A stretch of DNA of 64,000 nt from Candidatus Vogelbacteria bacterium (GTDB lineage: Bacteria > Patescibacteriota > Minisyncoccia > Phycocordibacterales > XYD1-FULL-46-19): assembly GCA_021414225.1 (NCBI GenBank), contig JAIOOX010000004.1, positions 2,206 through 66,205 on the forward strand, read 5' to 3'. The position numbers and the translations under genes are program-made. This document shows, piece after piece, positions 1 through 64,000 of the stretch. Below the pieces are notes generated by a model. That model saw only the letters and a list, made by a program, of their open reading frames with translations. It was not told where the DNA came from and did no database searches. Positions within the stretch are counted from its first letter, which is position 1. Each line of letters starts with the position of its first letter.

Positions 1-1
1 A

Positions 2-1426
2 CTATTATGCTCCAAAAAATTGTTTTCCGATAGCAAATAACACCTCTTCGTTGAAATGATCAGCTGTAAATTGCACCCCCAGTGGTAAACCAGATTTCGT
101 CACACCAGATGGCACAGAAATAGCCGGCACTCCTGCTAAATTGACAGGAACAGTAAAAATATCTTCCAAATACATTTGTAGTGGATCATTAACTTTCGCA
201 CCCACTGGAAAAGCTGGGGTGGGAGCAGTAGGAGTCAAAATCAGATCAACCCCGTTATTGTTTTTATCAAAAGCTTTTTTATATTCATTGGTAATAACTT
301 GTCGGACACCACAAGCTTTGCCATAGTAAGCATCGTAATAACCAGCCGACAAAACATACGTACCCAACATAATCCGCCGACGAACTTCTGGCCCAAAACC
401 TTCCCCTCTCGTTTTCATGTAGTCTTCCAAAAGATTTAGACCGTCAACATGAGAACCATAACGAACCCCATCGAAACGCGACATATTAGAAGAGACCTCA
501 GCGGGCATCAAAACATAATAACAAGCTAGTGAATATTTAAGATTCGGTAGTTCAATCTGTCTTACTTCGTGACCCAACTCAGTCAGTTTCTTAAGAGTTT
601 CATCAAAATTTTGCTTCACCTCTGCATCAAGACCGCGACTAACAAAGTCAGTCGGCACACCGATCACTAATTTACTAGACACAGTCGCTAGTTTGGGATC
701 AACACTCGTTGAATCGAAAGAGTCTCGGCCGGCAATTATTTTATACAAAGTTTCAGCATCCTCTACTGTTTTAGTGATTGGTCCAATTTGATCAAGAGAT
801 GAAGCCATCGCCATGACTCCATGACGAGAGACTGTACCATAGGTAGGCTTTAGACCAACCACCCCACAAAAGCTAGCTGGTTGACGAATAGAACCACCAG
901 TATCAGAACCAAGGGCACAAAGGGCCAGATCTCCGCCAACTACGGCCGCTGAACCACCAGAAGAACCACCAGCCACTCGCTCAGAATCATACGGGTTTCT
1001 GGTTGGACCAAAAGCGGAGTTTTCAGTTGAGCCACCCATAGCAAATTCATCCATGTTTGTCCGACCTATAAAAATAGCTCCAGCTTGTTTTAGTTTTTCA
1101 ATCACCGTCGCATCATAAGTGGCTCGATAATCGGCTAACATTTTTGAGGCCGCTGTCGCCACTCGACCCTTAATTAAAATATTGTCCTTAATCGCAATTG
1201 GAACACCAGTCAGTGGACCAACTTCAGCTCCAGAAGCACGCAACTCGTCAGCTTTTTTCGCTTGATCTAGAACGTCAGAAAAAACTTCCAAATAAGCATT
1301 CAAATCTTTATTTCTAATTTCAATATTAGCTAAATAAGCTTTAACCAAGTCGGTCGAAGTAAATTCACCGGATTGTAACCCGGTTATCGCTTTTGTAATT
1401 GTTAAATTCTTAAGATCAAGAGCCAT
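2..1426 (-). CDS. gatA: Glu-tRNA(Gln)/Asp-tRNA(Asn) amidotransferase subunit A (amidase family)
   Basis: 473-aa ORF with amidase signature GGSSGGSAAVV and the conserved Ser-cisSer-Lys context. It sits immediately downstream of gatC. Confidence 0.9.
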
Positions 1427-1431
1427 ATTCG

Positions 1432-1728
1432 CTATTTATTATTCAGAACTGGTTTAACTTTTACAAAATCACCAGACCGAGCTGGAGCTTCAGCTAGCAA
1501 GACTTCTTGATCAGCCCCTGTTTCATTAGGATTAGTATCTGATCGAACCACATTGGTTACCAAAGCGTGTCCAACCGAGATGTTACTGTCAGTAATATTG
1601 ACCTGATCAAGCTCTGAAACATAACCCAAAATCGACTCCAAGTCCTTTTGCAGTTTATCTTTTTCTTCTTCTTTTAGCTCTAGGCGAGCTAGTTGGGCCA
1701 AGTTTTCTAAGTCAGACCGGTCAATCAT
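1432..1728 (-). CDS. gatC: amidotransferase subunit C
   Basis: Small ORF with the GatC-like N-terminus MIDRSDLENLAQLARLEL. The ATG at 1728 is preferred over the GTG at 1746 used by the ORF track. Confidence 0.8.
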   Translation of the reverse strand: MIDRSDLENLAQLARLELKEEEKDKLQKDLESILGYVSELDQVNITDSNISVGHALVTNVVRSDTNPNETGADQEVLLAEAPARSGDFVKVKPVLNNK

Positions 1729-1745
1729 ATGGCTTCTACTATACA

Positions 1746-3755
<2,010 letters not shown>

Positions 3756-3778
3756 CTACAACAAGCAGAATGTTCAAT

Positions 3779-4342
3779 CTATCTGATTGTTGGTTTTAGA
3801 TCTTGAACCCTCCTTAAAACAAGCCTATTGTTTGATTCACAGTCAGCATTATTATACCCGACAGAGTCAGATTCAAACCCATCTATATTGTTTGATACAG
3901 TCACTTTAGCACAAGAATTATCATTAATATCCTGTATCGTAAATTCCCAATTACCATTTTCAGTGTCGCCCGGCGCTAAATCATTTGGACTTATGACTGA
4001 AGTGTCATCCAAGCACATAATTTCTATGTCTGAATCACTTTTAGTAAATACTGAACCTTGAGATTGACCAGTAATTTCATTATAAGAATCTTCAACAAAA
4101 CCAAAACTGCCTTGTTTATTCCAATAACGAGCACAGGCTCGGCCAACGTCAGCCGCATAATAAGCTATCTGAGAACTCTGTCCTACTCCAGACAAAATTA
4201 ATTGTTTAAAAATAATATTTGATAAAATCAAACCACCAATAGCCACTACACTGGCCACTAAAACAGCATAAAGAATCGCAAAACCATTATTATCTTTTTT
4301 GTTATTGTCCAATATCATAACCAGCATTAAATACATAATCAT
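3779..4342 (-). CDS. pilin-like protein, putative minor pilin
   Basis: N-terminal hydrophobic segment after NNGFAILYAV, which is a degenerate prepilin motif. It is the last gene of the minor-pilin operon. Confidence 0.4.
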   Translation of the reverse strand: MIMYLMLVMILDNNKKDNNGFAILYAVLVASVVAIGGLILSNIIFKQLILSGVGQSSQIAYYAADVGRACARYWNKQGSFGFVEDSYNEITGQSQGSVFTKSDSDIEIMCLDDTSVISPNDLAPGDTENGNWEFTIQDINDNSCAKVTVSNNIDGFESDSVGYNNADCESNNRLVLRRVQDLKPTIR

Positions 4343-4880
4343 CTAATATTAATTCTTGTTCAATCATACCTGACTTATTTTTCCAATTAATAGTAACCTC
4401 CACTGGAATAGCCATCTCTTCTCCAGTACTAGAAATAATAGCAGGTAATATTTTTATACTCCTCTTAAATATTGTCTCAGGGAATGACTCTCCATAACCA
4501 TATGGAGCACCAGCTTGTTCTTGAGTCAAATAAGGACAACCATCAGAGTAATTACACGAACCAAAATAAATTTTGTTGGAATCTAAATCAACTTCTCCAT
4601 AGCATTTTGAATTCACACAAGAAGACATATAATCAAGCCATCCTGATGATTCGCCGTCTCCAATTGATTTAATATTAGAGTCCACTTGGTTGATAATTAA
4701 CTCCATACCCTCTTGAGCTAAATAGTAAGCAATGACTTTGTTTTTAATAAACAAACCATCTTCTATCGCCTTAGACATGACACCTAGAGGGATAAGTACC
4801 GCTATTAATAAAATAGTGATCGCCACAAATGTTTCTATTAGAGTAAACCCTTTATCTTTTTTTAGGTTAGGAAATATCAT
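4302..4880 (-). CDS. type IV minor pilin
   Basis: Prepilin N-terminus KGFTLIETFVAITILLIAV with Gly at -1 and Glu at +5. Start overlaps the upstream gene (ATGA). Confidence 0.75.
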   Translation of the reverse strand: MIFPNLKKDKGFTLIETFVAITILLIAVLIPLGVMSKAIEDGLFIKNKVIAYYLAQEGMELIINQVDSNIKSIGDGESSGWLDYMSSCVNSKCYGEVDLDSNKIYFGSCNYSDGCPYLTQEQAGAPYGYGESFPETIFKRSIKILPAIISSTGEEMAIPVEVTINWKNKSGMIEQELILDDYVFNAGYDIGQ

Positions 4881-5419
4881 ATTGATCTATTTCTAAGTGA
4901 AACTGAACTCTGTAAAGTAAAGTCGGTTCTAATCTTAGGTGTAGCCTGAGCCACACCATGGATAACAATAGTAGCTTTTGGTACAGACTGACTAATGTCA
5001 GTATAAATCTCAAAAGTATCTATTGTAACTTCTAGAGAATTCAAAGCAACGCAAGTTTGACTATTTCCAATACACTGATCAACTGTTTTTTTTGCATCAT
5101 TAATTTTATATGTGACTTGTTCCACAGGAGATGAACCACCAAATCGATCGAAAGAAATATCTGTGTAGCAATTAGGTTTACCATTACCACATTCTAAACC
5201 AACCCTCCAATCAGTTCCTTCCCTTAATTCATAAGAGATGGTGTCCATCATAAAGTTTATATTATCCACAACCGCTCGATTAGATTGAATTTTGCGATAA
5301 ATATTCGCCAAAGTGACAAAAGCCACACTAACGACCATGGCCACAATCACAAACAAAGAAACCGAGACCATCATCTCAACTAAAGTAAAACCATTTTTTT
5401 TGTTTTTATCTTTTAACAT
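4877..5419 (-). CDS. type IV minor pilin
   Basis: NGFTLVEMMVSVSLFVIV prepilin motif. Confidence 0.75.
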   Translation of the reverse strand: MLKDKNKKNGFTLVEMMVSVSLFVIVAMVVSVAFVTLANIYRKIQSNRAVVDNINFMMDTISYELREGTDWRVGLECGNGKPNCYTDISFDRFGGSSPVEQVTYKINDAKKTVDQCIGNSQTCVALNSLEVTIDTFEIYTDISQSVPKATIVIHGVAQATPKIRTDFTLQSSVSLRNRSI

Positions 5420-6045
5420 TATTGAGTAGTAGATGAATCAACAAAATCCTCAACTGCTATTTGACCATTAGCGTAAACTGCCACCACTTTACGTTTTTTT
5501 TCTTTCAGTGATTCCACCACTATCTCCACTTTAGAAATTGAATTATCTGGACAATTTTCCCCTTCATCAACACAAAATCTAGGATTAGATTTTGGTCTCT
5601 CAAATGAAATATCCACTTGTGACTGTGGTTCAATAATTCCGTCGGCTTTGTATATATAAATATCACTAATCGTAAAACCATTAAGACTATATTCTGATTG
5701 ACACTCTGTCGTTGACTGTCCACAGGTCGTCTCACTACCTGGGGTGTACTTATAATCAATAGTCGGTAAATCTGCAAATAAAACGAATCGACCTTTTTTA
5801 TCTGGATCTGTTGATAAAGAAACACCATATGCAACCAAATTCCCATTTAAAGCCCTAGTCCCAACCCCAAAGACCTGAGAACTTCTAATGGTCACTGCAA
5901 TATCTTGAGCCACCAAATCAACAGAGGTTTTTTCTCTGAAATTAGGAACGTTAATCAAGATCACTCCAGTCACGATCAAAAAAATACCAATAACAACCAT
6001 CATTTCAACTAGAGTAAAGCCTTGTTTATTTTTTGTGATAGTCAT
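5419..6045 (-). CDS. type IV minor pilin
   Basis: QGFTLVEMMVVIGIFLIV prepilin motif. Confidence 0.75.
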   Translation of the reverse strand: MTITKNKQGFTLVEMMVVIGIFLIVTGVILINVPNFREKTSVDLVAQDIAVTIRSSQVFGVGTRALNGNLVAYGVSLSTDPDKKGRFVLFADLPTIDYKYTPGSETTCGQSTTECQSEYSLNGFTISDIYIYKADGIIEPQSQVDISFERPKSNPRFCVDEGENCPDNSISKVEIVVESLKEKKRKVVAVYANGQIAVEDFVDSSTTQ

Positions 6046-6065
6046 TATAATTTAATGAACGGATT

Positions 6066-7367
6066 TTACTGAGCTGCTTTATTCCCCTCAACAATCGCTG
6101 GATTATCGTATTTAACTTTAATCGGAACCACTTTATCAGCCCCAGATTGTGATGATAGTCTGATGGTGAAATTAGTTCCTCCAACAGGGAATGAACTTAA
6201 AAGAGCTCTGAAATACCAAGGTGAAGTTTTATCGCCAGCTGGAATACTTGATGAACAACTAGCTTCAGAAACTTTGTCTTTACAGAAAACAAAACTAATA
6301 TAAGGAGGTTTACCGCCCAACACACTCAAAGTGAGACCTTCTTCTGTGTCAATCATGTTGTTATTTATTCGAATCGAAGTCAGAGAGTAATAAAGATTAC
6401 CGGTACATTTATCGTATCCGGAACAGTCAACAATTAGTCGACAGTCTCCAGCCAGGGTCCCATTACAAGTATTTATGTCAATATCAAAAGGATCTGGTTC
6501 TTCCGTAACAGTACCAGAGAAAGTAACGGTGACGGTTTTACTCTCATTCATCAACACCGGACAGGTTGAACCAACACTACAACTCGATTCACTCCAAGTA
6601 ATAGTGGCCAATCCGTCAGCTTCAGCTGATAAAGTAATGGAATTTCCTTTGTTCACTTCAGCAGTACAATCTCCGAGATTGCCAGTACTACAACTAATAG
6701 AATTACCAGTAACAGTACCAGAACCAACAACCTTAACTGTTAAAGTTTTCGTTGTTGGGTCAGGATCACAATTAGAACCACCCGGGCAACAGTCAGGATC
6801 AGTATCAGGGTCACAAGGTGGATTACAATTTGCACCACCAGGACAACAATCAGGATCAGTATCAGGGTCACAAGGTGTATCTCCTAAATCAGCCAAAACG
6901 GTCGACATATCTACCCACCCAACCACGTCAGCTCCCCAGGCATAACCAGCAAATTTTTTAGTTGACGGATTGTAAGTTACGCCATCAAAATTGACCCAGC
7001 CATCCCATCCGCCGCCATTCGCCAAAAAACGACCCCAACCAGACATTTTGTAAGGGTTTTGAGTAAAGTCTATTTTCACTGCGTGATTAGGGGCGGCTGG
7101 ATAAGAACCAGTGGGATTAAACTGCAACCAACCCACATTGGAACTCCAACCATATCCAGTGAAGCTACCATCACTATTCACCACCACCGGACTCTGGCCG
7201 GTTTGCATTTGAATCCAGCCAATATTAGAACTCCAAGCATAGCCAGAGAGAGCCTTGGTACCAGTTTGGGCTATTACCTTCTCCACAATCACAGGGGCCA
7301 AAAAAGTCAAAACTGTCACCAAAACCAAACCAGATAAAGCTGAGAAAATAAATTTAGGTCGAATCAT
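6066..7367 (-). CDS. secreted repeat protein, candidate pilus-associated adhesin
   Basis: Signal-peptide-like N-terminus. Four Trp-rich repeats of the GYAWSSNIGWIQ type. A tandem CDPDTDPDCCPGGxNC repeat. The C-terminal region resembles Gly/Thr/Cys-rich bacterial Ig-like 'divergent InlB B-repeat' domains. It lies between pilD and the minor pilins. Confidence 0.55.
   Translation of the reverse strand: MIRPKFIFSALSGLVLVTVLTFLAPVIVEKVIAQTGTKALSGYAWSSNIGWIQMQTGQSPVVVNSDGSFTGYGWSSNVGWLQFNPTGSYPAAPNHAVKIDFTQNPYKMSGWGRFLANGGGWDGWVNFDGVTYNPSTKKFAGYAWGADVVGWVDMSTVLADLGDTPCDPDTDPDCCPGGANCNPPCDPDTDPDCCPGGSNCDPDPTTKTLTVKVVGSGTVTGNSISCSTGNLGDCTAEVNKGNSITLSAEADGLATITWSESSCSVGSTCPVLMNESKTVTVTFSGTVTEEPDPFDIDINTCNGTLAGDCRLIVDCSGYDKCTGNLYYSLTSIRINNNMIDTEEGLTLSVLGGKPPYISFVFCKDKVSEASCSSSIPAGDKTSPWYFRALLSSFPVGGTNFTIRLSSQSGADKVVPIKVKYDNPAIVEGNKAAQ
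6762..6878. repeat. 57-bp tandem direct repeat, two full copies plus a partial one, inside the adhesin gene
   Basis: caggatcagtatcagggtcacaaggtg recurs with a 57-nt period (6785-6821 and 6842-6878). It encodes the duplicated DPDTDPDCCPGG motif. Confidence 0.7.
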
Positions 7368-7447
7368 AGATTAGGTACTTCTTTAAATAATAACACACAA
7401 GGTACTCTAAACGTTAAAAACCTTATCCACATTCATCAGGTATCTAC

Positions 7448-8281
7448 CTAAAAAAACATTGTCAGAAAATGAAGATCGAAAACCAAAGCTAAAATAGTAC
7501 CCAAAACTAAAAACGGCGCAAAAGGGATTTGGCTTTTTAGTTTATTAATCGACGGAACAGCGAGAGCTGGTTTGTATTTAGAAACAGCAATCAAAGACAA
7601 GCCGACCACCGCCCCAATCCAGAAAGCGAGAACAACCGCTATTATCCCCTGATCAAGACCCAAGAAGAAACCAAGGGCTACCGCCAGTTTTACATCACCA
7701 AAGCCCATCGCTTTACCTTTAGAGAAATACCAAATAAACCAGAAGAAACCAGCCAACACCAGGGCCGCTAAAGACTTATTCAACAAAGCAAAGACAATGT
7801 AGCCGAAACCTTGACCTGACACCAAAGGTAGCAACGCTCCCAAACCGGTTAAGATAAAAACCCATTCGTCCGGAATTATTTTATGATGGAGATCGTAAAC
7901 AGCAATCAAGACCAAAACACTAGCGCACACCAGATAAACAATCAGGGTCAGCAACAACGCAATACCCCACCCGGAAGTTAGGTTGTATTTAAAAATATTC
8001 AAATACAAGACAGCGTGAGTAAAACCGATAAAACAAAGACTGGTCAAAAGTTCAACCGCGGGATATTGCCAAGAAATGGTTGACGCACAACCACGACAAC
8101 GACGCTTTTGGATAATAAAACTAACTACTGGGACCAACTCAAGCCACGACAACATCTTGCCACAGTTTTGACATTGAGAACGGCCACCCAACCCTTGACC
8201 AGTACCATAACGAAACAAAATAACATTTAAAAAACTACCAATAATCAAACCGAGCGAGCCAGTAATAAAATAAGTAAACAT
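7448..8281 (-). CDS. pilD: prepilin peptidase (A24 family)
   Basis: Polytopic membrane protein with the N-terminal tetracysteine CQNCG...CRGC typical of PilD. Confidence 0.85.
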   Translation of the reverse strand: MFTYFITGSLGLIIGSFLNVILFRYGTGQGLGGRSQCQNCGKMLSWLELVPVVSFIIQKRRCRGCASTISWQYPAVELLTSLCFIGFTHAVLYLNIFKYNLTSGWGIALLLTLIVYLVCASVLVLIAVYDLHHKIIPDEWVFILTGLGALLPLVSGQGFGYIVFALLNKSLAALVLAGFFWFIWYFSKGKAMGFGDVKLAVALGFFLGLDQGIIAVVLAFWIGAVVGLSLIAVSKYKPALAVPSINKLKSQIPFAPFLVLGTILALVFDLHFLTMFF

Positions 8282-8310
8282 AATATTAGATTATAACTTA
8301 AAACCATTTT

Positions 8311-8357
8311 TCCTCAAACAAAAACCCCGCCAATTGGCGGGGTTTTTGTTTGAGGAA
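8311..8357. terminator. 47-bp perfect palindrome, bidirectional intrinsic terminator between pilA and pilD
   Basis: tcctcaaacaaaaaccccgccaa|ttggcggggtttttgtttgagga. A GC-rich stem is flanked by A and T runs on both strands. Confidence 0.7.
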
Positions 8358-8369
8358 AACTCTATAAAA

Positions 8370-8813
8370 CTATGATCCACACACTGTATCCCCAGAACTA
8401 ACCCCAGCGGTGATTGAGCTAGCAGCTTGTGCTCCGGCTGATCCAGTACTATCAACACAGAAAAAATCATTCTCTAATTCTATCTCAGCAGCCCAACTCA
8501 AAGAAGTTGCCCCACTGGCACCACTTTGAGCACAAACAGCTGTACCAACATTTTGATCATTAGCAGCCGCTAATAGTTTACCAACAGTGCCAGCATCACC
8601 ATTACTACAAACATCTATGATGTAATTACCACTAGAATCTACACCTAATTCTGCTTCCGCTCTCATAGAACTCATACTAGCTTTTGCGGAAGATTCTTTG
8701 GCTTTACTTCTAGCTGAACCCAATGATGTCAACACAATTCCTGACAAGATACCAATGATGGCGATCACCACCAAAAGTTCGATCAAGGTGAAACCCTTAT
8801 TTCCTTTAGTCAT
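8370..8813 (-). CDS. pilA: type IV major pilin
   Basis: MTKGNKGFTLIELLVVIAIIGIL prepilin N-terminus. The internal ATG at 8813 is preferred over the ORF-track start at 8912. A strong terminator follows directly. Confidence 0.8.
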   Translation of the reverse strand: MTKGNKGFTLIELLVVIAIIGILSGIVLTSLGSARSKAKESSAKASMSSMRAEAELGVDSSGNYIIDVCSNGDAGTVGKLLAAANDQNVGTAVCAQSGASGATSLSWAAEIELENDFFCVDSTGSAGAQAASSITAGVSSGDTVCGS

Positions 8814-8982
8814 ATTAAAATAATGAACTAATAATAACTTAATAATATTGAAACGTTCGCCTTTATTTAACGTTTGCTTATAAGTATACCGCCCCCTTGG
8901 CTTCAAGCACAATAGCGCTGTGGATAAGGGCGAGACTCATGAATCCTAGTCTCGCCCGCCATCGAGTAGTCCTTAATTTTCT

Positions 8983-10185
8983 CTAGAAGCCGGATGCGAC
9001 GTTGTAGATAGGCACCAAAACAGAAGTTAGTAGAACACCCACCGCGAGACCAAGCATTACAATCATCGCTGGTTCGATCAGGCCTACCAGAGTATCGACT
9101 TCGTTGTCTACTTCCCGTTGGTAAAACTTGGCGAGAGTGTTTAACACAAACCCAAGCTTACCGGATTCTTCACCCACTTTAATCATCTGGATCATAATGC
9201 CCGGAATCTCTTCGTGTTTAGCTAAAACACCAGACACTGAGCTACCTGACTTGATCAAATTAGTCGCATCCATCAAAATCTTTTTATACACTTCATTACC
9301 CACCACCTCAGCCGTGATCTCAATCGCTCGGACCATGGACACACCACTAGTAATCAAGGTATCTAAGTTGTCAGCAATCCGCGACAAATATAATTTACGA
9401 TAGAGGGTGCCAATATACGGTATACCTAATTGAAACTTAGAGAAAGACATTCTTCCCGCTTGGGTTGGTAGGTATTTAACCAAAACAACCACTACCACTA
9501 AAACCAAAAACAGAAGTAGTAGACCATAATTGACTACCAGATCACTTAAACCGACTACAACCTTAGTATAGATAGGCAACTCTTGGCCGGTTTCTTCCAA
9601 AATCTGAGACAACTTAGGAATAACGAAAGTAAGCATCAAGACCATTACCACCACAAAAGATAGCACCACGAAGGCCGGATAGATCAAAGCATTTTTAGCT
9701 TTTGAAGCTAACGCGTAGGATCGGTCTAAATAGTCAGCTAAGTAAGAGAAAGTCTCAGACAACTTACCCGACTCCTCACCAGACTTGACCATGTTGACAT
9801 AAAACTCAGAGAAAATAGCTGGGTGTTTGGCCATCGCTCCGGAAATAGGAATACCAGACTTAATATCGTCAGTGATATGAGTCAGACTTTCTCGCAATAG
9901 CGGATTTGAAGATTCACTAGCCAACAGACGAAATGTTGAGAGTACCGAAACCTTGGCTTCAAACAAAGTAGCAATCTGACGAGACAAGATCACGATCTCG
10001 CGTGATTGCACTCGTTGGAAAAAAGTTAGATTCGAAAATAAACCAGACCGGCCTTCGGGAGTAACACTGACGATAATCAAATCCCGTCTTTGCAGAGCAC
10101 TGATCGCCAAATCTAAACTAGGAGCATCGATACTCCCCAGTTGAGGTGAACCATCTTTAGTTGTGGCTTTGTAATTAAATAGCAT
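8983..10185 (-). CDS. pilC: type IV pilus inner-membrane platform protein (GspF/PilC family)
   Basis: 400 aa. Two T2SS-F-like halves, each with three TM segments. Confidence 0.85.
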   Translation of the reverse strand: MLFNYKATTKDGSPQLGSIDAPSLDLAISALQRRDLIIVSVTPEGRSGLFSNLTFFQRVQSREIVILSRQIATLFEAKVSVLSTFRLLASESSNPLLRESLTHITDDIKSGIPISGAMAKHPAIFSEFYVNMVKSGEESGKLSETFSYLADYLDRSYALASKAKNALIYPAFVVLSFVVVMVLMLTFVIPKLSQILEETGQELPIYTKVVVGLSDLVVNYGLLLLFLVLVVVVVLVKYLPTQAGRMSFSKFQLGIPYIGTLYRKLYLSRIADNLDTLITSGVSMVRAIEITAEVVGNEVYKKILMDATNLIKSGSSVSGVLAKHEEIPGIMIQMIKVGEESGKLGFVLNTLAKFYQREVDNEVDTLVGLIEPAMIVMLGLAVGVLLTSVLVPIYNVASGF

Positions 10186-10194
10186 TTTTGTTTC

Positions 10195-11259
10195 TTACAA
10201 TAAGCGATCCAAACTCTTAGCATTATAAGTATAACGATAAGCACTCTCAGACGAAATTTCTCCACGACGAACCAGATCGGCTAGAGAGTGATTGAAGTCA
10301 ATCATCCCCGCTTCTGAACCGGTCTCAATCACAACATCAATCTCGGCTGTTCGCCCTTCACGAATCAAGTTGGAGACGGCATTGTTATTGACCAATAACT
10401 CATAAGCTGGGATCAATCCCCCAGATACTCGAGGCACTAAGCGTTGCGAGAAAATACCCAGCAGTGAATCAGCCAATTGAACTCTGATCTGTTTTTGTTG
10501 GGCAGCTTCAAAAGCGTCCACGATCCGGTCGATAGTTTGTGAAGCACTGTTGGTGTGGAGGGTCGACAAAATCAAGTGACCAGTTTCCGCCGCCGTCACT
10601 GCAGTTGAGATGGTCTCCGGACTGCGCATTTCTCCGATCATGGCCACGTTTACATCTTCACGGAACATTGATTTAAGGGCTGTGTGAAAGTCTCTAGTAT
10701 CAAAACGCACTTCACGTTGATCAATAATAGAACGATCACTGGTAAACAAATATTCAATCGGATCTTCGATTGTTACAATATGCTCTGCTCTTTCTCGGTT
10801 TATCATATCAATCATCGCAGCCAGGGTGGTCGACTTACCCTGACCAACCGGACCAACCACCAAGAAGAAACCTTGTTCTTTACGGGCAAAGTCGTAAATC
10901 TGAGTTGGTAAATTTAATTCCTCAATTGTTTTAATGTTAGCCGGAATCAAACGCAGAGCGATCCCCACTAGACCCCGTTGGAAAAACGCATTACCTCGAA
11001 ACCGGACCGTTCCATCTGGAGTATACGAGAAGTCTATTTCTTTATTATCTAAAAAGATCGATTTGTTTTGATCGTTCAAAATCTCCATCGCAATCCCCAT
11101 CGTATCGTCAGCTGACAAGGGTGCTCGATTGACCAACGGGATCAAATCTCCAGCTACTCGAATGGTCGGTGGACGACCAGCGGTCAAGTGCAGGTCAGAC
11201 CCACCTTCTTTTGTCACTATCAAAACCAACTCGTTTAGTTCTTTTTTATAATCAGTCAT
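10195..11259 (-). CDS. pilT: twitching-motility retraction ATPase
   Basis: 354 aa. Walker A GPVGQGKST, and the size fits PilT. Confidence 0.85.
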   Translation of the reverse strand: MTDYKKELNELVLIVTKEGGSDLHLTAGRPPTIRVAGDLIPLVNRAPLSADDTMGIAMEILNDQNKSIFLDNKEIDFSYTPDGTVRFRGNAFFQRGLVGIALRLIPANIKTIEELNLPTQIYDFARKEQGFFLVVGPVGQGKSTTLAAMIDMINRERAEHIVTIEDPIEYLFTSDRSIIDQREVRFDTRDFHTALKSMFREDVNVAMIGEMRSPETISTAVTAAETGHLILSTLHTNSASQTIDRIVDAFEAAQQKQIRVQLADSLLGIFSQRLVPRVSGGLIPAYELLVNNNAVSNLIREGRTAEIDVVIETGSEAGMIDFNHSLADLVRRGEISSESAYRYTYNAKSLDRLL

Positions 11260-11270
11260 GAAAAATTAAT

Positions 11271-11663
11271 TTATTTCTTTTTATTTTTAACAATATCAGT
11301 CACCTTGGCCACCACTTCAGTGGGAGTAGCACTAGCTTTAACAATATAACCATCGGCTCCTAATTTCAGTCCTTTGTTCACATCTTCCTGTTGACCAAGA
11401 TTAGATAAAATAATGATAGCGGTTTTTTCTAAAGATGGACGTTTCTTTAGTTCTTCTACCAATTGAAAACCATCCATCCCGGGCATAATAATATCCACCA
11501 AACAAATATCTGGTACCCAACCACTATCTACCTTCTTTAGAGTCTCGTCCCCACTAGACATAGCAACCACTTCGAAATCGTGTTCGCTAAATTTAATCGA
11601 GTACATGTCAATCAAAAACTTGTCGTCGTCAACTATAATAATTTTGGTTTTTGATGTGAACAT
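11271..11663 (-). CDS. stand-alone response-regulator receiver domain (CheY/PilH-like)
   Basis: IIVDDD...DIIMPGMDG...K receiver motifs. No output domain. The ATG at 11663 is preferred. Confidence 0.7.
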   Translation of the reverse strand: MFTSKTKIIIVDDDKFLIDMYSIKFSEHDFEVVAMSSGDETLKKVDSGWVPDICLVDIIMPGMDGFQLVEELKKRPSLEKTAIIILSNLGQQEDVNKGLKLGADGYIVKASATPTEVVAKVTDIVKNKKK

Positions 11664-11682
11664 AGTAAGTGTCTTTATTATA

Positions 11683-13254
11683 TTACAGCTTATTGACCTC
11701 TTCAAACGGAATAATCCCCTGGAATGCCTTAAGCATAGCATCCTCTTTCATAGTCACGAAACCTTTACTTCTAGCATATTGATAAATATCCCCATCAGAC
11801 GGCGAATTTAGAATGATTTTCTCTAGTTCCCGATCCATCTCTAATAACTCAAAAGCGCCGATCCGGCCCTTGGTTCCCGCTGGACAAGTAGCGGTCTTTT
11901 TGGCTTCGTACACTTCATTAGGAATGACAATATCTTTTCTAAATTCTTCTGGTAGGTCTGCAAATTGTTTATCCACCATCATTCTCAAACTAGCATCCAG
12001 TGGCACTTGTTCCTTCTCTTCACAAATAACCGGGATCAAACGCTGACCGATCGCCAATACCAAAGTCGGTGGAATAAGGTAAGGTTCCACACCCATATCA
12101 ATCAGACGAGGGATCACTCCAGCCGCTGTGTTGGTGTGAATAGTAGAGAAAACCAAGTGACCAGTTAGTGAAGCCTGGATCGCCAAGCGGGCTGTCTCTT
12201 TATCGCGAATTTCACCGACCATGATAATGTCCGGATCTTGACGAAGGATCGAACGCAAACCATTAGCAAAAGTATAGTTAATTTCTGGTTGAACCTGAGA
12301 TTGGTTTACTCCCGGAATATCATATTCAATCGGATCTTCTAGACTAACCGCATTATTTTTTTCTTTATCAATCTCGCCCAACATCGAATACAAAGTGGTA
12401 GTTTTACCCGAACCAGTCGGACCAGTTAGTAAAATCAAACCATGAGGCCGAGCGATCGCACGGCGAACAGTTTCTAGGTTGCGATCATTTAGACCCAAAG
12501 AACTAAGAGTTACTAATTTCTTTTCCGGGTCAAGAATACGCATCACCACCTTCTCTCCAAAATAAGTTGGGAAAGTTGAGACACGAAAATCAATCTTTCG
12601 ACCTTCTACTTTGGCAGAAAAACGTCCATCTTGTGGTTTACGTTTTTCATCAAGCTTCATGTTGGTTAAAATTTTGATTCGAGCTACCACTGCATCGTGA
12701 ACTTGAAGTGGTAAAAACAAACTAGTATACAAAACACCATCCACTCGAAAACGCACCCTTATTTTGTCGGCTATTGGCTCAATGTGAATATCAGAAGCAT
12801 TACCAGAAGTAGCGTGTTGTAAAATCACCCCCACAATCTTCGTGACCGGGGCTTCTTCAATAATATTAGCTTTACCCTCACCTCGCTGAGCTCCGTCTTT
12901 AATCAATTCAGCCGGTGCCCCTTTCTGAGCTTCCACCTCGGCTCCCAATTGATTCAAAGCTTGATCCACTTCACCAGTCAAACCTTCGTAACTTTCGATC
13001 GCCGAGTTAAAATCTTCTTGAGAAATAAGAAAAATCTTCAACGGCATATCTACCTTAGAGGCAATAAACTGAGCCGCATCTCGAGCTTCGATATTTTCAG
13101 GATCAATCATCCCGATTTCCAAAATACCCTCCGTTACCCCAATCGGCAAAAACTTGTAGTAAGAAGCCGAGTCTCTCGGCACATACTTCAAAATATCATA
13201 AGGCAAGCGCTTGCCTCCCAAACTTCGAATGGGAATGTCAGGATTGATAGCCAT
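11683..13254 (-). CDS. pilB: type IV pilus assembly ATPase (GspE family)
   Basis: 523 aa. N-terminal GspE-N region, Walker A LTGPTGSGKTTT, and a tetracysteine-poor C-terminus. Confidence 0.9.
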   Translation of the reverse strand: MAINPDIPIRSLGGKRLPYDILKYVPRDSASYYKFLPIGVTEGILEIGMIDPENIEARDAAQFIASKVDMPLKIFLISQEDFNSAIESYEGLTGEVDQALNQLGAEVEAQKGAPAELIKDGAQRGEGKANIIEEAPVTKIVGVILQHATSGNASDIHIEPIADKIRVRFRVDGVLYTSLFLPLQVHDAVVARIKILTNMKLDEKRKPQDGRFSAKVEGRKIDFRVSTFPTYFGEKVVMRILDPEKKLVTLSSLGLNDRNLETVRRAIARPHGLILLTGPTGSGKTTTLYSMLGEIDKEKNNAVSLEDPIEYDIPGVNQSQVQPEINYTFANGLRSILRQDPDIIMVGEIRDKETARLAIQASLTGHLVFSTIHTNTAAGVIPRLIDMGVEPYLIPPTLVLAIGQRLIPVICEEKEQVPLDASLRMMVDKQFADLPEEFRKDIVIPNEVYEAKKTATCPAGTKGRIGAFELLEMDRELEKIILNSPSDGDIYQYARSKGFVTMKEDAMLKAFQGIIPFEEVNKL

Positions 13255-13276
13255 AATTTAGAATGAAATAAAAACT

Positions 13277-13657
13277 TTATCGAAAGAACTCATTGGCGGG
13301 AATTGGAGTTGTATTAATGTTGCCAGTTCCCAGCGGCGCAAACGGATTAGAACGGCCTTTCTGACGGTCAGGTAAAGGAGTGGTAAAGTCCTGCAAGTCA
13401 CCAGCAAAAGCTGGATTTGAAAAAATAGAACTTTTTAAATCAACCGAGCGTAGATTATTCAATAAAATCACAAACTCAGACGCTTCTGATTGATCACTCC
13501 CAGCCACATTAGAAGCGCCATCAGTGGTCAGTTGTTGAAGACCTAATTGATCATTGGTCTCAGCCTCTCCACCAAAAAAATAAAAATAACCAATAACACC
13601 AACTCCCACCAAGAGGACGACGATCAGAATATTAATAATGTTTTTAGAATTGGACAT
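13277..13657 (-). CDS. small membrane-anchored protein, possible PilP-like pilus assembly component
   Basis: Single N-terminal TM segment. Located between pilO and pilB. Confidence 0.35.
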   Translation of the reverse strand: MSNSKNIINILIVVLLVGVGVIGYFYFFGGEAETNDQLGLQQLTTDGASNVAGSDQSEASEFVILLNNLRSVDLKSSIFSNPAFAGDLQDFTTPLPDRQKGRSNPFAPLGTGNINTTPIPANEFFR

Positions 13658-13661
13658 ATTT

Positions 13662-14315
13662 TTATTTTAGCCAATAAGTAACTAAATCAACTTGGTATTG
13701 ATACTGACCACCAGCCAGCAATTGAGTGGAGGTCGCAGCCGCACCTGTCGCTGGTTGAGCAGAAAAAGATAATCTGGTCACATCTAAAACTCGCAAACTA
13801 CGGGTTAAATCGCCCATAAAAGCTCGCATTTGACTATAAGTACCAATCACCGCAAAAGATAAACCAACTTTTGTGATCGCCGGCTTGTTGACCAATGGCG
13901 ACGTATTGGCGGTGGCATCTACCCGACTAGCAGTACGACCAGTCTTATCTAAATCTGTATTTATTTTAACATCTTTCAATTGCATACCAGATTTTTGAGC
14001 AATAGTATTAACATCAACAATCAATTGAATGTCATCAACTGCATCAGGTAAAAAGACATCTAATTTTTTAATCTGCTCTGGGTCGATCTTTTGATATGTT
14101 GCTTCAAGATCTTGAGCTCGACCTTTAAGAGATTGAATGTCAGCAATAGCTTTATTGAGACTCTCTTTTTCAGCCAAGAGTGATTTAATACCACCACCTA
14201 CCTTCTGAGTAGCATCATCAAAAGTTCTTTGATTGTTAATAATCGGATCTGTTAGGAAATAAAATACCCCGCCGGCGCCGATGATGAGTAAAATTGGAAT
14301 TAAAAATCTGGTCAT
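13662..14315 (-). CDS. pilO: pilus assembly protein PilO-like
   Basis: N-terminal TM segment followed by a coiled-coil. Position directly after pilN. Confidence 0.55.
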   Translation of the reverse strand: MTRFLIPILLIIGAGGVFYFLTDPIINNQRTFDDATQKVGGGIKSLLAEKESLNKAIADIQSLKGRAQDLEATYQKIDPEQIKKLDVFLPDAVDDIQLIVDVNTIAQKSGMQLKDVKINTDLDKTGRTASRVDATANTSPLVNKPAITKVGLSFAVIGTYSQMRAFMGDLTRSLRVLDVTRLSFSAQPATGAAATSTQLLAGGQYQYQVDLVTYWLK

Positions 14316-14317
14316 AA

Positions 14318-15022
14318 TTATTGGTTGGTACTAGTAGCTGATACGGTTGAACTAGCTGACACACCACTATTCACAACCGGCAGCTGATTAATTACCGATT
14401 GTTGTTCAGCTTGATTCTGTTGAACTAAAGCTTGGTAAGAAGTCAGATCTTTGTTTACAGTCAGAGCTAATTTAAAAGTAATATTTCCCTTAGGGTCTAA
14501 ACCTAGGCCAGAGAATACGGCGTTATTTACTAGATCACTAGATTTAAAGGCTTTTAGTTGAACGGCAATATCTTCATAACCTAAAGCTACCCCCTCCAAA
14601 GTGATTCCTTTGTCAGAAAAATCAAATTTTGTATAACGAATAGTCTGTAGAGTTAATTCTTGAATTTTATCAAACAGAGGCAACAAAGTAGCGTGATTGT
14701 TGATAATACCAGAGGCAGCTTTCATTTTGGCATCCAACCTAGCAAAGCGTACTATTCGATCAACCTGTAATTCCCGCTTGTCGTGTTCTAATGATTCTCT
14801 CAAACCACAACCTTGATCGCTACCAGCTTGGCAAGGACGATTGATCGAGTCAGACAAAATATATTGATATCCATAAGCTCCGGCAAAAGCCACTAAAGAT
14901 AAACCAAAAATAACCATAGCAATCAACATCAACAAACCAAGTGACGCTTTAGAAGCCGCTGAATTAGCGTTATTGGTGAAATTTTGTTTAGGAATAAATG
15001 ATGATTGGATACCTTCTGGCAT
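14318..15022 (-). CDS. pilN: pilus assembly protein PilN-like
   Basis: N-terminal TM segment. Position directly after pilM. Confidence 0.55.
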   Translation of the reverse strand: MPEGIQSSFIPKQNFTNNANSAASKASLGLLMLIAMVIFGLSLVAFAGAYGYQYILSDSINRPCQAGSDQGCGLRESLEHDKRELQVDRIVRFARLDAKMKAASGIINNHATLLPLFDKIQELTLQTIRYTKFDFSDKGITLEGVALGYEDIAVQLKAFKSSDLVNNAVFSGLGLDPKGNITFKLALTVNKDLTSYQALVQQNQAEQQSVINQLPVVNSGVSASSTVSATSTNQ

Positions 15023-15034
15023 AGTATAAAAATT

Positions 15035-16162
15035 TTATGATTCTTGCAGAGCCCTCATCGCTACCCCGATAGCAACCGCAAAGCTCGGACCAACTTCGGA
15101 TAGGACTGGTGATAAAAAAGCCGGCGCTTGCACTCGCTCGAAAGGATTACCAAAAACGATTGGAGCATACACATGCTGACTAGCAATCTCTTTGATCCCT
15201 TTTAATGAAGCACCGCCGCCAATTAAAATAACTTTATCAACACTGCGGTTATACTTCTTCTGATAGTTTACCATAACTCTAGTTACTTCTGAAAATATGT
15301 ATTCCACAATTGGACTCAGAGTAGCCGTCAAAGACCCTCCGTCAACTTTTTCCACCAAACCGATTCGACGTTTTATCTCTTCGGCTTTAATAAAAGGAAT
15401 ATTTAATGACCGAGCGATAGCATGAGTAACATCTTGTGATCCTTTACTAATAGTATGAGACAACCGAACCACTCCGTAATCAATAATAACCACTTTCGTC
15501 GAAGCGGCCCCTAGGTCAACGATCACCGTCGCCCCTAAATCATTTTGTAAAGAACTTCGCATAGCACTAAAAGTTTCAATTTCTAAAAATTTAGTTTCCA
15601 CTCCAACAGCGGTACTAATATCTTGAAATTGTTTGATCGTATCTTTGTGGACCGCTACCACCAAAACGTTCGTCATCGCGAGCGCTCCCCCTTTACGTTC
15701 TCGATCCACATCGTCTAAATTTTCTGTAGTTGATTTCGGAATCACCCACCAATCCAAAGCCACTTCGGAGATAGGTACTGGTACATACTTGCGAGCTTCG
15801 ATAGGAATTATCTGGTCCAAATTATTATTGACTGACTCTGGTACTTCAATCGCCACCAATAAACTAGATTTAAGTGGAATAGATAAGCCACCAACTTTGG
15901 TGGTGATGGCTGATTCTCGAAATAAGTCTTTAATCAACTCAGCTGTTTTGGCTGGTGATAGATTTACCGCTTGACCAACTGAGGCACCACCATAAGGACC
16001 AGCTGATAGCTCACCATAGGTTTCCAAAATCATCTGACCTTTGTCTTTTCGCAACTGAACAACTTTAATCGAGGACGAACCAATATCAAGACCAACAACA
16101 CTAGTGTCGCCTTTAGAAAATAAAGAACCTAAAGTAAATAGCTTCGATAGCGGATTATCCAT
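15035..16162 (-). CDS. pilM: pilus assembly ATPase-like actin-fold protein
   Basis: VVGLDIGSSSIKVVQL N-terminus and an FtsA/PilM-like fold. Confidence 0.8.
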   Translation of the reverse strand: MDNPLSKLFTLGSLFSKGDTSVVGLDIGSSSIKVVQLRKDKGQMILETYGELSAGPYGGASVGQAVNLSPAKTAELIKDLFRESAITTKVGGLSIPLKSSLLVAIEVPESVNNNLDQIIPIEARKYVPVPISEVALDWWVIPKSTTENLDDVDRERKGGALAMTNVLVVAVHKDTIKQFQDISTAVGVETKFLEIETFSAMRSSLQNDLGATVIVDLGAASTKVVIIDYGVVRLSHTISKGSQDVTHAIARSLNIPFIKAEEIKRRIGLVEKVDGGSLTATLSPIVEYIFSEVTRVMVNYQKKYNRSVDKVILIGGGASLKGIKEIASQHVYAPIVFGNPFERVQAPAFLSPVLSEVGPSFAVAIGVAMRALQES

Positions 16163-16218
16163 TTAGAGATTTTTCAAAAATGTTATTATATAGCAGTATA
16201 TCATAGCCTTATTACTAT

Positions 16219-16884
16219 ATGGAGAAGTTACTACAACTTATCCACACGATTATTGATTTAATTTTCCCTCACACGTGCGTTGGTTGTAAAAAAACCGGCC
16301 AATTGTTGTGTGACGCTTGTGAAAACTCTTTACTAATGACACCAATTTTTGTGTCAGAAAATATTACAGCTCTTTTTCCGTACCATCACGGAATAATTAA
16401 AAAATTATTGTGGCAACTGAAATATAAACAGTCTGCTGAAGTGGCTAATATCTTAGCACCATATTTAGCGGACATACTTTTAGAAAACAGTGCTGACAAA
16501 TTAGCCCTAAATTTGAAAGCAGAACCAATTATTTTAATCCCCGCTCCCATGTCGAGATTGAGAAAGCGGGAACGTGGTTTTAACCAAGCCAGCAAACTAG
16601 CCCAAGCCTTAGCCAGACTTCATCCGAACATTTTTGTGGTTGACGAAACTATTGTGAAAAAAATTAAAGAAACGAAACCACAGGTAACCTGTCGAACTAG
16701 AACGGAACGATTAAATAACGTCAAAAACGCTTTTGAGGCCCATCTACCTAACGGAATGCACCACCATCACTTCATCATAATCGACGATGTCAGCACCACT
16801 GGTGCCACCCTTGATGAAATAATTAAGGCCTTACGAAAAACCGCCGCCGAGAATATCTCGGCGGCGGTTATCGCTCACGGTTAA
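16219..16884 (+). CDS. comFC: ComF family competence protein (phosphoribosyltransferase domain)
   Basis: N-terminal CxxC...CxxC zinc finger and a C-terminal PRTase motif FIIIDDVSTTGATL. Confidence 0.8.
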   Translation: MEKLLQLIHTIIDLIFPHTCVGCKKTGQLLCDACENSLLMTPIFVSENITALFPYHHGIIKKLLWQLKYKQSAEVANILAPYLADILLENSADKLALNLKAEPIILIPAPMSRLRKRERGFNQASKLAQALARLHPNIFVVDETIVKKIKETKPQVTCRTRTERLNNVKNAFEAHLPNGMHHHHFIIIDDVSTTGATLDEIIKALRKTAAENISAAVIAHG

Positions 16885-16891
16885 AAATCGA

Positions 16892-17146
16892 TTATGACAA
16901 GTGCTTAGAAACAAGCTTGGTCATCTCAAACATGTTGACCATTTTCTTGCCATCAAAAACTTTAGTTAAGTTTTCATCAGCATTAATATTTCGCTTGTTC
17001 TTTGGATCTTGCAGATCATGCTTCTTGATATAAACCCAAAGTGCTTTTACAACTTCAGATCGAGGCATTGGACCTTTGCCAACCACAGCGGCTAAGTCGT
17101 CACTAATGGTCATTGGCTTCATAAATGCAGAATTGGCATTTGGCAT
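16892..17146 (-). CDS. SWIB/MDM2-domain protein
   Basis: LAAVVGKGPMPRSEVVKALWVYIKKHDLQDPKNKRNINAD matches the bacterial SWIB domain pattern. The start is uncertain, and the long N-terminal extension in the ORF track was discarded. Confidence 0.6.
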   Translation of the reverse strand: MPNANSAFMKPMTISDDLAAVVGKGPMPRSEVVKALWVYIKKHDLQDPKNKRNINADENLTKVFDGKKMVNMFEMTKLVSKHLS

Positions 17147-17266
17147 ATTAATTGTGTCGATTACTAATATGAAAGGTACTATACAACAGTTTGAGAAAAA
17201 ATGCGAGATAACCACCTTAATCCACCATGGCATATCAATAAAAGTTATGTTACGATGACGCCTATT

Positions 17267-17355
17267 GGAGGGGTGGCTGAGTGGCCGAAAGCGCCTCACT
17301 GCTAACGAGGTAGGGGCTTTAAAACCTCTCGCGGGTTCGAATCCCGCCCCCTCCG
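17267..17355 (+). tRNA. tRNA-Ser(GCU), class II with long variable arm
   Basis: Acceptor stem GGAGGGG/CCCCTCC. Anticodon loop CUGCUAA. T-arm GCGGGTTCGAATCCCGC. Confidence 0.8.
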
Positions 17356-17395
17356 CAAAATAAAGAGCTCAAAGCAGGGCTTTGTAGCGACTATA

Positions 17396-17465
17396 TTTTT
17401 GCGAGAGTGGGGCGGGATTCGAACGCCGGAGCGGGCGAAGCCCAAACTCAGCAGAGTTTGTTCGC
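17396..17465 (-). other. inverted, degenerate copy of the tRNA-Ser 3' half followed by a stem-loop; not a foldable tRNA
   Basis: The minus strand reads ggcgttcgaatcccgccccactctcgcaaaaa, compared with gggttcgaatcccgccccctccgcaaaa for the tRNA 3' end. An adjacent 31-nt hairpin lies at 17435-17465. Confidence 0.4.
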
Positions 17466-17539
17466 GAGGCGATGCCTAGACCAAAATTTAGTGACGACCA
17501 AGTTTTGAGTCGAAGGAGAATCCTGCAAAAAAGAAGACT

Positions 17540-17629
17540 GGAGAGATGGATGAGTGGCTTAAATCAACGGTTTACTAAACCGTCGAACCTTAATTGGTTC
17601 CGTGGGTTCGAATCCCACTCTCTCCGCCA
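17540..17629 (+). tRNA. class II tRNA (long variable arm, CCA encoded); anticodon loop UUACUAA gives apparent anticodon ACU
   Basis: Acceptor stem GGAGAGA/TCTCTCC. T-arm GTGGGTTCGAATCCCAC. A 5-bp variable-arm stem. The genomic 3' end is CCA. Confidence 0.75.
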
Positions 17630-17663
17630 AAAAGAAATTCTATCTCATGATAGAATTAATCAG

Positions 17664-17831
17664 ATGGAATCTCGCAATAAACTCATCTGGCTATTAATGA
17701 TTATCGGCAGTGCTGTCGGTGGCTTTATCCCCTCCCTTTGGGGCTCGGACGTCTTCTCTATTTCTTCAGTTATTTTTACTGCCATCGGTGGTTTTGTTGG
17801 TATTTGGTTAGGCTTTAAATTGGGTAGTTAG
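17664..17831 (+). CDS. small glycine-zipper membrane protein (GlsB/YeaQ/YmgE-like)
   Basis: 55 aa with GxxxG-rich TM helices. It is the only plausible part of ORF 17472..17831, whose 5' portion overlaps the tRNA. Confidence 0.4.
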   Translation: MESRNKLIWLLMIIGSAVGGFIPSLWGSDVFSISSVIFTAIGGFVGIWLGFKLGS

Positions 17832-17955
17832 GTATAGATTCCCTTATTACTGACCATTTTCTGCCAACCGGCGATCAACTTAAAATGCTCTGGAGACCGT
17901 GCTCATTATTTAGATTCAAGCCAAAAAAGCAGAACAAAACTTAAAAAAATTTACC

Positions 17956-18477
17956 TTACTCAGCCTCAACTTCAAGATAACCATCAGCACCAAGCCATAG
18001 TTTCTTTTGCTCGCCAGTGGGAGTAGACCATTCAATTTTTATAACATCATTAACACTTCGAATTGTTTTAATACTTAAGCTACTACCTACACCACCGGGA
18101 AAATCACTAAAACTAATTTCCATATCTGGTTGGTTAGACCGATGTTTAATCAATCTACCACCCTCAATATCTAAATCAAAATAATTCTGGTAAAGCCACT
18201 GCTTAGCATCTTCTCCAACTTCATAATTAGTGGTATTTTCAGATTCGATACTTTGAACTTCTGACACACCAATTTTTTTTGATAACTGCCTCAACACAGC
18301 TTCTCTAAGTTTTTCATCACCCTCAAGAGCCTCTAAAATATTCTTAACCCTAGCGTCAAAAAGTTTTTCATTCAAAGATTGAGGTGACTCCTCTGAACCC
18401 CTAAGCAGCTCTTCTTCAAATGATAGGGCTTCATCTACTGCTTCATTGGCACCAAAACCTTCAATTCCATTATTCAT
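17956..18477 (-). CDS. hypothetical acidic protein
   Basis: 173-aa ORF with no recognisable motifs. Confidence 0.5.
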   Translation of the reverse strand: MNNGIEGFGANEAVDEALSFEEELLRGSEESPQSLNEKLFDARVKNILEALEGDEKLREAVLRQLSKKIGVSEVQSIESENTTNYEVGEDAKQWLYQNYFDLDIEGGRLIKHRSNQPDMEISFSDFPGGVGSSLSIKTIRSVNDVIKIEWSTPTGEQKKLWLGADGYLEVEAE

Positions 18478-18583
18478 AGTGAGTCTATTATATTGGTTTA
18501 GTAACCAGTTTATAATAAATTACCTGCGATAAAAAAACAATTTACAAACGAGTATAAGGCATTTTTTATAGTACAATACAAAC

Positions 18584-20713
18584 ATGAATCCTCTAGAGCC
18601 TTTAATTAAACATTTCCGCCTTACTGGTGATCAACTAAAAGCCCTCGAAAAACTAAAGATTAAAACCCTGCAAGATTTACTACTTCACCTTCCCTCTCGC
18701 TATGCTAGACAAGGTGAAGCCAAACAAATTGCCGATTTAGTGGTAGGCGAAAACGCGATCATCTACGGCAAAGTGGTTAAAACCAAGATCAGTAAAGCCT
18801 GGAAAAAGAAAATTCCAATGTCAGAGGCAGTGATTGAAGACGGCTCGGGTAAAATCAAGGCGATCTGGTTCCACCAAGCCTACATGGTTAAGAAAGTACC
18901 CGAAGGGGCTTTGGCTCAATTTTCCGGCAAAGTCACCGAACGTAATGGTGAAAAATATTTAGCCAACCCTGATATTGGTGGTAACGAAGTAGTCCCCGGC
19001 AATTCATTATTTGCTTCAGATGAGGCCATGAATTTACAAGCAGTCTATCCCGAAACTCGCGGTCTGTCTTCGGGTTGGCTTTACTATCGTATCCAAACTT
19101 TACTCGGAAAGCATACTCATGAACAACTTCCTGACCCGATCCCAAGTGAAATGTTAAAAAGATACAATCTCCCTACCCTCTCCACCGCTTTGGTTTGGAT
19201 CCACACCCCCAAAAATGGTCGTGATGCGGAAGCCGCTCGCAAACGATTTGCTTTTCAAGAAATCTTTTTTATTCAACTTGATCGGATTGATAAACGTAAT
19301 CGCTATCAATCCAATCTGTCTTTCAAAGTTAAGACTAGCTCGGAAGATATAAAAACTTTTACCGACCGTTTTCCTTTTCCCCTAACAAACGCCCAAACTA
19401 AAGCCATTGCCAATATTACGAGCGACTTTACTAAAGACAAACCAATGACTCGCCTCCTCGAAGGTGATGTTGGTTCTGGTAAAACAGCCGTCGCTGCAGC
19501 CACCGCTTTTGCCGCAGTCAAAGCCGGATTTGAAGTAGCTTATATGGTACCAACCGAAATATTGGCTCGCCAACATTTCGAATCGTTCATTAAATATTTT
19601 GAACATATGCACGTGGCGGTAGGCTTGATGACTGGTAGTGAGTGCCGTAAATTTCCCTCCAAGATCTACAAGGAACAACACACTCACATTTCTCGACCAC
19701 AACTCTTAAAATGGGTAGCTAACGGAGATATTCCGATTGTGATTGGGACTCACTCACTGATTCAAAAATCAGTGAAGTTCAAAAAATTATCCTACGTTAT
19801 TATCGACGAACAACATCGCTTCGGCGTCATGCAACGGGGCAAACTTCTCAAACAAGGTGGTGGTCACAGTGAAGTGCCACACCTACTTTCGATGACCGCC
19901 ACACCTATTCCCCGCACTTTGTCTCTGACTATTTATGGCGACTTAGATTTAACTCTACTTGATGAATTGCCGGCCGGCCGCAAACCAGTAATTACTAAAA
20001 TCATTAAACCAGACGAGCGTGAAAAAGCTTATGAGACCGTTAGGCAAGAGTTAAAGGCCGGCCGACAATTATATGTAATTTGTCCGCGTATTGATGAACC
20101 AGACCCGGATAAAGAATTTGCCCTGCAAACAAAATCAGCCAAAGCAGAAAGTCTACGCCTAAAGAAAAATGTTTTTCCCGAATACGAAATCGGCTTAGTC
20201 CATAGTAAATTAAAACCTAAAGACAAAGAAAAAGTCATGGCTGATTTTACAGCTGGTAAAATTGATATCTTAGTCTCCACTTCCGTAGTCGAAGTTGGAG
20301 TTAATGTCCCTAACGCTACTAATATTATTATTGAGGGCTCAGAACGTTTTGGCTTAGCTCAACTCCACCAATTGCGCGGTCGTGTCTTGCGCAGCTCTCA
20401 TCAAGCCTATTGTTATTTACTGACTGAAACCAAAAATGAAAAATCTCTAACACGCCTCGACAAACTCATCACCGCTAAAAATGGTTTTGAACTAGCTGAG
20501 GCTGATCTTATGCTTCGTGGTGGTGGCACTCTAGCTGGGAGTAAACAGTGGGGTTTGTCTGATCTAGCCATGGATGCTATTCGTAATCTCAAGCTCGTTG
20601 AAGCTGCTCGCACCGAAGCCGAAAAACTATTAACTCAAGATCCTGACCTAAAAAAATATCCCCTTCTCAAAGACCGTCTCGACACCAAACCAGTCGATAT
20701 CCATTTTGAATAA
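18584..20713 (+). CDS. recG: ATP-dependent DNA helicase RecG
   Basis: 709 aa with an N-terminal wedge region. Helicase motifs DVGSGKT, DEQHRFG, TATPIPRT and QLRGRV. Confidence 0.9.
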   Translation: MNPLEPLIKHFRLTGDQLKALEKLKIKTLQDLLLHLPSRYARQGEAKQIADLVVGENAIIYGKVVKTKISKAWKKKIPMSEAVIEDGSGKIKAIWFHQAYMVKKVPEGALAQFSGKVTERNGEKYLANPDIGGNEVVPGNSLFASDEAMNLQAVYPETRGLSSGWLYYRIQTLLGKHTHEQLPDPIPSEMLKRYNLPTLSTALVWIHTPKNGRDAEAARKRFAFQEIFFIQLDRIDKRNRYQSNLSFKVKTSSEDIKTFTDRFPFPLTNAQTKAIANITSDFTKDKPMTRLLEGDVGSGKTAVAAATAFAAVKAGFEVAYMVPTEILARQHFESFIKYFEHMHVAVGLMTGSECRKFPSKIYKEQHTHISRPQLLKWVANGDIPIVIGTHSLIQKSVKFKKLSYVIIDEQHRFGVMQRGKLLKQGGGHSEVPHLLSMTATPIPRTLSLTIYGDLDLTLLDELPAGRKPVITKIIKPDEREKAYETVRQELKAGRQLYVICPRIDEPDPDKEFALQTKSAKAESLRLKKNVFPEYEIGLVHSKLKPKDKEKVMADFTAGKIDILVSTSVVEVGVNVPNATNIIIEGSERFGLAQLHQLRGRVLRSSHQAYCYLLTETKNEKSLTRLDKLITAKNGFELAEADLMLRGGGTLAGSKQWGLSDLAMDAIRNLKLVEAARTEAEKLLTQDPDLKKYPLLKDRLDTKPVDIHFE

Positions 20714-20726
20714 AATTTAACAAAAC

Positions 20727-20751
20727 AAAAACCGCTCTAGGGCGGTTTTTG
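20727..20751. terminator. bidirectional intrinsic terminator between convergent recG and surface-protein gene
   Basis: aaaaaccgctctagggcggttttt. Confidence 0.6.
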
Positions 20752-20775
20752 TAAAAGTCATAACTATAACTACTC

Positions 20776-31918: not shown

Positions 31919-32251
31919 CTACTTCTTCGGCTTCTTCTTTTTCGGCTTCGGCTTCGGCTCGGCCGGAGCAACCTCGAGCAAGCAGCCCGAAATGTTGCTC
32001 AATCGGCTAGCCGTCTGGCCACAACCGTCTTCACAGATAAGTTGAAGTTCAACTTTCTGCGGGTGGTTGTTGGCCCGGATCTCGTTGGCGCCGACTAGCC
32101 GTGCACCTGTGACCAGGTACTGCCGACCCTTCTTTCCAACACAACAGTCGCTTTTGAGAGCGTCTGCTGTGAACTGAACCTTCTGGTTCGGTCGGAGAAG
32201 GACCACACCCTTACTTGTCCCCGCCTTCGCTGCTGCCATGACAATACCCAT
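31919..32251 (-). CDS. hypothetical Cys-containing protein with KPKPKKKKPKK tail, on a G+C-richer insert
   Basis: 110-aa ORF. Its base composition is clearly above that of its neighbours. Confidence 0.4.
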   Translation of the reverse strand: MGIVMAAAKAGTSKGVVLLRPNQKVQFTADALKSDCCVGKKGRQYLVTGARLVGANEIRANNHPQKVELQLICEDGCGQTASRLSNISGCLLEVAPAEPKPKPKKKKPKK

Positions 32252-32541
32252 CCTTCTAAAACATTTTGATTACTACCCAATGTAGCAACCCTAGATCCAA
32301 AAATAACTTTACACCTTATTATTATATAGTGTCAAGTAAAAACCTGTTTTTGGCCATATTTAGTAACGCCAAAATAAAAACCACCTTAAGACTTCCATAA
32401 CTTCTCGTACCAGTCCCAAGTAAAATGCATGATCAAAAAAGCCGGAATATAAATCGGTATTAGAATAATAGCCAGAGCAAATTTCGCTTTGGAATCTAAG
32501 TTTTTCACTGCGTTATGAATCTTACCAAAATCTGTTAGAAT

Positions 32542-32994
32542 TTGTCTATGTCTACTTTTGTGCACAATAAAAAAGTGAATTTCAATTATGAAATTACCGA
32601 CACTTTTGATGCTGGTATCGAACTACTGGGTCCCGAGGTTAAATCACTGCGACTAGGTCAGGCTTCTCTTGATGGGGCGCATGTCATTATTCGAGGGGAA
32701 GAAGCCTATTTAGTCGGCGCCACTATCGCCCCTTACCAGCCCGGCAACAAGGACTCCAAGGTTGATCCGACTCGAACCCGCCGACTTCTGTTGTCCAAAA
32801 AAGATATTGCCGAATTGATCGGAACCGGGGCTCGCAAAGGATTGACATTAGTGCCGATTTCAGTGTATAATAAAGGACGTTACATCAAGCTTTCGATCGG
32901 TGTCGCTCGCGGTAAGAAGAAATTTGATAAACGCGAAACACTGAAGAAAAAGGAAGCTACTAGAGATGTAGCCAGATCGTTGAAAGATTTTTAA
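32542..32994 (+). CDS. smpB: SsrA-binding protein
   Basis: 150 aa with a SmpB-like sequence. tmRNA follows immediately. Confidence 0.9.
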   Translation: MSMSTFVHNKKVNFNYEITDTFDAGIELLGPEVKSLRLGQASLDGAHVIIRGEEAYLVGATIAPYQPGNKDSKVDPTRTRRLLLSKKDIAELIGTGARKGLTLVPISVYNKGRYIKLSIGVARGKKKFDKRETLKKKEATRDVARSLKDF

Positions 32995-32997
32995 TAT

Positions 32998-33377
32998 GGG
33001 GATGCCAGTTTAGACGAGAGATTACTGGTGTTCGCGCCAAACGGAGGAGGTTACCTAGCTCCTAAAAAACGGTAACAACCTATGAGTGCAAAAACTGCCT
33101 CAAAAGGAAGTGTGGCTTCGCCATACTCTCCTCTAGCTTTCGCTTTAGCCTAAGCTAGTGCTTGCCCAGATTGTGAGTGGCTGTCTGGACCAAGTATAAT
33201 AGTCGCCAATCTTCGGACTCAAAGTTGTCTTGCTTTGAATCCAAAAACTTAAAGACTCGGCCGGGTGATGCTTTTGTGGCTTTTTGATATCACCTGCTTA
33301 AAAAATTGAAAGGCACTATGTTTGGTAGAAACGCTCATCATACCCTCCCGGACGTGGGTTCAATCCCGCCATCTCCA
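32998..33377 (+). ncRNA. ssrA: tmRNA (SsrA)
   Basis: The 5' GGGGATG pairs with the 3' CATCTCC. The 3' tRNA-like end GGACGTGGGTTCAATCCCGCCATCTCCA resembles the canonical tmRNA terminus. An internal tag ORF ...PLAFALA* stops at 33151-33153. Confidence 0.8.
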
Positions 33378-33665
33378 CAAAAATAAGGAACGCAGTGACT
33401 ATATTTTTGTAGGATGCCGCCAGTTGTGCCTAACTGGCGGCGCCACAAATACTATGGGTATTTTCCCGTCAAAGTTTTTTATTTGGCGGCACCACAAAAA
33501 ATAACCAGTGACTTTTTTGTATAATACCGCTAACCACTTACAGTTATCAGCACCACAAGCAATTACCACCTTCATGGGTGGTTTTGTTTTTTGGGGTTGA
33601 CTTCCCCATCTTAACCAGGCATAAATAATACTGGATCAAGTTGCTAACCATAAGGGAATCGTTCC

Positions 33666-34037
33666 ATGCCAAAACGACGTGTCCGTTTTTTGTTTGCGAT
33701 CTGTGGTTGGAGTGTGAACATTATCACCATTCCACCGAGTGGTGTTGTACTGGAACATTTGCACTGGATCAAGGAGGAAGTCTATATCGGTCTGTCGGGA
33801 GTTGGTAAACTGACAATTGACGGCCGGACTACCAAATTCAGTCTCGGCTCGATTCACCACATCCCCACCGGGACCTCTCACGGGTTAACAACCGAAAAAG
33901 GTGTCAGGTTCCTAACCCTCGAGGGCCCAACTTTACCCAATGACACCATTTTTGGACTAAATGGACCCTACCCACCCCGCCCGCCAAGAAGCCCCGCTTC
34001 TGGTCGGCGGGGTTTTCTTTTTAATCTTAATCATTGA
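33666..34037 (+). CDS. cupin-domain protein, on a G+C-rich insert
   Basis: Cupin motifs EHLHWIKEEVYIGLSG and GSIHHIPTGTSHGL. Confidence 0.55.
   Translation: MPKRRVRFLFAICGWSVNIITIPPSGVVLEHLHWIKEEVYIGLSGVGKLTIDGRTTKFSLGSIHHIPTGTSHGLTTEKGVRFLTLEGPTLPNDTIFGLNGPYPPRPPRSPASGRRGFLFNLNH
33990..34023 (+). terminator. intrinsic terminator after the cupin gene
   Basis: gccccgcttctggtcggcggggttttcttttt. Confidence 0.6.
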
Positions 34038-34133
34038 CACAAATAGAAATTTATTGCAGTAATATGACCAGCATAACTAGGTGTTCTAGTTATTTTTGGA
34101 TATAGGTCTTCACAACATAGGAACCAAAGGGAG

Positions 34134-34646
34134 GTGAAAGAAATGGAAAAACATTTCAAGCCATGGCCCAACGCCACCACACAACTACTGTGGGAAATCT
34201 GTCTGGTGCACATCCAGGAGACTGATCCTTTGCCGCTCAACGGCCGGAAAATCCGGCGCCGGGCGGGGCAAATATTCAGCTGGATACGGAAGTTCGACGA
34301 CCAGACCAGTCTTCAAACCTTGATCCTGATCCTGGTTGAAGGACTGAAGGTGGTAGTCGATCGGTGCACCAACGAGGCTCTCAACCTCGATTACCGCCCA
34401 GCCCCCAAACCGATCCCCGAGTCGCTCCAGTCGATCATGCCTGATGAGAGGCTATGGGAAATTTTGTGGCTGATGATGGCTTACAAAATTACCAACACCC
34501 CTATCCTCTGGGGAGACGAAGGTATCAAGGTCATCGCCACCAACCTGACCAACCAACTCACCAGCAATGGTATGCCGGTGAACGAAGATCACACCATCAA
34601 CGTGATCCGAGAACTGTTGGGTCAAGTGGTGACCCAACCTCGCTAA
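34134..34646 (+). CDS. hypothetical protein, G+C-rich
   Basis: 170-aa ORF. A hairpin plus T-run terminator lies at 34751-34785. Confidence 0.4.
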   Translation: MKEMEKHFKPWPNATTQLLWEICLVHIQETDPLPLNGRKIRRRAGQIFSWIRKFDDQTSLQTLILILVEGLKVVVDRCTNEALNLDYRPAPKPIPESLQSIMPDERLWEILWLMMAYKITNTPILWGDEGIKVIATNLTNQLTSNGMPVNEDHTINVIRELLGQVVTQPR

Positions 34647-34889
34647 CATCCCAATCATGGGTGTCCCCTTGATTGGGGCCTAAACGGTAATTCGACCTCC
34701 CGGCTCACGCCGACTTGGTCGAGGATAAGAACGTTCCCTATGATTCACTGCCGGTCGAAGCGCAAGCGCTTCGGCCGGTTTTTCCTTTCCTTAAAAACTT
34801 GACCAAAAATAAATAGCATGTAATAGTATCGTCTGGAGATTCTGGGAAATAGTTCCTGGAATAACGTTTACCTAGAGAGGTTTTCGCAC

Positions 34890-35081
34890 ATGCATAGCAA
34901 CGGTATTGTCGGGGTTAAAGCTAACGGTTTCCAGGCGGGAGACCGGGTGACCCAAAAAGGTGGCGAGAGTGCCTTTGAGGTGCTTACCGCCGTAAGCAAA
35001 GAGGGTAACAAAGTTGCCCTCAAGTCGCTGACCGGCAGCCTCGCGTTCGTGGAGCTGGCCGAGAACTTGGTTCTCGCGTAA
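34890..35081 (+). CDS. small hypothetical protein
   Basis: 63 aa. Preceded by the sigma70-like promoter ttgacc-17-taatag and an AGAGAGG RBS. Followed directly by a terminator at 35101-35138. Confidence 0.4.
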   Translation: MHSNGIVGVKANGFQAGDRVTQKGGESAFEVLTAVSKEGNKVALKSLTGSLAFVELAENLVLA

Positions 35082-35100
35082 CCCAAAACGTTTTTATACA

Positions 35101-35138
35101 CCTCCCCGAGCCACCAGGCCCGGGGAGGATTCTTTTTT
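35101..35138 (+). terminator. intrinsic terminator
   Basis: cctccccgagccaccaggcccggggagg followed by ttctttttt. Confidence 0.6.
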
Positions 35139-35312
35139 ATAAAGAAGCCAAGGGTTTGACCCCGTAGTAGATTTTGGTATTGGTCATAGACCCACTCCGC
35201 CTGTCAGGACGGAGTGATAACAAAATTCACTACCGGGTTTGACTTTTCTCCCAATTTCCCTTACTATTGTTGGGTACAGCCGTCGAATAGACGGTATTAA
35301 TTTACAAGGTTT

Positions 35313-35876
35313 TTGAATAAATACATACGCATCAATAATCAGATAACCGCCAAAGAACTCCGAGTAATAGATGACGAAGGAGGTAATTTGGGAGTTATTT
35401 CGAAAGAAGAAGCTTTGAAAGTCGCTCAGGAGCGAGAAGTGGATTTGATAGAAATATCACCAGCCGCCAATCCCCCAGTAGCTAAACTCATGGACTTCGG
35501 TAAGTGGCAATATCTAGAAAATCGTAAAGATAAACTAGCTAAAGCCAAAAGCCATATTATTGAAACAAAATCCTTGCAGATTAAAATCGGTACCGGTGAG
35601 CACGATCTAGGCTTGAAAGCCAAAAAAACAGGTGAATTCTTAGCTGAAGGTCACCGGGTCAAGATTGAACTATTCTTACCAGGTCGGTCCAAATTTTTGG
35701 AAAAAACCTTCCTAGGTGATAGATTAGAGAGAATCCTAAGACTAATTCCTATCGATTACAAAGTAGCCGAAGGACCAAAACAAGGACCAAAGGGTATTTA
35801 TGTGATCGTCGAGAAAGGTTCAGCCAAAGCCAAAGAAGAAGAAACAATCCAAACAACCAATCATGAAAACCAATAA
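35313..35876 (+). CDS. infC: translation initiation factor IF-3
   Basis: IF3 N- and C-domain sequence. infC-rpmI-rplT synteny. The true start may be an upstream non-ATG codon. Confidence 0.85.
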   Translation: MNKYIRINNQITAKELRVIDDEGGNLGVISKEEALKVAQEREVDLIEISPAANPPVAKLMDFGKWQYLENRKDKLAKAKSHIIETKSLQIKIGTGEHDLGLKAKKTGEFLAEGHRVKIELFLPGRSKFLEKTFLGDRLERILRLIPIDYKVAEGPKQGPKGIYVIVEKGSAKAKEEETIQTTNHENQ

Positions 35877-36048
35877 ATCATACTCTAAGCGTCTACGAGT
35901 AACCAAAACTGGGAAAATTTTGGCTCGTAAAGCTGGTAAAAACCATTTTAATGCTAAGGCTTCCCGTTCTTCTCAGTTGACTGGCAAACGCATGACCCAA
36001 ATCGTCATGACTAATAAAAGCGCTTCCCGCTTCTTGTCAGGTTTATAA
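35863..36048 (+). CDS. rpmI: 50S ribosomal protein L35
   Basis: 61 aa, Lys/Arg-rich. Overlaps the infC stop and precedes rplT. Confidence 0.75.
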   Translation: MKTNKSYSKRLRVTKTGKILARKAGKNHFNAKASRSSQLTGKRMTQIVMTNKSASRFLSGL

Positions 36049-36072
36049 TAATAAGCTAGTAATACATACACC

Positions 36073-36420
36073 ATGCCACGCGTAAAACGAGGAACAATAT
36101 CAATGAAGCGACGACGCAATGTCCTTAAACAGGTCAAAGGCTTTCGTTTTGGTCGCAGTACTAAGGAACGATCAGCTATTGACGCTATCCTCCACGCTGG
36201 CCGCAGTGCTTATGGTCACCGCCGTGACAAGAAAGGAGATTTCCGTCGTCTTTGGAACATCAAGATCGGCGCAGCTCTCTCCCCGTTTGATCTTTCCTAC
36301 AGTAAATTCATTGGTATGTTAAAAACCAAAAACATCGAATTAGACCGAAAAGTAATGGCTCAAATTGCTGAAACCGAACCAGAATCATTCGCTCGACTAG
36401 TAGAACAAGTTAAAGCCTAA
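36073..36420 (+). CDS. rplT: 50S ribosomal protein L20
   Basis: MPRVKRG...RRR N-terminus typical of L20. Confidence 0.9.
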   Translation: MPRVKRGTISMKRRRNVLKQVKGFRFGRSTKERSAIDAILHAGRSAYGHRRDKKGDFRRLWNIKIGAALSPFDLSYSKFIGMLKTKNIELDRKVMAQIAETEPESFARLVEQVKA

Positions 36421-36430
36421 ATTTAAACTA

Positions 36431-36458
36431 AAAAACTCCCCAAACCGGGGAGTTTTTT
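36431..36458 (+). terminator. intrinsic terminator after rplT
   Basis: aaaaactccccaaaccggggagtttttt. Confidence 0.7.
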
Positions 36459-36474
36459 AGTTGCTTCAAAAAGA

Positions 36475-37845
36475 CTACAGATCAAGAGTCACAATGTCAC
36501 CCTCTTTTGGTACGGTAGCATTAATCCCAAAAGTATCGTGTAAGCGCTGAGCTAAGAAAGAAGCCGACTTAGGTTCACCCATGGCAACGAATACTTGTTT
36601 GAGGGTTTTGGTGGTAGTGGATACAAAATCAACCAACCCATCACCGTCCTTATGACCAGAATAACCAGTAATTAAAATCACCCTACCATTAACAGGAACA
36701 TCTTCACCGAGGATTCTAATACTCTTGGCTCCCTCTTGAATCACCCGACCCAAACTACCTGAAGCTTGATACCCGGCAATAACTAAGGAACTATTTGGAT
36801 CTGGTAAATAAAGTTTTTCATGATGCAAAATACGACCACCATTGGACATACCCGAGCCAGCCAAGATTATCTTCCGAGCGCCAGCATAACGAATCGCTTT
36901 AGATTCATCTGTTGATTTGGTCATATGGAGTTGCGGGAAGTGAAATAAACCATCCCCCTCTCTCATAACCTGACGAGCGTCTTTGTTAAAATAGCTTTGA
37001 TACTTCTTATAAATAGCGGTTACCTCGATCGCCAGTGGTGAATCTAAAAACACTGGCACTAAAGGAATTTCTGAATTTTCCATCATATTTTCGATCTCAA
37101 ACAAAAACTCCTGAGTTCTCTCAATCGAAAAAGCCGGGATCATGACCGTTCCACCATTAGCTAAAGTATCTTTAATGGCTGCCCGTAGCTTTTGACTTCG
37201 TTCGTCTCGGCCTTCATGGTTGCGATCACCATAAACACTTTCCATCACCATGTAATCAATGTCGGTGATAACTTCAGGATCAGGCAATAGAGGGGTTGGT
37301 GAATTTCCTAAGTCGCCAGTAAACATTATTTTCTTGCCATTATAAGTAAACTCTACCATCGCTGAACCTAACACGTGCCCAGAGTCGCGCATAACGGCTT
37401 GAAATTTGCCAACTGTAATTGGTTCATGATATTTAGCGGTTTGCCATAAACCCATGGCTTGTCTGACATCGTCTTGATCGTAAAGTGGTGGAACATTATC
37501 ACCTCGGGCTTCCTTTTCCATTACTCCCATACTATCGATTAAGGACACTGCTGAAATATCTTTAGTTGGTGGAGTAGAATAGATCACACCAGTAAAACCA
37601 TCTTTGACCAACTTAGGAATTCGACCAATATGATCCAAGTGAGCATGAGTCACAAACAAAACGTCTATTTTGGTGGGATCAAAATCAAACTTCTCACGAT
37701 TGTTGTCTTCTGACACTTTAGTCCCCTGAAAAAGACCACAGTCGATCAAAATATTTTTCTCTCCGTCAGAAATCAAAAAATTGGAACCGGTCACACTTTC
37801 GGCTCCACCTAAAAATTTAATAGTTACTTGATTAGTCATGGCCAC
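36475..37845 (-). CDS. MBL-fold beta-CASP hydrolase (RNase J / CPSF73-like)
   Basis: HAHLDHIG motif. Distal Asp/His motifs of beta-CASP. 456 aa. Confidence 0.6.
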   Translation of the reverse strand: MAMTNQVTIKFLGGAESVTGSNFLISDGEKNILIDCGLFQGTKVSEDNNREKFDFDPTKIDVLFVTHAHLDHIGRIPKLVKDGFTGVIYSTPPTKDISAVSLIDSMGVMEKEARGDNVPPLYDQDDVRQAMGLWQTAKYHEPITVGKFQAVMRDSGHVLGSAMVEFTYNGKKIMFTGDLGNSPTPLLPDPEVITDIDYMVMESVYGDRNHEGRDERSQKLRAAIKDTLANGGTVMIPAFSIERTQEFLFEIENMMENSEIPLVPVFLDSPLAIEVTAIYKKYQSYFNKDARQVMREGDGLFHFPQLHMTKSTDESKAIRYAGARKIILAGSGMSNGGRILHHEKLYLPDPNSSLVIAGYQASGSLGRVIQEGAKSIRILGEDVPVNGRVILITGYSGHKDGDGLVDFVSTTTKTLKQVFVAMGEPKSASFLAQRLHDTFGINATVPKEGDIVTLDL

Positions 37846-38319
37846 ATTGTAACGTAAATTAACCTTCTCTCAAAACTGTTCGACAGACTCGACAAGCTCA
37901 CTGCAAGCTAGCTCACAATAAACCTTTCGACCAGCTCAAGCTAAACAAAAACCGCCCAAAGGCGGTTGTTGTTTAGGCAACTAGGATAATTACCAGGGTA
38001 TTTCTACGTGGGTGTCCGCAACATCAGACCAAGGTCTAACGCAATTGAGACTCCCTGATAATATTAATCTGGATAATCCTAGGAACCTCTGCTTATTATA
38101 ATCCTCCTTTTTGGGTATGCAATACAAAATCACTAACGTAATACAAAAAAATAATTCAGTAAATAACACTTCCAGAAAAAGCATACTGCGTAAAGGTATT
38201 TAATGGAACAAAACGAAACATATCTCGCAAAGGGGGTTTGCGGAGTGACGACGACACAACTTCAGGATTTTTTAAGCTTCAAAAAATCCGTACCCTTTGC
38301 GAGATGATGTTGAGTGAAT

Positions 38320-38892
38320 CTAAAACCGTTTGTATTGAAAAATAGTATCGTTACCAAACCAGTGTTTTATTTCATGTTCAGCTTCTTGTTGATTTTCCGA
38401 AGCGTGAACCAAATTCATCATCACCCGATGTTCACGATTAGCGATTAGAGGAGAATCAACCGAAAAATCGCCCCGGATTGTTCCCAGTTCTGCCAGATAA
38501 GGTGAAGACGGGCCAACTATTTTACGCACCATATCGATCGCATGAGTTCCTTCTATTACCATTTTTACTAGTGGAGCGGAAGTCATATACTCTACCAGCC
38601 ACTGACGGATATTTTGACCGATCTGTAAATTATCATCTGTCCCATATTCAGCCTGAGGGTCAATACCGTATTTTTCTAAGTTGGCTAAAGTTTTAGTGCC
38701 GAGCCGAGCAATCCAAGCCTCATCTTTAGGATAATGACCGTCGATCTGCTCGTAAGTTGGCTGAAACATATCCATCGCGACCACCTTTAGGTCGCGTTGT
38801 TCAAACCTCTTTATAATCTCCCCAATCAAACCTTTACGCACCCCATCAGGCTTGACCATGACAAATGTTTTTTCTTCTTTGGTATTAAACAT
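38320..38892 (-). CDS. ndk: nucleoside diphosphate kinase (with N/C extensions)
   Basis: KTFVMVKPDGVRKGLIGEIIKRFE and an NLVHASE active-site His region. Confidence 0.8.
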   Translation of the reverse strand: MFNTKEEKTFVMVKPDGVRKGLIGEIIKRFEQRDLKVVAMDMFQPTYEQIDGHYPKDEAWIARLGTKTLANLEKYGIDPQAEYGTDDNLQIGQNIRQWLVEYMTSAPLVKMVIEGTHAIDMVRKIVGPSSPYLAELGTIRGDFSVDSPLIANREHRVMMNLVHASENQQEAEHEIKHWFGNDTIFQYKRF

Positions 38893-38902
38893 AATGATTG
38901 GA

Positions 38903-39667
38903 TTATAACGCTGTTAAAATAATCGGACCACTATCAGTCACCGCAATCGTGTGTTCAAAATGAGCACTGAGTGTTCCATCAGCTGATACAAAAGTATACT
39001 CATCGTCCAAGAGGTCAGTCTCTTTGGTGCCTAAGGTAATCATCGGCTCAATCGCTATAACCATTCCCGCTTTTAACTTCTCACCAGTACCAGCTTGGCC
39101 AAAATTGGGAATTTGTGGATCTTCATGAACTCCATAACCAACCCCATGGCCAGCTAAATCTTCAATAATTCCATAACCAAAAGGTTTAATATACTGCTCA
39201 ATTGCAAAGCCAATATCACCCACTGTTTTCCCCACCACCGCTTGAGCGATAGCTAGATCGAGGGCTTTTTTAGTTTGACTGATCAAATTTTGAACCTCCT
39301 CCGACACTTCACCAACAGCCAAAGTAATCGCCGAATCCGTAAATAACCCAGCGTGAACCAAACCTAGATCTAGAGTCACCACGTCTCCCTCTTTGATCTC
39401 ATATTGACTAGGAATACCATGAACGATCTCATCGTTCACCGATACACATAAAGCCGCTGGATAGGCCAATCTAGCCCCTTTGGGGCGATAATTGAGGAAG
39501 GCTGGACTGTCACCGTATTCTTTAATTAAACGCCTAGCTTCATCGTCCAAATCCCTAGTTTTGACCCCTGGTTTAACCTGAGTCGCTAAAGTAGTCAAAA
39601 TAGAGGCCAATCGCTTGCCTCCTTCTCGTAAAATCTGAATTTCTTCTTTGGTTTTTAGTTTAATCAT
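38903..39667 (-). CDS. map: methionine aminopeptidase type I
   Basis: Metal ligands in DVVTLDLG...HG...E...E context. 254 aa. Confidence 0.9.
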   Translation of the reverse strand: MIKLKTKEEIQILREGGKRLASILTTLATQVKPGVKTRDLDDEARRLIKEYGDSPAFLNYRPKGARLAYPAALCVSVNDEIVHGIPSQYEIKEGDVVTLDLGLVHAGLFTDSAITLAVGEVSEEVQNLISQTKKALDLAIAQAVVGKTVGDIGFAIEQYIKPFGYGIIEDLAGHGVGYGVHEDPQIPNFGQAGTGEKLKAGMVIAIEPMITLGTKETDLLDDEYTFVSADGTLSAHFEHTIAVTDSGPIILTAL

Positions 39668-40248
39668 AAATTAGCCAACAGTTCACTATGAATCTCTTCG
39701 ATAGTCTTGAGCCCATCAAGTTCTATAAACCTATGTTTATCATGATTACGATAAAATTCAATAGTTGGAGAAACGTCGTGGTCAAACCAATCCAATCGCT
39801 TCTCTATTTCATCAGAACTGCGATCGTCATCACGACCCCTAGCCAATAGACGCCTTTTAGCTTCCTCGCGAGTGATATTAAGGTGAACCACCACCACATT
39901 TTGCCGATCATAAAAATTGAGAGCTGAATCAAGGGCTTTGGCTTCAGCTAATGCCCGTGGAGTACCATCAAAGATTAGATGTTCAGTTCCAGTGAAAGAT
40001 TCAATCAACACATTAGCCCACATCCACACAGCCAAAAAATCTGGTTGACGGACACCAGTAGACATCACCGCTTTAGATAATTGACTAGAGTGTGAATCAC
40101 CTTTAATAAAATTCCTAAATCCATCACCGGTTTCTACTAGAAAAATTGGTGACTGATCTTGGGTGGTTAGGTAATCTTTCAGTAAACCAGCCTGGGTCCC
40201 CTTACCACAACCAGACCGCCCAATAAAAATAAAAGTTTTTAAATCCAT
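39664..40248 (-). CDS. adk: adenylate kinase
   Basis: P-loop GRSGCGKGTQA. The ATG at 40248 is preferred. It lies 2 nt after the stop of the upstream pilin gene. Confidence 0.8.
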   Translation of the reverse strand: MDLKTFIFIGRSGCGKGTQAGLLKDYLTTQDQSPIFLVETGDGFRNFIKGDSHSSQLSKAVMSTGVRQPDFLAVWMWANVLIESFTGTEHLIFDGTPRALAEAKALDSALNFYDRQNVVVVHLNITREEAKRRLLARGRDDDRSSDEIEKRLDWFDHDVSPTIEFYRNHDKHRFIELDGLKTIEEIHSELLANL

Positions 40249-40255
40249 ATAATTA

Positions 40256-40723
40256 CTAATTTCCAAGGGGAACAACATTGGATGTACAAATCCTATCATA
40301 ACCAGTATTTTGATCATCAATAACTCCAGTCCCTCGAAAATCATTATACCAACACTTTCCAGGCTGCGACTCTAAAGGAAACTCAAAAATAAAACAACTA
40401 GGATCTGAACTGACAGATCCAGGACAAATTGGAGTATAAATACCCTCAATAGCCGGAGTGCCAGCTGGGGGCGGTTTTAAATATTGATTGATTAAATCAT
40501 CATCACCGTCAGTCCCTTTAACAGGATCCCCCGGATAATAACTCCTATCGTTAAAAAATAATTCAAAACCTCTTCTATATTCGGCTGCATATTGAATACG
40601 AGCACTGTCACGCGCTTTGGCACGTGCACCACCAAGAGAAGTAAGTACCACCGAACTCAAGATGCTAATAATCGCAATGACTACCAATAGTTCTATTAAT
40701 GTAAAACCTACTTGTTGTTTCAT
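40256..40723 (-). CDS. type IV pilin
   Basis: MKQQVGFTLIELLVVIAIISILSSVVL. Confidence 0.75.
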   Translation of the reverse strand: MKQQVGFTLIELLVVIAIISILSSVVLTSLGGARAKARDSARIQYAAEYRRGFELFFNDRSYYPGDPVKGTDGDDDLINQYLKPPPAGTPAIEGIYTPICPGSVSSDPSCFIFEFPLESQPGKCWYNDFRGTGVIDDQNTGYDRICTSNVVPLGN

Positions 40724-40730
40724 AAAAAAA

Positions 40731-41204
40731 TTAATTATTAAGAACAGTACAGCCTAAAACTTCTTCTCCGTTTTCATCAACTCTTTCCCCCTTACCTCTA
40801 GTATCATCATACCAACAATAACCTGGTTTAGAGTTTAACTCAATCTCAGCGATATAGCACTGACCAGTCGGCTCACAGTCGTGGGTAGTAAATGCCATTT
40901 TAAAACGATTATCATCGAAAGCGCCTCCATTATTCAAATTACAGTTCCGAGCAAATCTACCCAACTCAGCCAAAGCGGCTGCCAAAGTTCCAGCCCCAGG
41001 GACATCATTACCAATATAACGATTATTGTCCAACATAAAAGCTTGATTACAAACACTAAACTGTCTCAAGACATCAACATTTCTAGAATCAAGGGCTTTC
41101 AATTTGGCCTGATTAAGGCTAGCTAATACAATACTAGATAATAAGGCAATAATGGCTATTACCACCAACAATTCAATAAGGGTAAAACCAGAACGTTTTA
41201 CCAT
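40731..41204 (-). CDS. type IV pilin
   Basis: MVKRSGFTLIELLVVIAIIALLSSIVL. Confidence 0.75.
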   Translation of the reverse strand: MVKRSGFTLIELLVVIAIIALLSSIVLASLNQAKLKALDSRNVDVLRQFSVCNQAFMLDNNRYIGNDVPGAGTLAAALAELGRFARNCNLNNGGAFDDNRFKMAFTTHDCEPTGQCYIAEIELNSKPGYCWYDDTRGKGERVDENGEEVLGCTVLNN

Positions 41205-41407
41205 ATAAATGGGATAACTATAGCCAGAGTAATTAAGACTAAAGAAATTACCACTAAGACAACATTAGCCTGCTTTGGACTACTGGCCCAACCTTTTTTA
41301 ATCAGAAAACCAGCCAAACCCCCAAGGGCTACAGCTGGTCGACTAACAATTAAATTATCAGGTTGGTCAGAGTTATATAAAATTGGATCTGAACTCATAC
41401 CCTCCAT
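41198..41407 (-). CDS. small membrane protein
   Basis: 69 aa with a C-terminal TM helix. Lies between secY and the pilin genes. Confidence 0.3.
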   Translation of the reverse strand: MEGMSSDPILYNSDQPDNLIVSRPAVALGGLAGFLIKKGWASSPKQANVVLVVISLVLITLAIVIPFIW

Positions 41408-41419
41408 TATAACACAGGT

Positions 41420-42691
41420 CTAGTATTCTCGCATGGTCACCTGGGCTTCGATTTTCTTCATTAAGTCCAGAGCAACCGAGACCACAATCAATAAGCTAGT
41501 TCCCCCGATCGCAAACGAGGCAATACCAGTTAAACCTTGGATAATCAGCGGCAGCATAGCCACAATGCCCAAGAACAAAGCCCCGATCAAAGTCAGTCTA
41601 GTTAAGATTTTGGAAATGTATTCGGCTGTCATTTGGCCAGGTCTAATACCAGGAATAAATGCCCCACTCTTTTGAAGATTGGTTGAGACCATTACTGGAT
41701 CAAAAGTAACAGCTGAATAGAAGTAAGTAAAAACAAAGACGAATAAGAAATACAATCCGCCGTAGATCCATTGGTTGTTGAGAACGGACAACATAACCTC
41801 TGCAATTGATTGTAATGTGGCATTAGAAGCTTGAGCTAAGAAGTTAGCAATCATCTGAGGAAACAGCAAGATAGATAAAGCGAAGATGATTGGCATCACA
41901 CCAGCATTGTTAACTCGGATTGGCAGATAGGTAGAAACCCCACCATAAACCTTGGAACCTCTCACTTGTTTAGCATAAGTCACTGGAATAGGTCGTTCTG
42001 CTTCGGTTACAACAACAATAGCGGCAATCACCACCACCGCTCCGATCAAAAAAGCAATATAAAGAGGAATTTGCGAAATATCAAAAGTAATCCACAGCTG
42101 ACTAATATTGGAAGGTAGACTAGCGACAATACCAGCAAAAATGATTAGCGACATACCATTTCCAATCCCATACTCAGTGATCAACTCCCCAAGCCACATC
42201 AGTAAAATAGAACCAGCCGCGACCACTACAACGTTAAGCAAACGGTCACTTAAGGTCACGCTAGATAAAATCCCCTGGCGCTCTAAAATCAACAACAAAC
42301 TAAAAGCTTGAAGGGCAGCTAGAGGTAAGGTCAACAAACGGCTGTATTGGGCCAACTTGCGGCGACCAGCTTCTCCATCTTCATGAAACAACTCTTTAAT
42401 AGTCGGAAACACCAGTGTCAACAACTGCATAATAATCGAAGCGGTAATAAAAGGACCGACACCGAGCATTAAAATAGATAAATTAGACAAACCACCACCA
42501 GAAAAGATGTTTAGCAGACCAAAAAATTGGTTGTCAGAAAAAAATTGAGTCAGAGCTGCATGATCAACGCCTGGAATAGGAATAGAAGTTCCTAAACGAA
42601 ACAAAGCTAAAATCAACAAGACAAAAAGAAGACGAAGTCTTAAGTTGCCGTCTTGGAGTACGAGATTTATTTTCTGAGACACCGTTGACAT
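41420..42691 (-). CDS. secY: preprotein translocase subunit SecY
   Basis: 423 aa, 10 TM segments, follows rplO. Confidence 0.9.
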   Translation of the reverse strand: MSTVSQKINLVLQDGNLRLRLLFVLLILALFRLGTSIPIPGVDHAALTQFFSDNQFFGLLNIFSGGGLSNLSILMLGVGPFITASIIMQLLTLVFPTIKELFHEDGEAGRRKLAQYSRLLTLPLAALQAFSLLLILERQGILSSVTLSDRLLNVVVVAAGSILLMWLGELITEYGIGNGMSLIIFAGIVASLPSNISQLWITFDISQIPLYIAFLIGAVVVIAAIVVVTEAERPIPVTYAKQVRGSKVYGGVSTYLPIRVNNAGVMPIIFALSILLFPQMIANFLAQASNATLQSIAEVMLSVLNNQWIYGGLYFLFVFVFTYFYSAVTFDPVMVSTNLQKSGAFIPGIRPGQMTAEYISKILTRLTLIGALFLGIVAMLPLIIQGLTGIASFAIGGTSLLIVVSVALDLMKKIEAQVTMREY

Positions 42692-42703
42692 ATTTGGTTG
42701 AAA

Positions 42704-43135
42704 TTAAGCTACTTTACCACCCGCTTTTTCGATCGCCTCTTTAGCTGAAGCGGATACTATACACTTTGACACAGATAGCTTTTTAGTCAAAGTACCCTGA
42801 CCAAGAATCTTAACTACTGGCATTTTACCATCAATTCGACGAATCAAATTTTTAGCAATTAATGATTTAGGAGAAACCACTTCCCCTACCTGGAAAGCTA
42901 GTTCTAGTTTATTAAGGTTAACTACTGCTGACTTATCTAACAAAGGAGTGTTGGAGTTTTTACCATGACCACGAAGCTTTGGTAGTCGCTTAATCATATC
43001 ACGCATTTCTGGACGCATTCGGTGACCAGCACGGGCTTTTTGACCCTTAGTACCACGACCAGCAGTTTTATCGCCTCGGCCAATACGGCGAGGTTTCTTG
43101 TTGGGAGTATTTCGTTTTATAGAGTGAATTTGCAT
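42704..43135 (-). CDS. rplO: 50S ribosomal protein L15
   Basis: Gly/Arg-rich N-terminus RIGRGDKTAGRGTKG. Confidence 0.9.
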   Translation of the reverse strand: MQIHSIKRNTPNKKPRRIGRGDKTAGRGTKGQKARAGHRMRPEMRDMIKRLPKLRGHGKNSNTPLLDKSAVVNLNKLELAFQVGEVVSPKSLIAKNLIRRIDGKMPVVKILGQGTLTKKLSVSKCIVSASAKEAIEKAGGKVA

Positions 43136-43145
43136 AATCGTAAAC

Positions 43146-43688
43146 TTACTTCTTAAGTTGTTTTAATTTCTTCAAAGCTTCAATGGCGGCTCGACTGTTG
43201 TTTAATTTGTTTTTACTGCGAGACAAAATTTTACTACCAGTATCTTTAACGCCAGCTAGGTCGAGTACATTTCTCACAGAGCTACCTGCTACCAATCCGC
43301 GACCAGGAGCTGGTTTCAAAGTTACCACTGAGGCACCATACTTGGCTTCAGTCTCGTGAGGAATAGACATGGTTTTAGTCAAAGTCAGAGTGATCATGTT
43401 TTTCTTAGCGTTGTTAAGAGCTTTAGTGATAGCAAGTGAAGTATCACCAGCTTTGCCAATTCCAACTCCTACTCGCCCTTTACGGTCTCCAGCTACTAAA
43501 GTAACAGAGAAGCTGAAACGGCGACCACCACCCATCACACGAGTTACTCGACGAACACTAACCACTTTGTGATCAAATTCTGGTTTAACTCTTTCTGGTC
43601 GACGACCAGTATTGCCACGGCGAGGACCACCAGTGCGTCCACCTCGTCTATCTGCTCCTTGTCCAGTTTTGTTCTTAGTTTCTTCCAT
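43146..43688 (-). CDS. rpsE: 30S ribosomal protein S5
   Basis: S5 dsRBD and C-terminal domain. Directly abuts rplO, so there is no rpmD between them. Confidence 0.9.
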   Translation of the reverse strand: MEETKNKTGQGADRRGGRTGGPRRGNTGRRPERVKPEFDHKVVSVRRVTRVMGGGRRFSFSVTLVAGDRKGRVGVGIGKAGDTSLAITKALNNAKKNMITLTLTKTMSIPHETEAKYGASVVTLKPAPGRGLVAGSSVRNVLDLAGVKDTGSKILSRSKNKLNNSRAAIEALKKLKQLKK

Positions 43689-43696
43689 AATGTATA

Positions 43697-44065
43697 TTAA
43701 AATTTAAGACCACCTGCTCGGGCTCCTTCAGCCAGCGCCTGCACTCGGCCAGTGTAGCGATAACCACCTCGATCAAAAACTACCTCTTCAACCCCCTTCT
43801 CTTTGGCCAAACTGGCTAGTTTTTTACCAGCTTCGTGAGATTGATTAACTTTAGCAAAAGGAGTTTCACCTTTAACTGCTTTCACTCCCTTAGTAGTGAC
43901 CGCACACAAAGTCTTGCCTGATTGATCATCAACTAAAGCCCCATAAATATATTGGTTGGAACGGAAAACTGACAAGCGTGGTCGAAGAGCCGTACCCGCT
44001 ACTTTGGCTCGGACTCGGTTGTGACGCATTTCCCGTCGTTTAGTTAATGATGTAATTCTACTCAT
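43697..44065 (-). CDS. rplR: 50S ribosomal protein L18
   Basis: Sequence and synteny. Confidence 0.9.
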   Translation of the reverse strand: MSRITSLTKRREMRHNRVRAKVAGTALRPRLSVFRSNQYIYGALVDDQSGKTLCAVTTKGVKAVKGETPFAKVNQSHEAGKKLASLAKEKGVEEVVFDRGGYRYTGRVQALAEGARAGGLKF

Positions 44066-44078
44066 GATAGTTTAATGT

Positions 44079-44615
44079 TTAAGCGGCTGTTTTCTTACCT
44101 TGCTTACGACGAACATGTTCATTGTCGTAACGAATTCCTTTACCTTTGTAAGGTTCTACTCGTTTGTAATCACGCACCTTGGCACAGAACTGACCAACTA
44201 ATTCTTTATCAAAACCGGTCACTGTCAAGGCATTTTTTTCAGCCAACACCTTCAAACCGTCCGGAATAGTTAGAGTTACTTCGTGAGAAAAACCAACATT
44301 TAAAGTCAAAGTGGTACCGTTTACATTCCATTTGAAACCAACCCCTTCAATTAACATTTTTTTGGTGAAACCGGTACTAACACCGATAACCATGTTTTCC
44401 ACGTGAGAAGCATAGGTTCCCCACAAAGCACTATTGGCAACAGTTTCTTTAACTGGTTTGAAAGAGATGGTACCGTCAGCAATAGTGATTTCAATATCTG
44501 ATTTAAATTCGCGAGTCAAAGTACCCAAAGGTCCTTGAACTTTTAATTCATTCCCCTCTTTAGTGACGGTAACCTTCTCAGGGATAGTGATAATTTTTCG
44601 GCCGATACGTGACAT
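44079..44615 (-). CDS. rplF: 50S ribosomal protein L6
   Basis: MSRIGRKIITIP start, with the internal ATG preferred. Confidence 0.9.
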   Translation of the reverse strand: MSRIGRKIITIPEKVTVTKEGNELKVQGPLGTLTREFKSDIEITIADGTISFKPVKETVANSALWGTYASHVENMVIGVSTGFTKKMLIEGVGFKWNVNGTTLTLNVGFSHEVTLTIPDGLKVLAEKNALTVTGFDKELVGQFCAKVRDYKRVEPYKGKGIRYDNEHVRRKQGKKTAA

Positions 44616-44625
44616 GATAGTAAAA

Positions 44626-45018
44626 TTACCAAAGAGTGAATAATAATTCGCCACCGACTTTAGCGACCTTAGCCTCCTTCTCGGTCATTACTCCTTGAGG
44701 AGTAGTCAACACTGCAATACCTTGACCTTGGCGCACAGAACGAAGATCAACCACACGCTTGTACACCCGACGAGACGGCTTGGAAATACGAGTGATAGTA
44801 GTCAACTTAGACTTACCAGCTTCATAAGCAATATCACACTGAATAAACTTCTTCACTTTCTTACCTCGCTTGTTGGCGGCTGTTAAGTAACCTTCTTTAA
44901 CTAACACCTCAGCAATCGCCATTTTTAAATTAGAGTAAGGAACAACCACAAATGGCTTTTTGACCATTGAGGCATTCTTGATAGTTACCAACATGTTGGA
45001 AATCGGATCAGTCGTCAT
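44626..45018 (-). CDS. rpsH: 30S ribosomal protein S8
   Basis: MTTDPISNMLVTIKNA. Confidence 0.9.
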   Translation of the reverse strand: MTTDPISNMLVTIKNASMVKKPFVVVPYSNLKMAIAEVLVKEGYLTAANKRGKKVKKFIQCDIAYEAGKSKLTTITRISKPSRRVYKRVVDLRSVRQGQGIAVLTTPQGVMTEKEAKVAKVGGELLFTLW

Positions 45019-45023
45019 AGGAA

Positions 45024-45209
45024 TTACCAGGATGATTTCTTAATACCCGGGATTTGACCTTCGTTGGCAAATTCACGGAAGCAGATACGGCAAAGGCCGA
45101 AGTCACGCATAAAAGCTCGCTTACGTCCACAACGAAAACAACGTCGGACAACGCGAGATTGGAACTTAGGTTTCTTTTGTGATCTTGCGATCACCGAAGT
45201 TTTAGCCAT
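45024..45209 (-). CDS. rpsZ: 30S ribosomal protein S14 type Z (zinc-binding)
   Basis: 61 aa with CxxC...CxxC. The internal ATG at 45209 is preferred. Confidence 0.85.
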
Positions 45210-45296
45210 AAATGCTCTACTTTTCGGGTAATTATTATTAAAACAGGCCCTCGTTAGGCCGGCTTTTATCCTATCAAGAAAGGCCTTCGGTGTCAA

Positions 45297-47054
45297 TTAT
45301 TCACTAATCTGGTATTGCCAAAAACGGTGATATATTTCCTCATTTTTAATAAGCTCTTGATGATTTCCGTCTTCTACTATTTTACCCTTATCCATCACAA
45401 TAATCCGGTCCATTTTCTGGATAGTACTGAGTCGGTGGGCAATAACAATCGTGGTCCGACCCTTAATTAAGGAATCGAAGGCCTCTTTGATAAATCCTTC
45501 ACTTTCGGTATCAAGTGACGAAGTTGCTTCATCGAGGATAATAATTGGCGCTCGTTTAAGAATTGCCCGAGCGATGGCCACACGCTGACGCTCACCGCCG
45601 GAAAGCTTCACTCCCCGCTCACCGACCAAGGTATCATACCCTTGCGGCAATTGACTGATAAAATCATGAGCATAGGCCTTTTTAGCAGCTTCAATCACAT
45701 CTTCCATGGTCGCTTCTTCATTACCATATTTGATATTCTCCAATAGGGACCGATGAAACAAAGACGGATCTTGTGGCACATAGGCAATATTCTGACGAAG
45801 ATCATCTTGGGTAATAGAGTCAATACGTTGACCATCAATAGCAATCTCACCCGACTGTACGTCAACGAATCGCAAAATAAGTTTAACCAAGGTCGATTTA
45901 CCACAACCAGATGATCCTACTAGGCCCACTTTCTGGCCAGCAGGAATTGTGAGATTAAAATCAGTAAATACTGGATTGGTTGGATGATAATAAAAATTAA
46001 CCTTATTAAATTCAATAGCTCCAGCCTTAATAGCTGGTGTTTGGGAGGTAGTTAAATCTTTAACTTCAATTGGTCGTTCAATAATGTCGATCATTTCGCT
46101 AGCGTCAGCCAGGGCTTCGGTAAACTTACTAATAGAGCGTCCCAGGCCCCACAAATGAGCAAAAATATTAGCAAAGACTAGTTGAGCCAAGACCAGTGTG
46201 CCTACACTAATTGAACCCTTAGACCACAAGGAGAGAGCGAGGTACATACCAATAATTTCAAGTAACGAAAAAGCTAAGCTCTGGAGACCAATCTGGATGA
46301 CAAACACCTTCTCTGATCTCAGCCTTGCTATCAACTCTTCTGTGGTTACTCGTTTAAAACCATCAATCTCTTTATCTCGTCCACTAAAAACTTTGATAGT
46401 CAAAATATTAGTAATAGCATCTGCTAATGATGCTGTTACTTTTGAATCTGCTTCTGATCGTTTCAGATCATACGGATTACGGTAAATAACAAAGGCGATC
46501 GTAATCCCAACGTAGACAACAAACCAGATAACAAAAAAAATGGTAAGCCAGATATTCTGAAAACTAAAGACAATAAATGTAGCAATAATACTTAGTACCG
46601 CCGGTCCAATACCATAAAATATCTCATTCAGAACAACCTCAAACGATCGTGTTAATCGTTTAGCTTTAGCCACCAAAGCGCCTGAGAAATTATCACTAAA
46701 AAATTGATATGAGTGCTCAGTTAGTTTACTAAAAGTTCGATCATGTATATCTTTTAGTATTGGGTCTTGGCTTTTGTACAAACAAAAATCAGAGATACGA
46801 AAAAATACACTATACAGAATATACAAAAAAGTCATCATCCCAGCTAAGGCCAGAAGTTCAGGACTAATAAACCCTAATGCGTGATGACTAGTCAGATAAT
46901 CAACTATTTTTTTATACTGAATCGGAACAATAGTATCAGCCAAAATAAGACCGGCCCAAAAAAATAGAGCAGCAGAAAAAAATAGTGCTTGATACGGAGC
47001 AACACTAGGAGAGGTATATTTAATAAAACGTTTTAATTGCTTAACCAAATTCAT
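45297..47054 (-). CDS. ABC exporter, fused permease/ATPase (MsbA-like)
   Basis: Six N-terminal TM helices. Walker A GSSGCGKST. Signature LSGGERQRVAIARA. Walker B ILDEATS. Confidence 0.8.
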   Translation of the reverse strand: MNLVKQLKRFIKYTSPSVAPYQALFFSAALFFWAGLILADTIVPIQYKKIVDYLTSHHALGFISPELLALAGMMTFLYILYSVFFRISDFCLYKSQDPILKDIHDRTFSKLTEHSYQFFSDNFSGALVAKAKRLTRSFEVVLNEIFYGIGPAVLSIIATFIVFSFQNIWLTIFFVIWFVVYVGITIAFVIYRNPYDLKRSEADSKVTASLADAITNILTIKVFSGRDKEIDGFKRVTTEELIARLRSEKVFVIQIGLQSLAFSLLEIIGMYLALSLWSKGSISVGTLVLAQLVFANIFAHLWGLGRSISKFTEALADASEMIDIIERPIEVKDLTTSQTPAIKAGAIEFNKVNFYYHPTNPVFTDFNLTIPAGQKVGLVGSSGCGKSTLVKLILRFVDVQSGEIAIDGQRIDSITQDDLRQNIAYVPQDPSLFHRSLLENIKYGNEEATMEDVIEAAKKAYAHDFISQLPQGYDTLVGERGVKLSGGERQRVAIARAILKRAPIIILDEATSSLDTESEGFIKEAFDSLIKGRTTIVIAHRLSTIQKMDRIIVMDKGKIVEDGNHQELIKNEEIYHRFWQYQISE

Positions 47055-47268
47055 ATGTATGATGGTAACATAAAAAACCTCGGGTAAAACAGCTTAGTGA
47101 GCCTAATCCTGTTTGAAACCCTTGTGTAGCTGTCGACTGGAATTTCTGAGCCAAGCGAGCCTAGTTCTCCATCACAGACTTGCGTAGTAGTCGGCGAGCA
47201 TGGTTTTCGTCTTTACGAAGTAGACCGAGCACTCTCAGTGAGACGAAATCGTCGACACGGAGGAGAAG

Positions 47269-47294
47269 AAAAAAGCCCCGCTGGGGCTTTTTTC
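47269..47294. terminator. intrinsic terminator between rplE and the ABC exporter
   Basis: aaaaaagccccgctggggcttttttct. Confidence 0.65.
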
Positions 47295-47312
47295 TGTTCT
47301 GTGGTGGAGAAG

Positions 47313-47858
47313 CTAGGCGAGCGCCTTTTTGAATGGAATTCCTAGAGCCTTAAAGAAAGCTTGGGCACTCTCCTTATCCTTAGCGGTTGAGACGATGGTG
47401 ATAGCCATTCCAAATACATCTTTCAATTCTTCTTCAGCTGTTTCTGGAAAAATGTTATTTTCCTTAAAACCAAGAGTAAGGTTACCCATATCATCAACTG
47501 AGTCAATACTGAAGCCACGGAAGTCACGCATTCGAGGCACAGCCACGTTGATCAATTTATCCAAAAAGCCGTTCATTCTCTCCCCTCGCAAAGTCACCGC
47601 TACACCGATCACATCACCCTCTCGAGATTTAAAAGTAGCGATCGATTGTTTAGCGCGTCGCATGGTTGGCTTCTGGCCAGCAATAACCGCTAGACGGTTA
47701 GCTACCAATTCGTTTCGTTTCTTATCTTTAGCCTTACCAGTACCAGAACTGATTACAATTTTAGTTAGCTTCGGTAAAGCGTGGATGTTTTTAACACCCA
47801 GTTCCTTTTCCATAGCTGGTCTGATTTGCTCTAATTTTTCTTTGGTTACTAATGTCAT
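47313..47858 (-). CDS. rplE: 50S ribosomal protein L5
   Basis: Sequence and synteny. The internal ATG is preferred. Confidence 0.9.
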   Translation of the reverse strand: MTLVTKEKLEQIRPAMEKELGVKNIHALPKLTKIVISSGTGKAKDKKRNELVANRLAVIAGQKPTMRRAKQSIATFKSREGDVIGVAVTLRGERMNGFLDKLINVAVPRMRDFRGFSIDSVDDMGNLTLGFKENNIFPETAEEELKDVFGMAITIVSTAKDKESAQAFFKALGIPFKKALA

Positions 47859-47868
47859 GATAGTAGAT

Positions 47869-48183
47869 TTATATTTCTTTACTGCACTTAACACAAACTC
47901 TAACTTTTTTACCTTTTAACAACAAACTCTTGGTTCGAACACCTTTACTACAAGTTGAGCAGAAAAGTTGAACATTAGATACGTGAACTGGCAAAGACAT
48001 AGCAATCACTTGACCTTTCTCATTTGACTTACGAGGTTTGGTGCGGCGGTTACGAACATTAACCCCTTCCACTACCACCTTATCCAAAGCCGCAAAAGTC
48101 TTTACGATTTTCGCTTTTTTGCCTTTATCCTTACCGGCGATCACTATTACATTGTCATTTTTTTTGATTGTCATGATATTCAA
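47869..48183 (-). CDS. rplX: 50S ribosomal protein L24 with C-terminal Cys4 extension
   Basis: KOW motif IAGKDKGKKAKI. C-terminal CSTC...CVKC. Confidence 0.85.
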   Translation of the reverse strand: MNIMTIKKNDNVIVIAGKDKGKKAKIVKTFAALDKVVVEGVNVRNRRTKPRKSNEKGQVIAMSLPVHVSNVQLFCSTCSKGVRTKSLLLKGKKVRVCVKCSKEI

Positions 48184-48184
48184 A

Positions 48185-48556
48185 TTACACCACCTCTGGA
48201 GCTAGGGAAACGATTTTTTGGTAACCAAGATCAGCGATCTCTCGAGGAATAGGTCCGAAAATACGTCCACCCTTAGGATCTTTTTTACCTTTTTCCAAAA
48301 TAACGACCGCGTTTTCATCAAATCGAACATAAGAACCATCCTTACGACGCATAGAAGCTCGTTGACGAACCACCACCGCTTGGAGAACTTCTTTTTTCTT
48401 AACAGCCTTACGTGGCTCAGCTACTTGGACAGACAAGATTACCAAATCACCGATCCGAGCATAGCGCTTTTTAGAACCACCCAACACCTTAAAAATACGT
48501 CCAATCTTGGCGCCGGAGTTGTCTGCTATTTTAACGATGGATCGTGGTTGAATCAT
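48185..48556 (-). CDS. rplN: 50S ribosomal protein L14
   Basis: MIQPRS...DNSGAK. Confidence 0.9.
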   Translation of the reverse strand: MIQPRSIVKIADNSGAKIGRIFKVLGGSKKRYARIGDLVILSVQVAEPRKAVKKKEVLQAVVVRQRASMRRKDGSYVRFDENAVVILEKGKKDPKGGRIFGPIPREIADLGYQKIVSLAPEVV

Positions 48557-48568
48557 GGATTTATAAAA

Positions 48569-48820
48569 TTAAGCGATAACAATAAAGGACTTATCTTTCG
48601 AAATAGGCTTTACTTCTTGAATACTAACCTCGTCCCCCACTTTGAAAGCATTTGTCTCATCATGAGCCTTGTAGCGCTTGGTACGGTTAATAAACTTACC
48701 ATACTTAGGATGCTTAACTAAGCGATTTACAGCTACTACTACAGTTTTGTCCATTTTATCGGACACGACTGTGCCTTTAAGTAGTTTTCCTTGTTTAATT
48801 GTATCTTGTTTAGTAGTCAT
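48569..48820 (-). CDS. rpsQ: 30S ribosomal protein S17
   Basis: Sequence and synteny. Confidence 0.9.
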
Positions 48821-48830
48821 AGTTTAAGGT

Positions 48831-49031
48831 CTATACATTACCGGAAGTTTTCTTAGACTGCAAGGCGGTCAAGATCTGAGCGACTTGTTTGCGTAGATTA
48901 CGACCTTCTTTCACATTGGTCACTTTACTGCCAGCTACTCCAAAACGAAAAGCCCGTAAAGCCTCTCGTTTTTCACCTACGAGCTTCAATAGTTCCGCCT
49001 CTGTTTTTTTAAATAATTCAACGTAAGTCAT
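48831..49031 (-). CDS. rpmC: 50S ribosomal protein L29
   Basis: Size and synteny. Confidence 0.8.
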   Translation of the reverse strand: MTYVELFKKTEAELLKLVGEKREALRAFRFGVAGSKVTNVKEGRNLRKQVAQILTALQSKKTSGNV

Positions 49032-49035
49032 AATA

Positions 49036-49458
49036 TTAATCGCGAGCGACTATTTTAGTTTTTACTGGCATCTTGGCTCCCGCTTTACGCAAAGCTTCAC
49101 GAGCAATCGCCGGGTCAAGACCATCAACTTCGAATAACATTCGGCCAGGTAGCACTTCAAATTCATAACCTTGTAAATCACCCTTACCCTTACCCATCGG
49201 TACCTCTGCGGCTTTACTAGTGTAAGGTCGATCAGGGAAAATACGAATCCAAAGTTTACCCTTCTTGGCCATTTGGCGAGCAATTGTTTTACGAGCTGCT
49301 TCTATTTGATTAGAACGAACACGACCATGAGATTCGGCTTTCAAACCAAAAGAGCCAAAAGCCAAAGAGATGCCACGAGTTTCTACCCGAGGTTTCTCTG
49401 GGTTCCAACGGCCAGTTTGCCATTTTCGATATTTAACTTTTTTTGGTAAGAGAGACAT
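49036..49458 (-). CDS. rplP: 50S ribosomal protein L16
   Basis: Sequence and synteny. Confidence 0.9.
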   Translation of the reverse strand: MSLLPKKVKYRKWQTGRWNPEKPRVETRGISLAFGSFGLKAESHGRVRSNQIEAARKTIARQMAKKGKLWIRIFPDRPYTSKAAEVPMGKGKGDLQGYEFEVLPGRMLFEVDGLDPAIAREALRKAGAKMPVKTKIVARD

Positions 49459-49471
49459 AGATATTTAAATA

Positions 49472-50137
49472 TTACTTAGCACTTTCATCAAAAATTTCCC
49501 CTCGATAAATCCAGACCTTTACGCCAATCACACCGTAAGACAAATTGGCTTTTTCTCGAGCGAAATCAATATCAGCCCGCAAAGTTTGCAAAGGAATTTG
49601 ACCATCTTTCAAACTCTCAGTTCGCCCCATATCTGCTCCACCTAAACGACCAGATAGGGTGATTTTGATACCTAAAACATTTTTATTGCCCATTACTTTT
49701 TCAATAGTACTTTTTAGTACTCGGCGGAAAGGTAGGCGCTTCTCTAGACCTTCAGCCACCATTTGAGCCACAATTGCTGATCGAGAATCTGGATCTTTAA
49801 CTTCTTCAATATCCAATTTCAACTCTTTAGGTAAAAGAATTTTGTGACGAGTAAATTGCTTTAGAATTTCTTGTTTCAATTTAGCTACTCCCTCACCACT
49901 TTTACCAATCAACATACCTGGTCGAGCGGTCTTGATGATAACACGAATAGAATCCTGACTTCGTTCAATTTCCACAGTTTCAATATAGAAACCACGCAAA
50001 CGCTTTTGCAAAAATTCTCGGATAGTAATATCCCCTCGAAGCATTTCTTGGTATTGGCCATTTTTGCCAAACCAGCGAGACTTCCAGTCTCTAATAATGC
50101 CTAAACGATGTGAATATGGATGAACGCTGTGTGTCAT
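49472..50137 (-). CDS. rpsC: 30S ribosomal protein S3
   Basis: KH domain and S3-C. Confidence 0.9.
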   Translation of the reverse strand: MTHSVHPYSHRLGIIRDWKSRWFGKNGQYQEMLRGDITIREFLQKRLRGFYIETVEIERSQDSIRVIIKTARPGMLIGKSGEGVAKLKQEILKQFTRHKILLPKELKLDIEEVKDPDSRSAIVAQMVAEGLEKRLPFRRVLKSTIEKVMGNKNVLGIKITLSGRLGGADMGRTESLKDGQIPLQTLRADIDFAREKANLSYGVIGVKVWIYRGEIFDESAK

Positions 50138-50142
50138 GATAA

Positions 50143-50589
50143 TTATTCGGCTTTAGTTTTTTTAGCTTTAATAGTTTTAGGCTTACTTACTGACTTGGTT
50201 GTTTTGACTTCTTTTTCCACCTTAGTGGCTTTAACCGCTTTAGGGGCCACTGATTTAGCTTCACCTACTTTACCTAAAATCACTTCAACATGACTAGAGC
50301 GTAGACGGATCGGAAAAGCAGAACCACGGGCCCGAGGCATAGATCGCTTTAGCACTCGGCCCTTGTTCACACTGATCTCAGCAATAATTAGTTCTTCCTG
50401 AGGAGTATTAAAATTAGTTACCGCATTAGCAATGGCTGACAAAATCATTTTTTGCATTGGCAAACTAGCTCGCTTGTCAGTAAAAGATAAAATAGAAACA
50501 GCTTCCACTGCTTTTTTACCTCGCACTAAATCAGCCAAAAGTCTAACTTTTCGAGGGGCTTGTTGATAGTGAGATAAAGAAGCTTTCAT
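50143..50589 (-). CDS. rplV: 50S ribosomal protein L22 (Lys-rich C-terminal tail)
   Basis: Sequence and synteny. Confidence 0.85.
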   Translation of the reverse strand: MKASLSHYQQAPRKVRLLADLVRGKKAVEAVSILSFTDKRASLPMQKMILSAIANAVTNFNTPQEELIIAEISVNKGRVLKRSMPRARGSAFPIRLRSSHVEVILGKVGEAKSVAPKAVKATKVEKEVKTTKSVSKPKTIKAKKTKAE

Positions 50590-50600
50590 AGTATAAAAAA

Positions 50601-50945
50601 TTATTTCTTCTTAGTATCAGTGGCGGCCTTAGCTGATTTAGCAGCTGAGATTTCTGCCTCCTTCTTCTTTTGCTCTAACTCTTTCTGCATCTTACCTCCG
50701 TGACGGACGAATTTACGAGTTGGAGAAAATTCACCAAGACGATGACCAACCATATCTTCAGTTACCAAAACTTCAACATGATCCTTGCCATTGTGTACAC
50801 CAAAAATAAAACCAACCATTTCTGGAGCAATTTGACTGCGGCGAGCCCATGTCTTAATCGCCCCTGTTTCATTAGGGCGCTTGCCAGCAATCTTACTTAA
50901 TAGTTTTTCGTCCACATAGGGACCTTTTTTGAGTGATCGAGCCAT
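50601..50945 (-). CDS. rpsS: 30S ribosomal protein S19 (Lys-rich tail)
   Basis: [11 protein letters not shown] motif. Confidence 0.9.
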
Positions 50946-51089
50946 ATTTACAAAAAGAAAAGCTCACCTGGAGCTTCGCAATATCTTATCAAATAATGCT
51001 TAAATGTCAAACTCTGGACTGCTAGCAGACTCAATAAAAGTCCCCCGCCGGCCAGTAGGCCAGCGGGGGCTATAAATTAAACCAGTTAA

Positions 51090-51446
51090 TCAGATCCTCC
51101 TGGCCAAGCCTGGGCAGTGAGAACACAGCATGATCCAAGCCTGGGGTGCCTCCTGTGGGCCACTGGTAAGCACCTGGTTAATCAGGGCTAGTTTAGTGTT
51201 CACCAGAGGTAAGGCTTTTGGATCAGACACCTCTCCAAGGTGGCCCTTCAATTCTTCCAACCGACCCTTAAAACCACTACAAACCTCCAGCTGAAGTAGA
51301 TAGGTGTTCTGGAGAGCCCCTTGGGGGGTATTACTGACCGGCATAACCTTGCCACACCGATCACAAGCTACCCAGAATTCTCCCGTGTCAGAATTTTTCA
51401 TCTCCTTCAAATCCGGAGAAGAACAACTTGGACAAGATAATTTCAT
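51090..51446 (-). CDS. zinc-ribbon (CPSC...CDRC) hypothetical protein on a G+C-rich insert inside the S10 operon
   Basis: MKLSCPSCSS...VACDRCG. The start at 51446 is preferred over 51521. It is flanked by hairpins at 51040-51075 and 51535-51570. Confidence 0.4.
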   Translation of the reverse strand: MKLSCPSCSSPDLKEMKNSDTGEFWVACDRCGKVMPVSNTPQGALQNTYLLQLEVCSGFKGRLEELKGHLGEVSDPKALPLVNTKLALINQVLTSGPQEAPQAWIMLCSHCPGLARRI

Positions 51447-51582
51447 ACTCGAAACTCCATATTGATTGTTGTGCCCTTTAGAGGCCCTCTGTCTTTCCAC
51501 CACCATAACTACCGCAAACATATTTGACTGTCAAACAAAAAAATCGAGCAACTGCTCGATTTTTTTGTTAAGTTTTTTTAAA

Positions 51583-52422
51583 TTAACTTCGTTTAGTTTT
51601 CTTGCGACGAGTAACTACGAATTTGTCGGAGTACTTCTTGGCTCGACGAGTCTTGCGTCCACCAGTTATTTTACCCCACTTGGTCTTCGGACGCTTGGTT
51701 CCGCGACCCTGACGGCCTTCACCACCACCATACGGGTGATCAACTGGGTTCATCGCACTACCACGCACGGTCGGACGGATACCTAACCAGCGAGAACGTC
51801 CAGCTTTACCAATAGTCACCAACTTACTCTCTTCGTTAGAGACAGTGCCAATTGACGCCCAGGCGTTTTCATTAATTTTACGAACTTCAGTCGACGGCAT
51901 TTTGATAGTGGTATAACCAGCATCATTACCAAGCACCTCAGAAAATGAACCAGCTGAACGAACTAAGCGAGCACCACCGCCTGGTTTGATTTCAATATTG
52001 TAAATAAAAGTACCAACGGTAATGTTTTTCAGAGGTAGACGATTACCAGCTTTGATCTCGGCCTTATCAGAAGTCAAAATTTCATCTCCTGGTTTAACAT
52101 TTTTAGGTAATAAAACATAACGTCTTTCACCATCTCGATAGCAAACCAACCCAATAAAACCAGAACGATTTGGATCATATTCCACTGTTTCCACTTTTGC
52201 TGGAATATCTTTTTTATCAAAAACAAAGTCTACTGCCCGGTAAAGACGTTTGTGACCACCCCCCTTGTGACGAACAGTAATCCGGCCAGCATTATTTCGT
52301 CCAACATGACGCTTACCACCAACTGTTAATGGTTTATGTGGTTCACTAGCAGTCAACACTCCACGATAAGTAACCGTGGTCATGTGACGTCGTGATGGAG
52401 TTGTTGGAGCGTATTTTTTCAT
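51583..52422 (-). CDS. rplB: 50S ribosomal protein L2
   Basis: Sequence and synteny. Confidence 0.9.
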   Translation of the reverse strand: MKKYAPTTPSRRHMTTVTYRGVLTASEPHKPLTVGGKRHVGRNNAGRITVRHKGGGHKRLYRAVDFVFDKKDIPAKVETVEYDPNRSGFIGLVCYRDGERRYVLLPKNVKPGDEILTSDKAEIKAGNRLPLKNITVGTFIYNIEIKPGGGARLVRSAGSFSEVLGNDAGYTTIKMPSTEVRKINENAWASIGTVSNEESKLVTIGKAGRSRWLGIRPTVRGSAMNPVDHPYGGGEGRQGRGTKRPKTKWGKITGGRKTRRAKKYSDKFVVTRRKKTKRS

Positions 52423-52446
52423 GATTAATAATTACTAGCTTAATTT

Positions 52447-52737
52447 TTAGACAAATTCAATACTATCGCCCTTCTTTAAAAAAACCAAAGCTTTTTTAAC
52501 TCCAGTTTTAGTGCCAATTTTACCCCGCACCAACACTTTACGACTAGGCAAATTAACAATATTAACCTTCACCGGAGTCACTTTGTAATAACTTTTAACT
52601 GCCTCCATGACCTGTTTTTTGTTAGCCGCTGGTGGAATTTCAAAAGTATAAACTAAGCCATTTTGACCAGAAGCCAAAACAGTCGCCTTTTCAGTTACTC
52701 GTGGTCTCTTTAGGATGTTAGCAATAATAGTAGTCAT
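52447..52737 (-). CDS. rplW: 50S ribosomal protein L23
   Basis: Sequence and synteny. Confidence 0.85.
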   Translation of the reverse strand: MTTIIANILKRPRVTEKATVLASGQNGLVYTFEIPPAANKKQVMEAVKSYYKVTPVKVNIVNLPSRKVLVRGKIGTKTGVKKALVFLKKGDSIEFV

Positions 52738-52745
52738 GATGTATT

Positions 52746-53405
52746 TTAAGCGCGAGCTGACAAAGCTTCAATGGTTTTAACTGGATCAGTAATCAACACA
52801 TATTTATAAGTTGCCAGAGTCAACGGGTTAATATTTCTAGCCTCTTCAACCACCACAGTCTTAATGTTGGCAAAGCTCTTTAGCATTGCCTCGTCTTTGG
52901 TTGGTGATACGATCAAAGCTCGTTTACCAGTTTTATAAACCAATTTTTCAAACCCAGCCAACTTAGACAAGTTACCTAAATCTTTAGTCGCTAATTTAGC
53001 TTCTGGTTTAGCAAAGATTAAAGGCTCAGTGAAAAGAACTTCCCCGTCTCGCAATTTAGCCGACAAAACAGTAAACAAAGCTTTGGTTTTCATTTTGCGG
53101 TTAATTTTTTTACTGTAGTCACGTTCTGATCGAGGACCGTGAGTAGTACCTCCACCAACCCAGATTGGTGAACGGCGAGAACCATGACGAGCTCGGCCGG
53201 TCCCCTTTTGTTTCCAAGGTTTTTTACCACCACCCCGGACTTCACTGCGATCTTTACTATTGGCATTGCCTTGGCGAGCATTGGAATTCATACTTTCAAT
53301 CACCTGATGAATTAAGTCATTGTTGATTTTCAAGCCAAAAAACTTCTCCGGTAATTTTACCGATCCAGACTCTTTTCCTTGTCGATTGTAGATTTTTGCT
53401 TCCAT
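52746..53405 (-). CDS. rplD: 50S ribosomal protein L4
   Basis: Sequence and synteny. Confidence 0.85.
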   Translation of the reverse strand: MEAKIYNRQGKESGSVKLPEKFFGLKINNDLIHQVIESMNSNARQGNANSKDRSEVRGGGKKPWKQKGTGRARHGSRRSPIWVGGGTTHGPRSERDYSKKINRKMKTKALFTVLSAKLRDGEVLFTEPLIFAKPEAKLATKDLGNLSKLAGFEKLVYKTGKRALIVSPTKDEAMLKSFANIKTVVVEEARNINPLTLATYKYVLITDPVKTIEALSARA

Positions 53406-53414
53406 GTTGTTATA

Positions 53415-54032
53415 TTATTTGGCCTTGATTTCCACCAAGGTACCACGGCGACCAGGAATAGCTCCACTAACTAAAATCTTGTTAGCGCCAGCGTCCACTT
53501 TAACGATTTCCAAATTCTTAACAGTGATCCGATCTGAACCCATTCGGCCCGCCATACGTTTACCTTTAAAGACTCGTTGCATACCACCAGCTCCAATAGA
53601 ACCAGGTTCACGTTCAGAGTGTTTTTGACCGTGAGTTCGAGGGCCACCATGGAAACCATGACGCTTAACCACACCTTGGAAACCCTTACCTTTAGATATA
53701 CCACTCACCTCTACCACGTCTCCTTCAGCAAAAACTGAAGCATCAATAGTTGTACCTAAAGTAGCATCGGTAGCCACCGCAAATTCTCGCAAATGAGCAA
53801 AACCAACTTCATTAGCTGAAGCTTTACTCACATGACCACGAACCGCCTTGGATACATTTTTACTTTTTTTAGAACCAAAGCCAACTTGAACACCATCATA
53901 TCCATCAACTGCTTTGGTTTTAAGTTGAGTCACAACAATAGGACCAGCATTAACAATAGTTGCCGGAATAGCCCGACCTTTATCGTCGTATATCTGGATC
54001 ATTGCTTCTTTTGTGCCGAGAATAAATTTCAT
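53415..54032 (-). CDS. rplC: 50S ribosomal protein L3
   Basis: Sequence and synteny. Confidence 0.9.
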   Translation of the reverse strand: MKFILGTKEAMIQIYDDKGRAIPATIVNAGPIVVTQLKTKAVDGYDGVQVGFGSKKSKNVSKAVRGHVSKASANEVGFAHLREFAVATDATLGTTIDASVFAEGDVVEVSGISKGKGFQGVVKRHGFHGGPRTHGQKHSEREPGSIGAGGMQRVFKGKRMAGRMGSDRITVKNLEIVKVDAGANKILVSGAIPGRRGTLVEIKAK

Positions 54033-54058
54033 AGTAGTAGTTACAGTAAGCTAGATCC

Positions 54059-54421
54059 TTACATCATTTTAACGTCAATATTAACACCTGACGGCAAGTT
54101 AAGATTGGTTAAACTCTCAATAATTTTTGGTGAAGGGTTCAAGATATCAATCAAACGCTTGTGAACTCTCATCTCAAATTGTTCTCGAGAATTTTTGTCG
54201 ATAAAACTGGAACGATTAACGGTATATTTTTTGATCTCAGTCGGCAAAGGAATCGGACCATTAACCTTACCGTCATAGCGAATAGCAGTATCAACAATCT
54301 GCTTAACAGAAGCATCTAACACTTTGTTTTCATAAGCTGACACTCTAATACGAAGTTTTTGAATCTCCATAGAGGGTGTCTTGGCCTTAGCAGTTTTAGT
54401 TGTTGATCCAGTAGTAGTCAT
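54059..54421 (-). CDS. rpsJ: 30S ribosomal protein S10 (possible 17-aa N-terminal extension; alternative start 54370)
   Basis: MEIQKLRIRVSAYENKVLD core. Confidence 0.85.
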   Translation of the reverse strand: MTTTGSTTKTAKAKTPSMEIQKLRIRVSAYENKVLDASVKQIVDTAIRYDGKVNGPIPLPTEIKKYTVNRSSFIDKNSREQFEMRVHKRLIDILNPSPKIIESLTNLNLPSGVNIDVKMM

Positions 54422-54449
54422 AGAGTTTTTAATATCCCGAGTGTTTTAT

Positions 54450-55655
54450 TTAGGCTACGATTTTAGTTACCACACCAGCTCCAACTGTCTTACCACCTTC
54501 ACGAATAGCAAAGCGGAATTGATCTTCCAAAGCAACCGGGGCTACCAATTTAACTTTGAATTTAACAGTGTCTCCAGGCATAACCATTTTCACATCGTCA
54601 TCCAAAGTTACTTCACCAGTAACATCGGTAGTTCGAACGTAAAATTGAGGTTTGTAACCAGTAAAGAATGGAGTGTGACGACCACCTTCTTCCTTCTTTA
54701 AGATGTAAACTTCAGCTTCGAAATCAGTGTGAGGAGTAACTGAACCTGGTTTAGCTAGAACTTGACCACGAGTGATGTCATCTTTCTTAAGACCGCGAAG
54801 TAGGATACCAGCGTTGTCTCCAGCCATACCCTCATCAAGTTGTTTGTTGAACATTTCAATACCAGTCACAGTAGTCTTAACAGTATCTTTCAAACCGACA
54901 ATTTCAATTTCTTCACCAACTTTGACCATACCGCGTTCGATACGACCAGTAACAACAGTACCACGACCTTCAATTGAGAAGATGTCTTCAACTGGCATCA
55001 AGAAAGGCTTTTCGATTTCTCGAACTGGTTGTGGGATATAAGAATCAACAGTATCCATCAATTCCAATACTTTCTTAGCCCATTCATCTGAACCATCCTT
55101 AGATTCAAGGGCTTTTAGACCTGAACCACGGATAATTGGAGTGCCTTTACCATCAAAACCATTCTTTTCCAACAAATCTCGAACTTCTTCTTCTACCAAG
55201 TCAATCATTTCAGCATCATCAACCATATCAACCTTGTTTAGGAAAACGATCAATTTAGGTACACCTACTTGGCGAGCCAAAAGAACGTGTTCACGAGTTT
55301 GAGGCATCAAACCATCAGTAGCAGCTACCACCAAGATAGCACCATCCATTTGAGCGGCACCAGTAATCATGTTCTTGATGTAGTCGGCGTGACCTGGAGC
55401 ATCAATGTGAGCATAGTGACGATTAGCTGTCCAATATTCACTGTGGTGGAGAGCAATAGTGATCCCTCGGGCTTTTTCTTCAGGAGCGTTATCGATACCA
55501 TCAACACCCTCAACTCGGGCGCCATAGCCTTTGTCTTTATTAAGGTCTAATACATGCAAAATAGAAGCTGTTAAAGTGGTCTTACCGTGGTCGACGTGAC
55601 CAATAGTACCAATGTTAACGTGAGGCTTCGAACGATCAAATTTATCTGCGGCCAT
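54450..55655 (-). CDS. tuf: elongation factor Tu
   Basis: [28 protein letters not shown]. The internal ATG is preferred. Own promoter at 55800-55830 (minus strand: TTGACG-17-TATAGT). Confidence 0.9.
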
Positions 55656-55947
55656 ACGAAAATTATTATAATTTGTACCAGTTTTTACGCTTCCAATAAG
55701 CGCCCCACTGGCCTCCAGATCCTGCCGACTGACAGAATCCAAAGCTATTAATATAGTTGACTAAATAAAAAACACGCGGGATGCGTAACGACTATACTAA
55801 ACAAAAAACGGCTAGCCGTCAACCCTAAACCACCCTATAAGGGTTTTCCTCTACAAACAGACCTAAAACTGAAGCAAATCTACCTCTTATTTTACACCCC
55901 AAACCCCGTTACTTAGCCCCTTAAACACAAACCTAATGAGGACTTTT

Positions 55948-57150
55948 TTACTTAGTTTTTACCGCTTTAACCTTAGGAGCGGCTGCGGCAATACATCTAG
56001 TTTTTATCCTATTTTCACAAGTGGTGTAGTTTGAGGTACAACGAGCAAGCAAAGTAGTCGTCTTAGTACTAAAAGCTGTCTCACAGGTAGCTTGTTTAGC
56101 TACCTGTTTCGCTAAACAAGTTTTAGCGGTATTAAGATCTCTCTCTTGAGAGACTTTGGCCGAAAGCTGACATAGACCAAATCTAGTCTGACAACGAAGG
56201 TTTTTAGCAGCAATATTGGTAGATAGACAAGTAGTTAAGTTTGTCTGACATTTAACCAAGTAGGTGGCACTTCTAGTCTCATAGCGCTTACAGTTAGCGG
56301 CAGCGGTATCAAATTTAGCCTGACAGGTGTTCACTAAGGCTTTAACCTTTCCAATACAAGTTGTTTCTTGATTATTACAGGTCACAATATTTTTTTCTAC
56401 ACAAGCGGTCACCTTAGGATCTGTTGGCACCACCACGACCGGTGGAGTACCGTCGCCAGTTGTCGAAGTAGCTGTATCATTAGAATCTGAAGTAGTTGTG
56501 CCGGTGGAATTGTCATTTGAATCAGTATTATCAGTACCATCATTGGTAGTAGTACCTGTATTACCATCCCCAGAACCAGTCGAGTCACCACCCGTGTCCC
56601 CAGTCGTGTCTGTGTTAGGGTCTTGATTGTCACCATTATCGCCAGTGTCATCGGTGGTTGGAGGAATAGTTACTGGTTGCAGAAGACCTCGTAAACGTAA
56701 CAAGTCAGCAAAAGTACCTTGTAGTTCCAGTCTAGAAACCCCCAAGCTGGATGTGGCCTTATTCATCAAACCCTCTAAATACAAGGTAGTTAAGATGCTA
56801 TTTTGTTTAGACCGAAAGGCTAAAATAGCGGCGGTTGTATAGTCCTCATTTTGGTAAGACTGCACCGCTCGATCAAGTAAAGCTTTGGAAACCTCCAACT
56901 TGCCCGAGATTTCACCTAAAGACACCTCCATTACTACGCCAGAATTAATTGGAAGAGAACCCTGTTGTTGGATCTCACTTAATTTCAAATCAATTAAAGT
57001 CATTGTGCTTTCAGCTTCTTTAATTAATTTGTAAGCTTGCTCACTAGCCAAAGTAGCCTGTTGAGCATAAACAACCACCTGACTCGGTATTAAAATCGAC
57101 ACAAAAACCAAACCGGCCATTAGAAAACTAGAGAAAATATGTTTCATCAT
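55948..57150 (-). CDS. secreted low-complexity, Cys-rich protein
   Basis: Signal peptide. Asp/Thr/Gly/Asn-rich spacer. A C-terminal domain with about 16 Cys at regular 7-10-aa spacing. Confidence 0.5.
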   Translation of the reverse strand: MMKHIFSSFLMAGLVFVSILIPSQVVVYAQQATLASEQAYKLIKEAESTMTLIDLKLSEIQQQGSLPINSGVVMEVSLGEISGKLEVSKALLDRAVQSYQNEDYTTAAILAFRSKQNSILTTLYLEGLMNKATSSLGVSRLELQGTFADLLRLRGLLQPVTIPPTTDDTGDNGDNQDPNTDTTGDTGGDSTGSGDGNTGTTTNDGTDNTDSNDNSTGTTTSDSNDTATSTTGDGTPPVVVVPTDPKVTACVEKNIVTCNNQETTCIGKVKALVNTCQAKFDTAAANCKRYETRSATYLVKCQTNLTTCLSTNIAAKNLRCQTRFGLCQLSAKVSQERDLNTAKTCLAKQVAKQATCETAFSTKTTTLLARCTSNYTTCENRIKTRCIAAAAPKVKAVKTK

Positions 57151-57278
57151 AAAATTTAAAATATTAAAGAGTCTATCTCCATGTCTAAATTATAACACCG
57201 ATTGGTCGCATAAAAAAATAAACCCCTGTGGAATAAGAACCACCGGGGTTTATTTAGTTAAGAAAAGATAATTCTAAA

Positions 57279-59420
57279 TTATTTTCTACCTTCAATGATA
57301 GTCTGCGCTACGTTTGTTGGAATAATTGCGTATTCAGCAAATTCCATTGCAAAAGTACCACGACCTTCAGTCATAGAGCGTAAATTGGTCACATAACCAA
57401 ACATTTCTGACATTGGTACTTTAGCTCGAATAACTTTTAAGTTACCTCGATCTTCCATACTTTCGATTTGGCCACGCTTAGATGATAAGTTTCCAGTAAT
57501 ATCTCCCATGAATTTTTCTGGGACCACCACTTCCACCTTCATGACTGGCTCTAGCAAAACTGGTTTAGCTCTTTTAGCGGCATCTTGTAGCGCCATCGAA
57601 CCAGCCATTTTGAAGGCCATTTCTGAAGAGTCCACATCGTGATAAGAACCATCGTAAAGCTCAACGGAAACGTCCACCAACTTGAAGCCCGCTTGGACTC
57701 CCCGCTCCAAACCTTCACGAATACCTTTTTCTACCGGCGTAATAAATTCTTGAGGAATAGCACCACCTTTAATCGAGTTAATAAATTCAAAATCAGCCTC
57801 TCGAGTAGTGTTTTTAGGTGCATCTTCAATCTTCAAAGTCTTATCAAGTGGTTTAATTCGAATCCGAACGTGACCATATTGACCCTTACCTCCAGATTGT
57901 TTGATGTACTTACCTTCTGCTTCTGATTCACCAGTAATAGTCTCTTTGTAGGCTACTTGTGGTTTACCAACATTAGCTTCCACATTAAACTCTCGCTTCA
58001 TACGATCAACGATAATTTCTAGGTGCAGTTCACCCATTCCAGCAATCAGAGTTTCCGCTGTTTCTTGATCAGTCTTCACTTTGAAAGTTGGATCCTCGTC
58101 AGATAGTTTCTTAAGAGCCATACCCATCTTTTCTTGATCGGCTTTAGTTTTTGGCTCAATCTTCATAGACACAACCGGTTCTGGGAACTCAATTTTATCC
58201 AAAATAATTGGACTGGTTTCATCACACAAAGTGTGAGAAGTTTTAGTATTTTTCAAACCAACAACAGCAGCAATTTCTCCAGCATAAACATTTTCTACTT
58301 CTTCTCGATGGTTAGCGTGCATTCTAACTACCCGACCGATTCGTTCTCTATCACCAGTCGTTGAATTGTAAACATAAGAGCCAGCCGACAAAACACCTGA
58401 ATATACTCGGACGTAAGTTAACTGACCAACAAAGGGGTCACTTTGGAGTTTAAAAGCTAAAGCTGCCAATGGCTCTTGATCAGAAGAGTGACGAACAATT
58501 TCTTCGTCGGTTTTTGGATCAACTCCTTTAACTGGTGGAATATCTAATGGTGACGGTAAATAATCAACCACCCCATCGAGTACTAATTGCACTCCTTTGT
58601 TTCGGAGAGCGGAACCACAGAAAACTGGCACCAAAGCCACTTTCAAAGTAGCCTCACGTAAAACTCGTTTCAAATCATCAAAACTAATTTCCTTACCCTC
58701 TAGGTAGTCATTCATCAACTTTTCATCCTGTTCAGCGATTTTTTCTACCAAAATAGCTCGATATTTCTCAGCCTCAGCTTGAAACTCTGCCGGAATTTCG
58801 GCTTCAATAATTTTCATACCCATATCCCCTTCAAAGGTATATGATTTCATTCTAAGTAGATCAATCACTCCGTTATGAGCATCATCTTCACCCAAAGGAA
58901 TTTGGACTCGAACAGCATTCTTGGTCAATCGGTCAATAATCGAATTGAAAGACTTAGTAAAAGAAGCACCCATACGATCCATCTTGTTTATAAAACAGAT
59001 TCGAGGGACATTGTATTTATCAGCTTGACGCCAAACAGTTTCTGATTGTGGTTCTACTCCAGCCACTCCATCAAACACCACCACTCCGCCATCCAAAACT
59101 TTCAGACTTCTCTCTACTTCCGCTGTAAAATCCACGTGACCAGGAGTATCAATAATATTTACTCGGTGTTTTTTTGATTCATCACCAACGGCATAGGTTG
59201 GAGTCCAAAAAGCCGTAGTGGCAGCTGAAGTAATAGTAATACCTCTTTCTCGTTCTTGTTCCATCCAGTCCATAGTCGCTTCTCCTTCGTGTACTTCACC
59301 AATTTTGTGAGAAACACCTGTATAGTACAAAACACGCTCTGAAGTAGTAGTCTTACCAGCGTCAATGTGGGCAATAATTCCAATATTACGAACCTTCTCT
59401 AGTGGATAGTCGCGAGACAT
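57279..59420 (-). CDS. fusA: elongation factor G
   Basis: [10 protein letters not shown]-domain, 713 aa. Confidence 0.9.
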
Positions 59421-59492
59421 AAAAAATAAAATTAAAAACTAATATAACCAGACCAAAAAACTTAATAAAATTATAACACCAACCTAAGAGAT

Positions 59493-59972
59493 TTAGCCTC
59501 GATTAGCCCAAGCAAAGTGAGCAAAAGCTCGGTTTGCTTCAGCCATCTTGTGAACATTCTCTCTCTTCTTCACCGCCTCACCTTCGTTGTTGAAAGCAGA
59601 CACTAATTCGTTAGCTAGACGCTGACTCATTGGTGAACCTTTTTTAGTTTTAGCGGCTTCAATAATCCAACGTAAAGATAAAGCCAAGCGACGTTCTGGA
59701 CGAACTTCGTGAGGCACTTGATAGTTAGCACCACCAATTCTCTTAGATCGAACTTCCATTTGTGGAGCAACATTCTTCAAAGCAGATTCAAAAATCTCCA
59801 CTGGTGAAGTTTTTAGTTTTTCTTCTACATGTTTGAAAGCATCATAAACCACTTTGCGAGCGGTATTCTTTTTACCTTCTTGCATAATATAGTTAATCAG
59901 CTTCTCAACGTTAGTTGAGTTGTACATCAAATCTGGCTTTAAATCTCTTTTGTAGTTAACTTTACGTCTCAT
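59493..59972 (-). CDS. rpsG: 30S ribosomal protein S7
   Basis: Sequence and synteny. Confidence 0.9.
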   Translation of the reverse strand: MRRKVNYKRDLKPDLMYNSTNVEKLINYIMQEGKKNTARKVVYDAFKHVEEKLKTSPVEIFESALKNVAPQMEVRSKRIGGANYQVPHEVRPERRLALSLRWIIEAAKTKKGSPMSQRLANELVSAFNNEGEAVKKRENVHKMAEANRAFAHFAWANRG

Positions 59973-59986
59973 TTTATTAGAAAATA

Positions 59987-60406
59987 TTATTTAGCCGCTT
60001 TTGGTCGCTTGTTACCATACAAACTACGACTTTGACGACGCTTGTCAACACCAGCCGCATCGAGAACACCACGAACAATGTGATAACGAACACCCGGCAA
60101 GTCTTTAACACGACCACCACGAATCATAACCACAGAGTGTTCTTGCAAATTGTGACCTTCACCAGGAATATAAGCAGTCACTTCCATACCATTAGTTAGG
60201 CGCACACGAGCAATTTTACGTAAAGCCGAGTTTGGTTTCTTAGGAGTAGTAGTTTTAACCAACAAACAAACCCCTCGCTTAAATGGTGATGGGTAAAAAA
60301 CAGGCTTGTTTTTAAGCGTGTTAAAACCACGAGACATCGCGATTGATTTAGTCTTTCTTTTAACCTCTTTTCGAGGTTTTCGGATCAGCTGATTGATTGT
60401 TGGCAT
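59987..60406 (-). CDS. rpsL: 30S ribosomal protein S12
   Basis: [10 protein letters not shown]...[10 protein letters not shown]. Confidence 0.9.
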
Positions 60407-60468
60407 AACGGGAACACTTTAATACATTATCGCTCAAAATGCAACTTTATAGTGCCCAAGTAAGCACC

Positions 60469-61089
60469 CTAACCCAATAACCCGCCGGTCAACAGTTTGA
60501 ATAACACCGAGACTAGGGGTGAAATAAGTGCACTAGCCCCAAATAAAACCACCAAAATGATCAAAATCTGATTGCTAGCCAATAAGTTTTCAATATAACG
60601 CCATTTGTAAGGCAAGATCGCAAATAGGATTTTGGAACCGTCTAGCGGTGGGACCGGGATTAAATTGAATAAAGCCAAGACAATGTTCATCATTACCACT
60701 GAACCAGAAATAGAAATAACCGCTGGAGACAACCCTAAAACAAGACTATTTTGAATAATTAAACCAAAAATAACCGCTATAAATAGATTGGAAGCTGGCC
60801 CCGCTGCCGCAACCAAGGCGGGGCCCCAGTTACCAGCTCGAAGATTATAAGGATTGAAAGGTACCGGCTTGGCCCAACCAAAAATGAGACCACCTGGTAA
60901 TAAGCTTAGTAGTAAAGGTAATATAATAGAGCCCAAAGGATCAATATGAGGTATAGGGTTAAGAGTCAGACGACCAGCCAGTTTGGCTGTCTGGTCACCT
61001 AAAAACAAAGCCATATAACCATGAGCCACCTCGTGAATGACCACTGACATGATTAAAATCAGGACAAAAAAGATAGTATCAATAGACAT
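60469..61089 (-). CDS. site-2-protease-family (M50) membrane metalloprotease
   Basis: HEVAHG HExxH motif within a TM helix. LNPIPHIDPLG motif. Confidence 0.65.
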   Translation of the reverse strand: MSIDTIFFVLILIMSVVIHEVAHGYMALFLGDQTAKLAGRLTLNPIPHIDPLGSIILPLLLSLLPGGLIFGWAKPVPFNPYNLRAGNWGPALVAAAGPASNLFIAVIFGLIIQNSLVLGLSPAVISISGSVVMMNIVLALFNLIPVPPLDGSKILFAILPYKWRYIENLLASNQILIILVVLFGASALISPLVSVLFKLLTGGLLG

Positions 61090-61177
61090 GGTGAATTATT
61101 TACTTAGACTTAGGGTTTACAGATAAGCTCCTGCATGATAACATAACGGAGCGTTATTTTTAAACATTTTCACTATT

Positions 61178-61387
61178 ATGAAAGCTTGCCCATTATGTAA
61201 TAAAGGTACCCAGATGGTCGGAGGTTACTCCAACCGTATTCGTGCTACCAAATACAACCAAACTGGCAAAAACCGCAAGTATCCCAACCTCCAATGGGCG
61301 CCTCTAGCCGCTGGTGGACGTCTAAAAATCTGTACTTCTTGTCTTAAAAAAGGTAAACACTTAACTGACATTCAGACTGTAATTTAA
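61178..61387 (+). CDS. rpmB: 50S ribosomal protein L28 (Cys4 type)
   Basis: CPLCNKG...S...TK...PNLQ...CTSC fits the L28 pattern. A terminator follows at 61421-61445. Confidence 0.7.
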   Translation: MKACPLCNKGTQMVGGYSNRIRATKYNQTGKNRKYPNLQWAPLAAGGRLKICTSCLKKGKHLTDIQTVI

Positions 61388-61542
61388 AAACCAAATAAGC
61401 CTGTCCCCATAAAATCCCCGATCTAGGGGATTTTATTTTTGTAGTTTAAATCTTTTGTGTTAGCGTTTAATCAGTCCAGCTCTTTGACGTGATAATAAGA
61501 GCGGTTTACATATAAAACTCCAACCAAGAAAGGCGGAACGCC

Positions 61543-61845
61543 ATGTCGCCAGCAGATAGCTTCAATGACCAGTTTCACCGAATCTTGGTGAAACTTCCCA
61601 ATCCCCATCGAGTATTGGTCGTAATGTTCCTGGCCCGTAGTCAGGTCAATTTTACCATTGAAAATGAATGTCGCCTGATTGTTGATGTTTTCATCAACTT
61701 TTTAGTTGAAAACTACCCAACAAACCAGGACTTGGTCCAGACCTTACAAGAAGCCTGGCTCAAGTGGTGCAACAAACCTATTAACCCTAACGAAATAGTA
61801 TTCCGACACACACCGGAACTCTGGGAGACTGACCATGATGAATAA
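61543..61845 (+). CDS. hypothetical protein, translationally coupled to the DnaA-like gene
   Basis: 100 aa. Promoter-like TTGACG-17-TACATA and an RBS upstream. Its stop overlaps the start of the next ORF. Confidence 0.4.
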   Translation: MSPADSFNDQFHRILVKLPNPHRVLVVMFLARSQVNFTIENECRLIVDVFINFLVENYPTNQDLVQTLQEAWLKWCNKPINPNEIVFRHTPELWETDHDE

Positions 61846-63265
61846 TCATAAAGCCATGGTCAGCCTAGGACCATCGCCAACCAGCGACTTAGTCGATAAA
61901 GCTATCGCTGATGTAGAAAAGTCTAAGCAGGCCAACCTCAACCTCGACCGTCACATCAAGCAAGGTTTGGGCAATCTAGGAACCCAGTCCAACACCTTGG
62001 CTTGGATAGACGTTCGGGGAGTAATTGTTTTCGACAACGAGACAGGTATTCTGACAATCCCGGTTAAAAATGACTTCTGTGCTAGATGGTGTCGGGAACA
62101 CCGGGAGGTCCAAGGGGACATTACCCTTTGCCTGCCGGATGGATTCCAGTTCAAGAAAATGGAATTTGTGGAAACTGGAATACCAGACACTCCCGAACCA
62201 AACACCTCTTTAGAAGCGAGGTCAGAACCAGAACCAGGCGATCCGATCCAAGAAGTTTTTGACTTTGGCGCCAACAAGAGTACAGTCAAATTTAACCCGG
62301 GAAAGGAAAATTTAAAAACCTACGATTTAGTTAAGTGTATTCTAGACCGAGAAACCGACTTCCCCCTCATGGTCTTATGGGGTGAGAACGGCACCGGTAA
62401 AGAAACTCTAGCTAATCAGGTCTATCGCCGAGGCACCAGGTTGCTCGCCGGCCTGGCCCAAAAAAGAAAGACTCCCCAAACTGCGATAGTATCAGCCATT
62501 GGTTTCCAGGCCGAGTTTGTGGCTTGTTTTAGAGATGCAAAGGACGGCAAAAAAGCCCTCCAAGTCCTCCAAGACAGGCTACTAGTTCGACTATTGGTTA
62601 TTACTGACTTGGACACGTTCTGTGGTCGAAACAACCAAGGAACAGCTGATGCCCTAAGCCAAGCTGTAACCAAGGTAATAGACTCTGGCGGTCGAGTTCT
62701 AGTAACCATGTCGGTACCCGAAGGTGGTACCTACGAGGAAACTTTAGGAAAAATCAACCCCACGATTGTCCAACTTTTGGGAACCAAGGGCTTCGCAGAC
62801 TTCCTGATCAAACCGGCCAGTTTGGAAACCAGGGTTGAGATCCTGTCTCAGCTCCGGGGGCCAAACATGGAAACATTAAGCGAAGATTCCAGAAAAATTT
62901 TGGCTACCCAGTGGCCCACTGTAGCCAGTATGCTTACTCAAGGGAAAAAGTTCCTCCATGGAATCGTCGATGAAGAACCAAGAAAGGAGACACCATCCCC
63001 CCCGAAGATTATCGAGGCGATTGAATCCTGGAGCCAGCTACCTAAGGGTTCCCTGGTCGGACGAAGCAAAACCAGGCGAGTAGTCCAAGGTCGGCACCTG
63101 GCCATCTACCTGGTCGCGGAGCTGCACCCAAAAATGACAGCGGCCACGATTGGAAAGTTGTTTGGCAACAGAGACCACACAACCGTACTCTATGCCAAAC
63201 AACAAGTCTCTATGAACATCGATCTTCAGGATTCTCTGGAAGCAGCCAGAAAGTTGTTTACGTAA
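61835..63265 (+). CDS. divergent DnaA-like protein (AAA+ domain with degenerate Walker A plus DnaA domain IV)
   Basis: GENGTGKE in place of GxxGxGKT. Walker B LLVITDLD. Box VII-like FADFLIKPASLETRVEIL. C-terminal HLAIYLVAELHPKMTAATIGKLFGNRDHTTVLYA matches the DnaA DNA-binding domain. Confidence 0.6.
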   Translation: MMNNHKAMVSLGPSPTSDLVDKAIADVEKSKQANLNLDRHIKQGLGNLGTQSNTLAWIDVRGVIVFDNETGILTIPVKNDFCARWCREHREVQGDITLCLPDGFQFKKMEFVETGIPDTPEPNTSLEARSEPEPGDPIQEVFDFGANKSTVKFNPGKENLKTYDLVKCILDRETDFPLMVLWGENGTGKETLANQVYRRGTRLLAGLAQKRKTPQTAIVSAIGFQAEFVACFRDAKDGKKALQVLQDRLLVRLLVITDLDTFCGRNNQGTADALSQAVTKVIDSGGRVLVTMSVPEGGTYEETLGKINPTIVQLLGTKGFADFLIKPASLETRVEILSQLRGPNMETLSEDSRKILATQWPTVASMLTQGKKFLHGIVDEEPRKETPSPPKIIEAIESWSQLPKGSLVGRSKTRRVVQGRHLAIYLVAELHPKMTAATIGKLFGNRDHTTVLYAKQQVSMNIDLQDSLEAARKLFT

Positions 63266-63320
63266 GCTCTCTTATTATCACCCCGCGGGACCCAAAGGCA
63301 CATCGGTGCTTGAGGGTCCC

Positions 63321-64000
63321 TTAACTTTGGGGAAATATCTTAAATGTAATTCTACCATCTTCAGCGGTTGATAAGATTTTAATATTTTTGTTTTCTAACT
63401 TCTCAACCACTTCTGGGTGGGGATGCCCATAGCGATTATTTTTACCAGCGGAAATCACTGCATAAACAGGATCAACAACTTCCAAAAAACTTTGACCAGT
63501 CGAGGTACGTGAGCCATGGTGTCCAACTTTAAGAACCGTCGACTGAATCTGACTACCATCTTTCTGAGTTAAATAATTTTCCACCTTCAGTGGCGAATCG
63601 CCGTTTAAATAAAAAGAAGTGCCTTTGTATTCCAATCGGCCGACAATGGAAGCGTCGTTCGTTTCCATTTTGGTCGTGTCTTGATCAGGATACAAAACAG
63701 TAAAAGTCACATCTTTGTCTAATATTACTTTCATCCCCCGGCGAGCCAATATTTGGGGCACCTGATTAGTAATAAGCTCAGATTCTAATCGTTTATAAAT
63801 TTGAGTGTCCGCCGAAACTCCCGACTCTAATAGAGCACCTATTTGGAATCGATCTAAAACAAAATATAAACCGCCAATATGATCCGCGTCCGGGTGTGTA
63901 GCGACCACTAGGTCAATAAACCGATCGGACCAGGGTATGACTTGACCCAACTCCGATAAAACTACTTTTCCAGCACCACCATCAATCAACATTTGATTAC
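63321..64000 (-). CDS. comEC: ComEC/Rec2 competence channel, C-terminal metallo-beta-lactamase domain (partial; the gene continues past the window end)
   Basis: ATHPDADHIGGL...VLKVGHHGSRTS...AVISAGKNNRYGHPHPEV. Confidence 0.75.
   Translation of the reverse strand, partial: NQMLIDGGAGKVVLSELGQVIPWSDRFIDLVVATHPDADHIGGLYFVLDRFQIGALLESGVSADTQIYKRLESELITNQVPQILARRGMKVILDKDVTFTVLYPDQDTTKMETNDASIVGRLEYKGTSFYLNGDSPLKVENYLTQKDGSQIQSTVLKVGHHGSRTSTGQSFLEVVDPVYAVISAGKNNRYGHPHPEVVEKLENKNIKILSTAEDGRITFKIFPQS

Follow-up and report, generated by a model that had tools for sequence, protein, structure and literature searches.

Islands adjacent to tmRNA genes are well known, and one at the site considered here would be an ordinary kind of feature. 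The question that this locus raises is whether the G+C-rich genes downstream of ssrA in a 64,000-nucleotide stretch of a Candidatus Vogelbacteria contig (hereafter, the window) are such an island, inserted at the tmRNA 3′ end as an initial annotation had proposed. Rfam, the tag frame and homology breakpoints place the gene at 32998-33380 on the forward strand; ARAGORN does not call a tmRNA there. Nevertheless, RF00023 is matched at 84.5 bits (gathering score, 47) over model positions 1-374, the tag reading frame begins at 33088 and encodes AKTASKGSVASPYSPLAFALA followed by a stop codon, and the tRNA-like domain has the acceptor stem GGGGATG/CATCTCC with a G3:U70 pair. The 3′ strand of this stem, CATCTCC, lies at 33370-33376 and is followed by the discriminator A at 33377 and by CAA in place of an encoded CCA. 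Upstream, on the same strand, is smpB (32542-32994; Pfam SmpB, 163 bits), for which the source pipelines give a start at 32548 (148 aa). A perfect TTGACA-18-TATAAT promoter within smpB (32842-32871, 12/12 in the promoter scan) is a candidate that could drive ssrA. On the other side, the region upstream of infC (35139-35312, forward strand) is native: it carries a TTGACT-17-TACTAT promoter (35239-35267), and its identity to the contig L082 is core-like.

The repeated motifs noticed just beyond ssrA are real, as are the hairpin and their position relative to the tmRNA gene. The motif cagtgact..tttttgta..ccgc occurs at 33393-33422 and 33506-33530, tggcggcRccacaaa at 33435-33449 and 33484-33498, and a 10-bp hairpin has its arms at 33416-33425 and 33432-33441. 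Smith-Waterman local alignment of 33373-33448 against 33449-33565 scores 44, compared with 16.9 ± 3.2 for shuffled sequences (p ~0.0005), and none of the 540 genomic background windows reached this score (maximum, 32). The repeats are not att debris derived from the ssrA end but three copies, one of them intact and the others decayed, of a module of ~70 nt, which we denote S1 and which is not a repeat of ssrA. The intact copy (33378-33448, forward strand; 85.9 bits against the covariance model) comprises three helices, with which its minimum-free-energy fold agrees. In helix P1, positions 33374-33385 (UCC-A-CAAAAAUA, including the last tmRNA bases) pair with 33402-33414 (UAUUUUUGU-A-GGA); a mini-hairpin, hp1, lies at 33390-33396 and a hairpin, hp2, at 33415-33442, and the module terminates in CCACAA. 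The second copy, S2 (33449-33497, forward strand), delineated by repeat families, hairpin scan and local alignment, is partial: besides a weak hairpin that resembles a terminator (33454-33469), it has the right arm and CCACAA. The third, S3 (33498-33558, forward strand), is a decayed full-length copy, also ending in CCACAA, which is recognizable by the above alignment and obtains only 12.4 bits (E 0.35) against the S1 covariance model. A terminator, T0 (33565-33595, forward strand), found by terminator scan and strain comparison, separates these modules from the cupin gene. A search of Rfam with permissive filters and E values up to 10 yielded nothing near a gathering score in 33378-33620.

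These results bear directly on the model of the initial annotation, in which a discrete island has inserted at the 3′ end of ssrA and left the repeated motifs as its att scars. All repeat units terminate in CCACAA, as ssrA does, the ssrA end is a genuine breakpoint (see below), and S1-type units form tandem arrays in other contigs, all of which this model would accommodate. However, S1 copies are found 3′ of tmRNA, tRNA-Ala or tRNA-Thr in at least 73 distinct contexts among metagenome contigs, and their helices covary (28 aligned sequences, with compensatory changes in 6 of the 8 hairpin-stem pairs). Moreover, every repeat lies to the left of the G+C-rich genes, and the repeat stretch (33378-33599) has 41.4% G+C, the native level. 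The right edge offers no counterpart: neither the ssrA end nor S1 recurs there as a direct repeat, the best matches in 34601-35320 (11/20, 14/25 and 15/31) being at the chance level relative to the whole window. Nor do the G+C-rich genes follow ssrA directly, given that 181 nt of S1-type modules and then T0 intervene and the G+C-rich cargo starts only at ~33600, outside the segment that varies between strains. We therefore regard the att-scar model as largely refuted and very improbable.

By contrast, the suggestion that the ssrA 3′ flank serves as an integration site is borne out by comparison with relatives. The gene order ftsH-smpB-ssrA-gap-infC-rpmI-rplT is widespread across 80 Paceibacteria loci, with the distance from smpB to infC (or ftsH) ranging from 495 to 6777 bp; the same core genes enclose unrelated content or, at nine empty sites, none. 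What fills the gap is accessory and heterogeneous, with the Resolvase/large serine recombinase as its only recurrent family. In L001, a 540-aa large serine recombinase encoded on the opposite strand abuts and overlaps ssrA, and its homologs in L021, L024, L032 and L056 lie at the ssrA end, a short way beyond it, or directly behind smpB. The breakpoints are exact: homology with the window ends at 33378 in L208, L210 and L212, which encode an identical SmpB, and at 33379 in L001, in which SmpB is 98% identical. The interval between ssrA and infC is, then, a hot spot in which homology breaks off exactly where ssrA ends, and the last base of the gene probably marks a hot spot of site-specific recombination in this Vogelbacteria/Paceibacteria population.

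The segment that varies between strains is confined to 33379-33559 and, in the window, is nearly empty, with the three S1-type copies, at native G+C. In L208, 3.1 kb of other single-gene cassettes intervene before homology with the window returns at 33560, and L082 has 1.44 kb of extra sequence within the slot, with T0 duplicated on both sides of the insertion, which marks T0 as the right edge of the slot. The visibly integrated islands of L045, L087, L122, L135 and L155 lie between ssrA and S1, a junction that is intact in the window.

Beyond the slot lie three genes, each with a promoter of its own, and the claim that each has its own terminator was confirmed. Besides the extents given for the parts, shorter ones were obtained for T0 (33565-33582) and for the terminators of the first two genes (33988-34016 and 34750-34779). 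The cupin gene (33666-34037, 123 aa, forward strand) belongs to Cupin_2 (Pfam, 35.1 bits against a cut-off of 27.2), and both metal-binding motifs, G-x4-H-x-H-x4-E-x6-G and G-x5-P-x-G-x2-H, can be read in the translation; its terminator was located by scan at 33988-34022, on the forward strand. The second transcription unit (34034-34788, forward strand) comprises a promoter (TTGACA..TAATAT, 34034-34067), the coding sequence of orf167 (34143-34646) and a terminator (34750-34788); its longest reading frame, of 170 aa, is 34134-34646, but translation from the ATG at 34143, downstream of GGAGGTG, is more likely and yields 167 aa. The third (34799-35138, forward strand) encodes the 63-aa orf63 (34890-35081) ahead of a terminator at 35101-35138. 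Its promoter (TTGACC-17-AATAGT and an upstream TG, 34799-34827) and its ribosome-binding site (AGAGAGG, ahead of the ATG) were also correctly described. Where sampled conspecific contigs reach the site, cupin and orf167 are present (96-98% identical in L082, L083 and L084, with the cupin start also in L208), and orf63 is represented by divergent alleles: compared with the 70-aa protein of L082, it is 46% identical amid flanks that are 94-97% identical. The orf63 coding sequence is thus an allelic hypervariable cassette.

All three proteins are orphans. Among 5.8e9 proteins, they matched only themselves or conspecific copies; the sequence matches of the cupin were its own protein and one conspecific copy, and orf167 matched only itself, both in this set and among 1.84e9 representative proteins. 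Word-index searching and exhaustive HMMER were the methods that gave these self hits. Outside this lineage, sequence homologs were detected for none of the three, the cupin being linked only to Pfam Cupin_2 and, weakly, to PDB cupins of the quercetin dioxygenase type and small cupins. Neither PHROGs nor PADLOC returned a match, whether for the three proteins or for six cargo proteins of neighboring strains, and the single-sequence AlphaFold2 models of orf167 and orf63 (pLDDT 49.5 and 58.2) are too poor for searching. Because the cargo genes have no homologs elsewhere, their donor cannot be identified. As the initial annotation noted, an integrase is missing: none is encoded among the reading frames of 33378-35312, and the window has no serine-recombinase homolog, the L001 recombinase retrieving by tblastn only the tail antisense to ssrA.

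The alleged G+C excess holds for the stretch as a whole but not for all of its parts. Positions 33381-35300 have 48.7% G+C compared with 41.3% in the window (z = 3.4), a value attained by 2 of the 621 sliding windows, yet the richness is confined to 33600-35140 (50.1%), the repeats being native as noted. Furthermore, against a background GC3 of 0.36 ± 0.09, orf167 (0.68, z 3.7) and orf63 (0.67) are outliers, whereas cupin (0.48, z 1.4) is not. GC-biased conversion at the hot spot was rejected as a general cause of richness, with a mean difference in G+C between gap and flank of -0.01 across 44 loci; the excess is specific to the lineage rather than a general effect of the hot spot.

Composition has, moreover, a second possible explanation. 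Upstream of smpB, beyond the limits of the claimed island, the hypervariable small gene orf110 (31919-32251, reverse strand; identified from reading-frame composition and strain comparison) has a GC3 of 0.65, and its positional homologs in L001 and L082, at 38-52% protein identity, are equally GC3-rich. Since this resident gene is as rich as the cargo, composition alone is no proof of import, and high GC3 may be a property of resident hypervariable genes. The cargo would then consist of native, lineage-specific, fast-evolving genes that share their GC3 with orf110 as a family property and that the hot spot merely adjoins, an explanation that would suit the allelic divergence of orf63 within conserved flanks, the occurrence of the genes in every conspecific contig that extends to the site, and the failure to find an att repeat, an integrase or an outside homolog. 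Against it, the ssrA flank is empty in nine relatives and cupin, orf167 and orf63 occur in 0 of the 80 clade loci; a GC3 almost twice the genome norm combined with normal coding periodicity suggests an origin richer in G+C; and sister strains show that the interval does acquire foreign cassettes. An import, as postulated initially, should not be found in related genomes with native composition, and here the comparison is only partly clear-cut: the genes are present at this site in conspecific strains, where their composition is likewise non-native, and more distant relatives are without them. We consider a native origin unlikely.

A further alternative is that the genes were added beside ssrA one at a time, as single-gene cassettes handled by a cassette-specific recombination system, with cupin, orf167 and orf63 being the oldest members of the array and their spacers eroded. 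The extra genes of L082, L208 and L210 do suggest such a system, each being followed by a terminator, a ~90-nt repeat (TTCAATCCCAY..CCAAGCCCCACRATCGCT) and a conserved promoter spacer, and the three genes of the window are autonomous single-gene units as well. However, this repeat is absent from the window, including the spaces between its genes, and is known only from the three related contigs just named. Signs of an integron are lacking, too, with neither an IntI integrase nor attC-like repeats between the genes of the window. A cassette array is, in our view, improbable.

Evidence on the history of the locus also comes from synonymous divergence. Between the window and L082, dS is 0.018 for smpB, 0.044 for cupin and 0.017 for orf167, compared with ~0.33 for ftsH, infC and the beta-CASP gene; orf110 brackets the low-divergence block on the left. 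Hence, the block comprising smpB, ssrA, cupin and orf167 recently crossed between strains. In the same comparison, dN/dS is 0.33 for cupin and ~0.9 for orf167, the latter estimated from only 8 substitutions.

Taken together, the evidence tilts toward 33600-35140 being an old accretion, fixed in the species, within the ssrA hot spot, from which the integration machinery and the att sites have been lost; the initial description of an old or decayed island fits this evidence. We infer that the cargo originally arrived on a serine-recombinase element targeting ssrA. The three G+C-rich orphan genes beyond the slot, each a transcription unit of its own, would be what remains of this accretion, and the cargo segment, together with smpB and ssrA, would now pass between strains by homologous recombination. 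Several observations sit uneasily with an accretion: the lack of a right-edge repeat, of an integrase and of a donor, the intact ssrA-S1 junction, the GC3 of orf110, the dN/dS of ~0.9 for orf167, and the A+T richness of the L001 recombinase element (35% G+C), which the cargo of the window does not share.

The module that separates ssrA from this cargo poses a problem of its own. One S1 helix pairs with the ...UCCA 3′ end of the preceding RNA, and we are evenly divided over whether S1 is a hitherto undescribed structured element that always follows such an end and acts as a 3′-end clamp, be it a cis-acting signal or a selfish miniature element, with the same principle implemented by other sequences at tRNA-Ser and in a second type of ssrA trailer. 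In such a clamp, the conserved S1 box would pair with the last bases of the RNA and the first bases of the trailer, and because CCACAA is re-created at the end of S1, tandem stacking becomes possible. The tRNA-Ser trailer in the window and the type-2 ssrA trailer in sister strains exhibit the same pairing principle with different sequences, and S1 itself is polymorphic between strains. Judging from these sequence patterns, S1 could act in cis to signal the processing or termination of stable RNAs in Patescibacteria or, alternatively, be a selfish miniature element aimed at TCCA ends that would provide ssrA-specific integrases with a landing pad. Only core genes recur downstream of the 73 S1 copies, with no recurring transposase, and the viral scan yielded no evidence of a phage attP. 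Several other identities were discarded: the two viral-contig matches to the S1 box occur in non-canonical contexts, without the CCA-CAAAAWTAA prefix, and look like chance; a small peptide gene lacks a conserved start codon; a sigma-70 promoter has the wrong hexamer spacing; and in an integron attC, the hairpin-loop GCCTAAC should be conserved, which it is not among other S1 copies. A group I intron in the tmRNA T-loop, considered for the partial ssrA ends beside displaced S1 copies, was also dismissed, complete tmRNA genes being present upstream and no intron model matching.

Among known elements, S1 resembles the miniature derivatives of IS200/IS605 transposons (PATEs) in always lying 3′ of a short fixed TCCA and ending in the same sequence, in having two hairpins, each after AGGA, which is complementary to UCC, and in its tandem arrays and patchy, polymorphic distribution. 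It differs in that no transposase recurs nearby, no cognate TnpA or TnpB was found, and the hairpin stems vary freely, unlike transposase-recognized ends, so that conserved recognized hairpins are lacking. Furthermore, the tRNA-Ser trailer covaries with the discriminator base of that tRNA and therefore fits a cis-acting RNA better than a PATE-type element. Also comparable are the rRNA leader-trailer helices (PMC11404451, PMC10250234), in which a precursor flank pairs at the end of a stable RNA; here, the 3′ end of tmRNA or tRNA is paired with the S1 box or with the type-2 or tRNA-Ser trailer. The difference is that S1 involves the RNA's own 3′-terminal bases pairing with the trailer instead of a leader pairing with a trailer, and that S1 is a compact module of 70 nt, polymorphic among strains and able to stack in tandem. 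The clamp module is arguably a more useful by-product of this analysis than the island. The RNase repertoire of the Candidate Phyla Radiation is presumably reduced, and if S1 is a processing signal, it bears on how these bacteria mature tmRNA and tRNAs whose genes do not encode CCA. As a mobile mini-element, S1 would represent a new type.

The hot spot itself has clear counterparts. Chromosomal hot spots of horizontal gene transfer are flanked by core genes and are often located beside tRNA or tmRNA genes. The locus described here conforms to this pattern in that smpB-ssrA and infC bracket variable content, many occupied sites are devoid of recognizable mobile-element genes, and exchange proceeds via homologous recombination in the flanks, as reflected in the dS mosaic. 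It departs from it in that part of the variation is clearly site-specific, with breakpoints that fall exactly where ssrA ends and, in relatives, serine recombinases encoded at the site or close to it. The locus also illustrates how a tiny symbiont genome maintains a private slot for orphan genes, the content of which is renewed by two routes, site-specific insertion and homologous exchange of the entire smpB-ssrA block. The closest precedent is Dehalococcoides, in which ssrA islands bear the serine recombinase DsiB (2011, PMC3146451). Both systems share a hot spot at the 3′ end of a single-copy ssrA; a serine recombinase of ~540 aa on the reverse strand beside ssrA, here in L001, with related ones in L021, L032 and L056; tandem accretion, with some islands lacking an integrase and seemingly fixed; and diversity at the strain level (PMC3146451). 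By contrast, the breakpoint here is at the very last bases of ssrA rather than in the T-loop, and the cargo, located beyond a structured trailer, consists of three small orphan genes rather than dehalogenase operons (PMC3146451). Through these parallels, the known range of Dehalococcoides-type serine recombinases that target ssrA for integration comes to include the Candidate Phyla Radiation.

In the window an ssrA hot spot is seen in a near-empty state; beyond it lie three atypical orphan genes that are older and shared across the species. In this uncultured Patescibacteria/Paceibacteria MAG, labelled Candidatus Vogelbacteria, the tmRNA gene is full-length (32998-33380; 84.5 bits, Rfam; ARAGORN made no call) and begins four bases past the stop codon of smpB (Pfam SmpB). 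The 3′ strand of the acceptor stem (CATCTCC) extends to 33376 and is followed by the discriminator A (33377) but not by an encoded CCA; the tag frame reads AKTASKGSVASPYSPLAFALA followed by a stop. The candidate ssrA promoter, proposed from sequence, is a perfect sigma-70 consensus (TTGACA-18-TATAAT, 12/12) at 32842-32871, within the 3′ part of smpB and ~125 nt 5′ of ssrA. Downstream, every feature listed in the initial annotation is present: two pairs of repeated motifs, a 10-bp hairpin (arms 33416-33425 and 33432-33441) and three genes, namely a Cupin_2 gene (33666-34037), orf167 (called as 170 aa but probably 167 aa, given the ATG at 34143 preceded by GGAGGTG) and a 63-aa ORF (orf63, 34890-35081). 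Each gene is followed by a terminator, and orf63 is preceded by a good promoter and RBS.

Within the window, G+C content indeed peaks at 33381-35300 (48.7% vs 41.3%, z = 3.4; 2 of 621 sliding windows are as high), but the G+C-rich island reported to follow ssrA is confined to 33600-35140 (50.1%), the repeat-bearing 33378-33599 being at native level (41.4%). Across 44 loci, the gap downstream of ssrA is not systematically richer than its flanks (mean difference -0.01, sd 0.05), exceeding them by more than 0.05 only in the window, the sister strain L082 and one unrelated locus. Against a GC3 background of 0.36 ± 0.09, orf167 (0.68, z 3.7) and orf63 (0.67) are outliers and the cupin gene (0.48, z 1.4) is not; an unexpected outlier outside the proposed island is a fourth ORF, orf110 (31919-32251, minus strand; 110 aa; GC3 0.65, z 3.3), between ftsH and smpB; the JGI annotation of this region has a 136-aa gene on the opposite strand. 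The positional homologs of orf110 in L082 and in L001, the closest species-level relative, share 38-52% protein identity and have a GC3 of ~0.65 each, and the adjacent core genes are ~93% identical in DNA (dN ≤ 0.006); orf110 is a hypervariable resident gene. Because these homologs are equally GC3-rich, the argument from G+C richness to foreign origin is weakened, which favours the main rival explanation, that the three downstream genes are native, fast-evolving and lineage-specific; we nevertheless consider that explanation unlikely.

The ~70-nt module directly 3′ of ssrA, here called S1, recurs behind ssrA in distantly related genomes (SmpB identity only 54-59%), and its 18-nt box (GACTATAWTTTTGTAGGA) matches at least 120 metagenome contigs. 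Among the matches listed, 82 of 133 copies are canonical, that is, preceded by CCA-CAAAAWTAA, and 73 of these are unique. The gene upstream of the unique copies is a tmRNA in ~32 cases (14 by ARAGORN, 18 by end signature), tRNA-Ala in 12 (anticodons GGC, TGC and CGC) and tRNA-Thr(GGT) in 2, none being recognised in 27; the base 5′ of CCA is T in 69/73. Support for three helices comes from aligning 28 copies: the 12-bp P1, in which U70-C71-C72-A73 of the upstream RNA plus CAAAAWUA pairs with the box UAWUUUUGU-(bulged A)-GGA; hp1, a mini-hairpin RC-GNA-GY; and hp2, of 8 or more bp, with compensatory changes in 6 of 8 counted pairs. In this alignment 96.4% of cells are paired, vs at most 52% with shifted partners; covariation scores 0.296 vs 0.091 for shuffled alignments (0/500 as high), and RNAalifold independently yields the same structure. 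At the A/U position of P1 and its U/A partner in the box, 43 and 21 pairs are concordant and none discordant among the 73 unique copies. No Rfam family matched S1, permissive settings included.

A covariance model derived from this alignment (R1) gives the S1 of the window 85.9 bits at 33367-33449. S1 is followed by S2 (33449-33497), which retains the right arm only, and by S3 (33498-33558), a decayed full copy by its Smith-Waterman score (44 vs 16.9 ± 3.2 for shuffles; 12.4 bits only with the covariance model). CCACAA closes each of these units, as it does ssrA. The initial annotation had set these repeats beside a classic integration site, the tmRNA 3′ end; as att scars they are ruled out, since they are not repeats of the ssrA gene, have native composition and occur on only one side of the cargo genes. 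S1 is not essential, because the sister strain L208 runs from ssrA to the cupin gene without it. An S1-like trailer (17357-17432; R1 19.8 bits, E 0.005) also follows tRNA-Ser(GCT) (17267-17356): its box, UUUUUGC-GAGAG, complements the tRNA's own end, CUCCG-CAAAA, the change of discriminator from A73 to G73 being compensated in the box by a C in place of U. An inverted copy of the T-arm lies beyond the box; the predicted helix is longer than 30 bp (-63.6 kcal/mol). The type-2 ssrA trailer of other sister strains (L208 1074-1260; L210 1623-1815; L212 894-1050) has a terminator hairpin inside an inverted copy of the ssrA 3′ end (..CATCTCCACCC..GGGTGGAGATG; -39.5 kcal/mol); in 9/41 clade loci the final 8 nt of ssrA recur exactly, in inverted orientation, within 110 nt downstream. 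A “3′-end clamp” principle thus appears, from these structural models, common to all three trailers, and we judge the S1 module, an incidental outcome, the most interesting result.

Two further tRNA loci in the window are of note. A second tRNA-Ser (17540-17629), with the unusual anticodon ACT (A at 34; ARAGORN), has no S1-like trailer. Directly 3′ of tRNA-Ile(TAT) (29053-29127, minus strand) lies a ~300-nt segment, 28750-29051, where L082 has 16 nt; it holds an 82-nt match to positions 2130-2211 of bacterial 23S rRNA (Rfam, 50 bits, at the gathering score) and represents another indel adjoining a tRNA 3′ end.

Contigs encoding exactly the SmpB of the window fall into three types, among which the window is the emptiest configuration. 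L082, L209 and L211 share its ssrA and S1; L082 lacks window positions 33449-33549 and carries 1.44 kb extra, with two orphan genes (85 and 194 aa) between duplicated copies of T0, the terminator preceding the cupin gene (33565-33595). In L208, L210 and L212, homology ends at 33378, where the type-2 trailer begins, and in L208 it restarts 3.1 kb later at 33560, with T0 and the cupin gene. These breakpoints place the strain-variable slot at 33379-33559. In L208 and L210 the ssrA end recurs as an 11-nt direct repeat (GCCATCTCCAC) ~190 nt further downstream, ahead of single-gene cassettes; the L212 contig ends before this position. Each extra gene in L082, L208 and L210 is followed by a terminator, a ~90-nt repeat (TTCAATCCCAY..TTGTG..CCAAGCCCCACRATCGCT), which starts with the ssrA T-loop 9-mer and closes with a CCACAA-like motif, and a conserved promoter spacer (repeat plus spacer at L082 8415-8515 and 9335-9435; L208 ~2150-2290, 3010-3165 and 4095-4185; L210 2560-2740). 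Outside the slot, the cupin gene and orf167 are 96-98% identical in L082, L083 and L084, and the start of the cupin gene is also found in L208. Elsewhere, L082 has a 1038-aa gene without Pfam match between rplT and the beta-CASP gene (12365-15481), which the window lacks.

Relative to L082, identity forms a mosaic: ~93% in ftsH (dS 0.33), 56-81% in orf110, 99.7-100% across smpB, ssrA and S1 (32.3-33.45 kb; dS 0.018 for smpB), ~98.5% in the cupin gene and orf167 (dS 0.044 and 0.017), 49-75% in the orf63 CDS and ~93% from infC onward (dS 0.34 for infC). Therefore, lineages have recently exchanged the smpB-to-orf167 block by homologous recombination; flanking this block are two small, hypervariable, GC3-rich genes, orf110 and orf63. 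In place of the orf63 CDS (34884-35083), L082, L083 and L084 have non-aligning DNA encoding a 46%-identical 70-aa homolog between promoter and terminator flanks that are 94-97% identical, either a swap of allelic cassettes or extreme diversification.

The cupin protein has both metal-binding motifs and matches generic cupins only (dN/dS vs L082 0.33, from 8 changes). Neither orf167 nor orf63 matches anything in Pfam, PHROG or PADLOC, and a search of 5.8 billion proteins gave no homolog of either beyond its strain cluster, a result repeated for orf167 in an exhaustive search of 1.84 billion representatives. Their single-sequence AlphaFold models are helical but unreliable (pLDDT 49.5 and 58.2). 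The codon periodicity of orf167 is coding-like (GC1 0.55, GC2 0.36, GC3 0.68), with a strong RBS and a terminator, and its dN/dS vs L082 is ~0.9 (8 changes only). As a guess, the three genes may encode small accessory or immunity-type proteins.

In five relatives (L045, L087, L122, L135, L155), S1 is displaced to a position 0.2 to 5 kb beyond a complete tmRNA gene. Just 5′ of the displaced S1, L087 and L155 repeat the ssrA end directly over 13-16 nt, and others have a conserved GGTTCYAAC-N15-TCCA; integrated DNA in this clade therefore sits between ssrA and S1. Group I introns are not involved in the displacement. In the window the ssrA-S1 junction is intact, and the direct repeat sought at the right edge on the suggestion of the initial annotation did not materialise: neither the final 20-31 nt of ssrA nor any part of S1 recurs in 34601-35320, even in degenerate form, the best matches (11/20, 14/25 and 15/31) being at chance level. 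We favour, with moderate confidence, an old accretion that has lost its integration module and att sites.

A survey of the clade, with one genome per species, yielded 80 Paceibacteria loci, in which the order ftsH(-), smpB, ssrA, gap, infC-rpmI-rplT, beta-CASP(-), ndk(-) is common. Some lineages (L003, L009, L011, L022, L036, L049 and others) have smpB-ssrA turned round between these neighbours and read infC(-) smpB(+) ssrA ftsH(+); this order suggests an ancient inversion with endpoints flanking smpB-ssrA. The next core gene lies between 495 bp and 6.8 kb from smpB; at the short end, in nine loci, there is room for ssrA alone. None of the 80 loci encodes relatives of the cupin, orf167 or orf63. 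By Pfam, 150 ORFs taken from the gaps form a heterogeneous accessory set (restriction-modification, SocA/Panacea antitoxins, amidases, helicases and others), the sole recurrent family being serine recombinases (5/150, three of them full large serine recombinases).

The alignment of L001 (SmpB 98% identical; ftsH 92.7% in DNA) covers ftsH, smpB and ssrA (98.7%) and stops at window position 33379, beyond which a 540-aa large serine recombinase (Resolvase + Recombinase + Zn-ribbon) is encoded on the opposite strand (L001 3615-5237, minus); A+T-rich genes (35% G+C) then occupy at least 7 kb up to the contig end. The final 21 codons of the recombinase gene are antisense of the ssrA 3′ end, so that integration fixes the C-terminus of the enzyme; spurious 106-aa ORF calls after smpB in L208, L210 and L211 come from the same antisense frame. 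L001 also has a 91-aa GIY-YIG nuclease ORF (2966-3241) between smpB and ssrA, where the window has 3 nt. Related opposite-strand recombinases lie at or just 3′ of the ssrA end, or just after smpB, in L021 (42% identity), L024, L032 and L056. As an ssrA-anchored hot spot, the locus is of a known kind. The recombinase-next-to-ssrA architecture of L001 and its relatives is that of the ssrA-specific islands of Dehalococcoides, in which a 540-residue serine recombinase, DsiB, is encoded on the reverse strand beside attL, and which accrete in tandem and include integrase-less, possibly fixed islands (PMC3146451).

Follow-up and report, generated by a model that had tools for sequence, protein, structure and literature searches.

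The rplB-rpsS junction of a Vogelbacteria S10 operon as a probable insulated cargo site with a resident Lar-like zinc-ribbon cassette

Introduction

Few gene arrangements of bacteria are as well conserved as the S10 operon, whose genes are standard markers for phylogeny and binning of the CPR. In E. coli, the expression of this operon is controlled by L4, which acts on attenuation at a hairpin of the leader. Core genes are also known to flank chromosomal integration hotspots and variable islets, as in the case of defence islands and hotspots of horizontal gene transfer. For the Lar-type zinc ribbons, a family of restriction alleviation proteins defined by the relief of type I restriction or by enhanced modification, a function is known for only one protein, that of the Rac prophage. 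The disconnection of operons has been addressed in a published study, according to which a junction is first invaded by a few genes, and complete separation then becomes possible under relaxed selection; 65% of the events in that study fall between operons, which are left intact.

Here we describe the junction of rplB and rpsS in a 64-kb stretch of a Candidatus Vogelbacteria contig (the window, used below for this whole stretch), where an initial annotation had noted a G+C-rich insert encoding a zinc ribbon. We consider it probable that, taken as a whole, the locus reflects a clade-wide split of the S10 operon into two units, which would constitute an insulated hotspot for cargo with a Lar-like zinc-ribbon cassette as its resident in this lineage. 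Our literature searches found no paper on a split between rplB and rpsS in the CPR.

Results

Architecture of the rplB-rpsS gap

On the minus strand, rplB is followed by a gap of 637 bp (50946-51582) and then by rpsS (Table 1). The rplB product shows the Pfam Ribosomal_L2_N/C domains, as detected in an identical Logan contig, and its gene is the final one in the upstream half of the split operon; rpsS heads the downstream unit, rpsS-rplV-rpsC-rplP-rpmC-rpsQ-rplN-rplX-rplE. The separation of about 640 bp, the ORF of about 118 aa and the two bracketing hairpins reported in the initial annotation are all borne out. That the gap is instead an assembly chimera, or non-coding with a spurious ORF, has next to no probability and can be regarded as refuted: its unusual composition is the sole point in favor of this, while the window matches one Logan assembly at 100% across 8.8 kb, the rplB-ORF-rpsS order recurs in more than 10 samples that were assembled independently and come from four sources (JGI, ENA, NCBI and Logan), four cysteines of the product are invariant, the dN/dS between strains is 0.15-0.31, and a confident AF2 model is obtained from just six sequences.

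Table 1. Features of the rplB-rpsS junction, in window coordinates and in the order of minus-strand transcription
Feature	Position	Strand	Basis
rplB (ribosomal protein L2, 279 aa)	51583-52422	-	ORF list; NCBI MCE9628974.1
Predicted intrinsic terminator after rplB, AACAAAAAAATCGAGCA..TGCTCGATTTTTTTGTT	51534-51569	-	Fold energy and compensatory changes
Promoter-like site of the zinc-ribbon gene: -35 TTGACA (51534-51529), 18-nt spacer, -10 AGTTAT (51510-51505)	51505-51534	-	Alignment conservation
Shine-Dalgarno GGAG, 8 nt 5' of the zinc-ribbon gene ATG	51455-51458	-	Sequence
118-aa gene: Lar-like zinc-ribbon protein with novel helical C-terminal domain	51090-51446	-	Homologues, dN/dS, AF2
Predicted GC-rich intrinsic terminator of the zinc-ribbon gene (stem 51042-51069, U-run to 51033)	51033-51069	-	Fold energy and conservation
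Variable spacer, 20 bp, the actual insertion point	51013-51032	-	Homology breaks; L090 alignment
Predicted dedicated rpsS promoter: TTGACA, 16 nt, TG-extended TAAGAT	50983-51010	-	10 of 12 matches, TG present
rpsS leader: hairpin GAAGCTC CAGGT GAGCTTT (50959-50977), then U-rich tract up to the ATG	50946-50977	-	Scan, folding
rpsS (ribosomal protein S19, 114 aa)	50601-50945	-	ORF list; NCBI MCE9628972.1

We infer the promoters, the terminators and the two transcription units of this locus from sequence features and their conservation. The hairpin after rplB has a 16-17-bp stem between an A-run and a T-run (-20.3 kcal/mol, z -5.6), and its pairing is kept in relatives by compensatory changes (TCGAGC/GCTCGA, CCGAGC/GCTCGG, CGAGGC/GCCTCG); being symmetric, it is predicted to be bidirectional. 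The hairpin after the zinc-ribbon gene consists of a GC-rich stem of 12 bp and a minus-strand T-run after it (-32.6 kcal/mol, z -6.3) and is conserved in L082, L088 and L090 with changes on both arms of the stem; different hairpins occupy its place in L084 and L085. Both combine the GC-containing stem-loop, U-run and compensatory changes that define intrinsic (Rho-independent) terminators and are predicted to act as such. Rfam searches of the gap and of the whole window returned only sub-threshold noise within the gap, where look-alikes of the Leu leader and of NsiR1 correspond to the terminators themselves. The compensatory stem changes and the conserved promoter that rpsS appears to have of its own agree with the earlier claim that a terminator uncouples rplB from rpsS-rplV-rpsC.

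The putative promoter of the zinc-ribbon gene directly adjoins the U-run of the rplB terminator. Its sequence TTTGTTTGACA is unchanged in six lineages, and the -10 region aligns as a conserved GT.TTTTAT/AGTTAT. This -10 is weak, and the site is not picked up by a simple promoter scan; owing to this weakness, read-through from rplB could add to the expression of the gene. All homologous loci have a GGAG or GGGG box at the corresponding position. The gene is recorded at NCBI as a hypothetical protein of 143 aa (MCE9628973.1), a form that is probably over-extended, since all homologues begin at the methionine equivalent to that of MKLSC.

The predicted rpsS promoter is almost invariant among close lineages, and a TTGACN-16/17-TAnnnT pattern occurs at the equivalent position in 14 of 18 loci (12 distinct sequences). 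The leader that would follow lacks a Shine-Dalgarno sequence and places its hairpin near the predicted 5' end; this layout, with a 4-8-bp stem 3-9 nt after the -10 and then a T-rich tail, recurs in all 12 lineages compared, and the stems covary. The covarying hairpin is a candidate regulatory or stabilizing element of the ribosomal-protein operon; it could just as well stabilize the 5' end of the mRNA, with the U-rich tract as an enhancer of translation, as act in attenuation. Insulation of rpsS through termination of read-through transcripts only was rejected, since in most lineages a transcript begun at the predicted start site would still contain the complete hairpin. In the window, infC is likewise preceded by a promoter and a hairpin in a similar arrangement.

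A clade-wide split and the age of the insert

We surveyed 21 relatives from the Paceibacteria with an rplB identity of at least 56%, of which 19 are informative, two contigs ending at rplB. In 13 of the 21, rpsS lies 93-1104 bp from rplB, and in six it is missing from the 0.9-3 kb available downstream. In the other bacteria sampled (n=59), the two genes range from overlapping to about 100 bp apart, mostly with less than 30 bp between them. Terminator hairpins are found 3' of rplB in most of the wider Paceibacteria clade and, where rpsS does follow rplB, it usually has a predicted promoter of its own with a hairpin-plus-U leader. The junction is split in nearly every member of the surrounding clade, including L002, whose 132-bp gap is without cargo yet has both the terminator and the rpsS promoter. 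As judged by these comparisons, the split predates the insert and is clade-wide; since it exists in cargo-free relatives and across the clade, the insert did not break the operon.

The zinc-ribbon ORF has a G+C content of 50.1%, a value attained by just 2.5% of the 357-bp windows in the 64 kb, as against 45.5% for the gap, 44.2% for rplB, 42.9% for rpsS and 41.4% for the window. Thus, the distinctly higher G+C first noted holds for the ORF, while the gap in its entirety is only mildly elevated; a 200-nt window at the 3' end of rplB also reaches up to 55%. The GC3 of the ORF, about 0.52, exceeds the window mean of 0.358 (sd 0.085; z about +1.9), and across the family it is 0.44-0.55 in the ORF and 0.30-0.44 in the flanks. 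Universal conservation in the lineage with native composition, named as a refutation in the initial annotation, is half borne out: the narrow lineage retains the ORF at this site, but in no member is its composition native. The high GC3 persists despite a residence corresponding to a dS above 0.6, an observation that runs against the explanation favored here.

These compositional features, together with the putative promoter and terminator of its own, the near-orphan status of the family and the phage-type N-terminal domain of its product, are what one would expect of a recent horizontal insertion of a mobile element or islet that broke an intact S10 operon. The comparative data largely refute this alternative and make it very unlikely: homologues hold the same site in six lineages with a flank dS of 0.5-1.2, the terminator and rpsS promoter that split the operon are present without cargo and clade-wide, the divergence of the ORF fits vertical descent at an omega of about 0.2, and the gap has neither an integrase nor terminal repeats nor, the -35 boxes aside, a target duplication.

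Variable cargo at a fixed site

The cargo in the rplB-rpsS gap differs in L004, L007, L008-L012, L015-L019 and L021. It includes a ParE toxin with an AI-2E transporter (L004), an OMP decarboxylase (L007), a GT2 glycosyltransferase (L010), DUF5674 (L012), MazE/PemK of the MazEF type (L015) and DAGK (DgkA; L021). Such differences extend to the strain level: both flanks of L098 and L096 match the window at 96-97% identity, yet these strains carry a 3.88-kb island of 54% G+C that encodes an HTH_3 protein, a GHKL-ATPase (HATPase_c_3) and a 367-aa unknown protein. At a flank identity of 96-98%, L098, L096 and L093 have the island, and the window, L097 and L100 lack it. Its position is exactly between the terminator of the zinc-ribbon ORF and the rpsS promoter, where the 20-bp spacer is replaced by these three genes in L098, L096, L093 and L099; homology of the window to L098, L096 and L093 ends at 51033 and, for L098, restarts at 51012. 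In L089/L090, an 85-nt inverted-repeat element lies immediately downstream of the same spacer. Thus, the gap combines the conserved flanks, unrelated content and strain polymorphism by which core-gene-flanked integration hotspots are recognized.

The zinc-ribbon ORF is the only gene in the gap of the window, which has no integrase or terminal inverted repeats. The only flanking direct repeat, GTTTGACA, corresponds to the two -35 boxes, 524 bp apart. A transposable or integrative element (IS, MITE or integrase island) was therefore rejected: there is no transposase or integrase, and neither inverted repeats nor a target duplication beyond these boxes. PADLOC found no match for the three island genes of L098 or for the zinc-ribbon ORF family, for which we found no partner in restriction-modification or defence either.

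The resident zinc-ribbon protein

The N-terminal 50 residues form, by sequence and model, a four-cysteine zinc ribbon followed by a helix, as in phage Lar-like proteins. Every family member has the CPSC and CDRC motifs, whose cysteines C5, C8, C28 and C31 are invariant. Of the further C..C pair included in the initial annotation, which corresponds to a CSHC motif, C108 alone is invariant; C111 is replaced by Tyr or His in the other clusters of the family, and of the four loci compared at the strain level, three have Tyr and L095 retains Cys. The AF2 model (pLDDT 92.3, pTM 0.82; built from six sequences) places strands at 13-17 and 24-28 and a helix at 41-49, followed over residues 53-110 by a helical domain without detectable relatives.

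Profile searches relate the ribbon to Lar at a distance. The protein scores 17.7 bits with PF14354 (cut-off 28.6; E 0.004) and 14.9 with TIGR03655 (cut-off 39.6), each of which is matched by just two of the six members at E <0.1; matches of the N-terminal domain to the ECs_2282 family (NF047912) are sub-threshold and those to the PHROG Lar-like families weak. In Foldseek searches, many Lar-annotated phage models are matched with a probability of 0.99-1.0 and an rmsd of 1-2.8 Å over 43-56 columns, at E-values of just 0.006-0.3. Hhalign aligns the N-terminal domain with stand-alone zinc ribbons of 58-65 aa (99% probability, E 2.9e-18), which sit in phage-like arrays of small overlapping ORFs. 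Thus, the four-cysteine ribbon and following helix of the Lar fold are present in a protein that is not of the small, single-domain, phage or prophage kind. A PDB profile search gave only spurious matches to C2H2 zinc-finger linkers (TGEKPY.C..CGK.F) and a weak one to ShdD, and Foldseek against the PDB gave none at E <0.2. The affinities suggested in the initial annotation, namely MqsA/YgiT or TFIIB-like ribbons, find no support, Lar-like phage zinc ribbons being the closest relatives: no HTH or MqsA match was obtained in Pfam/NCBIfam at E <0.1 and the single-gene cassette lacks a toxin partner, which led us to reject an MqsA/YgiT antitoxin, while the TFIIB ribbon (PF08271), likewise rejected, scores 15.3 bits against a cut-off of 29, with PDB matches to Brf1/TFIIB at E >=0.2 and confined to the ribbon.

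The family is rare, with six clusters at 90% identity among about 15 billion proteins. A word-indexed protein search with the ORF recovered its own cluster only, and searching 1.84 billion representatives exhaustively with HMMER gave only three full-length relatives (P0002-P0004), to which P0012 and P0013 were added later. The family profile detected no relative in IMG/VR and, like the invariant rpsS promoter-leader pattern, had no match in JGI metagenome contigs. On every readable contig, the gene is placed between rplB and rpsS or, in the case of short contigs, beside one of the two. The flanking proteins are 89-99% identical between lineages with the zinc-ribbon gene, whose own products are 28-48% identical between divergent lineages and 69-77% among the closest three. 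With a dN/dS of 0.17-0.22 in unsaturated pairs, the gene is, on this codon evidence, under purifying selection (dN/dS about 0.2). This selection, the fixed site and the stable vertical retention are unlike what a typical gene in an arms race would be expected to show.

Zinc ribbons occur commonly in small ribosomal proteins, and the strictly conserved rplB-ORF-rpsS synteny in all members, the purifying selection and a putative promoter with consensus -35 would suit a new small ribosomal protein or a lineage-specific ribosome-associated or translation factor, kept in the cluster for its work on the ribosome. We regard this as quite unlikely, given that the pI of 5.3-8.3 is near neutral rather than strongly basic, the dN is about 15-50 times that of the neighboring ribosomal proteins, the family comprises so few clusters, sister lineages have unrelated genes or nothing at the site, the predicted terminators insulate the gene from both ribosomal units, and Foldseek finds no ribosomal protein at E <1. 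As a zinc-ribbon ribosomal protein proper the candidate was rejected, for it is not basic, slowly evolving or broadly distributed, nor does it appear to be co-transcribed with the ribosomal genes. A role in genetic conflict is, by inference, the more likely of the two.

A different history has somewhat better prospects, though we hold it doubtful: the ORF might have been replaced repeatedly by homologous recombination through the conserved flanks, so that the family would be a pool of exchangeable alleles, like those of defence or anti-defence hotspots, and not a line of vertical descent. At a comparable rplB dS of about 0.6-0.7, the ORF is about 70% identical between L082 or L088 and L089 but about 33% between L085 and L082 or L088; its dS exceeds that of the flanks one- to three-fold, even between strains; its GC3 is foreign in every member; DNA homology breaks sharply at 51515 and 51011; and an island was gained or lost at the same spot at the strain level. 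Against this, the rplB fragments are short (114-145 codons) and the errors of these dS values consequently large, codon bias lowers the dS of ribosomal genes, and the members are too few for a tree test. Moreover, cassette exchange is not required to account for the divergence of the ORF because an omega of about 0.2 with saturated dS suffices.

Discussion

A model for the split operon and its cargo

In the explanation that we favor, the S10 operon of a Paceibacteria clade that includes this Vogelbacteria lineage would be organized as two transcription units that meet at rplB and rpsS. The first would be closed after rplB by an intrinsic terminator, and rpsS would be driven by its own sigma-70-type promoter with a hairpin and U-rich leader. 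The split would have come first, and the site would have become permissive as a result: the insulated space between terminator and promoter could tolerate foreign DNA and thereby serve as a hotspot for cargo. Different genomes, even strains about 97% identical, do hold different cargo there, in what would be self-contained modules of promoter, gene(s) and terminator that probably entered by recombination aided by the highly conserved ribosomal genes on either side. In the lineage of the window, the module would be a single-gene cassette made up of a TTGACA promoter, GGAG, the 118-aa gene and a very strong GC-rich terminator, apparently resident here from before the divergence of the six known lineages. 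The layout of the locus, the constancy of the site, the coding status of the gene, the fold class of the N-terminal domain and the variability of the cargo are shown by the data. Beyond these, the gene may derive from a phage-type Lar-like gene, and the product could be a small binding protein engaged in genetic conflict, e.g. by modulating a restriction or defence system, rather than a component of the ribosome.

A bolder synthesis, which we offer as rather unlikely, would see in the gap a dedicated, clade-wide 'cargo bay' where conflict-related modules (the Lar-like protein, toxin-antitoxin pairs, the GHKL-ATPase island) are swapped between lineages by homologous recombination, with the ribosomal genes as homology arms. 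Entry might have been seeded by the 85-nt inverted-repeat element, inserting at, and regenerating, the TTTGAC -35 boxes, and the zinc-ribbon protein would represent a single series of alleles within a novel anti-defence family specific to these episymbionts.

If the favored explanation holds, a terminator and a new promoter fixed in the middle of S10 would mean that even this operon can be subdivided and that, in genomes of at most about 1 Mb, the junction so created comes to accommodate accessory DNA. The variable inserts of 0.1-4 kb matter wherever rplB-rpsS synteny or marker concatenation is used in the CPR, and the junction offers a defined locus at which the strain-level gene flux of uncultivated episymbionts can be followed in metagenomes. 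The zinc-ribbon protein would add a new architecture to the poorly understood Lar superfamily, namely a Lar-like ribbon with a novel helical domain that is well modelled.

Comparison with known systems

As in the published study of junction invasion, small insertions appear to come first and full disconnection to follow in some descendants: here, some relatives have inserts of 0.1-1.1 kb and others lack rpsS in the 0.9-3 kb read past rplB. Unlike in that study, the break lies inside the S10 operon, is common to a whole CPR clade and is accompanied by what are predicted to be a newly fixed terminator and promoter.

The rpsS leader resembles that of the E. coli S10 operon in placing a short hairpin and a U-run between the promoter and the first ribosomal-protein gene. 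It differs in having no sequence or Rfam similarity to the latter and in a hairpin that begins at, or a few nucleotides from, the predicted 5' end of the transcript.

The N-terminal 50 or so residues of the zinc-ribbon protein have in common with Lar (PF14354 and TIGR03655, including Lar of the Rac prophage) and with the ECs_2282 type (NF047912) a C-x2-C ... C-x2-C ribbon and a short helix, along with the Lar-like signature NSDTGEFWV.CD.CG. However, the members of the Lar family are single-domain proteins of about 50-70 aa from phages and prophages, whereas this protein is twice as long (118 aa) through an extra helical domain of about 65 residues, falls below all curated cut-offs and is encoded chromosomally at a fixed position between rplB and rpsS.

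Finally, like known integration hotspots, the rplB-rpsS junction has fixed conserved flanks and unrelated content including toxin-antitoxin genes, is polymorphic between near-identical strains, and holds cargo that for the most part lacks an integrase. It is unlike them in lying inside S10, which in other bacteria is one undivided and almost universally conserved operon, in belonging to the very small genomes of the CPR, and in that each cargo appears to be a compact promoter-gene-terminator module.

The rplB-rpsS junction and its comparative anatomy

The rplB and rpsS genes of the window are separated by exactly 637 bp, which hold one long ORF, a zinc-ribbon gene, along with two strong hairpins (see the table of features), just as the initial annotation had described. 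At 45.5% GC for the gap and 50.1% for the ORF, as against 41.4% for the window, 44.2% for rplB and 42.9% for rpsS, the raised G+C claimed for the insert holds for the ORF itself: merely 2.5% of the 357-bp windows across the 64 kb reach its level, and its GC3 of ~0.52 compares with a mean of 0.358 (sd 0.085) over the window. The compositional signal is genuine, though moderate, and the 3' part of rplB is also locally GC-rich. The flanking S19 (MCE9628972.1) and L2 (MCE9628974.1) proteins are those of a Candidatus Vogelbacteria MAG at NCBI (130.6-kb contig), where the intervening gene (MCE9628973.1) is annotated as a 143-aa 'hypothetical protein'. An assembly chimera was ruled out by comparison of independent assemblies: a Logan assembly of SRR15633504 is 100% identical to the window across 8.8 kb, and the order rplB-ORF-rpsS is repeated in JGI, ENA, NCBI and further Logan contigs.

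The distance from rplB to rpsS was measured in a set of 80 loci taken from genomes that represent species. Outside the window's clade (59 loci, among them other CPR such as Yanofsky-, Kerfeld-, Buchanan- and Uhrbacteria) gaps run from overlapping to ~100 bp and are mostly below 30 bp. The 21 closest relatives (L2 identity 56-72%; labelled Paceibacterota, Kaiser-/Zambryskiibacteria or 'Patescibacteria group') comprise 13 with a gap of 93-1104 bp, six with no rpsS within the 0.9-3 kb available downstream and two where the contig stops at rplB. Most loci of the clade have a hairpin with a U-run directly after rplB, and 14 of 18 (12 distinct sequences) share a layout upstream of rpsS: TTGACN, 16-17 nt and TAnnnT, the -10 being often preceded by TTTG. 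A hairpin of 4-8 bp begins 3-9 nt past the -10, and a T-rich tail leads from it to the start codon. The leader stems vary by lineage (AAGCTC, AAGCCC, TGAGCC, TTGCCG, AACGCC, CCCGC and others), with pairing preserved by two-sided changes at positions 2-6. Taken singly, the window's leader hairpin folds unexceptionally (z -1.2), and the case for this predicted element is a comparative one; together with the rpsS promoter it is almost invariant among close lineages. The modular order, i.e. rplB and its terminator; promoter, Shine-Dalgarno, gene and terminator; spacer; and promoter, hairpin and U tract leading into rpsS, is likewise conserved across lineages. The initial interpretation is partly right: the uncoupling of rplB from rpsS that had been proposed from the terminator is supported, with the addition of a separate predicted rpsS promoter. 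In one relative (L002) the 132-bp gap holds terminator, promoter and leader with cargo absent, which looks like the basal state. The operon split is older and wider than the ORF, and the site is an ancient permissive junction rather than a fresh insertion.

Features of the window and of compared loci (window positions unless a locus is named)
Feature	Position	Strand	Remarks
rplB	51583-52422	-	ribosomal-protein superoperon
terminator-like hairpin	51534-51569		perfect 17-nt inverted repeat, A-run and T-run flanks; -20.3 kcal/mol, z -5.6
zinc-ribbon gene	51090-51446	-	118 aa
ORF-side hairpin	51042-51069		12-bp GC-rich stem, then UUUUAUU (operon strand); -32.6 kcal/mol, z -6.3
match to island insertion point	51013-51032
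rpsS promoter	51010-50983		TTGACA-16-TGATAAGAT; fits clade-wide layout
rpsS leader hairpin	50977-50959		fits clade-wide layout
rpsS	50601-50945	-	ribosomal-protein superoperon
island	L098 2254-6130		HTH_3 protein (237 aa); GHKL-type HATPase_c_3 protein (573 aa); 367-aa protein without assignment
~85-nt element	35150-35245	+	22-bp terminal inverted repeats (CCCTGTAGTAGATTTTGGTATT ... AATACCAAAATTCACTACGGGG), inner hairpin
element copies	L090 548-640; L089 957-1026; L012 4570-4650
infC-rpmI-rplT promoter	35237-35312	+	TTGACT-17-TACTAT, then ACAGCCGTC GAATA GACGGT and AU-rich tract
rplE	from 47313
ABC transporter gene	45297-47054	-	585 aa; ABC_membrane and ABC_tran
rpsN	45024-45296
secY	41420-42691
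type IV pilin-like genes	40256-41204	-	155 and 157 aa; prepilin N-terminus GFTLIELLVVIAII
adk	39664-40344
GC-rich patches	30726-35305; 61835-63372		ORF GC3 0.48-0.68
ORFs in patches	31919-32251; 33666-34037; 34134-34646; 61835-63265	-; +; +; +
tmRNA gene	32998-33380
tRNA-Ser, anticodon ACT	17267-17629	+	ARAGORN
tRNA-Ile, anticodon TAT	29053-29127	-	ARAGORN

The zinc-ribbon gene and its family

The true start of the ORF is the ATG at 51446, with a GGAG box 8 nt upstream, and the equivalent methionine is the start in all homologues. A word-indexed protein search recovered nothing outside the query's own cluster; HMMER, run exhaustively against 1.84 billion representatives, recovered three full-length relatives (identities of 48, 36 and 34%), and two more came from a profile search, giving a family of six 90%-identity clusters among ~15 billion proteins. 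With dN/dS of 0.17-0.22 in unsaturated between-lineage pairs and 0.15-0.31 between strains (pS of their ribosomal genes 0.07-0.13), the ORF is a real gene under purifying selection. Its protein differs in charge from ribosomal proteins, not being basic (pI 5.3-8.3).

C5, C8, C28, C31, L13, P36, L51, Q52, E65, L70, V92 and C108 are invariant in the family. An AlphaFold2 model built from only six sequences (pLDDT 92.3, pTM 0.82) has ribbon strands at 13-17 and 24-28, followed by helices at 41-49, 53-56, 59-71, 79-95 and 101-110. The first four cysteines and the modelled ribbon bear out the zinc ribbon of the initial annotation; its third motif, a C..C near the C-terminus, is not conserved, as C111 is Tyr or His in other clusters and Tyr in three of four strain-level loci (Cys is kept in L095).

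All matches in curated libraries are ribbon-only and sub-threshold: Pfam Lar_restr_allev (17.7 bits against a cut-off of 28.6; E 0.004), the Pfam TFIIB ribbon (15.3 against 29), TIGR03655 anti_R_Lar (14.9 against 39.6), NCBIfam ECs_2282_CxxC (E 1.8e-4; four of six family members) and the PHROG Lar-like families (E 0.003-0.015). Hence, by curated criteria the protein lies outside the Lar family. In Foldseek comparisons with predicted viral structures, the first 45-56 residues match many Lar-annotated proteins with probability 0.99-1.0 and rmsd 1-2.8 A, at E-values of only 0.006-0.3; against the PDB there was no match below E 0.2. Profile-profile comparison aligned the N-terminal domain with stand-alone 58-65-aa zinc ribbons from the same HMMER search (99% probability, E 2.9e-18, 54 columns), two of which belong to runs of small ORFs that overlap one another, as is typical of the early regions of phages. 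The C-terminal helical domain found no relative in a PDB profile search or in Foldseek against PDB and viral structures, and PADLOC gave no match for the family. Thus, the protein joins a ribbon of the Lar-like phage type to a novel domain, a new architecture in the loosely defined Lar-like zinc-ribbon superfamily.

Every homologue on a readable contig lies directly after rplB, directly before rpsS, or both. The flanking L2 and S19 are 89-99% identical to those of the window in protein and 80-90% in nucleotide sequence (dS 0.5-1.2); the identity of the ORF falls to 28-48% between divergent lineages, the closest three having 69-77%. In one such locus (L085) DNA homology ends at 51515 on the rplB side and restarts at 51011 on the rpsS side, so conservation extends over the terminator of rplB, the ORF promoter's -35 and the promoter and leader of rpsS, and leaves out the cassette body. 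Exchange of ORF alleles by recombination ranks as a rival to vertical descent, the unevenness of the divergence leaving some room for it: at flank dS ~0.6-0.7 identity is ~70% in some pairs and ~33% in others, and ORF dS is 1-3 times flank dS even between strains. However, the rplB fragments are short and, with omega ~0.2 and saturated synonymous sites, vertical descent could have reached the divergence seen.

ORF GC3 is 0.44-0.55 in every member, with 0.30-0.44 in the flanking ribosomal genes; in the family alignment (A4) it stays 0.1-0.2 above the flanks in all six lineages despite dS > 0.6. This foreign composition has thus persisted through the residence of the gene at the site, failing to ameliorate.

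A cargo hotspot active among strains

The gap is a cargo hotspot, with contents varying from genome to genome: MazE with PemK/MazF (L015), DUF5674 (L012), prokaryotic diacylglycerol kinase (L021), an 85-aa ORF and ParE followed by an AI-2E transporter (L004), pyrF and neighbours (L007), a GT2 glycosyltransferase (L010), large secreted proteins (L003, L022) and several orphan ORFs (L008, L009, L011, L016-L019). The site is also active at the strain level. Six contigs share one L2 protein (P0018), which clusters with the window's L2 at 90% identity, and all four that reach past rplB carry the zinc-ribbon gene (90-94% amino-acid identity), two alone (L094/L097, L095/L100) and two (L096/L098, a 92.9-kb contig; L093/L099) with an additional 3.88-kb island of 54% GC, with its own TTGACA promoter and GC-rich terminator. 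In the island strains, whose flanks are 96-97% identical to the window, homology stops at 51033 and resumes at 51012; hence the island takes the place of the 20-bp spacer that in the window separates the ORF terminator from the rpsS -35. PADLOC gave no match for the three island genes, which may constitute an undescribed defence or conflict system.

Other features of the window and its relatives

The ~85-nt element has TTTGAC on both sides. In the window it adjoins, upstream, the -35 of the infC-rpmI-rplT promoter, and in L089/L090 and the Kaiserbacteria genome L012 it lies directly upstream of the rpsS promoter; its inner 34 bp are oppositely oriented in the window and L090. Its fold energy as RNA is -36.1 kcal/mol (z -5.2), and Rfam gave no match. 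It resembles a MITE that would target -35 boxes or regenerate them, or a large palindromic operator. infC has an apparent non-ATG start codon.

The ABC transporter gene, inserted in the spc operon between rplE and rpsN, has only 73% nucleotide identity to L098 against 96-97% for the adjacent ribosomal genes. The superoperon may thus contain a second locus that varies or has been replaced. The pilin-like genes again interrupt spc-operon order, between secY and adk. The ORFs at 31919-34646 lie around the tmRNA gene; since this gene is a classical integration site, an islet may have integrated at that point. Both tRNA anticodon assignments are unusual, and may denote a tRNA-Ile2 or lysidine-independent AUA decoder and an odd Ser isoacceptor.

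Mechanistic interpretation and comparison with known systems

rplB and rpsS are probably in separate transcripts, so that intervening DNA would leave ribosomal-protein stoichiometry undisturbed, which would explain the site's tolerance of insertions. Cargo might be kept since essential genes flank it, and might move between relatives by recombination via the highly conserved flanks. Like the E. coli S10 leader, the leader hairpin may act in attenuation; alternatively, it may be a 5' stem-loop stabilizing the mRNA, the U-rich tract then standing in for a Shine-Dalgarno. A promoter-plus-hairpin layout of the same design precedes infC in the window, which favours a generic role. The zinc-ribbon protein could derive from a phage Lar-like gene that was domesticated or has long been resident, and is conceivably a small binding protein in genetic conflict that modulates, e.g. 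restriction or defence. We regard the architecture and the hotspot as very probable, and the conflict function as a tentative and rather doubtful proposal.

The literature searched held no description of an rplB/rpsS split in CPR. The pattern is a clean comparative-genomic one in a flagship conserved operon, not described before, with a mechanism of no new kind. In a cited study, small insertions tend to precede full disconnection; the same progression is seen here, but its setting is the interior of the S10 operon and it has become fixed in a CPR clade. The locus combines known kinds of phenomena: the splitting of an operon, a hotspot flanked by core genes and a ribbon resembling that of Lar.
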